The notes under the pieces were generated by a model that was given only the letters and a program-made list of their open reading frames with translations, was not told the DNA's origin and did no database searches. Below are positions 1 through 49,452 of a stretch of DNA of 49,452 nucleotides, piece by piece. The translations under genes were made by a program, and so were the position numbers. The DNA comes from Psammoneis japonica (lineage: Eukaryota): assembly GCA_008632985.1 (NCBI GenBank), contig QPGO01000347.1, forward strand, positions 1 through 49,452, given 5' to 3'. Every line of letters starts with the position of its first letter. Within the stretch, counting starts at the first letter, position 1.

Positions 1-963
1 GAGGAGGAGCAGCTTCACCAAAGCCACCCGCCTTTTTCCGTTTCACCTCCTTTAACTTTTTGCGAAAGCTAACTCCGGTATACGTCTCGGGCTTGTCCGT
101 CTTGTCCTTTTCCGGAACGACAACCAAGGACTCTTCCTGGGACGTGCCCTCGATAAACGATCGGCTTCGGGCTTCTTGCCTATAATATGACAGAAACAAT
201 CAATTTTGATCAGTACTTTGCAAGGAAAAATAATTCGTTGCTCGCAACCGTTTGCTTTTGTATTTCACTTACTCAGTCAAGTATGGATTTTTCCGAAGCT
301 GTTCTTCAATTTCCTTAATGCTGGGATCTCCAAAGACTTGTTCCGCCTTATCTTGGTCACCACGCATGCGTGCTTGTGTCCGAATGCTGGAATCACGTTT
401 GAGTTGCGCAAAGTACACATCGGACGAATTGGCAATCGAATCCGCATCGCGGTTGCGTCCAATCTTTCGACCCTGTGCATCCAAACCACCCTCATTTGCT
501 TGGCCGGAGGTGGAGGAACTTCGGCAGCGGCCTGTGGTTGCTGTTGTTTGGCAATAAATTCTCGAAACAAACGAGCCTGATCTTCAACCGATAAGTTCTC
601 CAAACCACCCGGTGCCACGGCTTCTTGTGGTGGTGGTGGCGGCGGTTCCACATAGGGTTCATACTGAGGAGGAGCAGCAACAGGTGGTGTCTGTGATGTA
701 CGAGACTGTGCCTGTTGCATCATTTCCTTGAATCGAGACCCTCCCTGTCCTTCCTCGTCTCCTTCGCCGTCATCACCTTCGGAAGAAGAAGAAGAAGAAG
801 AAGCACTGGAGCCTACAAGCGTATTCAGGAAATCGTCATTATCCCATCCGCTATTCACCCCAATTTTAATTGTTCGGCTTGGCAGAGGCGTCACAAAGCC
901 TAAAGCCGTGTTGCTCAGAATGCCAAGAGCACATGCCACCTTAAAGGCAGTATCTAAACGCAT
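1..963 (-). CDS. Putative plastid-targeted hypothetical protein (3' end runs off the window); intron 180..272; probable 1-nt frameshift near 490
   Basis: ATG at 963. Signal peptide followed by an ASAFAP-like junction (NTALG-FVTP), then acidic and Pro-rich low-complexity stretches. Adding one G to the GGG run near 490 joins ORF 277..963 to the frame of ORF 269..484 (GGLDAQGRKIGRNRDAD...). A GTAAGT donor at 272 and a TATAG acceptor at 180 give an in-frame exon 2 (EQEARSRSFIEGTSQEE...). Normal TpA/CpG content. Confidence 0.75.
782..803. repeat. (GAA)n microsatellite encoding the poly-Ser tract of the minus-strand gene
   Basis: gaagaagaagaagaagaagaag seen directly. Confidence 0.8.
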
Positions 964-1029
964 GTTCTTTTTAAAACGACTCTATGTGTGTGTCGTTAAT
1001 CTCTTTGTTTCACTTTTCGAAAGAGCACC

Positions 1030-1048
1030 GATGATGATGATGATGATG
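1030..1048. repeat. (GAT)n microsatellite upstream of the minus-strand gene
   Basis: gatgatgatgatgatgatg seen directly. Confidence 0.8.
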
Positions 1049-1560
1049 TCAATGGCGATGATGTTTATTGATGGCTGATGTGAGACAGCTGGATGTTCGT
1101 GTGTGTTTTCTTGTGCTCGCCGAATTTTGGATGGCGTGGGGCTGTTGGCGATCTTGGCAACGTACGATGTTTCCCATAATGACGTGTATTATAATTAAAA
1201 TGCATGATTAGGATAAAAGCTGATTATTTAAAACGTCGTAATGGATTGTGCGAACACCAGATTAACGGTTTGGCCACCTTGAGCAGTTTCCCGGCAAAAT
1301 CGCAGCGACGAACAGACGAGGAGGGGGGAAAGAAATAAAAAAAATCAAAAGCATCAACGATGCGAAAGTGCGATGATCGAAGATCCTGCGCTTCTCTCGC
1401 ACTTCAGTTTCAGTTACCCCTTTGTAGTGCTGAGGTTTATGTTAAATTGAAAGGGACGTCTGGAACAAAGAAGTTGCAACTTTGAGTACTTCTAAGAAGC
1501 ACACAGAGCATCAGACAACAAGAAGATCAGCGTAGAAGCAAAAGCGTCGTAAAACATAAA

Positions 1561-3625
1561 ATGTATACCGGAAATCGTGCGCTAGTGTTGGGTGGCGCGC
1601 TTCTCATCCTTCTGGGAGTTGTGGTGCGCTTCAATGTCGACAGCAACGTTAAGGGGGCTTCGGGTTTGCTGAGCCTTCGATCTACTACCGATAGGCACCG
1701 GAAAAAGATAAACAAGCACGTGAACTCGAACTGCGTTTACAGCGTTTCAGCGTTTGATCGGACGGCCAGGCGGCAGTCGGAACCCCGTTCCAACAGCTGT
1801 CTCGAGTCCAACGCCGACCTGTTGACACACCTCGTGTCGCAATCCGGTGCTGCCGTCAACGACCCGAACGTCACTGCCGTCATCGCGATCAGCGTCGTTG
1901 ATCGTCAAAAAATTCAGATGATTGAATCACTGGCACTCGTCGCTGACGAGTTTCTTACGCCACGTATGGACTGGCGCATCATGGCGGAGCGATTCTTAGT
2001 AGTCAAGGAGAAGGCCTCTGTCTCGGATGAAACTAGAAACACCACGGGCAGTGATGCTACGGAGGCAAAACCTATCGCTGAACAGTCAAGACTCTTGTTG
2101 GACCCGGCTGCGTATGCGTCGGCTGAAAGCGGTACATTCGCAGACCCTTTCGTCTCTGCGATTCACATCCTGCGTGACAAGGCAAGTGGCGGGACGTTGG
2201 ACGAATCGATTCATGTCGATCTGATCCTTGTTCGAGTATTGGAGGAGAAACTGGCAGCGTTTGCCGATGCCTTGCGGCGCTTCCAGTTCCCACAGGCACT
2301 CCCATTGATGAAGGCGAGGATAGTGAGTGTGACGCGGGTTTGGCAATAAACAAGGGGCGGACCTGGGTCAAATACGGCGGCTACAAGGACTTTCTTGGAG
2401 CGTGGACCGTAACGAGTGCCGGTTCGCTTGCCCAATCTATCGAAAGGGGCTTTCCCTTTATCCGCGTCTCACCTGTTCAGTGGGCTCGAACGTACCATTT
2501 TGATACCTGCAGCGCCGAAACGGTTGCTGCGATCGATCCTGAGCTTGGCATTGTGAATGGCCTGGACTGCGGCTTTCTCCCCATTCATGGCGGGACCTGC
2601 CTACACGACCGAGTCGATCCCTCGCTCAAGTGCATGAGCGAGTTTAGGATGGGGAGCCTTATGCATGTCATCCTTCCGAAGAATGGCATCCCTGAAGGGG
2701 TTTGTCTGTCGAGCCGCAAAGAAGCCCCACCATACAGTGCAACTAACCTTTATGGTGACCCTGCTCAGCCATTCATCGATTGGTGCCCATCGTGTCAACC
2801 ATTTGGCTATATAAGCAACCGGACGATCACTCCAAAACTCTTGTCGGATCCGTCTGCACCAATGGGATTTGGCGAGATGGAAGAGGTGGACATGGCGTCC
2901 ATCAACACGCACATGCCCACCTGCACTATGGAGCTCAAAGGCCTCACGTGCGGGGACGATGGCAGACCCTGCTGCTGGAACGAAGTGAGCATTTCGCAAG
3001 ATGTCCTTGGGAGTCACAACGGAACTGCTGAAAAGCTGTCACGGGCGTTTTACCCCAGTATCTTCAACCTGTATCTTGTCCGTTTCAATCGGTCTAGTAG
3101 GAATCGCATCGCCCGCCTTTATCATCCACGCTTGTCAGCCATGATTGCTCGCGGGGTTGGATGGGAGTCAGCCTTGGCAACCGGACGCTGCGCGACTCTG
3201 CACATTCGTCGAGGCGACAATATGGACCGGTGCAAGAGTGGAGAGAAATTCTTTTGTAGCATGAACCTAACGCTTGCGGACTACATGGAGAGGCCGCACC
3301 AATGCTCGACCAGCTCGGTGATGCCAAGCACGTCTTTGTCATGACGGACGATCCGGCCGTTGCCGATAAGAAGCGACAAGCACCCTTTCTGAACGATGGA
3401 TATTTCATTGAGGTCATTTCTGGATATAATCAGTATAGCGAGGAGACCTACAATGACTGGGACCCGTTCATTGAGAGTCTCCACGGAGCCCAGTTTTGCC
3501 GAGCCTTTGTTGGGCACCACATTTCGACGGTTTCCGCGCTTGTCTTTAGAAGCATTTGCGTGAGATGGGGCGAGTGCCCCTTGACTGACGACTTTAGTGG
3601 CAGACGTGGCGTTGCCTGGCAGTGA
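1561..3625 (+). CDS. Fucosyltransferase-like (GT-B; GT23/GT11/O-FucT superfamily) type II membrane protein, copy 1; two apparent 1-nt frameshifts (~2290, ~3290)
   Basis: N-terminal TM anchor (ALVLGGALLILLGVVV), stem, and C-terminal motifs LHIRRGD, VFVMTDDP and FVGHHISTVS that match fucosyltransferase motifs I-III. ORFs 1561..2349, 2340..3344 and 3302..3625 are collinear with the uninterrupted paralog 9383..11581. TpA and CpG are unmutated. Confidence 0.75.
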
Positions 3626-6600
3626 CAGAAATATGATCCCACTTCTGCATATGAAGATTTGTCTTGGTTTTTTCCAACCTTTTCCCTGCAATTGTTGCGG
3701 TCGCGGCACTGCCTCAGTGATGAGACGATTCTTTGGGAGTCACTCCTCTCACAATTGCAAACTTGTGTGTTGGCTCGCTAAAGAGGCCAATTCATTTAAA
3801 AACAACGCAGTTTTGAATGTTGAGTATGACACCATAGTTGCGTCTCTCACGTGCACGTGCCGTCATTTGTAAGACAAGTGTCGACACTCGTTTACGTAGC
3901 TGACGGCAAACACGCGCCTTTTTCTCAGACTGGAGTGGTCTGTTGAGGCCACAGTCCAATCTAAAAAGGTATGGTGCAGTGAAACAATGTGCCATCTGAG
4001 AGTTGATGGGAGTGCGTCAAACGAGCAAAGCAGCATGGTGCTGTGTCTGGGGTGGGGGGTCACCACTTGGTGGCTCCAAATGTGTTGTTTGTGCCGCTCC
4101 CATTGGCACCGCTGATCCACTCACCAAATTGTGGCCTGATGGTTTTCATCATTGTCTTTGGATCAAGAATGCCACACCATCTGAATGCTGCCACTTGACT
4201 GCAGCAGCAATTGGACAAGTTGGTGGCTTCCGTGCATTGCATGCACGCTTGGTCTTGTTTTGTTTGGGCATGAGCTTTTTTGGCTGACAAAAGCATGCCA
4301 AGTTTTGTTCAAATTCTTGCACTTGCATTTTTCGTGGGCACCTCTTCCTGACACCACCAAGAATTTGCCATGGTTTGATCCCAAGACATCTCTCATGTCA
4401 AGATTTTCAAACACACGCAGCTCAACGAGGGTGCATGAATGACCAGCTTGTTGCACCCAAATGATGAACATTTGCAGTGCATGCAAAGTGACGAGCCAGT
4501 CCTGCCAAAGCTGAAGAAACAGCCGTTGACAAGTTTTGCTTTTTAGAGCCAATCTTTGCAGCAACCATTTTGTCTTTGTGCTGTGAGGGGCACTCTTTTT
4601 TGGAGCCTTTGTCCCTGGCGCCAAACACAGCAGTTCTGCATTTTGATTTTTCTCTTCATTCAAGGCTGTTTGCAAAACAAGATCATGGGTGCACTGCACC
4701 CATGAGTGGCAGAGACATTTCCACTGCTCCAGCAGCTGCAACACAGGAGCTCAGTCAATTTCATGAGGTTGGTGCTTCCAACACCAAGGTTGCATTCATG
4801 CCCAAGTGCAAACTGGATTCTTGTCATGTGAGCACAGGCAGAGCAAGGCACTTTTGCACCACCCCGCCCCCTGTCTCTGAAGAGGAGCACGTCCCTGATC
4901 TCACCACAGAGCACAATTGTGCTGTTGCCACCAATCATTTCCTCAGCATCAATTTTTGGAGCACAGTGCATCTGATGAACAACCCCAAGCATCGGTCACA
5001 ACAGCTGCATTTTCAGCTCTTTTGCAATTTTTTCCTGTGCTGTTGTTTGCAAGAAACAAGCTTTGAGTGCTCCTGCTTTGCACAGCTGCAAGCAGCCACC
5101 CACAAGGCCTCATCAGCATGGTGCTGGCAAATTCAAACAGCCGGGTCAGCTCTGCACTCTTGGTGTGTTTTTGTTGCACCAGTTGCCAGACCCCAAAGTG
5201 CGCCATTTTGTGCTGTGCCAGTGTGTCAGCACATTGTTTGCACTCAGCACACCCATCACATCCTGCTTGTTTCTTTTTTGCAGCTTTTTGATTTGTTGCA
5301 AGGTGTGTGGTGGTGACACTCAAAAAGATGCTTGCACTCACTCTCCAAATCTGAAACCCACAAACCTTGTTTGTGGTTTGTGTTGCAATTGATGGCACAC
5401 AGTGCAAGGCACAAACTTTGGCATCAACCTTGGCGCCAATCAGCAGTTTTGCCATTGGCCAGTGCATGTGTTCTTCCAAGGCCACCCAGAATCTGATGTC
5501 CTGTGGGAGAGCAGCATGTCAGCAGTGTGCAGTCAGATGTGCAAAATCGCTGTTTCAGAACATGGCTCACAACAATGCCCTGTGCAACCTGCTGCAATCA
5601 AGATGTGTTTGAGCTGCTTGGCAAAGTGCTTCAAATGCTGTGATTCAAAGACTGCCTCCTTTTAAGCACCTTGGTTTGTGTGCTGAATTTGATGGCAATC
5701 ACATCTGCCAAGAGTGCAGCAGCTCAGCTGTGGTTGCATGCCACAGCTGTGTTGATCATGCACTTGCTTTGCACAGATGGAAACTCCTGCCACCAATGAA
5801 TCCCTGCTCAAGATTACAAAGCTGCTTTGCTGCCCATTGACTTGGCATCTGCAAAGGACTCTGAAGTTGGTCCTGAACAGGGCTTGCCAGAACATGATGA
5901 GTTTGGCCAGGTCCTGTGGGCTCACCTGCTGCAACTCACTTGGTGAGATGTTGAGTGCTTGCTGTGTCATCATCTGCTGTTGCCTTGACATTGGCAATGC
6001 TGTCATGACCTTGTCTGGGTTTGTCTCTGCTCCTGCCCCAGTCCATTGCTCCACTTCAACTGAAAGGTGTTGCCCCAAGTGTCTTTCTTGTCTCAAGCAT
6101 TGGAGTCAGCCAGCTGCTAGAAGCCAGCTTGCAATCTGAACTTGCCCTCACATCTGTTTCTTGGACACACTGTTGCTGATCTAATGTGCCTGCTCTTCCC
6201 ATGTTGCCATTTGCTTGCATGAACTGCTCACTCTCTTGGATGCAGCTCTGGGCCAGTCTTGGCAGAGATGGCTCACTCACAGCTGATGTGCAACACCCCA
6301 TGCTCAACGGAATGCGCATGGTGAGTTTTGTGCACACACTCAAAATGTTGCTCATTTGTTTCACGCATCTTTGGGCACTTTTCATGCAAGGGATGACATC
6401 ACAAGCATCTGGCATGGTGTCTGGTGGCAGCCACAATTGGCACATCTGAGCCACCCTTTTGGGGCTGGCATGTGCAGCTGTTGCTCACAAAGCAAGCAAG
6501 CAGCAAAAGCAACTGCAGTGAAGTCAATGCATCAAGAAGAACACACTGCCTTGCTGCCTGTTTGCCAAGAAGGGCACACATTGAGTGTGTCATTGTCTCC

Positions 6601-6852
6601 TCCAACCTCGTGGGAGTGTGGGGTTGGTTGTCACACAATGGTCACAAGCTTTCCTCTCTCACTCTCCTTTCTAGAAACTCAGCAGCAAGGAAAGATGCAA
6701 AAGCCAACCAAGGCAGCCCATTGCAAATCACATGGTTGACTTTGGCATGACACCATGCTTGTCTTGGCACACAGAATGCTGACAGATGTCATCAACATTG
6801 CAGAAGACCTCATTGAGACCCCAACACAGGCAAGTCCTGGAAGCACAACAAA

Positions 6853-7847
6853 CAAACCAGAAATCAATTTTACTGCTGCCTTGCTGCTGCCCACACCAAC
6901 ACCAACCACAGTGGACCCATGTTCCCCAGTGCCCACAAAGGGCGGCAGGGACAATTTTGAACACTGTCAAACACTGTCAGAAAGACAATGTCATTGACAC
7001 ATTGTCCAAAGGCAATGCCATCAATGCATCATCAGAAAGAGGCTGTTTGTTTTAAGTCATGACAGCAACCAACCGGATGCTTCTTACATGGCAACCCCAG
7101 TTGCTGTGCCTCAAAGAATGGACAAGCCCAGCCACACCGCTTTGGAGACACCAAAATGAACACTGCAGAAAACCAAACACGTGTCCATCTCTGAAGACAA
7201 CATGCTTGAAGAGATGTGAGAGAAATTCCTGGGATGAAAAACACCCAAGAAAGTCCAACATGGACCCCAACAAAGAAAAGGAAATGATGATTGGAATCAT
7301 CAGATGGAATTTCCGTCATGTGTAGAATTGCACAGAAATTGTGCACTGAAGCTGCAACATCAAAGTGCAAGAGAAGCAACAGCGAGACTTGGAAATGCCA
7401 GCCACTTGGAAGACTTGTGATGACCCACTTTGGAGCACCATAGAACATCCATCTTGAACTGCAGCACATTGGAAAGAAAACTCAAAGGAAGTGCGTTGGT
7501 GAGAAGAACAAGAGAATGAACCTGACACAGTCGTTGACTCGAAATTCTGGCCAAACGCGTAGAATTGCACATGAAATTTGCACTGAAACAACTGACTTGG
7601 CAGTTGCTGAATTGCGCAGAATTTAACGTAGAAAACATGCTGACTTCGGGAAAGAAAATGCAAAGAGACACAACACCATGGTGGTGCCGCTCCCCTGAAC
7701 GTAGACACAACAGAGTGTCCCCTCCGATGCCATTTGGTTTCTCTGTCATTGGCGCAACTGCCTGACATCCCAAAGTGCCCGAGGAGGTTGGCATGCCACC
7801 ACACTCTCACACAGGACAATCCTGCTGGCACTTGCACAGAATTGTGC
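6853..7847. mobile_element. ~1-kb insertion specific to spacer copy A, flanked by a 17-bp target-site duplication
   Basis: CCTGGAAGCACAACAAA at 6836..6852 and 7848..7864. Copies B (~17120) and C (~37730) carry a single site with no insert. Confidence 0.7.
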
Positions 7848-9109
7848 CCTGGAAGCACAACAAATTGCCAACTGTCCCTCCCTTGGACAGCTGTTTGTCT
7901 TGGGTTGGGGGTGCTCAAGGCAGACCTCCAGAGCATCCACAAAACAGCCCCAAGTTTGCAGTTTCCAGAAAAAAAGGCAAGTGCCTTTTGTGCCTCAGTG
8001 CAAAACGATCCTCTTTGACACCACACTGAGCCAGATTGTCTCTGCCACAGGTTGTGCTGCTCTGGTTTTGACACAAAGTCTGGGACAGGCTGCTGAGAAA
8101 TTTGCGTTCCTTGTCCATCTGGGCAGGAGCCAACATCACAGCTTTTGTGAAAAATGATCTGTGGTGTGCACCCCTTTTCCTGGCCACAACCTTTGTCATT
8201 GCGTGCACATCATGCCAAACAAGAGCAGAGCTTTCACAGTTTGAGCCCTGCAGCATGGGCTTTGCAAGCGCCCTTGCATGCAAAAAAAGAGCAGCCGTGT
8301 GCAGCACTTGACCAGCTTGTTTCTGGGTTTGCACCCTGCATCATTTCTTGGGATGCTGGCCTTTGCTGGCACAAAAATGAGGCAGGTGGCAACTGCCACA
8401 GAGGCAAGGTGAAAGAGGTTGGTTTTGAACATCATTCTTGGTGGTTGGAGCAAGCCTTGCCTCGCAGTGCAAAGAGAAGATGGGGGAGCTGTGCACGTGG
8501 CTCAGGAACACATCTTCTGGGTTTTTCTTTTATGAGCATTTTTTGTTGTTTGGTGGAGAACTGCCCAGTGCATGTGTGTGAGCAAACCATGTGCTCCTGC
8601 ACTGCCCAGTGGCACAGAGTGGATGGCAGAAAGCACTGCAGAGAGCAAAGCTCCTCTTGGGGCGGGCTGCAGTCGATGGAGCAGCAAGCCGAGCATGTGG
8701 TTTCACAGAGCAGCAGTTTTCGTCAGCGAGGGACTTTCTTGGCAATGGTGAGCTGATGCTTTAAAAGCCTCATCGTGCTGGGGTGGCAGCATGGTGGGTG
8801 AGGCCAAAACGGGCAGAGATGTGGTGTGGTGCTGGTCTTGGTGGCGGCCATGGCACCAGCGGGTGGGAAGAGGCCGGGTGGGGAAGCTGGGCATGGGCAC
8901 AGGCAGAGTGCACAGATGGGTGTTGGAAGGAGGACTCTGATGTTCAGGGCAGAGCAGGCGGGGCGGGGATGGGTGTTCTTGGTTAGATCCGAAGAGGCGG
9001 TGAGCGAAGCAGGGGTGCGTTTCCTTCTCGTTTTTTACGTTCACGATCAACCAAAAAGATTTGTGATTCATCATGCCGGCATTTGTCCACAAAGTAGAAA
9101 GCACGACTG

Positions 9110-9382
9110 ATGTTTGACGAAGAATTCCTGGACAGTGTTCTGAAGTAAGTACACTGGACAGCAAAATGACTTTCCGAGTGTGATGTTTTGTCCTCACTGG
9201 TGTCGCCGGGCACCGGGCGCGGTGTTGAGTAAATCCATGAGAGCGGCGATCACCGCTCGTGCTTGCCTCAGGTTTAAGGGCCTGCCTTTGCCAGAACAAA
9301 GCGATTCCACCGCACTTCTAAGGATCACACGGAGCGTCAGAAGACGTTCGCCAGAATTGAAACAGCCAAGGAATCAAAAAGC
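9110..9382 (+). promoter_or_regulatory. Conserved upstream module shared by GT copies 2, 4 and 5 (putative promoter/5' UTR)
   Basis: 'tggaca(g/c)caaaatgac...ccagaacaa...gagc(a/g)tcagaaga...ccagaatt...acag' recurs at ~31870..32121 and ~38810..39081. Function is inferred from position only. Confidence 0.45.
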
Positions 9383-11581
9383 ATGTGCCGGCATGCCGCG
9401 AAACGTTCCTTGGCGGTGTGTTGCGCACTTCTCATCATCCTGGGAGTTGTGGTGCGCTTCAATGTCGACAGCGACGTTGACGAGGTTCGAGATGGACTGA
9501 GCAACCGGTCAACCGACAGGCCCACTAACCTTCAGCACCAGCAAGAAAGGGAGAAGAAGGAAGAAAAGGTCGATGGCTTTGAGTTGAATGAGGATGTGAC
9601 TGTGAACTCAAACTGCGTTTACAGCGTTTCCGCTTTCGACCGGATGGGCCAACTGCAGTCAGAACCACTTTCCAACAGTTGCCTCGAGTCAAACACTGAC
9701 TTGCTGGCTCACCTCACTTCCCTTTCTAGCACTGCCGTGGACAATTCACAGGCTGCCGCCGTCATCGCGATCACCATCGTTGATCGCGAGAAAATTCAGA
9801 TGATCGAATCACTGGGGCTGGTTGCGGACGAGTTTCTTACCCCCCGCATGGACTGGCGCATAATGGCGGAGCGATTTGCAGTCAAGGAGGAGTCTTCTGG
9901 TGTTCACTCTGCTGCATCTGGGAACAAAACGAGCAGCGGTGACATTGGGAAGGCAAAGCCAGCTGAACTTTCTCAGTCACGACTCTTGTTGGACCCGTCA
10001 GCCTGTGCACCGGGCGCAAGCGGAACATTCGCAGACCCTTTCATTGCAGCGATCCGCACGCTGCGTGATGACGCGAGTGGCAGAGCGCTGTCAGGGAGCG
10101 GGAACAAGAACAGAAACGTTGCAAATGCCATGGACGGGAATTCAAACTTTGTTGACGCTTCGATTCATGTCGATTTGATTCTTGTTCGAGTCTTGGAGGA
10201 AAAACTGGCAGCATTCGCCGATGCCTTAAGGCGCTTTCAGTTCCCCAAAGGCACTTCCATCGATGAAGGCTGGGATGGTGAGTGTGCCGCCGGTTTGGAA
10301 ATAAACAAGGGGCGGACCTGGGTCAAGTATGGCGGCCAGCAGGACTTTCTTGGAGCGTGGACTGTAACCAGTGCCAGATCCCTTGCCCAATCCATCGCAA
10401 GGGGCTTTCCCTTTATCCGCGTCTCACCTGTTCAGTGGGCACGAACGCACCATTTTGATGCCTGCAGTGCCGAAACGGTTGCTGCGATCGATCCTGAGCT
10501 TGGCATTGTGAATGGCTTAGACTGCGGCTTCCTTCCCATTTACGGCGGGACCTGCCTGCACGACCGAGTCGATCCCTCGCTCAAGTGCATGAGCGAATTT
10601 AAGATGGGGAGCCCAGTGCATGTCGTCCTTCCGAAGAACGGCATCCCCAAAAAGGTCTGCCGATTGAGCCATGAGCAAGCCCCGCCATGCAATGCAACTA
10701 ACCTTTGCGGTGGCCCTGCCCAGCCGTTCATCGATTGGTGCCCATCGTGTCAGCCATTTGGCTGTGAAAGCAACCGGACGATCACGCCAAAGCTCTTGTC
10801 AAATCCGTCAGCACCAAAGGGCTTTGGTGAGTTGAACAGAAGGGACATGAAGACGACAAACAAGAGGACGCCCACCTGCACGATGGAGCTCAAAGGCCCA
10901 AAGTGCAGAGACGATGGCAGACCCTGCTGTTGGGACGAAGTGAGCATTTCGCAAGACGTCCTTGGGAGCCACAACGGAACGGCTGAAAAGATGTCACGGG
11001 AGCTCTTCAACAGCGTCCTCAACAGCCATCTTGTCCAATTTAATCGGTCTAGCAGGGATCGCATCGCCCGCCTTTATCATCCACGTTTGTCGGCCATGAT
11101 CACCCGCGGGGTCGGATGGGAGAATGCCCTTGCAACAGGGCAGTGCGCTACGTTGCACATTCGCCGCGGGGACAACATGGACCGATGCAAGAAAGGAGAG
11201 AAGCTGTTTTGTAGCATGGACCTCACGCTCGCAGACTGCATGGAGAAGGCCGCCCCGATGCTTGCCCAGCTCGGTGGCGCCAAGCACGTCTTTGTCATGA
11301 CCGACGATCCAGAGGTTGCCAATGAGAAGAAGCAGGTGCCCTGGCCACAAAAGGGTTGTTTTATCGAAGTGATTTCTGGACATGACCAGTGTGGCGAGGA
11401 GACCTGTGGTGACTGGGACCCATTCATTGAGAGTCTCCACGGCGCTCAGTTCTGTCGAGCATTTGTTGGGCACCACATTTCGACTGTGTCCGCGCTTGTC
11501 TTTAGAAGCATCTGCACGAGATGGGGTGAGTGCCCCATTGCTGATGACTTCAGTGGTGAACGTGGCCTTGTCTGGCAATGA
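9383..11581 (+). CDS. Fucosyltransferase-like paralog, copy 2; open 732-aa ORF but TpA-hypermutated (Tyr->Cys/His), possibly a young pseudogene
   Basis: Same anchor and HIRRGD/FVMTDD motifs. Only 4 Tyr remain. Example: GYFIEVISGYNQYSEETYND (copies 1/4) reads GCFIEVISGHDQCGEETCGD here. Confidence 0.75.
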   Translation: MCRHAAKRSLAVCCALLIILGVVVRFNVDSDVDEVRDGLSNRSTDRPTNLQHQQEREKKEEKVDGFELNEDVTVNSNCVYSVSAFDRMGQLQSEPLSNSCLESNTDLLAHLTSLSSTAVDNSQAAAVIAITIVDREKIQMIESLGLVADEFLTPRMDWRIMAERFAVKEESSGVHSAASGNKTSSGDIGKAKPAELSQSRLLLDPSACAPGASGTFADPFIAAIRTLRDDASGRALSGSGNKNRNVANAMDGNSNFVDASIHVDLILVRVLEEKLAAFADALRRFQFPKGTSIDEGWDGECAAGLEINKGRTWVKYGGQQDFLGAWTVTSARSLAQSIARGFPFIRVSPVQWARTHHFDACSAETVAAIDPELGIVNGLDCGFLPIYGGTCLHDRVDPSLKCMSEFKMGSPVHVVLPKNGIPKKVCRLSHEQAPPCNATNLCGGPAQPFIDWCPSCQPFGCESNRTITPKLLSNPSAPKGFGELNRRDMKTTNKRTPTCTMELKGPKCRDDGRPCCWDEVSISQDVLGSHNGTAEKMSRELFNSVLNSHLVQFNRSSRDRIARLYHPRLSAMITRGVGWENALATGQCATLHIRRGDNMDRCKKGEKLFCSMDLTLADCMEKAAPMLAQLGGAKHVFVMTDDPEVANEKKQVPWPQKGCFIEVISGHDQCGEETCGDWDPFIESLHGAQFCRAFVGHHISTVSALVFRSICTRWGECPIADDFSGERGLVWQ

Positions 11582-12339
11582 CAGATGTGCAACTTCCTAG
11601 TTTCAATGTAAATTGTTGCGGTCATGGGAGTGCAGACAATGTAGAACGGGTTTTTGGATGGAAACCATTGGTGTCCCACAAAGGCATGACGCCAGAGAGT
11701 GGCACCTTGCATTGATTGGCTGAGACAAAAAGGCGACACTGTGACACCTTTTGCCCATGTGCTGGCCTCAGGACAACAAGCCAGGTTTTTGTCCCAAGTC
11801 AGCCACAAGCAAGCCATTGAAAAAAGTCAACAATGCATGGAAAGATGGCTTGCAGAGTGTCACTTGATTTCCTGGAGGGGCACAGACTCTCTTTGTGTCT
11901 CTCACCTGAGGGCACACACACCACCAAACAGCCCTGTGACAGGTGCCCCCACAAAATGCACTTCTTTGCCATTGATTTGCAAGGCTGCAGCCCCCATGTT
12001 TTGTGACAGATTGCCTTGATCTTGGCCCTCCCACCCCGTTGACATGCTGAGGGAGTGTGAGCAACTGTCATGACATCACATTGCTCTCAGAAAATTCAAC
12101 CTCTGGATCTGTCATGCCTGCCATTTTCACAAACTCCCAAGAACTTGCTCTTACGCCCTCATTGCAGCTTGCAAGAAAAATTGCAACAAAGACATCTTGC
12201 AAGAAAAAGCAGCAACAACAAGACATCTCAAAGAACCTCAGCTGTCAAGCTCTCCCTTGGTTTCTCACTTTCCATGGACCCAGTGCACAAATGATGGTGT
12301 GAAGCAGGTGCAAGTGCAACATCACAATCACATGTCTCA

Positions 12340-13320
12340 AAAGCCCCTTGCACATGTCATCCTTCCAAAAAATTGCATCCCAGAAGTGGGGGTTGTCAGT
12401 CAAGCAGCAAATGAGCCCCACCATGCAGCACAGCTGACCTTTGTGGTGGCCCTGCTGAGCCATTCATTGTTTGGTGCCCATCATGCTGTCAACCATTTGG
12501 CCATGTGAGCAACTGGATGGTCACTCCAAAACTCTTGCTGGATCTGTCAGCACCAATGGGATTTGGCAAGATGAAAGAGGTGGACATGACATCCATCAAC
12601 ACAAACATGTCCACCTGTGCTGTGGAGCTCAAAGGCCTCATGTGTGGGGAAGATGGTGGACCCTGCTGTTGGAATGAAGTGAGCATTTCACAAGATGTCC
12701 ATGGGAGCCACAACAGAACAGATGAAAGGATGTCACAGGTGTTTTGCCCCAGTGTCTTCAACCTGTGTCTTGTCCATTTCAATCAGTCTGGTGGGAATTG
12801 CAATGCCCCCCTTTGTCACCCATGCTTGTTGGCCACAATTGCTTGAGGGGTGGGACAGCAGCCTGCCTTGGCAACAATGTGTGACTCTGCACATTCATCA
12901 AGGCAACAATGTGAGCAAGTGCAAGGATGGAGAGAAGCTCTTTTGTGGCATGAACCTGATGCTGGTGGGCTGCATGGAGTGGGCCGCCCCCCAATGCTTG
13001 ACCAGCTTGGTGATGCCAAGCATGTCTTTGTCATGATGGATGACCTGGCTGTTGCCAACAAGAGGCAACATGCACCCTTTCTGAAAGATGGGCATTTTGT
13101 TCAATTCATTTCTGGATGCAATCAGCACAGCAAGGAGACCTGCAGTGACCAGGACCTGTTCATTGAGAGTCCACACAGAGCTCAGTTTTGCCAAACCTTT
13201 GTTGGGCACCACATTTCGATGGTTTCTGCACTTGTCTGCTTTAGAAGCATCTGCATGAGATGGGGCAAGTGCCCATTGACTGATGACTTGAGTGGCAGAT
13301 GTTGTGTTGCCTGGCAGTGA
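12340..13320 (+). pseudogene. Fucosyltransferase-like copy 3, 5'-truncated and heavily decayed
   Basis: Fragments HVILPKN, TPKLLLDLSAPMGFG, LHIHQGNN (from HIRRGD), HVFVMMDD and ...VAWQ* lie in shifting frames with an internal stop. Both TpA and CpG are lost. Confidence 0.85.
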
Positions 13321-16300
13321 CAGAAATGTGAGCCCACTGCTTCTGCACATCATGGAGATTTGCTTTGGTTTTGTCAACCATTTCCCTGCAATTGCAGCAG
13401 TCACAGCAGCACTGCCTCAGTGGCAAGATGATTCTTTGCAAGAATGGAAGCCAGACACTCTCACAATTGCAAACTTGTGTGTTGCCAGCCAAAGAGGCCA
13501 GCTCATTTGACAATGGTGCAGCTTTGCACGTTGAGCATGACACCACAGTTGTGTCACTCACGCGACATCATTTGCATGGACACATGTTGATTTTCATTTG
13601 GCTGACAGCAAACACACACCTTTTTCTTGGATGAGAGGGGTCTGTGTGGGCCACAGTCCAATCTAAAAAGGGGTGATGCAGTGAAACAATGTGCCATCTG
13701 AGAGTTGATGGGGTTGCATCAAAAAGCAGCATGGTGCATCTGGGGTGGGGGGTCACCACTTGGTGGCTCCAAATGTGTTGTTTGTGCCACTCCCATTGGC
13801 ACCACTGATCCACTCACCAAATTGTGGCCTGATGGTTTTCATCATTGTCTTTGGATCAAGAATGCCGCACCATCTGAATGCTGCCCCTTGACTGTGGCAA
13901 TTGGACAAGTTGGTGGTTTCCATGCATTGCGTGCACGCTTGGTCTTGTTTTGTTTGGGCGTGAGCTTTTTTGGCAGACAAAAGCATGCCAAGCCTTGTTC
14001 AAATTCTTGCACAGGCATTTTTCTTGGGCACCTCTGCCTGACACAACCAAGAATTTGCCATGCTTTGTTGATCCCCCAAGACATCTCTCATGTCAAGATT
14101 TTCAAACACACACAGCTCAACAAGGGCACATGAATGACCAGCTTGTTGCACCCAAATGATGAACATTTGCAGTGCATGCAAAGTGGCAAACCAGTCCCGC
14201 CAAAGCTGAAGAAACAGCCATTGACAAGTTTTGCTTTAAAGTCAATCCTTTTGCAGCAATGATTTTGTCTTTGTGCTGTGAAAGGTGCTCTTTTTTGGAG
14301 CCTTTGTCCCTGGTGCCAAACACAGCAGTTCTGCAATTTGACTTTTCTCTTCATTCAAGGCTGCTTGTAAAACAAGATCATGAGTGCAACCCATTGCATC
14401 TGTGAGTGGCAGAGACATTTCTGCTGCTCCAGAAGCTGCAAAAGAGGAACTCAGTTGAATCCATGAGGTTGGTGCTGCTTCTGGCACCAAGGTTGCATTC
14501 ATGCCCAAATGCCAACTGGGTTCTTGTTGTGTGAACTTTGGCAGAGCAAGGCAATTTTGCACCACCCCCTTTCTCTGAAGAGGAGCATGTCCCTGAACTT
14601 GCCACAGAGCACACTTGTGCTGTTGCCACCAATCCTTTCCTTGGTGTTGATTTTTGGAGTGCATCACATCTGACAAATGGCCTCAAGCATCAAACATGAC
14701 AATGACACACTTTCATCATGCTTGCAGTTTCTTCCCATGCCATTGTTCCTGAGCACAAGCTTTGAGTGCCCCACCTGCCATGGCTGCAAGAAGCTGTCCA
14801 CAAGGCCTCAACAGCATGGCACTGGCAAGTTCAAACAGCTCAATCAGCGCTGCACCATTGGTTTGTTTGTTGCACCAGTTCCAAGCCACCAAGGAGGGGC
14901 ACTTCATTTTCCATCTCCATTTTGGCATCACAACATCCAACTGAGCACATTGTTTGCATTCAGCACATCTGTCATCTTGTGCTTGTTTCTCTTTTTGCAG
15001 CATTTTGATTTGTTGCAAGGCATGCAGTGGTGACACTCAAAAAGATGCTTTGGCACAGACAAGAGAAAACAGGAGATGGTGGTCTGTGCCCCCCCGCCCC
15101 GGTGTTGCTGTTTTGGAGGCATTCTGTGTGCTGCAGAAGCAGCACTCATGGCTGCGAGCACCTGAGGAGCCACAGCAATCTTGCTCTTTTGTTTCATCAT
15201 GTTGATGAGTCAAGAGCAAGTTTTTGTTTGCAGTCTGTGCCACCCACCCTTTGTGGATCTCTGGCAAGAGCTCCAATTCCGGGTTCCTAGAATTGCAAGC
15301 TCTGGCTCAAGGTCTGGTGCTTGTGACTTGTGCCACAGCCAACCAGAGTGCTCAGTTGGAGCATCAGCTGCCAGAAAAGAGAAGAGTCAGAGAATGACAG
15401 AGGGCAGTCAACCATGAAACCCACAAAACCTGCAATTGATGAAGCACATCATGTGCTGCATGGCTCAAGGCACAAATTTTGGCACTGAACTTCAAGTTGG
15501 CACCAATTGGCAGTTTTGCCAATGGAAGGTGCTCTCCAAGGCTGCTCAAAATCTGATGTCCTGTGGGAGCCGTGTCTCAACAGTGTGTTGTCAGATGCAA
15601 AGTTGCTGTTTCAGAAAATGGCTTGCAACAAGGCAAATGTGTTTGCTCTTCTTTGATTTTCAAGAGCAAGAAGGAAGCTCTGGTTCTTCAACAGGCAAAT
15701 GATTTTTTTGGTGGTTCAAACCTGCTGCAATTGAGATGTTTTTGAAGTGCTTGGGGAAGTGCAACAAAGACTTGCCTCTTTCAAGCACGTTTGCTTGTGT
15801 GCTGAATTTGACAGTGGCCAAACATCTGTGCAAAGAATGCAGCCACACAGCTGCAATTGCACGTCACAGTTTTGTCAATCATGTGCTTCTTGATTTGCAC
15901 AGATGGGAGCCTCCTGCCACTGCTGACTCCCCACTCAAGATTGCAAAGCTGCGCTGCTGCCCATTGATTTGGCATCTTCAAAGCACTCTGAAGTTAGCCC
16001 TGAACAGGGCTTGCCAGAGCATGACAACTTGGCCAAGTTCTGTGGGTTCTCACCTGCTGCAAATCACTCAGTGAGTTGTTGAGTGTGTGATCCATCTGTT
16101 GCCTTGACACTGGCCATGCTGTCATGACTCCATCCAAGTTTGCCTCTGCTCCTGCCCCACTCCATTGCTCCACTTTGAAAGGTGTTGCCAAGCCATTTCT
16201 TGTCTCAAGCATGATTGGAAATCAGCCAGCTGCAAGAAACCAATGTGCAATCTGAACTTGCACTCACATCTTTTTCTTGGACAGCTTGTCACTGATCTGA

Positions 16301-17790
16301 ATGTGTGCTTCCTGCTCTTTCTGCCAACATTTGGTTGCAGCTGCTGCTGACTCTCCTGGATGCAGCCCTGGGCCAGTCTGGGAGGAGATGGCTCAATCAC
16401 AGCTGATGTGTGCAATGCCCCATGCTCAAAAGAATGAGTGTGAGTTTTGTGCACACATTCAAAATGTTGCTCATTTGTTTCATGCATTTTCTCATGCAAG
16501 AGATGACATTTCAAGCATCCTGTGGCATGGTGCATGCTGGTCCTCATCATGACTGCACACTGCTCTTGCAGACCAGCTCATTGTCTCCTGCTTTCAATTT
16601 GCATCTTTTTCTGAGTGCAGCTGCTGTGTGGGTTTTGGGGAGAAGGCATCTGCTGCAAGTGTGCACACAGGCCACACCTGAGCCACCCTTCTTGGGTTGA
16701 CATGTGCAGGCTCTTGTTCACAAAAGCAAGCAACCAGCAAAAGCAATGTTGTGACACCCAGCAAAGGCAACTGCAATGAGACAAAAGCATCAAAAACACT
16801 TGCCACATGCTTGCCAAGAAGGGTGCACATTGAATGTGCCATTGGCTCTGCCAATCTGGTGGGGGTGTGGTGTTGGTTGTCACAATGAACAAAGCTTTCC
16901 TCTCACTCTCCTCCTTCTGGAAATTCAGCAGCAAGGAAAGATGCAAAAGTCAATCTGTGTGGCCCATTGCAAATCACAGGGTTGACTTTGGTGTGACATC
17001 CTGCATCTCTTGGCACACAGAGCCCTGCTGGACATTGTCAACATTGCAGGAGCCAATGCCTCACATTGAAACCCCTGCAGCTTGAGCATGACAGACCAGA
17101 GAAATGTGGGCAAGACGGACCCAGAAGCACAACAAATTGCCAACTGTCCCTCCCTTGGAGAATGGCTGTTGTTCTGGGGGTGGGGGCACTGGGCACTCAA
17201 GGCAGACCACCAGAGCATCCACAACAGCCCAAACTGTGCACCTTTCAAAAAAAAAGACAAAAACCTTTTGCACTCCAACACAATGTCATGCCAGGTTGTG
17301 TCTTTGCCACAGGTTGTGCCACTGGTTTTGACACAAAATCTGGAGCTCTGCTGAGAAATTTACTTTCCTTGTCCATCTGGAAAAAATTGACATGACAGCC
17401 TTTGTGAAAAATCAGCTGCAACTCACACCCCTTGTCTTGGCTGCAATCTTTGTCCCATTGCATGTGTGTCACTTCAAGCAGGGGCAGATCTTTCACAGTT
17501 TGAACCCTGCAGTGTGGGCTTTCCAAGCACTCTCATGCACGTGGCCACCACTCACTTCTTGACCAGCTTGTTTCTGGGTTTGCACCCTCCTGCATCATTT
17601 TTTGGGTTGCCATGGGCAGTGCCCACCACCATTGGCCTTTGCTGGAACAGAAATGAGGCACAGGTGGCAACTGCCATGGAGGCAAGGGAGAGAGAAGAGG
17701 TTGTTAGCCCTGAACACATGCTTTGTGGCTGGCAGCAGCAGTGCACTGCCCAGCAGCCCAAAGAGAGAAGATGGGAGCCACACATGAGAA
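13321..17790. repeat. Decayed spacer block S, copy B (extra ~365-bp insert at ~15051..15414)
   Basis: Collinear with 3626..~8490 and 34243..~38360. Confidence 0.88.
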
Positions 17791-18298
17791 ACACCACATG
17801 AATCGACCATTGGACAAATGATGCCACCCAATGTTCTCCTGAGATCAAAACAAATCAACACCATCTTGGAACCAAGCCTCAAGGGCTGACAGAAGTAAAT
17901 TGCACAAGGATGGAGATGTGTGGATGTCGTGAACTCAGAAAAAATTGGCTTCCTGGGGTGGAAAGCACTCCACTCCTGCTGGCAGGCAAGTTGGCAATGC
18001 ACACAGTCCACAGGTTTAGAGTCACAGATTCACTTGTTGTTGTTCTGGCCAGCTTCCACCAGCAGACAGATTTTTCTTGGGAAAGAATCGTGTTGGGAAT
18101 CGTTGGTTGCAATTCAATTCAATCCAATCTTAAAATTTACACCGCCACTTCCAGCGGCTGCCTGAGGCTCAGTCACGCCTGATTTTTCCTTTCAATCCAC
18201 AACCATGGAATGGAGTCAGAGCGTCGGCACACAAAACAAATGCAGTTTGCTTGATGAGTCGTGGAGCAATGGCAGACTGCACCCATTTCTGTCATTGG

Positions 18299-21200
18299 TC
18301 AGTCTGTGGTGAGGGCAGTGATCGCACGTTTCGCTGTTGCTGCTGCCACTGGCCAGCGTCGTTTAAAGTCCATGTCTTCGGCTTGTGTCTCCTCCATGGA
18401 CCTAGAGAACCACCTGGCACACTGGGGCATGTCAGATGGGTGATCAAAGATTTCCGCATGTTCGTCTTCAATCCGCCCGTCTAGGATGCTGTCAACAGTG
18501 AGTCTTGATTCTGAGGTTGGAGATGCGGCCACCTGCATTCGATGTTGCCACATGTCCCAAGCTGCACTCCACAGCTGTTGGATGATGCCTGCCACCCATC
18601 ATTCTCCAGCATTCCGACGTTGCATGAAATCGCAGCACGCCTGCTGAGCCGCTGCCCACTCTGTCGCTGGGAACCCTCACATCAGAGAGTGATCCCCGAG
18701 TGCCTCCTGAGCAACAAATGCCTGTTGCACCTGTGGATGATCCGATGTTGGCGTGGGGCAAGGAAGCTCATCGTGCCAACTCTTTACAATGCGGATGACA
18801 CCCTTCCTTAAGTCCGGGTGTGTCGAGTGATCCGTCATCCACTTCTCCAAGCTTCCTGTCTTTTTCTGCCACAGTTCCTGCGCCGTGTGAGCCGCACACT
18901 GCAACACGTGATCGATTCCCTTTTCATCTTCCCCGCATCTTGGACACGCCGCGCTCTCCACTTTTTTCCAATGATGCATGTTGTTGTTCGTTGGGACGAA
19001 GCCTGTGTTCCACTTTGGTTGCCACAGTTGTCGGAACGTTGGGCACCTTCGCATTGCTCGTCCCAGTGCTTTCCAATCAATGGTCACATGACTGTGTTCA
19101 ATCTTCAGCTTCTTCATCCAGTGCTCTGTCACAGGTGGACCGCAGACATGATCGAGGACCACACATTCTTTCCATGATGTCATCGTCTTTTCTCCCAACC
19201 CAACCGTCCAAATCGGTTGTGCAATTTCACATGGCGCAGCACCTTCATGTTCTCTTAGAGCCTCCTGATGCGCCTTGGCTAGAAGATCCATTTCGACATT
19301 CAATTGCTTGATGCAGGACAAGTCTTGCAGTGGTGATTGCTGATCCTTGTGGCCTTCCACCTCGACAGCCTCCACTGTCAATGGAAGTTTGTGAGAAGCA
19401 TGCTCCTGATCGTGTGAATCAAATCACAGTTGGCAAGGGTGGGGTCGTCGTACGAGTTGTAAAAACACGTTCTTAATCCCAGATCACAGTCACACGCCAG
19501 AGTTGTCTTCCCTCTGCGGATGTTGCACTGTTTGCACAATCGTTGGAGAAATGCCACAATGCCAAAAATTCCCCCCAGCTCTCCCCTGCAGGGTGCAAGG
19601 TCTGTGGTTGCCCCCGGAGTCTGATTCACTCCCTTGCACCAGTGTGAATGTCCTTCGGATGGTGGCAGGATCATGCCAGCCGCAGCCAGTCCTTCTTTGC
19701 ATGAGCCATCTGTGACACTCAGAGCCGTCCCGTTTTCCATTCCTTGAACTAGTTCGTTCAGGTCCGGTTGGTGTCCGCAAGGAACAAACGACCAGTCGGT
19801 GTTGCTGAGAGCTCTTTCCGGCTCTGTCACTCGAATCGTTGATGTCCCTGTTGGTGTGATCCTGGAACCGTTCCGCACGACCTGTGTCGGAAACGCGTCT
19901 TGAGGAATGTTGTTCACATTGCCATTTAACTGATGTCATGATCTTTTGTTGCGTCTGTGTTGAGGCAATCTCACACACAATGCAATGCCCTCCGTTTCTT
20001 TGCAGAACACTCTGTCGTCCGTTTCCGAACACCACCATGCTGTTGTCGGTTCCCGCGTCCATTTTCCAAGTGGCCGTCGAAGCCGAAGTTGTTGGTTCCC
20101 ACCAATGGCAAGGAAGCTTGTTGCAAGTGCTTCTTGCCAGAGTCGCCAGCAAGGTCTGGAAGGGTGCCCTGCCTTTGGCCAGTTGTGTGTTGTCTGGCAT
20201 GTTGCAGTTCCGCGCCAAAAGTCTGGAAGAATCCGTCTGCCATCGCCTGAAACAATGTCCGACAGCCTCACCGCTTTCAACCACATTCTGCATGAGTTAA
20301 TTTTCCTGAGATGATCTCCTTTGCAGCCGTGTGCTTCGAATGCTTCCATCAAGAAAGCATCATTTTGCCGCAGCAGTTGGATTGCAGGCGTCGGGGCTCG
20401 CAGTTTGATCGAATGTGATGAGCAGAAGTGCCACAGCGATTTGACCCAGGTTGCTGTGACTGGGATGGCAAGTTTGTTGCAGTCCAGTGAGAAAATGCTG
20501 TCTCCATGCCCAAGTTCCAGCACCATGGTTTCGCATGCATGCTGGATCTCTCTCCCCGTCATCAACTGTGTGTCCATTTGTTGCAAAAATGCTGCGACCT
20601 TTGCAATTCCCTGTTTCACAAATGGTTCCGACAAGCCCAGTCTGTTGAACCATTTGGGTGCAAACAGAATCTTCCTTGGAAATGACCGAGGATGTCCCAT
20701 TGCGGGCAGTGCAACCTCATGCAGCGGTTTCTCTGTCTTCTGACACTCCAGCTTCATTGGAGATGTTGCTGCAAGTGGACATTCAATGGACCGCATAATT
20801 CCGCCCGTCAGAGAAAACCAGGCCTCCGTTCTGTTGAGATGGCCACAACGTGCTTGATCGGCCCATTTTTCCACTTTCTTCTCCATTGCCTCGATCTGAG
20901 CTTCCGAGTTGCCGTCCAATGCAATGCATGCTCCCAACGTTTCTCTTGCTTCCGACACCTCCATTCTTTCAACTGTTGACCTGTTTCCTTCGTGATCCAG
21001 TGGGGTGATGTCTCCTGGCGATTCTTCCTTGCTCTGATGGATCCACCTGTCGTTTTTCCATTGAAAGGATGCCAGAGACCAACAGCTTTTTTCCGGCACT
21101 GGTGCACCACCCGTTGCCCTGATCCCTCCTTCCCAACAGTTGGACATGTCTTGAATCTCTGTCAGCACATCCTCACACGTTGAGTCATCAGAGTCCGGGA

Positions 21201-23850
21201 AGCATGGAAGATCTGTGTTGTCAACGAATGTGCAGCACACGCAGTGACAAGCGTTCTTGGAAATCGGAGTGACCGCCCGAACACCGCAGCCGTCTGCTTT
21301 GAGCATGTCAATGATTGGGATGCTAACCACGAGCCAAATGGCCGGTGCGGCACCATGACCTTGAAAGATTCCTTGCAGTGGGATCTCAATCACGCCGCAT
21401 GGTTCTTCCGAGTCTCCGCACGCCGTTCTCACGCAGTGTTTCATCTGAGTTGGTGTCCCGATCATCATGAAGACCTCATCTTCTCCCGCTCCAAACCTTC
21501 TCATGCAGAGAGCAGCTGCCGCATGAAGAATGCGATCGCAGCACGATTTAGCATCCGTGCTGTTGATGGCTCCCGGTTGGTGTGATTGACGAAACACATC
21601 ACCTGTCAACACCTTGTTGAGAGCGCAAAGAATTGCTCCATGCCTTTTCCGACTTCTGCAGGCTTCCCAAGGAATCGCTTTGCATGCTTCCGCGTTGTTG
21701 ACCAGTGCCCTTGCGATGCACTTGTTCATCTTGTTGTACATTGCTTCAAAAAGCACAATGATTCGAAGTTTTTTAACATGAGACGAGTCCTTCTTCTTCG
21801 GGATCATGACGTCTGTGGCCTTTGTCCAACACTTCAGTGCACAACCATGTTCAGCAGGAATTGCTGACATGCATGAGTCGAACTCTGCCAAAGTTTCATC
21901 TGAGCAACCTGCTTCACAGTCGGAGAAGGTCGGTCCGAAGGGGCTGCTGGTTGCACGTGCTTTCATTTTCTTCCATCCCTTGACATGCTCCTCTGTGGTG
22001 CAGTCCAAGTTAATTTCCGGGAGCGGTGGTTCTGGTCGCTTGAGCTGTTTGATGCACTTCGCTGTGTGTTCATCCACACCTGGGGGAATGTCGTACGTTC
22101 CCTCTAATGCTCTTTTTGCGGCCGGAGTGTCCGAGTTGCAGCCAAAGTCTTTCAAAAGAGGGTCCTTCATGAATGGAACCATGTGCTGGCTTGTTCAAGT
22201 TTGACCGTGTCGAGAGCGTCCCTCGCATTTGCATGCTTCTTCCATTCCCTCTTTTGTTGAGAATGTTTTGTCTGCTCCATTTGATCCTGGTGCCGTGACT
22301 GTTTGAAGCGCCGGTCGGGGTTTGCCGGTCACTCGTTTGATGCGACTGAACATTCTCTTTTGACGGCAGCTGTGCCGGATGATGCGTTCCTCTTTCTCCT
22401 GTGTGGTGCCCTTTCTTCTGCTTGCTTTGCACATCGGATCTTAAACTCATCTTGACGAAGCTTTGCGGCTTGTCTCTTGAGTTTGCAATGTCTTTTCATC
22501 ACCAGTTCATGCTCTTCTTGCACTCTGTGTGGTCGAAACCGAAGTGCATCCATTCTCCCTGTGCACTGCATCAATCTTTTGATGGTCTTCACGCTGACTC
22601 TCCGGAAGTGATGCATTTTGTAAACAAGTCTCCACATGCGAATCTCTTTCCTCGCTTCATTTATGACGTTGCTGGATTCCACCTCATTCACACACAGTTT
22701 CCTGCATTGTGATTTTGCCTTCTGTCGAATTTGATGGTTCAGGTGAAAGATCCGCTTGCATTCTTGCTGTTCAGCAAGTCCAAATGCATCAGAGTTTTCC
22801 AATCGTGTGGCTCTCCTGACAGATCGTGTTTCAGCAATTCTGCAACCACGAGCTGGACGCCTTCTTCACAACTTTCGGGTCTTTCAGTTTTCCTGCCAGC
22901 CGGTCTGAGACAGTCTGGAGAGTTTTGGTGGGTTAAAACCCAGTGCACTGGGTTTCGAAATGTCAATCCAAAGAATGCGGTGATCGGAAGTGCAGTCGAA
23001 GTCCCCAAAACCGGACATTCCTGCCTTGGTGACTTCCAGGGCTGGCGAAATTAGAGTTGTGTCAACCGGGATGTTGGAACGATTCTTGTCACAGGTTGCC
23101 ACTGTTGGAAGATCCGGATGCGTGGTTTTTAAGGCATCGATTAGATGAAGCGCTCTGTGCCACAAAACAAATGTCGTCCCTCTAACGTTTTCGTTGAAAT
23201 CGCCTCCCAACACTGTCAGATCACCTCCCTCCTGCCATTTCTTGATGTGGTTAGCCAAATCTTCCAGCAACGCTCATCTTGGGCATCGCAGATCATTCTT
23301 GGCAAGAAGGCATGTTTCTTGCTGAGAGCAGACTTTACCCGGGTTCGATTGGTTGTCTCAGACTGGTCGGCATGCTGTGATGATCCTTGTGTGAATTCCG
23401 GACTTGCCTCACAATCTCACCCATGTCCATCTGCCTGGTCCTGACGGATCTTCTCCGCTTGAAATTAAATGATGGTTGACATCTTGTGTGAGCAGATGGC
23501 CCACTCCTCCGCACGCCTTTTGTTTTCCGTTGAATGGTGCTGGTTGGCAGTGACGAGGGAGCTGTGTTTTGAAAGATGCCTCCATCGATCTTTCCATTGC
23601 TCGTGTTTGGGGATTCTCTTGAGGTTCAAGTTGATCTCTGTCAAGCCCATGAAATCAGAGTGGTGATCTGTCATCCACTTCGTTGTTCCTTTGTGTTTGT
23701 CTTCGGAAGAAGGTGAAACTGGAAGACCGCCAACGTTGTGAAAGGCGATTCTGATGACATTGTGTCGTTTTGTCAAGGTGTTGTCTCCCCATGCCTCATC
23801 CGATTGACGACTGTCAGCATCCTGATTTACGTCCTCCTTTTGTGGTGGTC
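18299..23850 (-). pseudogene. LINE ORF2: AP endonuclease, reverse transcriptase, RNase H and C-terminal zinc finger (frameshifted)
   Basis: APE: IRIAFHNVGG, GLTEIN, GGDFNE, SDHRILW. RT (19936..22182): KLRII, DAKSCCDRI, GIFQGHGAAP, FVDNTDL. RNase H: VTDGSC, RGELGG, VEGHKD, LNVEMDLLAK. Zinc finger: CPRCGEDEKGIDHVLQC. The 5' boundary is approximate. Confidence 0.88.
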
Positions 23851-24034
23851 GTCGTGACCGCTGAGGACGGCAAGGACTGGGGATCCTGTCCCGCTCCCTC
23901 GGCCTGAGAGCTGGGAAGGTCTTCCAGGTCTCCTTGTTTGGAGTCCTTCTGGGCTGAACCAACATCTTGATCTTTTGTTGCTCGCAGCTTCTCTGGTTCT
24001 TGGATTGGCGCTTCGTTCATTTCTTGCACCTCCT

Positions 24035-26005
24035 TTAACTTCGCTCTGGTTGATGGTGTTGTCTCACAGATGCATCTTCCTCCTGTTTGCACTCATGATG
24101 ATTTTCCAGATTATGAAGGTCAAAGGTTGCCAAGCACTTCGTGGCTGACGTGTGCTGTGTGTCGTCGTCCTCATTCCCAAGGTGGCCAACAGATTTTACA
24201 TCAGCGGCTTGAGATGGTTTTGTGGCAACTTCCTGCGCAGCTGCAGGTGGTCCTTGTGCTCTTCTCTTTCCGCTTGTGTCTTTTTGAACATTGTCCGAAG
24301 ATGATTTCCTTTTTTCATTGCCATTCGTTTGCGCTTCTTCGTCAGTCCACTGGTCTTCCACACCCCAAGGGTCTTCTTCGATCATGTCAGAAAACATTTC
24401 GCTGTCCTTGGACGTTGCCAGTCCTGTTTCTGGATCACATTCCAAATGCTCGTACATGGCTGTTCCTGCAGTGGTGAACCATGGTTCTGCGGATGCTCCG
24501 CAGGTGTGCAGGCATTCCGGGACAATGTTGTTGATCATTTGTGCAACTTGATCGACCAATTTCCTTGGAAATGTCATGACATGGTTGTTCAGTCTGTTCC
24601 ACTTGACATCAAGGTGGTGAATCAATGGAATGATCTTGTCTGGATTGGCAGGGTCTGGGATCCGTTTTTGCATGATGTGCTGCCGCAAGGTCATTTCACC
24701 TCCAGCAACTTGCATCTTGCGGTCCGGGTTGTCGAGAAAGCCGAAGTCGAGTTGTCCTGTGACTTTCTGGCAAAAGAAGTGTTGACGTTTTTGAAGCTTG
24801 TCGACATTCTCCTTGGTTTTGTCTGAGGCGCATTGTGTGGATTGGTTCGAGCAGCATGGGATGAAGCGCAACTCTAATCCCAGCACCTTCTTCCTGGCTC
24901 CTGCTCTCCACAGTCGTTCCGCCGCCAGCTTGACTTTGTGCACTTTGCTGGACTCAACAATGATGTGAAGAGCTTCCGGATTCTTGTTTGGCGCATTCCT
25001 GTCAAAAGTGGGTCGTTTTCTGTCCTTTCCCACTGTGGACCGCCATTGAATGCCGAGGCTGTCACAGTCCCTGCCTGGGCCAAGAGCTTCACTGAATTGT
25101 CTGTGTGGTGTCCGCTCACTCATTGTTTTGGCACTCTGGCAAAGCCGTCCAATGCATTCAAAGCATGTCGATTGACAGGGTGTGGGATTGCGTCCGATGG
25201 AGAATTTGCCTTTTTCCATGTCTGCGAACATCCCTGAGAGTTGTGAGCCGCAACCAGCCATGATTCTGGTGCTGCAGTCTTCTGCCTCCTGGATGAGGCA
25301 AAGCTGGCAGCATGTCGTGTGTTCTGCGTTGACTCTTGGATTGAGACAGTCTGCCCCCAAGAAGGTGCTTAGCATTTCTCTTTCCTTCGCTGGTCCTTCC
25401 GGGACATCTTCTGGGGATGCCATTTCTCCAAAGGCATCCGCTGGGTCGGGGTCCCATGTGCCAACTCGGACTTCTTTTCCAAGCATCTCTTGCATTGTCG
25501 CGAACGATTCTCGCAGGACTGAGGCTGCCACTTTCAGAGGTTTTTTGGATGGTGGAATCATCAGAAATGCGTTGTGATGCAAATGACACCAAGGAATTCC
25601 TTCGGATTCGTCGTTGGACTCTGTTGCTTGTGGTGTCTCGATGTGCGGTGACTCTCTTCCACTGGTTTCTTCCTCGGCTCCTTCGTGCAGTGCATCAGTC
25701 TGCTGCAACTCCTGTTTGTTTGTTTGTTCTTTGTTTTCGTCGTCGGATTCCGTAGAGTGATTCTTGCTTGTGAGTTGTTGGAAGGCATCTTCGTCGGGTT
25801 CTTTGTGCATGTGATCTTCTTCCGTGGTTGCCATTTCCGCCGGAGCAATTGCCTTTGAGTTGTCCTCCTTTTTGTTTTTTCTGCTTTGCGCAAAGGGTTT
25901 TCCATCATCAGGTGTAAGTTTTCCTTCCTTGTTGTTGTCTTCCTTGGTGCGTGAGTTTTGCGTGGAATTTGCACGAGTGTTCTTGTTTTTTACGGGGTCG
26001 TCCAC
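24035..26005 (-). pseudogene. LINE ORF1 (656-aa open segment, charged low-complexity N-terminus)
   Basis: Long ORF upstream of the APE domain, inside the TSD-bounded element. Only 1 Tyr remains. Confidence 0.75.
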
Positions 26006-26386
26006 TCATTTGTGTTGTCATCCATTTCCTCATTAAAAGGTCTTTCGGTTGTTTCGTTCATTTGTCCTTTACCTTTTTTCTTTTTATCTCCTTTGCGTGG
26101 AGAAGTGTTTTTCTTTCCGCCGGTGCTTCTGCGTTTGGCACCTGCCATTGTGCGATTTTTTTAGCTTGTTGATTGTTCGTGCGTGCGAGTTATGGGGATC
26201 GTTGGTTGCAACACAAACGACACCGCCGAGCGAGAAGCAAAGCAGTGAGTAGTACGAGTCTTCACAAAAGCATGGTTCGTCCTTCAACCGATAGGTTCAC
26301 TCCAACTTGGACTTTTCTCTGACGACTCGCTCGCAGATCGCAGATCGCAGCAAAACGAAGAGCTTAGCGATAGAGTGAAGATAAAG

Positions 26387-28294
26387 ATGCCCGACGACGA
26401 ATCTCCTCCTGGAATAACGACCGCTGCCCCTGGTCGACAGTTGAAACTTCCAGTAGGTCGTTTAGCGCAACCGGATGAAGATGTTTTCGTATCTCTCAGC
26501 GATACCGTTGAGAAGCTGGAGACACTGATGGCGGATGCCGCGAAGAAAGGTGGTAGAATTGTTTTTATTCGGGCACCCGTCGGAAGTGGAAAGTCAACTC
26601 TTGTTAAATATCTTACAATGAAGCATAGCGACCAGTTTGTAAGCGTTCGCCCCGCGACTTCGGCGAAAAATTGGTACAGGAGCGCCATCAAAGCCAGCGG
26701 CCTAGATCCGACAACTAGCGACATCGCCGACGCGCTGCAGGCCATCGCAACAATGGGCAAGACAATTGTCATCGACGAAGCGCATAGTCTGTTTGCGTGG
26801 CCAGAAGTGGTGGCTGACTTCTTCAAATTTACGGAGCATAACCAGCCCCCACTCAGATATCTTCTTTTTTCCGCTTCCGGCTCTGCTGTGGACAGCAAAG
26901 GAAAGACTATTGCAACGCCGGGCGAAATTAGACAGAAATACCTTTGGTACCCTCCTCAACCGGATGCGGATCAATTGAGCCAAGATCTGGTGGAAGCCGA
27001 AAAACCAATTTACCTCGATTCCGACTCCGTCCGTTTCTTTACCAAGCTCTGCGGTGGCCATCGTGGGATCTTTATGGAAGCCATGGGCTGGGTCCAGGAA
27101 TGCCAAGACAATACTCCAGACAAACTAGAAAACACAAGTTGGCGCATAAGAGATAGCGTTTCACACGTCCGCCGATCGTTTGAGGATAGCCGCTTGGGAG
27201 GACGCAAGGCGTGGAACACCGGTTTGCGGGCGGCATTCAAGCAAAGTCGCGCCGTACGAGTGAATGGCGAGTTCGCCATACTAGGGAAAATTCCGGCAGA
27301 ATTCGGACTTGTTTTGTACGGCGGGCCCAAAAGACGTGCCGAGCTGAATGGCAAGGAGCGCGATTTGACCATCAACGGCTTTTTGTTTCCCGAGCGCCAG
27401 AGTACCAATGAGGAGTTCGTCGCTTTCGACTGGATGGATCCCTTGGTGCTGTATGGGGTCCCGAATCCTATAATGGCCGAGTATTACGGTGACATTTTAC
27501 CACTCGAGGTGGAAACCTACAAGCGTGAATTGGTAGAAGACTTGAAGAAACCGGTTTCTGCTGCTGACCTGATAGCCCGCGCCCTTCCGTACATGACATT
27601 GTCCGTCGTAGTGGGCGTCCCAATTTCAAGAGGTAACAAGAAACTAAGCGATCCGCTCTCGGTAAATGCGCTGCCGTACGAAGACGATTACAACCGCGCC
27701 ATGGCGGAAATACTCAGAAATCAAATGGATTACATTGTATCAACTCCTCTAGATGAAAAAAAGGGAAAGACCGACATAGTCGTGTCCTATGAAGACGACA
27801 CCACTTGCGCAATCGAGTCTATCATGTCATACCAACGCCCGGTATGTGTAATGCTTTGACTTTAAGATACGCAGTGCTTGGTGTTATTGTCACTTTCTCA
27901 TTATCCTTTGTCCTCTCATATGAATCTACAGGGAGCCCACGAAGAGCATGCTGGTCGATTTTTTATTCATGAAAAAGCAAACTACGCTGACGCGAAACAA
28001 AAGGCCCTCGTCATCATTGGTGACAAGGCAGCAAACGTGAAAGACCGCATCCAACATGTCTCAGAAGTGTTGAAGAACAAAAAAGGCATCGTTGAAATTA
28101 TTGGTCTTTGTGTTTCTCTAAATCATGACAGCTATGAAATGTATCTGGAGGGGGCTGAAAAACCTCTGTTCTTTGTGTGCGATCGAGTTGCCAAATGTCT
28201 GGAAAAAGACGATATGGGACGGTTCAAGACTGCGCAAGTTTGTTCCCTTGAATCTTCTGAACACGCGCAGAAGAAACAAAAGGCGTCAGGTTAA
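26387..28294 (+). CDS. P-loop NTPase fused to a C-terminal PD-(D/E)XK restriction-endonuclease-like domain (Crinkler/CR NTPase+REase architecture), ~605 aa; intron 27842..27931
   Basis: Walker A RAPVGSGKST, Walker B IVIDEAH, LCGGHRG. The C-terminal YEDDY...GKTDIVV...CAIES...EEHAGRF...Y resembles CR-REase motifs. A GTATGT donor and CTACAG acceptor join ORF 26375..27859 in frame with ORF 27878..28294. Unmutated composition. Confidence 0.8.
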
Positions 28295-30593
28295 AGTGTG
28301 CCTTTCAGTTTGAAGAAAACGCACACAAAATGCTCGATTCATTGAATCATCTACAAAAATGCATGATCATCGTTTACGTCTTCACTTCGGTAGGTATGAC
28401 AGTACGACGCAAAGATTTAAGTACTCTGAATGTTTTATGGCTGCCCTGTCCAGAGAGGACTTTGTTACAGTCAGGCGCCCCGATAGTAGTACGTAGAACT
28501 AAATATGCAGAGTAGAATCAATAGCTTGCTCACCGCGACGGGTGGAACCCGGGGGGAGCCACAGCTACATTTTGGCCAAGAAATTCAACGGTCTACTGTC
28601 GGGAAACTTGACAGTAAAAACGTATTTGCACTTAAAGTAACAAAGTTGGGAGTGTATTTTTTGGAGACGCGCCAGATCTTTCGTCGCGCCATGTAGAACA
28701 TTTTGGTCAACAATTGCGATGTTAAAAAAAATGCTTGAGTCAAACAAAGAAAAAATTCGAATGGTGCCAATTCGGTCCGAAGAAAAGGTCAAAATGCGTC
28801 CTCGCGAACGGTTTCCGCGCTCCCCATCCTCTTTCTCCATCGCGCAAAACGAGACAGACGAAGCCACGGCAGCAACGGGAAATTGACGAAAAGCATTTGT
28901 GCGATTGACTGCCCAAGCAAAGACATTCTCTCAACAAGCAGTTGGAGCAAAGACGAAAGCGACGAGTCCCAGTGCCTCCTTCAAGCATGCTTTCACCTTT
29001 TCACTCACTGTTTTTTTTCTCGTCATTGTTTTGTTTCTTGGGCTCTTCAACAGAGCCAGAGGTGTGCTTGCGAAACCACTGTCAGTGTCTCAAGGTTGTT
29101 TCCACTCATCTCAACAATGCACAGGTTGCAATCCCTCCAGCATCATTGGGCAAAAACACCCTGGAGGTTTGTGTTGCTGTGCCAGCAATCTTGTGCCAAG
29201 CATTTTGTCAGCCAAGGCCTTGTTGGAAATTTTGTTGGGATGAGAAAACAAAAAAAACTTGGATGGACCATTGAGTTTCCAACAAAAGCTTGCCTTGACA
29301 ATTGCCCCACTTGTCTTGCTGGATGACAAAAAATGCCATCGTTTGGACAACATGGGTGGTTTCTCTGGCTCCCACCAAACAACAACTCAAGCAAGCCTTT
29401 TATGAGCAGCAATGGCAGGCACATCATCTCCCTCTGTCTGCATCAGGACCATCTGTGACAAATCCATTGGTGCTGGAAGAGACGGCTCATTTCCGTCAAG
29501 CTTCTTGGGAACACAGAAGCCATTGTGGAATGTGCTGCCTCAGGATTGCATGGCGCACCCATTTCACATCACACCAAGGAACTTTGCAGCACTTTTTTCA
29601 TGGAGATGTGTCAATGCATGCAGACACCATGGCTTGCAGTGCAGGAAACACCAACATTGTGGGCACAAACAGTGCTCTGCTTGAAACGGCACCACAAGAC
29701 TTTTCCTGAGCACAGCCTGAACAGCACAAGGGCACATGTTGCAGTCAAAACTCAAATTTTTCGAATGTGTTTTATGGACAACAACAACAGCAGCATCCAC
29801 TGCCACAGCAGGAACAGCACCACTTGCCACAGTGGCAGCACCAACAACAAACAGCAAACCATTGGATGACTCAATCCATCGTGACTGAGCCCTCCTTTGG
29901 AAATCCCTCTTTTGCACTGCCACAGAGTTCAGAGTCATGAAAATTATGGGACCATTCTGCATTGTCCAGTCAACAGCATTGCTTGCAGAAAGGCTCACAA
30001 AACTGCTTTCCATTGAGCTGTCCAATGGCCCAACCAAATGGTCCACAAGTTGCGCACAGTCCCCAGCAACCACTTCACCACCAAGACATGCCATTGCAGC
30101 AGAAACAAGAAAGGGACAGACCAACTGATTGAGATGTCCATTTCATTTCCAGCACTTTTTAATTGCATGTGTTGGACCTTTCCTTGTGTGCAAAGCTCTG
30201 TTCTTGATCTGAGCCAAGCGCATCTGTTTGGAGCGCCCCTCTCATCTGACAACCATGCAACAAGACCATCCACCTCAGAATCAAACTCAACCAGCATGGA
30301 GGCATCTGGACAGAGTGTTTTCAATGATTCTTCAGTCTTCAAAAAGCAAAGCTCTCTCAAAACTGAAGCAGCACCCATGCTCTAGTCTCACCCATTGCAG
30401 CATCAAACATTGCAGGAGATTCTCCGCCGTTTGTTGAGGCTGCAATGACATCCTCACAACAATGCCTTGCCATGTTGACATGGAGCCAATCATTGGCATT
30501 GGTTGGAATCAATGCATCCCAAAAAAGTGAACCCAAGTCCAAATTCCATGTGCAAACCAACCCGGGTGTGTCAAGGGTGGCAACAATGCTTGG
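27548..30593. repeat. Block Y copy 1 (3' part of the NTPase gene plus downstream region D), duplicated at 46081..49452
   Basis: Direct collinear alignment from 'ggtttctgctgctgac' to 'aaagtgaaccc...aacaatgctt'. Confidence 0.9.
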
Positions 30594-30889
30594 TGACATG
30601 GCCACGACATCACGAGCCTTTGTCGTGCAAGACGATGAGCAAATGTTGTGAGGCACCACAACAAAGATCTGTCATCAACAAGTCAACTTGCAATGCAGCA
30701 CAATGTTGAAGAATTGTTGGCAGCATCTGATGCAATGACAGAGTTGCCAACAGCATGGACAAGTTTGCAAGACCTGTGACCAGGCATTGCCGCCAGAAAG
30801 TCAAGTTTTCCTGCTTCTTCTTTGTGAGGTGCATCAGCAGAGGGCAACACTGCTGTTGCCAGAAACAACAGAAACATGACAAAATGCAT
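29900..30889 (-). pseudogene. Possible decayed gene for a secreted protein
   Basis: Signal-peptide-like start (MHFVMFLLFLATAVLPSADA) followed by protein-like fragments in shifting frames, partly conserved in the 48800..49452 copy. No family recognised. Confidence 0.3.
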
Positions 30890-32121
30890 GTTTGGTTGAC
30901 TTCAGCTCCACAGTGCAGCTCTCCAGCCTGTCTTTGATCTTTTTTGTCACACAGTGGCTGCCTGTCACCCAGAGCTTCCTGGTTGGTGGTGCGCAACATT
31001 TTGAGGCTTGTTCTTGGACTGCACAGAAATTTGTCAACAACCCCTCTCCATGGTCAAGATTGTCAACAAATGCATGTTGACAGGGTGCTCATGCCACCAC
31101 ATGAAATTTTCAGCATGTCACCCTTCAATGCTGTGAAGATGCTGCCCCCCAAAACCCGCTGCCACTCAGCACACTCCGGGCATTGTTTTGTTGACCTTGC
31201 CAAGGCTGTGCCTGCTGTGCATGTCAGATGATGGAATGCTGCTGTTGATGCTTTTTGTTGAGGGTGCCTTGCATGTGCACAGCTGCCCTGTGTTGTTTGC
31301 ATGTTGGGCCCAACATGATTCCTCCACTTGGGGAAAAATGGCTGGCGCTGATGCTGGCTCACAATTTTTATTTTGCTGCTCTCCTTTCCACAAAAACCAG
31401 CAGCAAGAAGAAAAGCAAGAGTCAGACAAGGCAGCCTCCTCCCACAAATCATGGGATTGACACCTTTGGCAGAGCACCCTGTTTGTCTTGGTGCGCAACG
31501 CCAGAGACTTGCTGTTGGCGGCAGTGGCCAATCTCTCACTCACAAACTCCCAAGCAGCCAACGGCATCTTGAGCCCAACCTGCTTGCTCTGAAGCCCTTG
31601 CAGCTTGCAAGAAAAGCAACAAGAGGACATCTCAAACAAACATCAGCTGTCAAGCTCTCCATTGGTCTCTCACTTTCTTGCAAAACGACGTCCGTCCCCC
31701 ACCCATGCCGGCACACACAAAAGAAATCCAACATGCCACACCGCCCGGCACTACATACAGTACATACAGTGCGAGCCGACAGATGGACGAAAAAAGAACT
31801 GTCATGCTTTTTAAGAAAGCACGACTAAATGTTCTGTGAAGATTGTCTTTCATATAAAATCACGTCCAAACTGAAGTAGATTGGACACCAAAATGACTCT
31901 CGCCGGCATGGCATGCCAGTTCTTCTTCTGTCTGGTGGCGGTTTTTGATGGGTATTGAGTCGAATCAAGAGAGCTTCGATCACCTCTGTGCTTGTTTCAG
32001 GTTCAATTGATGTGCTATACCAGAACAACGCGATTGCCACCGTATTCTAAGGAATTCTAAGGAACACACGGAGCATCAGAAGACAATCACCAGAATTAAA
32101 ACAGCGTAGGGCTCTGAAAAT

Positions 32122-34242
32122 ATGTACCGGTATGATGCAAAACGTTCCTTGGCGGTGTGTTTCGCACTTCTCGTCATTCTTGGAGTTGTGGTGCGCTTCA
32201 ATGTCGACAGCGACGTTAACGGGGTTTCGGATATACTGAGCCTTCGATCTACTGTCGATAGGCAAGGAAAAAAGATAAAAAAGCTCGTGAACTCAAACTG
32301 CGTTTACAGCGTTTCAGCGTTTGATCGTACGGGTCAAAGGCAGTCCGAACCACTTTCCAACAGCTGTCTCGAGTCCAATGCCGACCTGTTGACACACCTT
32401 GTGGCGCAATCCGGTGCCGACGTCGATGATCCGAACGCCACCGCCGTCATCGCGATCAGCGTCGTTGATCGTCAAGAAATTCAGATGATTGAATCACTAG
32501 CACTCCTCGCTGACGAGTTTCTTACGCCAGTATGGACTGGCGCATCATGGCGGAGCGCTTCTTAGTAGACAAGGCGGGGGCTCTGACTCGGATGAATCTG
32601 GGAACACCACGGGCAGTGATGTTATGGAGGCAAAACCTACCGTTGAAAAGTCAAGACTCTTGTTGGACCCGGCGGCGTATGCACCGGCTGAAAGCGGAAC
32701 TTTCGCAGACCCTTTCATCTCTGCAATCCGTGCCCTTCGTAATGATGAGAGTGGCGGATTGTTGCGCGAGAACAGGAACGCTGCCTCGGTCGGAAAGCAC
32801 AATTCAAACTTGATGGAGGAATTGATTCATGTCGATTTGATTCTCGTTCGGGTCTTGGAGGAGAAATTGGCAGCTTTTTCCAATGCCTTGAGACGCTTTC
32901 AGTTCCCAAAACCACTTCCGATGATGAAGGCGAGGATAGTGAGTGTGCCGCCAGTATGGCAATTAATCATGGCCGAACATGGGTCAAATACGGCGGCCCA
33001 ACGGACTTTCTTGGAGCGTGGACCACGACCAGTGCCAGTTCGCTTACCGAATCCATCGCAAAGGGCTTTCCCTTTATCCGCGTCTCACCTGTTCAGTGGG
33101 CACGAACGTACCATTTTGATACCTGCAGTGCCGAAACAGTTGCTGCAATTGATCCTGAACTTGGTATTGTGAATGGCTTGGACTGCGGCTTTCTTCCCAT
33201 TTACGGTGGGACCTGCCTACGTGACCGAGTCGATCCCTCGCTCAAGTGTATGAGCGAGTTTAAGATGGGGAGCCTCAGTCATGTCGTCCTTCCAAAGAAT
33301 GGCATCCCAGAGGAGGTTTGTCAGTCAAGCCACGAAGAAGCCCCGCCATACACTGCAACTACCCTTCATGGTTCCTATGCTAAGCCATTCTTCGAGTGGT
33401 GCCCATCGTGTATGGCATTTGGCTATAAAGGCAACCGGACGATCACTCCGAAACTCTTGTCGAATCCGTCAGCACCTATGGGCTTTGGCGAGTTGAACAA
33501 GGCGGACATGGCGACCATCAACACAAACATGCCTACCTGCGGAATGGAGCTCAATGACCTCTCGTGCGGTGACGACGGCAGACCATGCTGTTGGAGCGAA
33601 GTGAAAATTTCGCAAGATGTCCTTGGGAGCCACAACGGAACTGCTGAAAAGATACCACGGGCATTTTACCCCAGTATCTTCAACCTGTATCTTGTCCGTT
33701 TCAATCGGTCTAGTAGGAATCGCATCGCCCGCCTTTATCATCCACGCTTGTCAGCCATGATTGCTCGCGGGGTTGGATGGGAGTCAGCCTTGGCAACCGG
33801 ACGCTGCGCGACTCTGCACATTCGTCGAGGCGACAATATGGACCGGTGCAAGAGTGGAGAGAAATTCTTTTGTAGCATGAACCTAACGCTTGCGGACTAC
33901 ATGGAGAAGGCCGCACCAATGCTCGACCAGCTCGGTGATGCCAAGCACGTCTTTGTCATGACGGACGATCCGGCCGTTGCCGATAAGAAGCGACAAGCAC
34001 CCTTTCTGAACGATGGATATTTCATTGAGGTCATTTCTGGATATAATCAGTATAGCGAGGAGACCTACAATGACTGGGACCCGTTCATTGAGAGTCTCCA
34101 CGGAGCCCAGTTTTGCCGAGCCCTTGTTGGGCTCCACATTTCGACGGTTTCCGCGCTTGTCTTTAGAAGCATTTGCGTGAGATGGGGCGAGTGCCCCTTG
34201 ACTGACGACTTTAGTGGCAGACGTGGCGTTGCCTGGCAGTGA
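32122..34242 (+). CDS. Fucosyltransferase-like paralog, copy 4; three apparent 1-nt deletions (~32529, ~32580, ~32905)
   Basis: ORFs 32122..32565, 32624..33172 and 32956..34242 are collinear with copy 2. HIRRGD/FVMTDD motifs are intact, Tyr codons are retained and composition is unmutated. Confidence 0.75.
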
Positions 34243-37200
34243 CAGAAATGTGATCCCACTCCTTCTGCACATCATGGAGATTTGCTTTGGTTTTCGTCAA
34301 CCGTTTCCCTGCAATTGTTGCGGTCACGGCACTGCCTCTGTGGTGAGACTTTGGGAGAGTGGAGGCCAGTCACTCTCACAATTGCAAACTTGTGTGTTGC
34401 CAGCTAAAGAGGCCAACTCATTTAACAACGACGCAGTTTTGAATGTTGAGCATGACACCACAGTTGCGTCGCTCACGTGCCGTCATTTATACGGACACGT
34501 GTCGATCCTCGTTTAGCTGACGGCAAACACACGCCTTTTTCTCAGACTGTCTGTTTAGGCCACAGTCCAATCTAAAAGGGATGATGCAGTGAGACAATGT
34601 GTCATCTGAGAGTTGACGGGGTTGCGTCAAAAGAGCAAAGCAGCATGGTGTGTCTGGGGTGGGGGGTCACCACTTGGCGGCTCCAAATGTGATGTTCGCG
34701 CCACTCCCATTGGCACCACTGTTCCACTCACCAAATTGTGGCCTGATGGTTTTCATCATTGTCTTTGGACCAAGAATGTCACACCATCTGAATGCTGCCC
34801 CTTGACTGTGGCAATTGGACAAGTTGGTGGTTTTCGTGCATTGAGTGCGTGCTTGGTTTTGTTTTGTTTGGGCATGAGCTTTTTTGGCTGACAAAAGCAT
34901 GCAAAGTTTTGCTCAAATTGTTGCACGGACATTTTTCTTGGGCACCTCTTTCTGACACCACCAAGCACCAAGAATTTGCCATGGTTTGATCCCACAACAT
35001 CTCTCATGTCAAGATTTTCAAACACACGCAGCTCAATGAGGGCACATGAATGCCCAGCTTGTTGCACCCAAACAATGAATGTTTGCAGTGCATGCAAAAT
35101 GGCAAACCAGCCAAAGCTGAAAAAACAGCCATTGACAAGTTTTGCTTCAGAGCCAATCCTTTGTGGGAATGACTTTGTTTTTGTGCTGTGAAAGGCACTT
35201 TTCTTTGAAGCTTTTGTCCCTGGTGTCAAAACAGCAGTGCTGCATTTTGACTTTTCTCTTCATTTGAGGCTGCTCACAAAACAAGATCATGGGTGCAGCT
35301 GCTGCATCCATGAGTGGCAGAGACATTTCCACTGCTCCAGCAGCTGCAAATCAGGATCTCAGTCAACTCCATGAGGTTGGTGCTTCCAACACCAAGGTTG
35401 TGTTTGTGCCCAAATGCCAATTTGATTCTTGTTGTGTGAGCCTTGTTGGAGCAAGGCATTTTTGCACCACCCCCTGTCTCTGAAGAAGAGCATGTCCCTG
35501 AGCTCACCATGGAGCACACTTGTGCTGTTGCCACCAATCCTTTGTTGGGTGGTAATTTTTGAAGTGCACCGCATCTGACAAATGACCTCAAGCATCAAAC
35601 ATTTCAGCATGTTTGCAGTTCTCACCATGCCATTGTTCCTGAGCATGAGCTTTGAGTGTTTCCACCTGTCACAGCTGCAAGAAGCTGTCTGCAAGGCCTC
35701 AACAGCATGGCACCAGCAAGTTCAAATGGTTGGGTTGGCCCTGCACTCTTGGTGTGTTTGTTGTTGCACCAGTTCCCAGCACCCCAATGGGCACTTTGTT
35801 TTTGCTGCACCAGTGCAAGCACATTGTTTGCACTCAGCACATCATCCATCATTTCCTGTTTCTCTTTTGCAGTCTTTTGATTTGTTGCAAGGTCTGCGGG
35901 AGCAACACTCAAAAAGATGCGCTTGCACTCACTCTCTGAAACCAACAAACCTGCAATTGATGAACCACATCATGCACTGCACAGCACAAGGCACAAATTT
36001 TGGCATCAAACTTTGGCGCCAATTGGCCATTTGCCAATGGCAGGTGCTCTCCAAGGCCGCCCAGAATGTGATGTCCTGTGGGAGCAGTGCTGCAATGGTG
36101 TGTTGTCAGATGCAAAGTTGCTGTTTCAAAACATGGCTCACAACAAGGCAAAGTGTGTTTGCTCCTCTTTGACATTCAAGAGCAAGAAAAAAGTTCTGGT
36201 TCTTCAATGGGCAAACATTTTTTTCATGGCTTTAACCCACTGCAATTAAGATGTTTTGAGGTGCTTGGTGAAGTGCTTTAAAGACTTGCCTCATTTCAAG
36301 CACCTTTGCTCATGTGCTGAATTTTTGAAGGCAAGCAAACATCCGCAAAGAATGCTGCTGCTAAATTGCAATTGCGTGTCACAGTTGTGTTGGTTGTGTG
36401 CTTGATTTGCGCAGATGGGAGACTCCTGCCACTGCTGACCCCCCACTCAAGATTGCAAAGCTGCGCTGCTGCCCATTGATTTGGCATCTTCAAAGCACTT
36501 TGAAGTTGGCCCTGAACAGGGCCTGCTGGAACATGACAAGTTGGCCAAGTTCTGTGGGTTTTCACCTGCTGCTGCAACTCACTCAGTGAGTTGTTGAGTG
36601 TGTTCTCCATCCATTGCCTTGACATTGGCCATGCTGTCATGACTCCATCCAAGTCTGCCTCTGCTCCTGCCCCACTCCATTGCTCTGCTTTGAAAGGTGT
36701 TGCCAAGCACATTTCTTGTCCCAAGCATTGGAGATCATCCAGCTGCAAGAAACAAATGTGCAATCTGAATTTGCCCCAACATCTTTTTCTTGGACAACTT
36801 GTCACTGATCTGCATGTTCTTCCTGCTCTTTCTGCTGACATTTGCTTGCAGCAACTGCTTGCTCTCTTGGACACAGCCCTGGGCCAGTCTGGGTGGAGAT
36901 GGCTCACTCACAGCTGATGTGCAATGCCCCATGCTTGGCAGAATGATTGTGAGTTTTGTGTGCACACATTCAAAATGTTGCTCATTTGTTCCACACATTT
37001 TCTCATGCAAGGGGTGACATTTCAAGCATCCTCTGGCATGGTGCTTGCTTTTCATCATGACCACACACTGCTCTTACAGACCAGCTCATCATCTGCTTCC
37101 AACTTGCATCTTTTTCTCAGCAGTGCAGCTGCTGCTCAAACAGTGGGTTTTGAGGGTGGTGCCTGAAGCCATCCAGCTGTGTGGGTTTTGGGGAAAAGGC

Positions 37201-39081
37201 ATCTGCTGCAAGCACCAGCAAAGCCATCTCCACTCCAACTCAGAACTTCTGCCAGCAGTTGTTGCGTGCACACAGGCCACACCTGAGCCACCCTGCTTTT
37301 GGGGTTGCCATGTGCAGGCTGTTGTTCACAAAGCAAACAACCACCAAAAGCAACATTGTGACATCTGGCAAAGGCAACTGCAATGAGGTCAAAGCATCAA
37401 AAACACTTGTGACATGCTTGCCAAGAAGGGTGCACATTGAACACATGCCATTGGCTCCTCCAATCTGGCAGGGCTGTGGGGTTGGTTGTCACAACAACCA
37501 AAGCTTTCCTTCCACTCTCCTGTTTCTGGAAATTCAGCAGCAAAGAAAGATGAAAAAATCAATCTGTGTGGCCCATTTTAAATCACAGGGGTTGACTTTG
37601 GTGTGTGACATCCTGCATCTTTTGGCACAAAGAGCACTGCTGGACATCATCAACATTGCAGGATGGCCTTGTTGAAACTGCTGCAGCTTGAGCACGACTG
37701 ACCAAAGAACAGAGAAATGTGGACAAGCCCTTGAAGCACAACAAATTGCCAGCTGTCCCTCCCTTAGACAGCTGTTCTTCTTGGGGCAGGGGCACTCAAG
37801 ACAGACCACCAGAGCATCCACAATGGCCCAGACTTTGCAGCTTTCAAGAAGAAAGTCAAAAACATTTTGCATTCCAACACAATGTCATGCCAGGTTGTGT
37901 CTTCACAACAGGTTGTGCCACTGGTTTTGACACAAAATCTGGGGCACTGCTGAGAAACCATCTGGAAAATGTTGACATGACAGCCTTTGTGAAAAATCAG
38001 CTTCAACACACACCCCTTGTCTTGGCTGCAATTTTTGTCCCCTTGCACATGTGTCACATCAAGCAGGGGCAGAGCTTTCACAGTTTGAACATTGCAGTTT
38101 GGGTTTTGCAAGTGCTCTCATGCATGCAGCAGCCACTGCTCACTTCTTGACCAGCTTGTTTCTGGGTTTGCACCCTGCATCATTTCTTGGGTTGCCATGA
38201 GCAGAGCCCACCGCATCAGCCTTTGCTGGCACAGAAATGAGGCACAGGTGGCAACTGCCATGGAGGCAAGGGAGAAGAGGTTGTTGGCCCTGAACGTCAT
38301 TCTTTGTGGTTGGCAGCAGTGTTGCCCAGCAGCCCAAAGAGATGAGATGGAAGCCACACATGATTTCATGTTCTTTGGGGGGCGCTCTCCTCTGCACCAC
38401 CCAGTGGCACAGCATGGATGACAGATGGTGCAGTGGAGCAAAATTGGGCTCTGGTCAATGAAGCAGCAAGCTGTGCATGTGGTTTCACAGAGGCCCAGCA
38501 TTGGATGGTTGGTGAGGGACTTGGCGTTGGCAAGGCTGAGGCTTTGCAAGCCTTGTCACATGCTCCTGGGGGGTGGCAGCATGGTGGGTGATGCCAAAAA
38601 GGGCAGATGTGGCAGTGGGGAAGAGGCCTGGTGGGGAAAGCTGGGCATGGGCACAGGCAGTGTGTGTGGATGGATGCTGCAGAGCAGGCAGGCTGGGATG
38701 GGATGTTCTCTTGTCAAGATCCAAAGAGAAGGCAGCAAGCAAAGCAGTGGGCTTCTTTTCATTTTGCATTCACAATCAAATGAGTGCAGAAGAAGCACAA
38801 CCAATTGTGTTTGATGAAGAGTTCCTGGACAGTTTTCTCATGTGCATTGAAGCAAATTGGACACCAAAATGACCCTCCATTGTGCCTGAAAGGTGAAAGG
38901 CATTCTGTTTTTGGTGGTTGGCATTGAGCAAATCAATGAGAGTGGCAATTGCTGCCAGTGCTCATTTCAGGTTCAAGTGTCTGCCTTGCCAGAACAAAGC
39001 AATTGCCGCCATGTTTCTGAGGAGCACACAGAGCATCAGAAGATGTTCACCAGAATTGAGACAGTCAAGGGTTAAAGAAAC
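34243..39081. repeat. Decayed spacer block S, copy C
   Basis: Collinear with 3626..9382 (lacking the 1-kb insert). Like copy A, it ends in the GT upstream module. Confidence 0.9.
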
Positions 39082-39180
39082 ATGTGCCAGGATGCCACAA
39101 AATGTTCCTTGATTGTGCGTGGGGCACTTTTGATCACACTGGGAGTTGTGGTGTGCTCCAATGTTGTCAACAACATTGGC
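39082..39180 (+). pseudogene. 5' remnant of a fifth fucosyltransferase-family copy (TM anchor only), followed by unrelated sequence
   Basis: MCQDATKCSLIVRGALLITLGVVVCSNVVNN aligns with MYRYDAKRSLAVCFALLVILGVVVRFNVDSD. Confidence 0.7.
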
Positions 39181-41019
39181 CATTTGGATGTGGACAACTT
39201 CTCCTTGAAGGAGGCATTGGACAAATTTTTGGAATCAACCAAAAAAGTGCAAATTCAACAGATGGAAAGAAGAAGCCTGCACAAGGCAGGAAGGCAGCCA
39301 AGATGTCAAGGAAATGCCAAGTTCATTTTGACAACCGGAACAATCCAAGGGCTGTGGTGGTGGGGTCACTGGCACTCACATTGATGCACACAATGCATCT
39401 GTGGGATGGAGAGGTTTGCCCAATTTCCATTGCAACCTCACCGACAATGCAAACATTGTCCTGCTTGCACATCTTCCAGTCAGAAGTGTGTGTTGCAATC
39501 CATCTTGGTCTTGCAATGGGCAAAAACCAATGTCTCACTTCTGTGAAGGATCATTTCTTCATGGGGCAGTTCATGTGGGGACTTGCCTTGCTCGTTTGAG
39601 CAACTGGTTTGTCCATGCAAGTGAATCAAACAATTGCTTGGGCCAAAGCCAGAGTGGATTGGGGATTGTGGCAAAAATGGAAAACATCTGTTCCTTGCTT
39701 GGTTCGCCAAGCAAAACTTGCCAGTGGTGCACGCAATGGATGAGATGCACCAAAAAACAACATGGAGCCTCATCCATTCATGACAAAGATTGGCAATGGA
39801 CCAAAATCAAATTTGAAAGAACAGGAATTAATGTCGTGACCCAAGCAGCATGGGCTCCAATGAGGATTGGATCCATCTGCATGAGAAGTTGGGCAAGAAG
39901 GAACCAATTTGGGAAAGGCAATCATTCCAATGACAGTGCACATTGTGAAGTGCAACTGCAGATGACAGATGAGGTCACTGCAGTCAGAACATTGCAAAAG
40001 GGCAAGACCAAAACACATCAAACTCCGGCACTTCCATGAGCCTTGGAAAACATGTCATTGTTGTCTTCCAAAGAATCCTCTGGCTCCATTTTGTCTGCTT
40101 GCAACTCGTTGTCATTCTGCACAGAAAGTGGGAAATCAGCTTCTTCCGCCAGTGGCACCAGGTTGCTGTTGCCTGTTCCTTCATTGTGGGACAAAAAATC
40201 AAGATTTGGTCCAACCGGAATGTCCATTGCTGGAGCCACCACACCTGGAGCAGTGGTGACAGCTGGCTGATTTGGTTCCTCAGCCACCAAATTGTTGTTT
40301 GACGAAACAAAGGCAAGCCTGCACCTGGAACTTGGGTTCCTGGACTCATTTGGACTGCCATCCAATGCCTTGTTGGAGCTGATGACAATGTGGCGACACT
40401 TCATGAAACATGCAATGTCCTGGGTGGCATGCTTCTGCTTGGGTTTTGCCGGCGGGACATTGGCAATGAAATGATTGCACAAATGTGTGTGCATTCTTGA
40501 GCAACATCCTCAGCAGCTGGGTTGCTGCTTTCAGGTGCAGCTGGCATGTTGTCCATGTTCTGCAGGCTGCCAATCAGATCATCCTGGTGATGCTGGAACA
40601 CATTGGTGAGGAAAAACTTGACAGCAATCAACTGTGTGAGTGCCTCATGTGCATGGCACTCTCCATGCAGTGGGACACAGTTGGCCCATCATTCTTGGTG
40701 CAGCATTTGGCAACTTTGTCGTGGCTCTGCTCACAGCCTTTCATTGGCATTTGAGCATGACACAGGCAGACAGCAGCAGCAAGAGGCAAGAAGAACTCAA
40801 CCCACAAAGATGGAAGCACATTCATCCAAAGTGGCAGGTGGCGCAGAGAGATGGGCTGCATCAAAACAATGCTTGATGGCTGTGCATTCCTCATCTGTCA
40901 ATTCAACACCTGTGGGAGAGTTGTTGAACAAGTCAACTGGAGTGCGCAGACCTGCAAAAGACAGATGGACAAAAATGCAAATCAGTGATGAAGGGAACAT
41001 TCAGAGGAAAAAGAGAGAG

Positions 41020-42545
41020 GAGCTGGGACCAGAGCATGGCAAAAATCAAGGAAAGAGAGCTGTTGCAACAAGAGCTTCACACAAACTCAAGTCTGCTGGA
41101 GCCTCATTCAGGCACCACCTTTCCAACTGCATGAGAATGTTGGGGCACAAGCCATGTCTTGCCAACCCTGATTTGTGTTGCAAGCCTGAAGTTCAACCAG
41201 ATGATGGACATGAGCAGTGCTGTGCATGCATCCTGCCACATGTTGATGATTGCCTGTCCATGCACCATGATGCCACAGCAGAGCTGAATCGTCTCAACAA
41301 ATGCTTCAGGATGAAGAAAGGTTCACAACAGGTGATCCAAAGTTCTGCTTGGGAGCAAAAATCAAGTCGACAGCACTTCCAAATGGTGCAGTTGAATCAG
41401 GGATGAGTGCTTGCAAGTGTGTCCAAGAAGCAATTTGCAATGTTGACAATCATCTGAAAGAAAAGCATGGACCAGGTTTGGAGAAGTGTGTGAAAATGCC
41501 CTTTCCCACAGGATGCAAGCCAGAGATTGATGCAACACCTGATTTGAATGAGAAAGGACTTTCCTTTTGCAATTTGCAGATTAGAGTCTTGAGATGGACT
41601 GTGAACCTTGGAAGGGTTGACATTGTGTTGGAAGTTGCAATGCCATCATTTCACCTTTGCTTGCTAAAAGAAAGCCACCTTGATGCTTTGTTTCACATTT
41701 TTGCCTGTCTCAAGTGCAAGCACAATGCTTGACTGGTGCTTGATCCAACTTTCATGAGTGTGATTGGAAAGAGTTTTGTGGTGATGTCAAGAAGGTGCTG
41801 CCACCCAATGCACTGGAGCCCAGACGAGGGAAGTCTGTTGATCTTTGTTTGTTTGTTGATTCAAGTCATGCCAACTGCAAATGAACACGCCATTCCAGGT
41901 CAGGACATTTTGTCTTCTTGAACACAGCCCTGATTGCTTGGCTTTCCAAGAAACAAGCAACAGCAGAGGAGACCACCCCCATCTTTGGTGCCAAATTTGA
42001 TGCTGTGAAGATTGGCATGGAGGCATGCCAAGGGCTTCAATGCAAGCTGAGGATGATGGGCACAGAGCTGTCTGGTCCAACACACATCTGCAGTGACAGC
42101 ATGTCTGTTGTTCACAATGCACAATGCCCCAAATTTACTTTGAAGAAGAAAAGCAATTTGACATGTCATCATGCTGTTCATGAGTCAGCTGCAACGGGTG
42201 AGAGAATGACTGCTCACATTTCTGCTCATTTGAATCCAGCTGATCTTGCAACTGAGATTTTGCCAGGTGGACAGAAGAGGAGCTTCTTAGCTTCTCTGGT
42301 TTTGCATGACATGGCTGATGATCACAGCCAATGTCTCCCTCCCTGTGTCAAAGAGAGGTTTTCTGCAGGTTCTCAAGGGTTCCCTTGTTTTGCTGCTGCA
42401 AGAATGCAAAATGTGGCCATCATGATTGAGACAGTTAAATGTTGTGATTTGAGGTGACCAGTGATGATGAGCTAACCTTTTGCAAAGCTCAACTCAGGGG
42501 GACTGACAAAATGCAGAAGTGGTGCTCCATGTCAGGTGACAGTCA
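41020..42545 (+). mobile_element. Ty1/Copia (CoDi-type) fragment: RT, RNase H, PPT and start of the 3' LTR
   Basis: GKRAV...LKSAGASFRHHL...ILPHVDDCL (from LYVDD). RNase H: WLSKKQAT...KLRMMG...NPADLAT. A purine tract AGGGGGAC is followed by TG at 42504. Confidence 0.85.
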
Positions 42546-45500
42546 GGGTCATCAGGTCCAACTGTGGGGGCTTCTCTCTCCCAGCAGTTGGGGTTGTTTT
42601 GCTGGTCAGCAAAGCCCATAATTCATGGATTCATTCACCTTTTCTCAGATGAGAGCAAAAGCTGATGAGACCCCCACCACTCTCATGGTGGCATCACACG
42701 ACACACTCTTGTGCGCTGAAGATTGCATGTCTGCCCTTCCTCACCCGGGAGAGCTCACAATTGGTTTCCCTTGTGCCGGCAACTGCGGCAAGGCCAGATT
42801 GCGTGCAACACGAAACTCTCTAGATGCAATCATTGCATGCCACAGACAATGCTTTGGTTCTTTCTGGACAGTTGCAGCAGTTTTTTACCTCACTGCTTGT
42901 TGAAGTCGATCTTTTTGCCAGTTGTGATGTGTCGAGGTGAGCAGGCGGTGTTGCCTGTCGGGAACACATTCATCCAGAACACGATGTTTCACACAAGTCG
43001 TGTGAGCACGGGTGAAGGCACCCGCTCAAATGGCAGTGTGGCACACCCGCTTCCAGCGCAGTCCTTGATCGTGCGAATGCATCTCTCTGTGTCTGCAGCG
43101 TGTTCATTTGCAGAGCTGAGGTTCAGTCCAATGCCCGGAAGATGCTTCTGAATGGACTCAAATTCTGGGTCCGCATGCACCGTGGGGATGCACAACCCAC
43201 GTCCCCGACAAAGCTGACCACGCTGGACAGCACCTTGGACACAACCGCCGCCTGTCAATTTGGTGAGTTCACAACAGCACCAAAATGCAGTGATGGGCAC
43301 CATGTGATGAAGAAGGCCAATTTGTTGATGAACGTTGCATCACATGACAGGTCAGGGCATGGCCAATTGTCCAGCATGGCCTGCGGAACAGAGCCCGTGG
43401 TGGCACTCATGATTGCCCCTTGCCGATGAGGGGTTTTTCCCTGCAGCAAGACTGCATTTGGCCCGTGTGTGTCCAAAGCGGCATCAACATCCTTGCTGGT
43501 GACTGGGCAATTGAGAAGTCCATTGGTGTTGACTGTCTTGGTGCAGATCCGGTCACTGGGATGCATGAGGATGTTCTGCACCTTGCACACCAATGTGGCT
43601 CTCTTCACGTCTTGCTTGCTGCATCCCAGCTTGTTCGATTCCACTTGATTGATGAACAAATGTGAGGGGTCCTTGTTGAGTGCTCTGTGGGAATGCAGGC
43701 CCTTGTGCAAAGGAGAGAATGGCATGGGCTGTTTGTTTGATCTGTGCACCGCAAAATTGAGCTGAACATGACAGTGCCCCTGCATGCTGTCCAAAGCCAG
43801 CATGTTGGCAATTCCGTTGGGATGACACCGTGCCGGTTCTGGGAAGTTGCCCAACCATCCCATCTAGCGTGTGGTCACAGTCCCGGCATTGCATCTTGCT
43901 TGGAGCGCAGTGGGCACCGTGTGCATGTTCCTCAGCATGTCCGGGTTGGACACCACATTCACTGTGGAGCAACTGTCCAAAAGCATGAGGTCTGGCAGCA
44001 CATTGGGTTCCTTGGCTTTCCCTCCAAACAGTTGACAACATTGCTCAAGTGCACATGAGCAGCCTTCAACGGTGTCCTCTGGGTTGCAGGAGCTGTCCAG
44101 TGGGAACTGGATCCCACCCTGATTGGCCTCCCCGTCGGGTTGGCTGTTGTTGCTGTCAGTTGTTGCCGTGGTGGTGTCATTCCCCCTTCGTGGGGCCTCA
44201 CCGCATCTGCCGCATCCTCAACCTCCACCGGGTCCGCGTCCTGGCCCGTGTCCTGGGCCATGGCCTGGTCTGTGCGCCTGGGGCTGCGGTTGTCATGGTT
44301 GCAATGCTCCCCTTCTGTGACAAATGCCATCTTGTGCTGGTCATTGTTGAGCAGGGCCAACTGGTGAGGAGAATGGCAGTTCACCAAGAAATCGCACGCC
44401 TCATCAAGGCTGGTGGGATGCTCGTCGGTTTCCTGTGTGTGCTTGTTCTTGTCATTGCATGTCAAGTTCCCGAACCTTCTCCAGTCACTGTTGAGCAAGA
44501 AAAGGGTGCCAAGGCATTCGGCATGCACTTGTTGGCAAGCCAGGGCAGGCTCGGCGTTGGTGGGAATGTTGGGGTCAGCCGCCACAATGGCGATCCTTTT
44601 GTCAACCCTGACTTGCTGACATCCAATCTCTCCACCGAGGCGATCTGCCATTCCGACTGAATCCTTGAAGCACTTGAAGCAGTCACTGGTCAACATGTGT
44701 CGCATCTGCCTGAATGGCAGTGTGCTTGTCTCGGCCTTGATGATGGCATGCACTGGGTGTTGGCGAGTCTGTCTTTGTGTCATGCAGGTGCGGATGATCT
44801 GCAGCAGCTTGATGACATCAGAGTTGGCATTTGTGGCTGTCCAGTCAGCGTGTGCCTCCATTCGATTGCAGAGGGCCTGCAAACATTGTCCCAGGGTGAG
44901 GGCAAGAGCTTTGGCTGAGTTTGTGTGACGCATCTTCATGTGGTTGTGGAATGTCTTGCAGGCCAGCTTCCAGCGCTCAAGCGCGGCAGCCCCCGTGGCT
45001 GGGTCTGGATCAGCAGGTGCAGTGAGGGCAGGGAGTCGCAACTCAACCATGCCCATCCTAAACTCCCCAGCATCATCATGTTCCCGTTTGATGCACTCTG
45101 CAACAAGTCGGGCAGTCTTCATGAAGGTGTCCTTGTTGGCTGAGACGTTGAACACAGCGTGTTTCAAATCGGCGCATGCTCCCTTGAATTGTCCTCCGTC
45201 CCGGTTCTTGTGTTGCTTGTGTCCACTTCATCGCTGCATGGATGAGGTGTCTCTGGTTTCCTGATGGGAGTTGGTGGTGCCAGGAATGGGATTGGGTTCA
45301 CCACTCGACATCGTTCACCTGGGGGGCAGGATGCACACATTTTTCAGGTTGCGCTGTGTGACGGTCCCATTGGCGTTTCGAATGTGGACCCTCTGCACAG
45401 TGATCTTTGATGTGGTGCTGGTGCAGTCCAGTTGGGTGGTGGTCCATCTGCCAAGGGCTGGTCTCACAGTGTTGATGATCCACACTCGGTCCCCGATGCG

Positions 45501-46080
45501 GAAGTCATCGATGGCAGGAACCGCTCAGGGATCTGCTCATCTCGGGGCTGCTCCTGCGGCTCTGTCCGCTCTGTTGGTCCTGATGCCGGTGGTGGCTTCT
45601 TCCAACTGGGCCAGCACCCGATCCTGTTCTGCGCACAGTCTGTTGAACTCTTGCATTGGCTCCTTGCTCCTTGATGGTGCGATCAGTCACACGCCGCTCT
45701 GGATGTGACAATCAAGGTGATGACGATGTTTTCTTTTGCAGAAATGTCGGAGCAGAGTGTCCACTCACTTCCAACTCTGTCCTTCAGACAAAAGCCTGCA
45801 ATGGAAGCAGCAAACTGCAGAAATGCTCTGATGATCTTTCGATCACTTTTTGGGTTTCCGCAAAAGAATGAGAAAAGTGATCTCCTCTTTCTTTTGCGAT
45901 TGATCCACTTCCGGAGGTGCGGTTGGTGAGATCCAGTTGATCTCGCATGTGGCAGACTTTTCCGGTCCTGTTGCCGGAAGATGTCTCCCCATCATTGGAA
46001 GATGTCTCTCGCCATCCTCTGGAGGTTCTGAACCTCTTGCCACATCCACATGACTCCGGGTTCTGCTGGAATCCTCAACA
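42546..46080 (-). mobile_element. Second Ty1/Copia (CoDi-type) element, 5' half: LTR, gag, protease, integrase; truncated before RT
   Basis: gag 43959..45167 (LGQC...RMEAHADW...DVIKLL), protease LLDSCST (~43970), pre-integrase LNCPVTSKDV...LQGKT, integrase HADPEF...EHAADTERCIRTIKD. Confidence 0.85.
45706..46080 (-). repeat. Putative 5' LTR (~375 bp, TG...CA) of the second Copia element
   Basis: On the minus strand it begins TGTTGAGG at 46080, exactly where NTPase homology breaks. It ends ...TGTCA, followed by the PBS-like CATCCAGAGC. The partner LTR is not in the window. Confidence 0.6.
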
Positions 46081-46826
46081 AAACTGGTTTCTGCTGCTGA
46101 CTTGACAGCCTGCACCCTTCCGTGCATGACATTGTCTGTCATGGTGGGCGCCCCAATTTCAAGAGGTGACAAGAAACTGAGTGATCCACTCTCGGCAAAC
46201 GTGCTGCCGTACAAAGATGATTGCAACCGTGCCATGGCAGAGACACTCAGAAATCAAATGGATTGCATTGCATCAACTCCACCAGATGAAAAAAAGGGAA
46301 AGACGGACATGGTCATGTCCTGTGAAGACGACACCACTTGCGCAATCGAGTCTGTGATGGCATGCCAACACCCGGCATGTTCAATGTTTGACTTTAAGAT
46401 GCGCATTGCTTGGCGTCATTGTCAATTTCTCATTGTCCTTTGTCCTTTCATGTGAGTCTGCAGGGAGCCCATGAAGAGCATGCTGGTTGATTTTTTGTTC
46501 ATGAAAAAGCAAGCTGCGCTGACTTGAAACAAAAGGCCCTCATCATCATTGGTGACAAGGCAGCAAACGTGAAAGGCCGCATCCAACATGTCTCAGAAGT
46601 GTTGAAGAACAAAAAAGGCATCATTGAAATTGTTGGTCTTTGTGTTTCTCTAAATCACGACAGCTGTGAAATGCATCTGGAGGGGGCTGAAGAGCCTCTT
46701 TTCTTTGTGTGCGATCGAGTTGCCAAATGTCTGGAAAAAGATGACATGGGATGGTTCAAGACCATGCAAGTTTGTTCCCTTGAATCTTCTGAACATGCAC
46801 AGAAGAAACAGAAGGCGTCAGGTTGA
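46081..46826 (+). pseudogene. 5'-truncated, hypermutated duplicate of the NTPase-REase gene
   Basis: Aligns to 27548..28294. Tyr->Cys/His throughout, splice donor GTATG->GCATG, CGA->TGA stop near 46488. Confidence 0.92.
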
Positions 46827-49452
46827 AGTGTGCCTTTTCTTTTGAAGAAAACGCATGGGTGAGGTGACAGTTAGATTAATGTCGTCCACACCAGAGTTTT
46901 CCAAGTGCATTGTCTTGCTCACAAAATGTTCGATTCATTGAATCATCTACAAAAATGCATGATCATTGTTTGCATCTTCACTTTGGTGGGTGTGACAGCA
47001 TGATGCAAAGATTTAAGTGCCCTGAATGTCTTGTGGCTGCCCTGTCCAGAGAGGCAGAGCAGAATCAAGAGCATGCTCACCGCGACGGGTGGAACCCGGG
47101 GGGAGCCACAGCTGCATTTTGGCCAAGAAATTCAAAGGTCTGCTGTTGGGAAACTTGACAGTAAAAACGTGTTTGCACTTACAGTGACAAAGTTGGGACT
47201 TCATTGTTTGGAGACGTGCTGAGGTCTTTCGTCGCGCCACCTCAGTGTTTTTGCATTTGAAAAATTGTGGAACATTTTGGTCAAAAATTACGACATTCAA
47301 AAAAGAAGCTCGAGTCAAATAAGAAAAAAATCGAATGGTGCCAACAGGGTCCGAAAGAAAGGTCAAAATGCGTCCACGAACGGTTTCCGTTTCTGCACTC
47401 TCTGTCCTCTTTCTCCATCATTGCACAAAAAGCCACGGTGGCAACGGGAAATTGACATGAAGCATTTGTTGCAATTGATTGCCCAAGCAAAGACATTCTC
47501 TCAACAAGCAGTTGGAGCAAAGATGACAGCAATGAGTCCTGGCACCTGATTTGGAGCCATTCTGTTGGCACTGTCGAGCAACTCTCTGTGCCTTCCGGCG
47601 CATGTGTGTGGCTCCTTCCACATCGCAATGCACGCCATCAACTCCAAGCATGCTTTTGCCTTTTCACTCTTTTTTTTCTGGTTGTCATTGTTTTGTTTCT
47701 TGGATTCTTCAACAGAGTTAGAAGCACACTTGCGAAGCTGCTGTCAGTTTCTAAAGATTGCTTCCACTCATCTCAACAGTGCATGTTTTGCAATCCCCCC
47801 AGCATTGCTGGGTGAAGCTGCCCTGGTGGTTTGCATCCACTGCACCAATGATCTCATGCCAAGCATTTCATTGGCTGAGCAAGGCTTTCTTGTCAGAAAT
47901 TTTGTCAGGATGAGAACAAAAAGACTTGGGTGGACCGCCAAGTTTCCAACAAAAGTTTGCCTTGACAATCATTCTGTTTGTCTTGTCTGACAACAAAAAG
48001 AGCCATCATTTGGACAACATGGGCAGCTTTGCATGTCGCACCATGTGTCAGTTGTGATGACTGGTGCCCTTGGATCTTCTCCTTCTCCAACTGATTCAAT
48101 CAAAACAGTGTGTGAGTCTTGGCAGCTTCTTCTTCCAAAGCAGCCATCCAAGCACTGGCATCATTTGCCAAGGCCAACACCCTGGCGCCCACCAAACAAC
48201 AACTCAAGCAAGCCTTTCATGAGCAGCAATGACAGGCACATTGTCCCCCTCTGTCTGCATCAGGGCTGTTTGCTGCAGATCCATGATCAGCACTGGAAGA
48301 GATTGCCGCCTTGTTTGCCCTTTGTGCCAGTGGGCATTGCAAAGTGACATGCTGGAGAGCAAAACAGACATTTGCACCAAGCTTCTTGGGAATTTAGAAG
48401 CCATTGTGGAACACGTGCCACCTCGGGATTGCACCATGGCGCACCCACTTCACATTGCACCAAGGAACTTTGCAGCAATTTTTTCATGGAGATGCATCAA
48501 TGCATGAGGACACCATGGCTCACGGTGCAGGAAATGCTGACATTGTGGGCACAAACAATGCTCTGCTTGAAATGGTGCCATGGGACTTTTCCTGCACACA
48601 GCCCGAACAGTGCAAGGACACATGCTGCAGTCAAAACTTGATTTTTTCTTAAAAGCATTTGACAGACAACAACAACAGCTGTGCCAGCCACTGCAGCAGC
48701 AGCAGTGCCAACAACAAATGGCAAACCATTGGATGACTCAATCTGTCCTGACCTAAAATCCCTCTTTTGCCCCACCACAGAGTCGTGAGAATTGCAACGT
48801 GGGATGGGACCATTCTGCATTGTCCAGTCAACAGCATTGCTTGCAGGAAGGTCCACAAAACTGCTTTCTGTTGGGCTGTCCAACAGCCCAGCCAAATGGT
48901 CCACAGTTGCACACAATCCCCAGCAACCATTTTGCCACTAAAATGTGCTGTTGCAGCAGAAACAAATGGACAGAACAACTGATCAAGATGTCCATTTTAT
49001 TTCCAGCAGTTTTCACTTGTGTGTGTCATGATGCAAACCTTTCCTTGTGCAAAGCTCTGTTCTTGATCTGAGCTGAGCACATCTGTTTGGAGCCCCTCTC
49101 TCATCTGACAACCATGCAACAAGACCACCCACCTTGGAACCAAGCACAGCCAGCACAGAGGCATCTGGACAGAGTGTTTCAAATGACTTTTTTCAGCTCT
49201 TGAAAAGTGAAGCTCCTCTCTTGAAACTCAAGCACCCAGAGTCTCACCTGTTGCAGCATCAAACATTGGTGTGGGAGAACCCCCACCATTTGTTGAGGCT
49301 GCAATGATGTCCTTGGAACCATGCCTTGCTGTGTTAACAGAGAGCTGACTGCTGGCATTGGCTGGAATCAATGCACCCCAAGAAAGTGAACCCGAGTCCA
49401 AATTTCATGCACGGACCAATCTGGGTGCATCCAGGGTTGAACAATGCTTTTG
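46081..49452. repeat. Block Y copy 2 (runs off the window end)
   Basis: Collinear with 27548..~30593, with a few extra insertions. Confidence 0.9.

Follow-up and report, generated by a model that had tools for sequence, protein, structure and literature searches.

Fungal RIP inactivates transposons and surplus gene copies by transition hypermutation in a specific sequence context, a feature it shares with the locus described here, and in Neurospora it makes TpA out of CpA. A:T>G:C hypermutation targeted to TpA in chromosomal DNA has been described, within the literature searched, in one preprint and one alga, Bigelowiella natans (10.64898/2026.01.13.699255). In mutation-accumulation lines of that alga, two integrated viral regions gathered 231 mutations, of which 230 were A>G or T>C changes at TpA. 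Their rate came to ~6e-7 per site per generation, compared with 3.5e-10 for the baseline, and GC>AT was not raised in the hypermutable regions; the term 'CpG' has 0 occurrences in the main text of that preprint. The same source attributes to ADAR and the tRNA adenosine deaminases a 5' U/T preference, which they have in common with the TpA process.

The DNA analysed here, a stretch of 49,452 nucleotides hereafter called the window, resembles B. natans, as far as the main text of the preprint describes it, in the change of A:T to G:C at TpA to give TpG or CpA, in the regional confinement of these changes, in the long-term pattern of clustered TpA depletion with CpA and TpG enrichment, and perhaps in an enrichment on reverse-transcriptase and foreign sequence. 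It differs in being near saturation (TA o/e 0.02-0.04, compared with a Rho of 0.45 for the B. natans NCLDV region) and in the erasure of CpG within the same domains, whereas B. natans has no rise in GC>AT; CpG loss here may be a separate, slower process. Its changes also favour a 3' pyrimidine and are strand-biased, two features that the preprint text covered here does not report, and its targets are a LINE and an unclassified tyrosine-free element, and also pseudogene copies and intergenic spacers. Our main reading, to which we give a probability of roughly 0.7, is that DNA lying outside a few intact gene islands with sharp borders is subject to two transition processes, each specific to its own sequence context. 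The faster would convert A:T to G:C at TpA, favouring 5'-TAY-3' (RTA on the other strand) and leaving TG or CA, and would in this way destroy tyrosine codons, turning TAY into TGY or CAY, and strip TAA and TAG stops; the slower would turn CG into TG or CA with equal weight on the two strands, as methylated-cytosine deamination predicts. Exit from a protected state, as pseudogene copy, retroelement insertion or intergenic DNA, would be the onset of both processes, which would then act in place, on each copy on its own, towards DNA without TA or CG and with CA and TG at about twice the expected level. The direction, context and order of the changes, their independence between copies and their restriction to certain regions are demonstrated by the data that follow.

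Three plus-strand islands were found, holding GT1 with an upstream minus-strand ORF (1..4000; TA o/e 0.50, CG o/e 1.03), NTPase1 (26212..28800; intact ORF 26249-27859 with an AAA_22 match at E=2.3e-07; TA o/e 0.62, CG o/e 1.17) and GT4 (31900..34600; TA o/e 0.48, CG o/e 1.01; border homologous to that of GT1). Block-bootstrap 95% intervals were computed for the o/e values of each element, and the intervals of edited elements never overlap those of the three intact islands (TA o/e 0.48-0.62, CG o/e 1.01-1.17). TA ends abruptly after position ~4000, and there, as at 28800 and 34600, TA counts per 200-bp bin fall from 4-15 to 0; they shift too at the LINE junction at 26197. Towards the intact genes, TA erasure extends further than CG erasure: positions 28801-29000 hold 0 TA but 16 CG, and positions 4001-5000 hold 1 TA but 15 CG. 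An ordinary neutral mutation spectrum acting genome-wide, with selection on genes alone preserving TA and CG, would fit the overlap of the islands with ORFs that are intact and under purifying selection (dN/dS 0.27-0.39), but we consider it very improbable because the noncoding island flanks also keep normal TA and CG (3345-4000, past the GT1 stop, and 27860-28800, past the NTPase1 stop), because the borders are abrupt, and because a truncated NTPase copy has lost 43 of 50 TA at 3.8% background divergence. GT1 and GT4, moreover, stand at dS 0.16-0.36 without excess TA loss (discordance 0.27 at TA and 0.205 at CG, against 0.13-0.25 at other dinucleotides); they are ~89% identical overall, with a ~500 bp stretch at 99-100%, and both are unedited.

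Outside the islands, TpA falls to an o/e of 0.02-0.2, and CpA and TpG reach 1.3-2.1. Both dinucleotides had been noted as lost from the spacers and the third GT copy, and this holds: spacers A (4001..8484), B (13703..17787) and C (34611..38363) are erased (TA o/e 0.02-0.03, CG o/e 0.07-0.14), with 0 TA and 0 CG in 16001-17000, and so is GT3, a partial plus-strand copy (12353..13702; TA o/e 0.02, CG o/e 0.06). Erased DNA 3' of NTPase1 (28979..30591) is homologous to 47642-49449. The LINE and GT2, an old plus-strand paralogue of the GT gene (9221..11585), remain CpG-rich as noted, at CG o/e 0.69 [0.61-0.74] (n=356) and 0.86 [0.75-0.99] (n=152). The description of both as nearly TpA-free fits the LINE (n=49, o/e 0.11 [0.07-0.13]) and is overstated for GT2 (n=24, o/e 0.20 [0.11-0.29]), in which ~40% of the island TA level is left and, in the alignment, Cys or His stands where Tyr was. 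NTPase2, a 5'-truncated plus-strand copy (46081..47540), is at an intermediate stage of editing. In the unclassified minus-strand element (43000..46000), TA is essentially gone (n=2, o/e 0.01) and CG is about half retained (o/e 0.49); two of its ORFs have 0.0% Tyr, and no Pfam match above noise was found in it. Tandem Repeats Finder returned only one 54-bp array in the whole window, the sequence being complex and not simple repeat. The comparison material (GT2, GT3, the spacers and the NTPase copy) lies mostly outside 18113-26197.

The direction of change was read from ancestral states inferred by paralogue alignment, polarisation in the LINE and the 43000..46000 element being limited to Tyr and Arg codons. 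Of 117 ancestral TA sites with flanks, 19 survive, 60 are now TG, 30 are now CA and 8 changed otherwise, such that 90 of 98 losses gave TG or CA; among 261 ancestral CG sites the corresponding counts were 112 kept, 64 TG, 53 CA and 32 other. Reverse changes were rare, at 0-4 per comparison (NTPase2 gained 2 TA and 4 CG from 189 CA/TG sites). TA is lost before CG, as the original prediction held: retention at TA and CG was 7/50 and 34/80 in NTPase2 (background divergence 26/687, or 3.8%), 10/41 and 76/120 in GT2, and 2/28 and 3/66 in GT3, and the excess rate at TA over that at CG was 3.1-fold [1.8-5.8] in NTPase2 and 8.2-fold [3.0 to unbounded] in GT2. Across 98 segments of 500 bp, 26 combined TA o/e <0.1 with CG o/e 0.2-0.8, and none had TA o/e >=0.3 together with CG o/e <0.45. 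With 42 of 50 TA changed in NTPase2 against the 3.8% background, the long-term TA excess is tens-fold and not thousands, which counts against our main reading.

Erasure took place separately in each copy. CA-versus-TG discordances number 61, 65 and 54 in the spacer pairs and 69 in the NTPase downstream copies, compared with 2 between the intact GT1 and GT4, and the next commonest double difference in copy pairs reaches at most 8; the erased copies were therefore changed in place. A RIP-like process that is set off by duplication and mutates repeats would suit the presence, in the window, of a duplicate for many edited segments, but we consider it very improbable, since GT1 and GT4 are repeats of which neither is edited, editing has struck the NTPase copy and left NTPase1 alone, and the direction is opposite to that of Neurospora RIP, with TpA falling. 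The likeness to fungal RIP ends at the chemistry, which is opposite, at the destruction of TpA and at the independence from duplication, GT1, GT4 and NTPase1 being unedited despite their copies.

The non-LTR retrotransposon (LINE; 18113..26197, minus strand, 8085 bp) is TA-depleted with CG mostly retained and its ORFs broken. The perfect target-site duplication noted for it was recovered, with left (18099..18112) and right (26198..26211) copies identical at 14/14 bp; this direct repeat has 2 exact matches, a number reached in 0/100 shuffles. The CpG-rich strings first quoted for the locus both lie inside the LINE, at 23849 and 20074. Self-BLAST of the window gave neither a second copy of the LINE, internal or elsewhere, nor terminal repeats. 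LINE ORFs are spread over frames 1, 3, 2 and 1, with TGA stops in frame; the broken upstream ORFs matched no endonuclease family, and the 5' ORF (P0002, 656 aa; 24035..26005, minus strand; Tyr 0.2%) has no Pfam match. The reverse-transcriptase ORF (P0001, 752 aa; 19936..22194, minus strand), nearly without tyrosine, has 26 relatives with 25-49% identity and E values between 1.9e-176 and 1.4e-27, and 6 of them carry PF00078. P0001 itself matches RVT_1 only at E=0.09; of two relatives scanned, P0073 (E=6.9e-09, 36.1 bits) exceeds the 29.6 cut-off and P0063 (E=1e-05, 25.8 bits) falls under it. The nearest named relatives of window proteins come from a diatom and dinoflagellates, and the clusters resembling the reverse transcriptase are mostly diatom.

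An alternative interpretation is that the LINE, and perhaps GT2, was already TA-poor at arrival, either intrinsically to its family or through A-to-I editing of RNA before reverse transcription. The LINE passed through an RNA intermediate, and at conserved tyrosines Cys, the product of sense-strand TA>TG, outnumbers His 8 to 1. We nevertheless regard this as improbable. P0001 has 0.3% Tyr and 5.5% Cys, whereas all 25 relatives compared hold 2.4-3.9% Tyr, and it keeps 0 of 10 conserved Tyr columns, with Cys in 8, which would be implausible for a functional reverse transcriptase; an intrinsically TpA-poor family, named beforehand as a refuting case, is thus not what the Tyr-rich relatives indicate. 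Conserved Arg columns, by comparison, are kept at 16 of 18, of which 8 are CGN codons. Sequence context explains most of the 8:1 excess, because a pyrimidine before the codon, as at 6 of 9 Tyr codons turned Cys or His, puts the target on the opposite strand in a slow TAR context. In addition, the duplication of GT3, NTPase2 and the spacers was at the DNA level and took in their flanks, and both of their strands are edited.

The TpA process has a motif of its own. A>G changes occurred at 65 of 131 TAY half-sites and 25 of 103 TAR half-sites (Fisher p=8e-5), and the TA dinucleotides surviving in erased DNA are YTAR in 33 of 53 cases and RTAY in 0 of 53, compared with 63 and 94 of 309 in the islands. 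Changes at TA were strand-biased (60 TG and 30 CA, p=0.002; Cochran-Mantel-Haenszel p=1.3e-4), in a measurement on three elements, all of them plus-strand, for which the bias is inseparable from an effect of replication direction. AID/APOBEC enzymes act on exposed single strands, and a non-template-strand bias resembles such action. Compared with ADAR, ADAT/TadA and APOBEC/AID, however, the changes here are in chromosomal DNA and on both strands, with C or T and not G preferred on the 3' side; the DNA motifs GAA and TCG reported for amphioxus ADAT2 in the portion of that study drawn on here do not match (PMC10354150). Changes at CG had no strand bias (TG 64 and CA 53, p=0.36), and CG loss by 5' base (A 40/131, C 23/108, G 25/138, T 29/145) gave no TCG preference. 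The symmetry of these products, and their restriction to presumably silent DNA outside the islands, are shared with CpG decay via 5mC, although the depletion here is extreme (o/e 0.06-0.14) and always behind TA loss; the slower process is, we infer, dependent on 5mC.

One enzyme system might instead be responsible for both losses at different efficiencies, one clock with two rates, the candidates being a 5-methylpyrimidine oxidase or a DNA deaminase that accepts both A and C. TA and CG losses do share domains and end products, the elements fall roughly along one trajectory, and amphioxus ADAT2 deaminates A as well as C in DNA, according to the part of its description used here (PMC10354150). 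We consider a single system unlikely, however, because the strand bias is confined to TA, the TCG preference of the amphioxus enzyme is lacking (PMC10354150), and the zones adjoining the islands (28801-29000, 4001-5000) are TA-erased and CG-retained; at CG o/e 0.49-0.56, moreover, TA o/e spans 0.01 [0.00-0.03] to 0.19 [0.11-0.24], and in the B. natans lines covered by the preprint main text only 1 of 231 mutations lay off TpA (10.64898/2026.01.13.699255). The original prediction of a TpA process mechanistically separate from 5mC deamination is plausible, not proven; in its favour stand the strand bias confined to TA, the TAY motif, the closer approach of TA erasure to the intact genes and the near-exclusive TpA mutations of the B. 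natans lines.

The proposal that the TA:CG ratio dates the silencing of each element fared less well. As a clock the ratio is weak, for a TA floor of ~0.02-0.04 is reached quickly and the ratio intervals are wide, and a steady rate is at odds with the episodic TpA process of B. natans, in 11 of 15 lines as given in the preprint main text (10.64898/2026.01.13.699255). We also caution against calling GT2 young, which takes the age of the copy for the time elapsed from the onset of editing: among the paralogues, GT2 has diverged most (dS 0.36-0.83, dN/dS 0.19-0.33 against GT1 and GT4) and has been edited least. Together, the TA and CG signals rank elements by time since protection was lost, coarsely only.

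By analogy, the TpA process is probably the same kind of regulated hypermutation as in the B. natans lines, and its agent may be a DNA adenine deaminase; the window yielded neither a deaminase gene nor a viral hallmark gene. A more specific reading, which we offer tentatively and place short of even odds, is that chromatin-state-guided adenine editing, with a TAY motif and a one-strand bias, is laid over CpG methylation decay as a defence run to completion outside Bigelowiella, in which unprotected DNA would become free of TA and CG while active genes are spared to within a few hundred bases. The window displays the long-term residue of the process, with TA near-gone, Tyr turned to Cys or His, and razor-sharp borders to intact genes. 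Such DNA misleads annotation: the loss of TAA and TAG stops creates long spurious ORFs that mislead ORF finders, and Pfam searches go astray, as for the reverse-transcriptase domain found only at E=0.09. New here are the TAY motif, the 2:1 strand bias at TA only and the sharply bounded protected islands, the first two of which are predictions testable on the responsible enzyme and in published mutation-accumulation data. If this reading is true, TpA editing would be a widespread algal genome defence and not the peculiarity of one species, with its motif and its relation to methylation supplied here.

Across the 49,452-bp window, GC content is 0.497 and observed/expected (o/e) ratios are 0.15 for TA, 0.50 for CG, 1.63 for CA and 1.59 for TG, and mapping in 1-kb and 200-bp bins resolved three compositional states. 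Islands of ordinary composition around intact genes (1–4000, 26212–28800 and 31900–34600) have TA o/e of 0.48–0.62 and CG of 1.01–1.17, erased DNA has TA of 0.02–0.06, CG of 0.06–0.19 and CA and TG of ~1.8–2.1, and four intermediate elements are TA-poor with CG still held: the gene copy GT2 (TA/CG o/e 0.20/0.86), the LINE (0.11/0.69), the truncated NTPase copy NTPase2 (0.10/0.56) and an element at 43–46 kb (0.01/0.49). Erased DNA is complex in sequence rather than microsatellite, and a simple-repeat artefact was ruled out, the window holding a single tandem array. Self-BLAST and alignment identified a repeated unit of GT gene plus spacer, present as unit A (1589–8484), unit B (GT2 at 9221–11585, then GT3, an incomplete second copy of the gene, with spacer B, at 12353–17787) and unit C (31951–38363); the NTPase gene with its downstream DNA (27548–30591) recurs as a truncated copy at 46081–49449. 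No structured RNAs or tRNAs that would account for conserved blocks were found in the window.

Ancestral states were taken where intact paralogues agree and then compared with the edited copy. GT3 kept 2 of 28 TA (17 now TG, 8 CA) and 3 of 66 CG (32 TG, 26 CA), NTPase2 kept 7 of 50 TA (29 TG, 13 CA) and 34 of 80 CG (23 TG, 16 CA), and GT2 kept 10 of 41 TA (15 TG, 10 CA) and 76 of 120 CG. TG and CA are thus the shared end products of the two dinucleotides, which is why GC content stays near 0.48–0.50; reverse changes were few, NTPase2 having gained 2 TA and 4 CG among 189 CA/TG sites. Separate erasure leaves a marker, namely an ancestral TA or CG represented by CA in one of two copies and by TG in the other, a double difference seldom made by ordinary mutation. 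Such discordances number 61, 65 and 54 between spacers A and B, A and C, and B and C, respectively, and 69 in the NTPase downstream pair, against 2 in the intact GT pair (GT1/GT4), and no other double difference between erased copies occurs more than 8 times. Erasure thus took place in situ, separately in each copy.

TA is lost ahead of CG. None of the 98 500-bp windows combined a TA o/e of at least 0.3 with a CG o/e below 0.45, while 26 combined TA below 0.1 with CG of 0.2–0.8. Zones adjoining the islands have likewise lost TA with CG still present (1 TA and 15 CG at 4001–5000, 0 and 16 at 28801–29000, 0 and 8 at 34601–35000). After subtraction of background transitions, the TA/CG excess-rate ratio was 3.1 [1.8–5.8] in NTPase2, 8.2 [3.0 to unbounded] in GT2 and 1.0 [0.5–2.0] in GT3, where both dinucleotides are saturated.

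The TA process is also context-dependent. The mutated A more often preceded a pyrimidine (65/131 TAY versus 25/103 TAR half-sites; Fisher P = 8 × 10−5), and surviving TA sites were mostly YTAR and seldom or never RTAY in erased DNA (33/53 and 0/53) and in the LINE (29/49 and 4/49), compared with 63/309 and 94/309 in islands. In the three elements with inferable ancestors, TA>TG outnumbered TA>CA (60 versus 30, P = 0.002), a strand bias that held when stratified by 3′ base (Cochran–Mantel–Haenszel P = 1.3 × 10−4), and CG>TG and CG>CA were balanced (64 versus 53, P = 0.36). Because all three scored elements lie on the plus strand, transcriptional and replicative asymmetry are indistinguishable here. 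A Pol-eta-like WA signature was rejected, GT2 showing no WA preference (19 AA>AG plus TT>CT versus 23 AA>GA plus TT>TC), as were amphioxus ADAT2 motifs, which do not fit the changes. Plus-strand CA and TG o/e are locally uneven at 6807–7806 (1.39 versus 2.21), 8001–9000 (2.04 versus 1.51) and 38001–39000 (2.28 versus 1.61), and the unevenness may show in which orientation strand-biased editing acted on elements that have no annotation.

Both losses are regional rather than universal. In 200-bp bins, the TA count drops from 4–15 to 0 at ~4000, ~28800 and ~34600, shifting also at the LINE junction (26197), and each island takes in non-coding flanks several hundred bases long. Purifying selection (dN/dS 0.27–0.39) acts on GT1 and GT4, which differ by dS 0.16–0.36, and their TA discordance of 0.27 and CG discordance of 0.205 are close to the 0.13–0.25 range of other dinucleotides; in NTPase2, by contrast, 86% of TA sites are gone although non-YR sites have diverged by only 3.8%. 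Duplication is not the trigger, since GT1, GT4 and the intact NTPase1 are all repeated yet spared. GT1 and GT4 are also 99–100% identical over ~500 bp (3100–3629 and 33716–34246) and ~85–92% identical over the remainder, and from the alignment this tract looks like recent gene conversion between two protected copies. Elsewhere, a 40-bp G+C-rich block with four CpG is identical in the DNA downstream of NTPase1 (28527–28567) and in the edited copy (47074–47113), with the surrounding CpG decayed; at the edited copy's overall retention, the chance of all four surviving is ~0.03, and the block has no match to Rfam or tRNA.

The interval 18113–26197 is exactly an 8,085-bp insertion, flanked by a 14-bp target-site duplication whose two copies are identical. 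Its minus-strand ORF has 26 relatives, reverse transcriptases (RTs) among them, with diatoms the source of most look-alike clusters; the reading frames are broken (frames 1, 3, 2 and 1 in succession, with in-frame TGA stops), and no endonuclease domain was recognised in the LINE. An alternative interpretation is that this LINE family is intrinsically TpA-poor, but the RT ORF contains 0.3% Tyr and 5.5% Cys, as against 2.4–3.9% and 1.1–3.1% in all 25 relatives examined. At columns where at least 70% of RT relatives have the same residue, the LINE kept 219 of 293 overall, 16 of 18 Arg (8 CGN, 8 AGR, with CAG in place of one of those lost) and 0 of 10 Tyr (8 now Cys, as TGY, 1 His, as CAT, and 1 Phe), in a protein-level comparison with relatives only 25–49% identical. 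It is implausible that an RT lacking its conserved tyrosines would work; the TA loss therefore occurred in a dead LINE copy and, most simply, came after insertion.

TA editing yields long spurious ORFs, and ORFs of 150–300 aa are present in many erased regions. The open frame of GT2 (9278–11581, 767 aa) is longer than the frames of the intact gene because upstream TAA/TAG stops became CAA/CAG. Relative to that frame, the 2349 region of GT1 and the 32965 region of GT4 have a common 1-bp difference and an in-frame stop when aligned with the 10304 region of GT2, and the true GT1/GT4 gene model may therefore contain an intron or a downstream start. The GT protein, a putative glycosyltransferase (a label from motif resemblance only), has no Pfam match and no PDB sequence match. 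Best matches of the NTPase are 85% and 67% identical, and among named organisms the nearest are a diatom (50%) and dinoflagellates (~33%); a dinoflagellate origin was rejected, the spliced-leader motif having 0 matches in the window. The element at 43000–46000 has two TA (essentially absent), a CG o/e of 0.49 and minus-strand ORFs of 422 and 202 aa that lack Tyr (0%) and are enriched in Cys and His, with no Pfam match above noise. In the first island, a 234-aa minus-strand ORF (277–981), in which a hydrophobic N-terminus leads into low-complexity stretches rich in Ser, Gly/Glu and Pro, has no match in Pfam.

The original prediction that the TA:CG ratio could date the silencing of each element was not supported as stated. 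The pair ranks elements coarsely by time unprotected (shortest for GT2, longer for the LINE and NTPase2, longest for GT3 and the spacers), but it makes a poor clock, because TA soon reaches a floor, ratio estimates have wide intervals, the process published for Bigelowiella natans is episodic in the preprint sections covered (bioRxiv 10.64898/2026.01.13.699255) and time since the onset of editing is unrelated to copy age. GT2 is the oldest paralogue (dS 0.36–0.83, dN/dS 0.19–0.33) and, of the three copies compared, the one with most background divergence (10.1% versus 6.6% in GT3 and 3.8% in NTPase2), yet it is the least edited.

The literature searched contained no account of TA and CG being erased together, and the sole relevant match in further searching was that preprint on B. 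natans mutation-accumulation lines. Mutation accumulation in the model diatom P. tricornutum, in the sections of the report covered, identified CG, CC and TG as the contexts prone to mutation, along with a bias towards GC>AT, without a TA signal (PMC6604790). According to the main-text sections covered of the B. natans preprint (10.64898/2026.01.13.699255), two integrated viral regions gained 231 mutations, of which 230 were TpA changes of the A>G or T>C type, and the rate there was ~6 × 10−7 per site per generation, compared with 3.5 × 10−10 at baseline; 11 of the 15 lines showed the process, and the authors propose an ADAT2-like adenine deaminase. Those sections report neither trinucleotide context nor strand bias, CpG is nowhere mentioned in the main text, and the island TA level here (Rho ~0.5) would lie near the lowest 5% of the B. 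natans windows given there (cut-off 0.43), so that an organism other than B. natans is the likelier source of the window. As far as the preprint sections covered describe it, the B. natans process agrees with the fast TA process here in its chemistry, its confinement and the signature it leaves in the long term, and it provides independent support that TpA editing can proceed without CpG change.

Follow-up and report, generated by a model that had tools for sequence, protein, structure and literature searches.

Three islands of normal TpA and CpG content were found in the window (the whole stretch of 49,452 nt of DNA that was analysed), and on balance these islands are probably transcription-unit refuges from a chromatin-guided adenine mutator acting at 5'-T-A-Y-3' and from 5mC decay. 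Outside them TpA has been converted to TpG or CpA almost to completion, including in one of two paralogues whose alignment continues across an island border.

Islands and depleted DNA

Classes of DNA were drawn from sliding windows and from position lists of the TA and CG steps across the 49-kb window. In the pooled islands (9.5 kb) 321 TA steps were observed against 598.8 expected (o/e 0.54) and CG o/e was 1.07. The corresponding values in the fully depleted DNA (24.6 kb) were 62/1633.6 = 0.038 for TA and 0.148 for CG, with TG at 1.85 and CA at 1.87. Given that TG/CA o/e was about 1.13 in the islands versus 1.85 in depleted DNA, about 40% of the TG/CA steps in depleted DNA are derived. An intermediate class, which the original prediction did not name (15.3 kb; 9000-11600, 18100-26029 and 42700-47500), had a TA o/e of 0.10 and a CG o/e of 0.67; TpA can be lost with CpG near normal, and a common trigger for the two processes is not required.

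The original prediction of normal TpA at three islands was borne out by the sliding windows, the position lists and the pooled o/e values. Island 1 (1..3970) has normal TpA and CpG and contains a conserved hypothetical gene on the minus strand (280-981; an ORF with 8 homologues, best E 1.8e-18) and GT-like copy 1 with about 345 bp of 3' flank. Island 2 (26030..28723, the 5' limit being approximate) holds an NTPase unit and extends about 360 bp 5' of its ATG and 429 bp beyond the stop, and island 3 (31752..34573) holds GT-like copy 4 together with flanks of about 370 bp on the upstream and 331 bp on the downstream side. The flank of copy 1 (3971..8999; TpA about 0.03, CpG about 0.1-0.3) is fully depleted and shares homology with those of copies 3 and 4. 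Another depleted stretch (28724..31751) separates islands 2 and 3, and its first 350 bp or so form a shoulder where TA is absent and CpG present (28726-29200: TA 0/32.3 and CG 22/26.9, observed/expected). Most depleted DNA of the window is part of segmental duplications.

Island borders

The last TA of the three islands was at 3970, 28723 and 34573, followed by gaps of 574, 678 and 980 bp to the next TA. The chance of such gaps, computed from the TA density of each island's last 400 bp, is 3e-8, 7e-20 and 3e-9, respectively. Measured from the stop codons (3623-3625, 28292-28294 and 34240-34242) the last TA lies 345, 429 and 331 bp downstream. TA ends as a step at these 3' borders and CpG fades across another 350-550 bp, so that the predicted fading within 300-500 bp past the stops was right as to distance and holds for CpG but not for TA. 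Alignments of paralogues continue unbroken through the borders, and border 28723 lies inside the duplicated block 27548-30591.

When copies 1 and 4 were compared past their borders, 100 TG/CA sites were concordant and 2 discordant (52:1 and 48:1 within 500 bp of the border), and the mutated state of the flank just past the GT-unit border is common to copies 1, 3 and 4. This border is at least partly inherited and may be largely inherited or homogenised; a 100%-identical gene-conversion tract is situated close to it. Copy 3 shares its border sequence with copies 1 and 4, yet it is mutated on both sides of it.

At the 5' border of island 2 an 8,085-bp LINE-like insertion on the minus strand (18113..26197) is flanked by an exact 14-bp TSD (18099-18112 and 26198-26211), and contigs of the DNA run X1 end loosely at its edges (18112 and 26194). 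It has a weak AP-endonuclease match (22887-23273, minus strand; E 1.9e-4, under the Pfam cut-off). The element is inserted 190 bp upstream of the NTPase ATG and is in the intermediate state except for its promoter-proximal, outermost 165 bp (26030-26194), the part nearest the gene, where TA (5/8.5) and CG (10/7.2) are normal; TA then falls to 3/18.4 in the next 430 bp inward and to 1/33.0 in 25000-25599. The LINE and its TSD were thus correctly predicted, but TpA does not switch exactly at the TSD. Position, not sequence, sets the sparing of this end of the LINE.

The NTPase gene and its mutated paralogue

The gene in island 2 (26387-28294, plus strand) has 605 codons and encodes a P-loop NTPase, with exon 1 at 26387-27841, a GT..AG intron at 27842-27931 and exon 2 at 27932-28294. 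The product matches Pfam AAA_22 (E 2e-7; 31.8 bits versus a cut-off of 27, passing the gathering score), its translation shows GSGKS, fitting the Walker A motif GxxGxGKS/T, and 29 homologues were found, among them one from Seminavis robusta (50% identity) and MMETSP transcripts (67%). A 2067-nt contig from X2, the companion run of X1's sample with the listed type 'DNA?', covers 26357-27840 and 27931-28512 and skips the 90-nt GT..AG intron. No such spliced joint was found in the contigs of the DNA run X1 from the same sample. The joining of the exons at GT..AG in the companion-run contig indicated that island 2 is transcribed.

The block 27548-30591 aligns with 46081-49449, 18.5 kb apart. The second copy contains a mutated, 5'-truncated NTPase paralogue (46006..47300, plus strand, from about residue 362; tblastn), with equivalents of the intron and the 3' flank present. 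Of the intact copy's 50 TA sites, 29 are TG and 13 are CA in the paralogue and 7 are kept (42/50 converted; 84%), and of its 62 CG sites 20 are TG, 11 are CA and 28 are kept (31/62 converted), while the background mismatch is 31/891 (3.5%). In the intron equivalent 7 of 8 TA are converted. The depleted flanks of the two copies (29001-30600 and 47664-49451) have 246 concordant and 68 discordant TG/CA sites. Given that about 40% of TG/CA are derived, roughly 54-61 discordant sites are expected by our arithmetic under independent conversion, which indicated that conversion took place separately in the two flanks and bypassed the intact gene between them.

The retention of TA in island 2 does not follow coding function. 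By codon phase TA o/e in the NTPase gene is 0.63/0.61/0.60, in the intron 8/8.0 = 1.0 and in the 3' flank 26/34.2 = 0.76, and the NNT|ANN phase, where T>C is always synonymous, keeps TA like the other phases. Since TA is equal in all codon phases and kept in the intron and flanks, selection does not explain the islands. The proposal that purifying selection cannot easily account for TA retention therefore stands, and the suggested check at synonymous and intronic sites found TA retained at both. Inside the islands the TA sites of copies 1 and 4 differ only 1.5 times as often as the average site (0.276 versus about 0.18).

Four GT-like copies in different states

GT-like copy 1 (about 1561-3625, plus strand; tblastn with homologues gave matches at 1738-3619 in three frames) and copy 4 in island 3 (ATG at about 32122 and stop at 34240-34242, also from tblastn with homologues) are both unmutated. 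They align over 1596-5578 and 32163-36149, 30.6 kb apart, with 84% overall identity and 84-100% across more than 2.4 kb. Compared with copy 2 and homologues, both appear to carry one-base frameshifts. A tract of 247/247 identical positions (3238-3484 in copy 1 and 33854-34101 in copy 4) showed that gene-to-gene copying occurs. Copies 1 and 4 differ by a dS of 0.16-0.37, and copy 3 is about 81-82% identical to both at the nucleotide level. X2 contigs with 0-2 differences were found at 33756-33900 and 33946-34137 in copy 4; their source may be either copy 1 (identical at 33854-34101 and at least 97% elsewhere) or copy 4.

Copy 2 (9383..11581, plus strand) is full-length with a 732-codon open frame and is in the intermediate state, with TA lost and CpG mostly kept. 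By codon phase TA o/e is 0.13/0.20/0.28 and CG 0.81-0.83; only 5/22 and 5/19 of the TA sites common to copies 1 and 4 are retained, and 11/15 shared Tyr codons are now Cys or His. Its dN/dS against copies 1 and 4 is 0.19-0.25. Given that this copy keeps its frame but has lost TA in all phases, an open reading frame gives no protection. Copy 2 has the upstream region without its own 3' flank (homology stops at about 11585-11660). Either its silencing has causes that are invisible here, or sparing is not decided by gene integrity.

Copy 3 (12353..13664, plus strand) is a fully mutated, 5'-truncated fragment with homology from copy-1 position 2664. Among its ancestral TA sites 1/26 is kept, with 16 TG and 8 CA, and among its ancestral CG sites 3/66 are kept, with 32 TG and 26 CA, whereas other dinucleotides are 65-92% kept. 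Overall, the 5'-truncated promoterless copies (copy 3 and the NTPase paralogue) are mutated in 2/2 cases, and sparing is seen in 3/3 of the units that are intact and have a promoter and their own 3' flank. That the NTPase gene and GT-like copies 1 and 4 are unmutated despite close paralogues, predicted to be 20-30 kb off and found at 18.5 and 30.6 kb, was thus confirmed. So was the claim that homology alone does not direct the mutation, with copies 1 and 4 both spared and border 28723 inside a duplicated block.

For the GT-like copies, no glycosyltransferase domain was found in a Pfam search (no family at E 0.05 or better) and there was no sequence match in the PDB; a protein atlas listed fucosyltransferase-type clusters (O-FucT, NodZ, FUT8_N_cat and XG_FTase) at 0.87-0.89, under the line of 0.9.

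Direction and context of the changes

The paralogue alignments of copy 3 and the NTPase paralogue gave TA>TG/CA and CG>TG/CA as the direction of change. The changed TA sites end as TG or CA in 24/25 cases in copy 3 (of 26 sites), 42/43 in the NTPase paralogue (of 50) and 25/31 in copy 2 (of 41). Judging from these alignments, the changes arose in place, after duplication. TA was mutated more often when a pyrimidine follows the A (61/121) than when a purine follows (23/93; Fisher's exact test, p = 1.4e-4), with 32/61 before C, 29/60 before T and 12/47 before G. The residual TAs are TTAA, CTAA, GTAA and CTAG, and ATAC, ATAT and ATAG are gone (chi-square, p = 4e-18).

Mechanism and alternative explanations

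The pattern suggests that two in-place transition processes would act on nuclear DNA outside active transcription units, one converting TpA to TpG/CpA with 5'-T-A-Y-3' preferred and the other converting CpG to TpG/CpA. The refuge would comprise the gene and roughly 330-430 bp to each side, and whether a copy is spared would depend on its own local chromatin or transcription state, not on copy number, sequence or open frame. CpG decay is the usual footprint of 5mC, and the CpG loss would come from 5mC deamination in methylated silent chromatin. The TpA loss would come from enzymatic DNA adenine deamination aimed at the same silent domains and would be roughly 2.5-8 times faster; a newly silenced segment would therefore pass through a stage with TA gone and CpG still present. 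Both strands are spared in the islands, as TA>TG and TA>CA are both missing, and a domain effect fits this better than strand-specific repair. The original prediction that targeting follows chromatin or silencing state, or that transcription protects, received indirect support from the spliced NTPase contig, the mutated truncated copies and CpG decay over nearly the same domains. In Phaeodactylum, TEs are marked by H3K9me2/3 and H3K27me3 and genes by H3K4me2 and H3K9/14Ac, and the portions of that work bearing on TEs describe H3K9me3 and DNA methylation as their regulators (PMC4504042).

A more specific version, which we offer tentatively, is that a diatom chromatin-guided DNA adenine deaminase, with a T-A-Y context like that of the U33-A34 in TadA/ADAT2 tRNA substrates, serves as a default genome defence, such that non-transcribed DNA loses TpA fast and CpG more slowly and active genes with about 350 bp around them are the sole refuges. 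If this were true, the presence of the same system in Rhizaria would make it old within the SAR supergroup, and the fixed order of TA and then CpG loss would be a clock of a segment's silent time. The data favour chromatin state over repeats as the guide of the mutation system.

The main alternative, which we consider unlikely, is that lesions at TpA (and T:G at CpG) arise similarly everywhere and that transcription-coupled or open-chromatin repair clears active units. This equals the earlier reading that transcription protects; it fits the way in which island extent tracks the transcription unit, the spliced transcript contig for island 2 and the mutation of truncated promoterless copies. Transcription-coupled repair, however, acts on the template strand and within the transcribed region, whereas neither TA>TG nor TA>CA occurs in the islands and sparing extends about 330 bp 5' of the transcript contig (26357), 210 bp 3' of it (28512) and 165 bp into the LINE. 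The conversion of the flanks also calls for a rate well beyond that of spontaneous adenine deamination (84% TA conversion against 3.5% background divergence). Homology-triggered, RIP-like mutation of duplicates, with lineages hit in the functional copy lost by selection, would fit the fact that all mutated gene fragments here are duplicates and that most depleted DNA is segmentally duplicated. It is nevertheless very improbable, given that border 28723 lies in mid-block with the flank mutated in both copies and the gene in one, that protein selection cannot hold TA in an intron, at NNT|ANN sites and in 429 bp of 3' flank, that neither copy 1 nor copy 4 is mutated despite 84-100% identity and that the chemistry is opposite to RIP. 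The giant-virus insert that is hypermutated in Bigelowiella natans is moreover described as single-copy (bioRxiv 10.64898/2026.01.13.699255).

Slightly less probable still is that the islands are younger DNA, arrived or converted too recently to have been mutated. The 100%-identical conversion tract between copies 1 and 4 could be read in this way, but the alignments are unbroken over the borders, copies 1 and 4 (dS 0.16-0.37) diverged on the order of copy 3, which is saturated, and the intact NTPase copy and its paralogue are by definition of the same age with one of them mutated. Least probable of all is an artefact in which modified bases in silent chromatin were miscalled (5mC as T, modified A as G). 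The assembly is not error-free, as it has one-base indels relative to X1 contigs at 14 places in 20 kb, of which 12 are listed. However, in run X1, which may be the source sample, contigs built from 31-letter words agree with the depleted flanks to within 0-3 differences per 614-1052 nt. Wrong calls at palindromic sites would clash between strands rather than yield clean TG/CA, and the conversions behave as inherited characters that are shared by some copies and discordant in others. The same type of mutation is also described in Illumina-sequenced B. natans lines (bioRxiv 10.64898/2026.01.13.699255).

Comparison with known systems

The nearest known parallel is found in B. natans, where a 2026 preprint describes TpA hypermutation in viral inserts that are silent. 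According to its account of the mutation-accumulation lines, 230/231 SNMs in two viral regions were A>G or T>C, all at TpA; the regions are a silent, single-copy giant-virus insert and a virophage insert, the rate was raised about 1000-fold and the proposed enzyme is TadA/ADAT2-like (Mettrop et al., bioRxiv 10.64898/2026.01.13.699255). As judged from that account, both systems show near-exclusive TpA>TpG/CpA change that is regional, spares ordinary nuclear genes and does not require repetition. B. natans is also described as having TpA-poor, CpA+TpG-rich clusters that include transposon-derived sequences, and here the LINE and the truncated copies, which are putatively silent, are affected. 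The systems differ in extent, with two partly depleted viral regions (Rho TpA 0.45) reported in B. natans and most non-genic DNA of 49 kb at 0.04 here, the genes being the exceptions. The loss here goes together with near-complete CpG decay, of which the B. natans account makes no report, and shows a pyrimidine preference at +1 (T-A-Y), while the preprint's Results and Discussion give the context of TpA alone. The host here is a diatom-like stramenopile and B. natans is a rhizarian, and the rate in B. natans is presented as measured de novo, whereas ours is an indirect ratio of 84% TA converted to 3.5% background.

Like RIP in Neurospora and other ascomycetes, the changes are irreversible, context-specific transitions that ruin transposons and spare copies and leave a dinucleotide footprint. 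RIP changes C>T mostly at CpA, creates TpA, is triggered by duplication and affects both copies of a linked duplication. Fungal RIP was rejected by chemistry (TpA/ApT of 0.0-0.1 and (CpA+TpG)/(ApC+GpT) of 1.9-2.6 in depleted DNA; direction TA>TG/CA) and by trigger (duplicated copies 1 and 4 spared, border 28723 inside a duplicated block). In its chemistry the process is thus unlike RIP, as TpA is destroyed here by A:T>G:C and created by RIP.

ADAR hyper-editing of repeat-derived dsRNA resembles the pattern in making A>G changes with a 5' U/T neighbour on both strands. RNA editing is heritable only via reverse transcription. Editing fixed by retrotransposition was rejected, as the in-place intron equivalent (7/8 TA), the 3' flanks and intergenic duplicates are all converted. 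ADAR was also rejected by motif, given that TAG is disfavoured here (12/47) and TAY favoured (61/121), whereas the hot spot given for wild-type ADAR2 is 5'-UAG (PMC10661471).

The islands resemble unmethylated CpG islands in size and in their placement over promoter and gene, and the combination of CG>TG/CA change in putatively silent DNA and a CpG o/e near 1 at active genes resembles 5mC decay; CG o/e was 1.07 inside versus 0.148 in depleted DNA, and 58/66 CG of copy 3 have become TG/CA. They differ in that a second, faster process on the A in TpA draws the sharper map, and in that the limit of CpG falls 350-550 bp beyond that of TA, CpG decay lagging TA loss.

TpA-normal islands have sharp 3' borders

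Three compositional classes could be distinguished in the window. In the three islands (1-3970, about 26030-28723 and 31752-34573; 9.5 kb pooled) the observed/expected ratio (o/e) was 0.54 for TpA and 1.07 for CpG, as compared with 0.038 for TpA (62 observed, 1634 expected) and 0.148 for CpG in 24.6 kb of fully depleted DNA, where TpG and CpA reached 1.85 and 1.87. An intermediate class of 15.3 kb with a TpA o/e of 0.10 and a CpG o/e of 0.67 comprised copy 2 of the repeated GT-like gene, a LINE-like element and 42700-47500, including a fragment of an NTPase gene. The G+C content was nearly equal in islands (0.497), depleted DNA (0.485) and the intermediate class (0.515), as expected if TA>TG and CG>TG changes cancel out.

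At the 3' borders of the islands the last TA was located at 3970, 28723 and 34573, that is 345, 429 and 331 bp beyond the stop codons, and was followed by gaps of 574, 678 and 980 bp, respectively, to the next TA. At the TA density found immediately within the respective island, gaps of this length have a chance of 3e-8 to 7e-20. The TpA-normal islands of the original prediction are confirmed and lie far beyond chance. CpG persisted at near-normal density for 350-550 bp beyond the TA borders before thinning out, and the TA map is therefore sharper-edged than the CpG map and lies inside it. The resulting shoulders with zero TA and CpG still present (3971-4525, 28724-29070 and 34574-35030) imply that the two processes differ either in reach or in speed.

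A divergent conserved hypothetical gene (280-981, minus strand; 8 homologues of similar length, 35-41% identity) lies upstream of GT-like copy 1 and explains why island 1 reaches the start of the window. The intermediate block 42700-46000 (TpA about 0, CpG about 0.5, G+C 0.55) contains a 422-codon frame at 43962-45227 (minus strand) and showed no family match; it resembles no other part of the window.

TpA is lost ahead of CpG

The direction of change was deduced from the mutated gene copies. Where GT-like copies 1 and 4 agreed on TA, copy 3 had kept 1/26 sites (16 TG, 8 CA), and where they agreed on CG it had kept 3/66 (32 TG, 26 CA), as against 65-92% for other dinucleotides. Copy 2 had kept 10/41 TA and 75/120 CG, the latter being near its 60-81% retention of other dinucleotides. 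In the second, mutated NTPase copy (the NTPase paralogue), compared with the intact gene over 27548-28725, 42 of 50 TA (29 TG, 13 CA) and 31 of 62 CG were converted and 31 of 891 other positions differed. The process in these three copies is thus TpA>TpG/CpA plus CpG>TpG/CpA. A misrepair of the very-short-patch type, in which T:G mismatches at TpA are corrected to C:G, would give the same picture in these data as deamination. From the retention in the paralogues, TA was calculated to be lost about 2.5-8 times faster than CpG, which would account for the intermediate class as DNA that was silenced only recently.

The LINE was also compared with contigs of X1, a DNA run. Among 40 listed differences (133 more lie beyond these), 19 were CG versus TG/CA in either direction, 10 made up five TG-versus-CA doublets and 3 involved TA. 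These differences may be allelic or stem from other LINE copies, and either way CpG decay went on in the LINE after TA was exhausted. Over 17122-21640, mostly LINE, the differences were chiefly CG versus TG/CA together with TG-versus-CA doublets; here CpG decayed independently in two closely related copies or alleles.

The change TA>TG/CA never makes a stop codon and removes TAA and TAG. As a consequence of this stop-free chemistry the depleted DNA is rich in long open frames on both strands; the 49 kb contain 43 ORFs of 150 codons or more, and most of these matched no family (e.g. 4166-4750 and 7319-8209 on the minus strand, 40591-41403 on the plus strand).

Selection and homology do not account for the islands

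If the islands owed their TA to purifying selection, one would expect TA to be kept only at non-synonymous positions. In the NTPase gene the TA o/e hardly varied with codon phase (0.63 at positions 1-2, 0.61 at 2-3 and 0.60 at 3|1), and a T>C change that removes TA at 3|1 is always synonymous; the corresponding values in the mutated paralogue were 0.07, 0.06 and 0.00. The intron (8 observed, 8.0 expected) and the 3' flank (26 and 34.2) also kept their TA; the 5' flank had 11 against 25.0. Between copies 1 and 4, TA sites differed just 1.5 times as often as other dinucleotides. TA was thus not confined to non-synonymous positions, and the equal codon phases and the TA in intron and flank bear out the proposal that purifying selection is no explanation for TA retention.

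Homology between linked copies would be expected to expose both partners. When the islands were first described, it was argued that homology alone is not the guide, and the present data show this. Copies 1 and 4, located 30.6 kb apart and with 84-100% identity across more than 2.4 kb, are both unmutated. In the duplicated NTPase flank (29001-30600), comparison with the paralogous flank gave 246 concordant and 68 discordant TG/CA sites. With roughly 40% of the TG/CA in depleted DNA being of derived origin, some 54-61 discordant sites would be expected from independent conversion, and the near agreement indicated that both flanks were converted separately, after the duplication. Over the same period the paralogous fragment was converted, whereas the intact gene and its 429-bp 3' flank were spared; the border at 28723 therefore formed within duplicated sequence and cannot have been set by homology.

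The border of the GT unit had a different history. Within the first 500 bp outside it, copies 1 and 4 had 100 concordant and 2 discordant sites, so that this border, judged from the sequence, appears to be inherited or homogenised; it was kept in two copies and lost in copy 3 despite the same border sequence. Close to this border, copies 1 and 4 also share an identical tract (247/247; 3238-3484 and 33854-34101), with 97% identity over the preceding 250 bp, and are 84-90% alike outside the tract. Such a pattern indicates recent gene conversion between the two copies, 30 kb apart.

Intact units are spared, and protection fades with distance from a gene

All three units that possess a promoter region, the full gene and a 3' flank of their own were spared, whereas both truncated, promoterless copies were mutated, namely GT-like copy 3, which starts at copy-1 position 2664, and the NTPase fragment, which starts from about residue 362. 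The awkward case for this rule is copy 2 (9383-11581), which is full-length with an intact 732-codon frame, lacks its own 3' flank and has low TA throughout (o/e 0.13, 0.20 and 0.28 by codon phase), 11 of 15 shared Tyr codons now being Cys or His. Its dN/dS of 0.19-0.25 versus copies 1 and 4 shows a long functional past, and because TA>TG/CA creates no stops its open frame is uninformative on current function. Copy 2 has the look of a gene that functioned for a long time and fell silent only recently.

The LINE-like element (18113-26197, minus strand; 8,085 bp) is flanked by an exact 14-bp target-site duplication (18099-18112 and 26198-26211), and loose ends of X1 contigs at 18112 and 26194 suggest further copies elsewhere. 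It has a sub-threshold AP-endonuclease match (22887-23273), and one of its frames, of 752 codons, shows an FVDNTD-like motif; a Pfam search of stop-to-stop ORFs of at least 120 codons gave no match to a reverse-transcriptase profile. Its 3' end carries a tail of TTGAA-like repeats. The 5' end lies 190 bp upstream of the NTPase ATG, and the outermost 165 bp of the element were nearly normal in composition (TA 5 observed, 8.5 expected; CG 10 observed, 7.2 expected), while farther in TA fell to 3 of 18.4 expected over the next 430 bp and to 1 of 33.0 in 25000-25599. This gradient indicated that protection is set by the distance to an active gene and not by the origin of the sequence. The compositional switch that had been placed at the 5' target-site duplication is found near it, about 170 bp inside the LINE, and not exactly there.

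Transcription was addressed with X2, a companion run from the same sample as X1 whose library type is unrecorded. X1 contigs spanned all 30 bins of 17001-37000; X2 contigs were absent from 21 of the 30, all outside islands 2 and 3, an absence that is no evidence of silence. One X2 contig of 2067 nt joined 26357-27840 to 27931-28512, skipping exactly the 90-nt GT..AG intron of the NTPase gene, and no such exon joint was present in X1. Since the DNA thus does not carry the joined form, part of the X2 sequence must be derived from transcripts. In island 3, X2 contigs with 0-2 differences matched 33756-34137; their source may be either copy 4 or the near-identical tract in copy 1. Taken with the opposite fates of truncated and intact copies, the LINE gradient and CpG decay as a proxy, this one spliced transcript makes protection of the islands by chromatin or transcription state the best-supported reading.

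Sequence preference of the mutated adenine

The 107 inferred ancestral TA sites in copies 2 and 3 and the NTPase paralogue were oriented by the changed adenine. The adenine was mutated in 32/61 cases when the next base was C, 29/60 when T, 11/46 when A and 12/47 when G, giving 61/121 before a pyrimidine and 23/93 before a purine (Fisher p = 1.4e-4). The 150 TAs remaining outside the islands were mainly in TTAA, CTAA, GTAA and CTAG, and ATAC, ATAT and ATAG, which make up 34% of island TAs, accounted for 2/150 (chi-square p = 4e-18). The sequence contexts thus point to T-A-Y as the motif of the mutator. The T-A-Y motif resembles U33-A34-C35, the context of the TadA/ADAT substrate, and TadA may have a 'YAC' preference. 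Such a preference narrows the search for the enzyme and gives a lead to its family.

In the gene copies TA>TG exceeded TA>CA by 61:30 (p = 0.0015), and CG>TG versus CG>CA was 63:50 (p = 0.26). A transcription-linked strand bias was set aside as the cause, since the T-A-Y preference, acting on sense strands of the copies that are rich in Tyr codons, accounts for the 61:30 excess more simply. The TG/CA skew track mirrored base composition.

Relation to known hypermutation systems

A literature search for TpA-directed DNA hypermutation returned one preprint, on Bigelowiella natans, and none for diatoms or other organisms. In that study two integrated viral regions acquired 231 new single-nucleotide mutations, of which 230 are reported to be A>G or T>C changes, each of these at TpA, with a rate about 1000-fold over background; one target is a giant-virus insert that is silent and present as a single copy, the other a virophage insert. 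TpA-poor, CpA- and TpG-rich clusters are described elsewhere in the genome, and the authors propose an ADAT2-like DNA deaminase (bioRxiv 10.64898/2026.01.13.699255). The window has the chemistry in common with this system, and in both the targeting is regional and independent of repetition. In the window, by contrast, depletion is the default of non-genic DNA and is coupled to CpG decay; the T-A-Y preference, the host lineage and the gene-sized refuges are further differences.

The defining features tested for repeat-induced point mutation (RIP) of fungi were not found in the window; RIP makes TpA, whereas the process here destroys it. Those tested for ADAR-type editing were likewise not found, and the T-A-Y motif differs from the UAG hot spot given for ADAR2 (PMC10661471). 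In the diatom Phaeodactylum repressive histone marks are reported on transposons and active marks on genes, H3K9me3 and DNA methylation being described as regulating transposons (PMC4504042); it is plausible, by analogy, that such marks could guide both mutation processes. Protection by 6mA was set aside given that in Phaeodactylum only 5mC is shown in the source consulted (bioRxiv 10.1101/2024.10.28.620566).

TpA-directed DNA hypermutation was thus previously known from two viral inserts of one chlorarachniophyte, in the 2026 preprint. What is new here is the same chemistry in a diatom-like genome, with genes as sharply bordered refuges in non-genic DNA that is mutated by default. The locus is a natural experiment with equal-aged twins of opposite fates, a border within a duplicated block and a LINE protected only where it contacts a promoter, which allows homology, selection and position to be separated as causes. 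What guides the mutator can now be tested directly with methylome, histone and RNA maps. DNA free of TA cannot gain TAA or TAG stops, and its many long false ORFs are a trap for gene callers; joint TA and CpG depletion could be used to date silencing events and to improve gene calling in such genomes.

Genes and repeated units

The window is eukaryotic nuclear DNA. The P-loop NTPase gene encodes 605 residues in two exons (26387-27841 and 27932-28294), separated by the 90-nt GT..AG intron, and matched AAA_22 at E = 2e-7, above the gathering score (Pfam). It had 29 homologues; the best named ones were MMETSP transcripts (67% identity) and a protein of the diatom Seminavis robusta (50%). When 114 stop-to-stop ORFs (120 codons or longer) were searched with Pfam, matches above threshold were confined to the NTPase, with AAA_22 and related P-loop models. 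The repeated gene, called 'GT' in the original description, had 8 homologues, one of them in the diatom Amphora coffeaeformis, and no Pfam family; its leads in the protein atlas were fucosyltransferase-like, all below the confidence line of the atlas. On these grounds the genome is termed diatom-like and the gene GT-like. A PDB sequence search with the copy-2 ORF and the 752-codon LINE ORF gave nothing under E 0.01.

Apparent frameshifts were seen in copies 1 and 4: both lack one base in a shared C run, and a further frameshift occurs in copy 1; X1 contigs carry extra letters at 32529, 32575 and 32907, and the frameshifts may be assembly errors or differences between copies. One-base insertions between window and X1 were located at 22408, 22817, 22859, 22916, 24065, 28723, 32044, 32529, 32575, 32907, 35230 and 36217; among the indel sites one is a 10-base deletion and several fall within homopolymers. 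Indel errors that look like frameshifts are probably present in the assembly.

A first scan for relatives among metagenome contigs found none, and a narrower alignment gave three short loci (1.5-3.5 kb) of unremarkable composition (TA 0.2-0.9, CG 0.4-1.1) that do not inform on the flanks. Within the window, a unit of 6-10 kb is present in four copies (1596-8484, 9221-11585, 12353-17787 and 31951-38363), and the 3' half of the NTPase gene with its flank in two (27548-30591 and 46081-49449).

Follow-up and report, generated by a model that had tools for sequence, protein, structure and literature searches.

Regional TpA-to-TpG/CpA hypermutation sparing expressed genes in a 49.5-kb window of the Psammoneis japonica genome

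The analysis of a 49,452-nt stretch of Psammoneis japonica DNA (contig QPGO01000347.1 of assembly GCA_008632985.1), hereafter the window, reveals host genes, dead gene duplicates and transposon-like sequence (Table 1). Its nearest named homologues, at only 50-54% identity, point to a stramenopile alga and most probably to a diatom. An AAA-type NTPase gene was recognised from a frame at 26249-27856 that matches Pfam AAA_22, and the GT..AG intron near its 3' end is spliced out in one X2 contig. A second host gene, here called gene X, is present as copies c1, c2a, c2b and c3, and a non-LTR (LINE) element contributes a reverse-transcriptase (RT) frame, for which the homologue P0104 carries Exo_endo_phos, RVT_1 and zf-RVT domains. 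Pfam searches across 191 of the 237 frames of at least 90 aa returned AAA-type NTPase domains, one sub-threshold Exo_endo_phos match, one chance-level IncF match and nothing else, and no viral genes were recognised in the window. The original prediction had also named a Copia RT reading PHVDD; the motif is present, and the Copia label stands as a lead only, since a lenient rerun on 8 frames around it gave no Pfam match even at E<=5. The nearest clusters of that fragment in an Atlas feature search (score 0.92) have RVT_2 in 23-44% of their members.

Table 1. Features and dinucleotide domains of the window (O/E, observed/expected ratio).
Feature	Position	Strand	Remarks
TA-normal block, c1 included	1..3990		TpA O/E ~0.5, CpG ~0.9-1.3
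Gene X copy c1, inside TA-normal block	from 1596
Continuous TA-depleted domain	3991..25999		dinucleotide O/E
Gene X copy c2a, TpA converted, CpG kept	9221..11585	+	c2a counts
Gene X copy c2b, TpA and CpG nearly all converted	12353..15056	+	c2b counts
Non-LTR (LINE) reverse-transcriptase frame, Tyr-less	19939..22194	-	homologue comparison
Remnant of LINE apurinic-type endonuclease domain	22887..23273	-	Pfam Exo_endo_phos E = 1.9e-4, below curated cut-off
TA-normal block with expressed NTPase gene	26000..28740	+	TpA O/E 0.43-0.73, CpG 1.1-1.2; last TA 28723
AAA-type NTPase gene 3' end, TA-normal 'ancestral-like' copy	27548..28294	+	intron 27841-27930
TA-depleted domain 3' of NTPase gene	28741..31744		first 250 bp TA-free, CpG-rich
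TA-normal block holding c3	31745..34580	+	TA back at 31752, last TA 34573
Gene X copy c3, expressed, multi-copy (position is that of its TA-normal block)	31745..34580	+	X2 and X1 depth
TA-depleted domain: TE-like sequence, possible Copia-type fragment, duplicate B	34581..49452
Possible Copia-type RT fragment	40591-41403		PHVDD at nt 41236; in depleted domain 34581..49452
Hypermutated DNA-level duplicate of NTPase 3' end (copy B), dead	46081..46826	+	intron retained; TpA and CpG hit
Duplicate B, full extent, copy of 27548-30591	46081..49449	+	self-BLAST; TA-depleted throughout

Dinucleotide ratios divide the window into TA-normal and TA-depleted blocks. Over its whole length the O/E values are 0.15 for TpA, 0.50 for CpG, 1.59 for TG and 1.63 for CA, and about 39.5 of the 49.5 kb stand at a TpA O/E of 0.04-0.10. 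The TA-normal blocks (9567 bp) have TA 0.53, TG 1.17 and CA 1.11, and in the depleted blocks (39537 bp) TG reaches 1.47-1.86 and CA 1.55-1.86. CpG is also lost in 3991-8700 and 11650-18000, and much of it is kept in 9000-11600 and 18001-25999; these last two blocks, pooled with 43001-47599, have a TA O/E of 0.10 and a CG O/E of 0.66, and the doubly depleted blocks have 0.04 and 0.15. The longest TA-free run measures 1753 bp (39829-41582), while genic DNA has 0.034 TA per bp, and chance is therefore excluded. At the borders, the last TA and the next TA lie at 3970 and 4544, 28723 and about 29317, 31369 and 31752, and 34573 and 35553. Downstream of the NTPase gene, the 250-bp bin 28751-29000 holds 0 TA and 20 CG, and the bins in 29001-31500 hold 0-2 TA and 2-5 CG. 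The read set X2, labelled 'DNA?' and read as RNA from the one spliced contig, was mapped on the 19.6 kb of 27400-47000, where its cover (seen, for instance, over 27400-28707) falls only in TA-normal parts, stretches without X2 cover being no proof of silence. The borders are thus sharp within a few hundred bp and match transcript cover.

Systematic miscalls where a TA motif carries a modification, or misassembly, might imitate such a pattern, and some long-read data are known to contain A>G-type errors at methylated motifs. The X1 contigs (mean length ~214 nt, word depth mostly ~58-120), which were built independently and appear to be short-read-like, nevertheless cover all 30 bins of 27400-47000 and reproduce the stretch, with 95 of 199 mapped contigs at least 99% alike. 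X1 may be the assembly's own sample, and thus not the independent read set for which the original prediction had asked. Moreover, the changes behave as inherited ones, being shared or discordant between old duplicates and accompanied by CpG decay and indels, and we regard a technical origin as scarcely credible.

The comparison of the NTPase 3' end with its copy B, 89.6% identical in a global alignment of 27548-28294 with 46081-46826, reveals what has changed. Because the 90-nt intron is still in place and 3 kb of flanking DNA follow downstream, copy B is a DNA duplicate, traced by self-BLAST through the pairs 46081-46855/27548-28323, 46917-47539/28321-28969, 47642-48023/28979-29356 and 48369-49449/29488-30591. 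The 32 TA sites of the gene read TG (19), CA (10) or are kept (3) in the copy, so that the 29 of 32 conversions previously counted by hand are reproduced exactly. Among the 42 CG sites, 14 read TG, 10 read CA, 2 carry another change and 16 are kept; the resulting 24/42 agrees with the predicted 55-60%, and other substitutions are indeed few (22/598 bases outside TA and CG). Relative to background bases, the per-site rate in copy B is ~63x at TA and ~26x at CG, and the excess at TA sites is supported by Fisher's test (p = 8e-33). Read for changes at the product dinucleotides, the pair differs at 1/48 CA and 6/58 TG, and in the second self-BLAST pair (46917-47539/28321-28969) 13/17 TA are converted. 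In the coding sequence these changes turn Arg CGA into stop TGA and nine Tyr codons into Cys or His.

The direction of change was examined through homologous proteins. Where the gene has one of the nine Tyr codons lost from copy B, Tyr or Phe prevails among the 31 aligned homologues, and Tyr/Phe is kept in homologues at the TAY positions of the NTPase gene; more broadly, outgroups carry Tyr/Phe, Ile, Val or Arg where the gene has TA or CG, and Arg CGN codons have become Cys, Trp or stop in copy B. This observation is further strengthened by the LINE RT frame, in a block with TA O/E ~0.1 and CG ~0.65-0.75, which holds 2 Tyr in 752 aa (0.3% vs 2.4-3.9% in 25 homologues) and reads KSCCDR where the consensus is KSCYDR, much as originally described. 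None of its 17 consensus-Tyr columns keeps Tyr (12 Cys, 1 His, 2 Phe, 2 Ala), and 15/16 consensus Trp and 14/15 consensus Lys survive. Judged from these proteins, TA is the ancestral state and the change is TA>TG/CA, because the outgroup proteins and the 25 LINE homologues keep Tyr, and the direction proposed earlier is upheld. The opposite course, with TG/CA ancestral and the genes gaining TA (by a RIP-like CpA>TpA) together with CG, has the symmetry of a two-sequence comparison and nothing more in its favour; it is refuted by the outgroup residues and by the LINE homologues with Tyr where the window has Cys, the TA-bearing copies are moreover the expressed, spliced ones, and we give it practically no credence. 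A sense-strand bias in the LINE (Tyr>Cys 12 vs Tyr>His 1) was considered and dropped, as Tyr codons are TAY on the sense strand by definition, and raw TG and CA counts in the RT frame are about equal.

Pooling three polarised comparisons gave 96 ancestral TA, of which 54 now read TG, 24 read CA, 13 are kept and 5 have become something else. When A>G changes are counted per strand-reading by 5' neighbour, TA stands at 77/188, and AA (29/455), CA (31/433) and GA (28/410) remain at 6-7%, which bears out the expectation that A>G would be commoner at TpA than elsewhere. The 3' neighbour matters as well, conversion being seen in 56/106 TAY readings and 19/78 TAR readings (p = 1.3e-4). The residual TA sites follow the same preference: depleted/genic counts are 0/18 for ATAT, 1/58 for ATAC and 1/34 for ATAG, and 34/25 for TTAA, 13/10 for CTAG and 36/32 for CTAA. 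N-T-A-Y is thus favoured and Y-T-A-R spared. The TG:CA ratio of 54:24 amounts to an excess on the + strand, all three polarised copies lying in the same orientation. Processive action on a single strand was tried as a description of strand choice and rejected, since the choice lacks run structure (permutation p = 0.70, 0.13 and 0.24).

These context data also bear on editing at the RNA level, in which A-to-I changes by an ADAR-like enzyme with a 5' U preference would be fixed via reverse transcription and could add to the load of the LINE, with its 12 Tyr>Cys and 1 Tyr>His on the sense strand. ADARs favour a 3' G, unlike the process seen here, which prefers a pyrimidine at that position. TG and CA outcomes both occur within single copies, and for the gene duplicates the idea is contradicted by the intron and flank of copy B. 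While ADAR does prefer an upstream U (10.64898/2026.01.13.699255), we consider this origin highly improbable.

The relation of TpA loss to CpG decay was investigated in the gene X copies. In c2a, 15/23 TA read TG or CA and CG does so at only 13/57, which is the background level, while c2b, scored at sites of c1/c3 agreement, has lost 21/23 TA and 49/56 CG. By 5' neighbour, CpG loss amounts to 23/72 at TCG, 26/66 at ACG, 15/52 at CCG and 21/72 at GCG; a single T-preferring deaminase acting on both dinucleotides was therefore rejected, there being no 5'-T preference at CpG. Because c2a has lost TpA with CpG loss at background, and the LINE block has lost TpA with much of its CpG kept, the TpA process is separable from CpG decay: TpA loss is independent, and CpG decay runs in parallel, more slowly and without 5'-neighbour preference, as expected for ordinary 5-methylcytosine (5mC) deamination. 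Indeed, the conversion of CpG to TpG/CpA within these domains (copy B 24/42, c2b 49/56) resembles 5mC decay, and diatom transposons are described as carrying 5mC (PMC9998398). Decay of 5mC nevertheless covers the CpG part only, because TpA contains no cytosine, and TpA loss is both faster than CpG loss (63x vs 26x background) and found without it (c2a, 28751-29000).

A further reading derives the TpA changes from the CpG decay itself, with T:G mismatches left by 5mC deamination attracting error-prone patch repair of the Pol eta 'WA' type that would write G opposite T at TA. Pol eta accounts for the WA hotspot of antibody hypermutation, with strand bias, and most of the depleted DNA in the window has lost both TpA and CpG; there is also a strand asymmetry of ~2:1. 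However, AA is not raised (29/455, vs CA 31/433 and GA 28/410), c2a lost TA at a background level of CpG loss, and TA-free, CpG-rich stretches exist, such as 28751-29000. A repair by-product is on these grounds a rather improbable source.

What directs the process was addressed by comparing spared and mutated copies. The c3 block has an X2 depth of 23-53 and an X1 depth of 196-238 (vs ~58 elsewhere), and c1 and c3 are ~100% identical across several hundred bp, at ~4x word depth, with a TA O/E of ~0.5. Since near-identical, multi-copy, expressed copies keep their TA, homology alone is no trigger, and the 'repeat-induced' flavour of the original prediction is not supported. The mutated targets are the LINE, TE-like DNA and dead copies of two host genes, intron and flanks included, and we infer that silent versus transcribed state fits better than a homology trigger. 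TG-versus-CA discordant doublets make up 31/66 adjacent double differences between two depleted copies vs 2/41 in the genic pair, showing that the mutator was active both before and after local duplications.

The process resembles repeat-induced point mutation (RIP) of Neurospora and other fungi in being restricted to one dinucleotide, near-saturating and defence-like, in destroying duplicated or mobile DNA and in leaving a skewed dinucleotide landscape. RIP runs the other way: it creates TpA by turning C to T at CpA, and the process in the window removes TpA and creates CpA and TpG; RIP is also triggered by duplication, while near-identical expressed copies are spared in the window. A search for C>T at CpA creating TpA gave none in copy B, whose own three TA are all shared with the gene (0/3 new in the reverse reading). 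As had been argued beforehand, RIP and 5mC decay, both C>T processes, cannot produce the signature. Relatives of the RIP factor RID, the DNMT4 proteins, are encoded by diatoms (PMC9998398).

We consider it very likely that a real, targeted TpA mutator has acted on this DNA. In the account that we favour, and hold with moderate confidence as a whole, a regional mutator would turn 5'-TA-3' into TG or CA through A:T>G:C transitions in all DNA outside actively transcribed genes, including the LINE, TE-like sequence and dead gene duplicates with their introns and flanks, and chromatin or transcriptional state, not sequence homology, would direct it. A zinc deaminase, TadA/ADAT2-like or of another kind, would turn the adenine into hypoxanthine, to be copied as G. 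As to this chemistry, we hold adenine deamination to be plausible, at somewhat below an even chance. Of the defence mutator originally proposed, the targeting and the context-specific action on silenced DNA are supported; as to its adenine target, T>C at TA is indistinguishable on sequence alone from A>G because TA is palindromic.

A thymine route would have a TET/JBP-type dioxygenase modify the T of 5'-TA in silent chromatin to 5-hydroxymethyl- or 5-formyl-uracil, which mispairs with G and yields T>C. All TA counts fit T>C equally, and the context reads equally as an R-T-A preference. In some algae, modified T is found mainly ahead of A, and 5-formyluracil mispairs with G. Mispairing of modified T is, however, usually weak compared with the ~63x background seen here, the sole published proposal for the signature is adenine deamination, and our search found no evidence of modified T or its enzyme in diatoms; we regard this route as unlikely. 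Deamination of a modified adenine, also suggested originally, is disfavoured, as 10.1101/2024.10.28.620566 locates eukaryotic 6mA at ApT close to where active genes begin, and not on transposons, and reports only 5mC in the diatom P. tricornutum.

Adenine deamination would align the process with ADAT2/TadA DNA deaminases and engineered adenine base editors, which convert adenine to hypoxanthine and so produce A>G. The natural target of ADAT2/TadA, tRNA A34, follows U33, which would match the T at -1. We know of no member of this family that targets chromatin domains, and nothing in the window links the signature to the family: as the original prediction held, no candidate enzyme was found there, with no deaminase-like family among 191 of the 237 frames of at least 90 aa (Pfam) and no HxE...PCxxC motif in 7 frames (script search). 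According to PMC10354150, amphioxus ADAT2 (BjADAT2) deaminates both A and C in DNA; its adenine context, the one such context measured on DNA for an ADAT2, is GAA rather than TA, and its activity is weak and directed at hairpins or single strands. The same source describes ABE7.10, ABEmax and ABE8e as broad in adenine context, which does not back the earlier statement that TadA-derived editors favour TA.

The signature is already in print for one organism, the chlorarachniophyte Bigelowiella natans, in a 2026 preprint. Mettrop et al. (10.64898/2026.01.13.699255) describe hypermutation confined to TpA in integrated NCLDV and virophage DNA, arising de novo in mutation-accumulation lines and episodic from line to line, where A>G and T>C made up 230/231 of the single-nucleotide changes in two viral regions and the GC-biased mutations all fell on TpA. 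They also describe lasting TpA depletion with a gain of CpA+TpG, find RT and DDE Pfam families enriched and name ADAT2 as a candidate, proposing an ADAT2-like DNA adenine deaminase (10.64898/2026.01.13.699255). The window agrees with these findings in several respects: A:T>G:C changes occur nearly only at TpA (78/96 polarised TA to TG/CA), the effect is regional with neighbouring host DNA spared (~63x background per TA site, sharp borders), TpA depletion is coupled to a gain of CpA+TpG, and RT-bearing sequences are among the targets. By analogy with the mutation-accumulation lines, we think it likely that the same kind of process is at work.

The two cases differ in extent and in detail. The window, from a probable diatom, is near-saturated, with an O/E of 0.04-0.10 over ~39.5 kb, whereas in the rhizarian B. 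natans the viral region still has a Rho(TpA) of 0.45 and only 124 clusters of at least three 1-kb windows were called genome-wide. Targets in the window include dead host-gene duplicates with introns, not only foreign DNA. CpG decay runs in parallel here, while the word 'CpG' is absent from the preprint; an extended N-T-A-Y preference is present here, while the Results and Discussion of the preprint give no extended context; and the de novo events observed in B. natans are inferred in the window.

The window adds a real case from a second lineage, with much heavier saturation than in B. natans, and by analogy suggests that many marine algae may possess a DNA-editing defence. To our knowledge, all hypermutation defences of eukaryotes described before the 2026 preprint (RIP, AID/APOBEC, 5mC decay) were C>T processes. 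B. natans offers a live process with a modest long-term footprint in viral inserts only, and the window adds transposons and dead host genes in a saturated state, most probably in a diatom and so in a major group of ocean primary producers. No description of TpA hypermutation in diatoms turned up in our literature search, which had most subscription-journal papers outside its range. A wider phylogenetic range would make the enzyme searchable through the distribution of the footprint and the genes common to its carriers, and bench work on the mechanism could start from N-T-A-Y, YTAR escape, borders at genes and independence from CpG decay and copy number. The base-editing field, too, would be interested in a naturally occurring DNA adenine deaminase whose context is defined.

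More tentatively, diatoms and chlorarachniophytes, and possibly many SAR algae, might share an enzymatic DNA-editing defence in which adenine deamination at N-T-A-Y in silent chromatin, be it of transposons, integrated viruses or dead gene copies, runs until every TA is erased. Such a defence would be the first natural eukaryotic one to edit DNA adenine; it would mirror RIP in its chemistry and supply naturally occurring DNA adenine deaminases with a preferred context, and under it TAA/TAG stops and Tyr codons would all be erased in silent DNA. TA depletion was found in 0/43 related metagenome LINE loci (TA O/E 0.52-0.84), and Tyr below 1% in 0/148 scored representative homologues (lowest 1.22%), weak evidence of absence, since one of the two search patterns required Tyr/Phe and would have missed mutated copies, and called proteins favour intact copies.

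The footprint carries a warning for annotation as well. Because TAA and TAG are gone, dead DNA holds many long open frames, and their conceptual proteins are Tyr-poor and Cys-rich; the 49 kb contain 237 stop-free frames of at least 90 aa, and the stop-free frame of c2a runs for 767 aa (9278-11578) with Tyr>Cys/His changes.

A targeted, TpA-specific A:T>G:C mutator acts on silent DNA, as shown here for a single 49-kb window from one assembly. The flagged copy (copy B) was compared by global alignment with the 3' end of the NTPase gene. At the gene's 32 TA sites the copy has TG 19 times, CA 10 times and an unchanged TA 3 times, while the gene's 42 CG sites comprise 14 changed to TG, 10 to CA, 2 otherwise changed and 16 kept; the original prediction's counts of TG/CA conversion (29/32 TA, 24/42 CG) thus proved exact. 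In the reverse comparison none of the 3 TA of the copy differs from the gene, and 22 of the 598 bases outside TA and CG differ, placing substitution at TA sites ~63-fold and at CG sites ~26-fold above background (TA sites vs background bases, Fisher's test, p = 8e-33). A 90-nt GT..AG intron (27841-27930) is removed precisely from the gene in a contig of run X2 that splices 27840 to 27931. Since this intron is still present in copy B, the copy is a DNA duplicate, which rules out a retrocopy and contradicts RNA editing as the source of the changes. X2 is labelled 'DNA?', and on 27400-28512 it behaves like a transcriptome, with a spliced contig and cover of genic bins only.

The reversed, RIP-like direction, with TG and CA ancestral, was refuted by aligning the spliced NTPase product with 31 homologues: at 9/9 differing Tyr codons, where the copy has TGY or CAY against TAY in the gene, the homologues mostly carry Tyr or Phe, and at ATA/GTA (Ile, Val) and CGN (Arg) codons they likewise side with the gene, one CGA having become a TGA stop in the copy. 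Because homologues match the gene at these Tyr, Ile, Val and Arg codons, TA and CG are the ancestral state, in line with the predicted direction from TA to TG/CA. The best named relatives of the NTPase are a Bacillariaceae MAG protein from the cluster of homologue P0008 (54% identity) and Seminavis robusta (50%), with Symbiodiniaceae proteins at ~33%. These relatives make a diatom the most likely source of the window, and Bigelowiella natans an unlikely one, since the homologue search returned no near-identical protein.

Coordinates of features in the window (O/E, observed/expected)
Feature	Position	Strand	Length	Remarks
TA-normal blocks	1-3990, 26000-28740, 31745-34580		9567 bp	TA O/E 0.53, CG O/E 1.06
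TA-depleted, CpG largely kept	9000-11600, 18001-25999, 43001-47599		15199 bp	TA O/E 0.10, CG O/E 0.66
Doubly depleted (TA and CG)			24338 bp	TA O/E 0.04, CG O/E 0.15
NTPase gene frame	26249-27856	+		AAA-type NTPase domains
NTPase 3' end and flagged copy	27548-28294, 46081-46826	+		89.6% identity, global alignment
NTPase tail and 3 kb flank	27548-30591, repeated at 46081-49449			self-BLAST
Gene X, unnamed multi-copy	c1 from 1596; c3 from 32163; c2a 9221-11585; c2b 12353-15056			self-BLAST
Gene X with ~4 kb TA-free flank	1596-5578, 9221-17800, 31951-39178			unit found three times
LINE RT frame	19939-22194	minus		
LINE endonuclease remnant	22887-23273	minus		match below threshold

The window is assembled from segmental duplicates, as self-BLAST reveals, and other copies carry the same changes. 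With sites at which the TA-normal copies c1 and c3 of gene X agree as the ancestral proxy, dead copy c2b has 21/23 TA and 49/56 CG converted to TG/CA, and dead copy c2a has 15/23 TA converted, with CG at only 13/57, the background level. Pooled over three polarised DNA comparisons, the 96 TA sites yield 54 TG, 24 CA, 13 kept and 5 otherwise changed. In the RT frame of the LINE, a non-LTR element whose homologue P0104 has Exo_endo_phos, RVT_1 and zf-RVT domains, 0/17 consensus Tyr are kept (12 Cys, 1 His, 2 Phe, 2 Ala), with 15/16 Trp and 14/15 Lys kept. Its composition (Tyr 0.3%, Cys 5.5%, vs 2.4-3.9% and 1.1-3.1% in 25 homologues) bears out the proposed Tyr-starved RT; the Copia element proposed with it stands as a lead only. 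The region 22001-26000, which forms the 5' portion of the minus-strand LINE, is strongly skewed in AT (-0.25 to -0.39, + strand) and hardly in GC (skew near 0). The sense strand of the element is therefore A-rich, which may be native composition or a product of the mutator.

The process is strictly TpA-specific, as polarised spectra had been expected to reveal: per strand-reading, A>G occurred at 77/188 A preceded by T, 31/433 by C and 28/410 by G. After A the count is 29/455, which contradicts mutagenesis by a repair polymerase at WA motifs. Regarding the 3' neighbour, TAY was converted in 56 of 106 readings and TAR in 19 of 78 (p = 1.3e-4). Surviving TA in depleted DNA are mostly YTAR (depleted/genic counts TTAA 34/25, CTAG 13/10, CTAA 36/32), and RTAY-type sites are nearly absent from it (ATAT 0/18, ATAC 1/58, ATAG 1/34); since the depleted DNA is 4.1 times the length of the genic reference, the loss is about three-fold even at YTAR sites. 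On the + strand TG:CA is 54:24, and because all three polarised copies share one orientation, transcription, replication and context are not separable as sources of the TG excess; the strand choice has no run structure (p = 0.70, 0.13, 0.24).

Across the whole window (O/E TA 0.15, CG 0.50, TG 1.59, CA 1.63), the DNA occurs in three states by TA and CG content. Domain borders are sharp (last|next TA 3970|4544, 28723|~29317, 31369|31752, 34573|35553), and the longest TA-free run measures 1753 bp, whereas genic DNA has a TA density of 0.034 per bp. Within 27400-47000, RNA-like X2 depth is confined to 27400-28707 and 31978-34593, the TA-normal blocks, with traces of 1-3 in two bins elsewhere; we infer silence from this one RNA-like run over 19.6 kb. 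TpA loss reaches beyond, or precedes, CpG loss. At the edges of depleted domains lie TA-free, CpG-rich 250-bp bins (28751-29000 with TA 0, CG 20; 43001-43250 with TA 0, CG 15). Pockets inside these domains (7501-7750, with TA 4 and CG 10; 19251-19500; 42751-43000) retain a few TA and more CG, and may represent more recent insertions or sites under local protection.

TpA loss is independent of CpG decay, c2a and 28751-29000 having lost TA without losing CG. CpG loss has no preference for the 5' neighbour (TCG 23/72, ACG 26/66, CCG 15/52, GCG 21/72), as ordinary 5mC deamination predicts, and diatom TEs are described as 5mC-methylated (PMC9998398). Nor is the hypermutation homology-triggered. Parts of c1 and c3 match at ~100% identity. 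Both copies have a word depth of 196-238 in the short-read-like X1 contigs vs ~58 for unique DNA, and they retain a TA O/E of ~0.5, against the duplication-triggered 'Reverse-RIP' flavour of the original prediction; 19/65 of their TA sites differ, only mildly above expectation from 90% identity. When two depleted copies are compared, adjacent double differences are most often TG against CA (c1 vs c3 31/66; A vs B flanks 37/60; genic pair 2/41), a class produced by separate conversion of one ancestral TA or CG in each copy once the duplication had taken place. Because such discordant doublets occur, yet the majority of TG/CA sites are common to both depleted copies, conversion was under way before the duplications and continued afterwards.

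It is very unlikely that the pattern is an artefact of assembly or base-calling, with reads carrying TA at the converted sites, because X1 contigs reproduce the sequence of 27400-47000 and the discordant and shared changes between duplicates behave as inherited substitutions. These contigs, which we infer to be short-read data (657,387 records, 140.7 million letters, mean ~214 nt), were built independently, possibly from the record's own sample and thus not from independent material. They span 30/30 bins of 27400-47000 at a word depth of mostly ~58-120 (up to 136-238 over c3); 95/199 of those aligned are at least 99% alike, and several 0.6-1 kb pieces within TA-free DNA have 0-3 differences.

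A full-text literature search returned a single directly relevant paper, a bioRxiv preprint (10.64898/2026.01.13.699255), so that TpA hypermutation, whose publication had been left undecided, is in print for the chlorarachniophyte Bigelowiella natans. According to this preprint, 231 of 302 nuclear single-nucleotide mutations in mutation-accumulation lines fell within two integrated viral regions, a rate of ~6e-7 per site and generation. Of these 231, 230 were A>G or T>C, all of those at TpA per its authors, and only part of the lines was affected. The long-term footprint there is TpA depletion with CpA+TpG gain, TpA-depleted DNA is enriched for RT and DDE endonuclease domains, and the words 'diatom', 'stramenopile' and 'CpG' are absent from its text. 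The signature is the same as in the window, which we file as a second lineage for a process of this kind; the window adds near-saturation, targets that include host pseudogenes, a motif extended beyond TpA, borders that fall sharply at transcribed genes, and TpA loss decoupled from CpG decay and copy number. Among 43 metagenome LINE loci and 148 representative homologues, both searches being biased against mutated copies, no TpA footprint in a second organism was found.

Adenine deamination would be the leading, if tentative, idea for the chemistry, and the preprint puts forward an ADAT2-like enzyme that deaminates adenine in DNA (10.64898/2026.01.13.699255); amphioxus ADAT2 is reported to act as a deaminase on both A and C in DNA, preferring GAA and TCG (PMC10354150). 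Production of the TpA changes through a modified thymine fits the counts equally well and is considered improbable. A 6mA route is disfavoured because eukaryotic 6mA is described at ApT in the starts of active genes rather than on TEs, and Phaeodactylum tricornutum as having 5mC only (10.1101/2024.10.28.620566).

Gene X itself (c3 32110-34239; c1 1486-3341) is expressed, as its X2 cover indicates, and present in several copies (X1 depth ~4x); its N-terminal segment is hydrophobic, and no Pfam family was found for it at E<=0.01. The TA-normal/TA-free border is homologously placed in c1 (3970) and c3 (34573), whose second halves are almost identical and may reflect gene conversion or young duplication. 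Because TAA and TAG have been erased, dead DNA is rich in long open frames (237 stop-free frames of at least 90 aa in 49 kb), and gene finders would predict Tyr-poor, Cys-rich phantom proteins in it. Dead c2a holds a 767-aa stop-free frame (9278-11578) with Tyr codons turned to Cys or His; it is single and continuous where c1 and c3 shift frame twice, and after 'RRFQFP' it is without a segment that resembles intron read-through in c1 and c3, so c2a may be a processed, intron-less copy.
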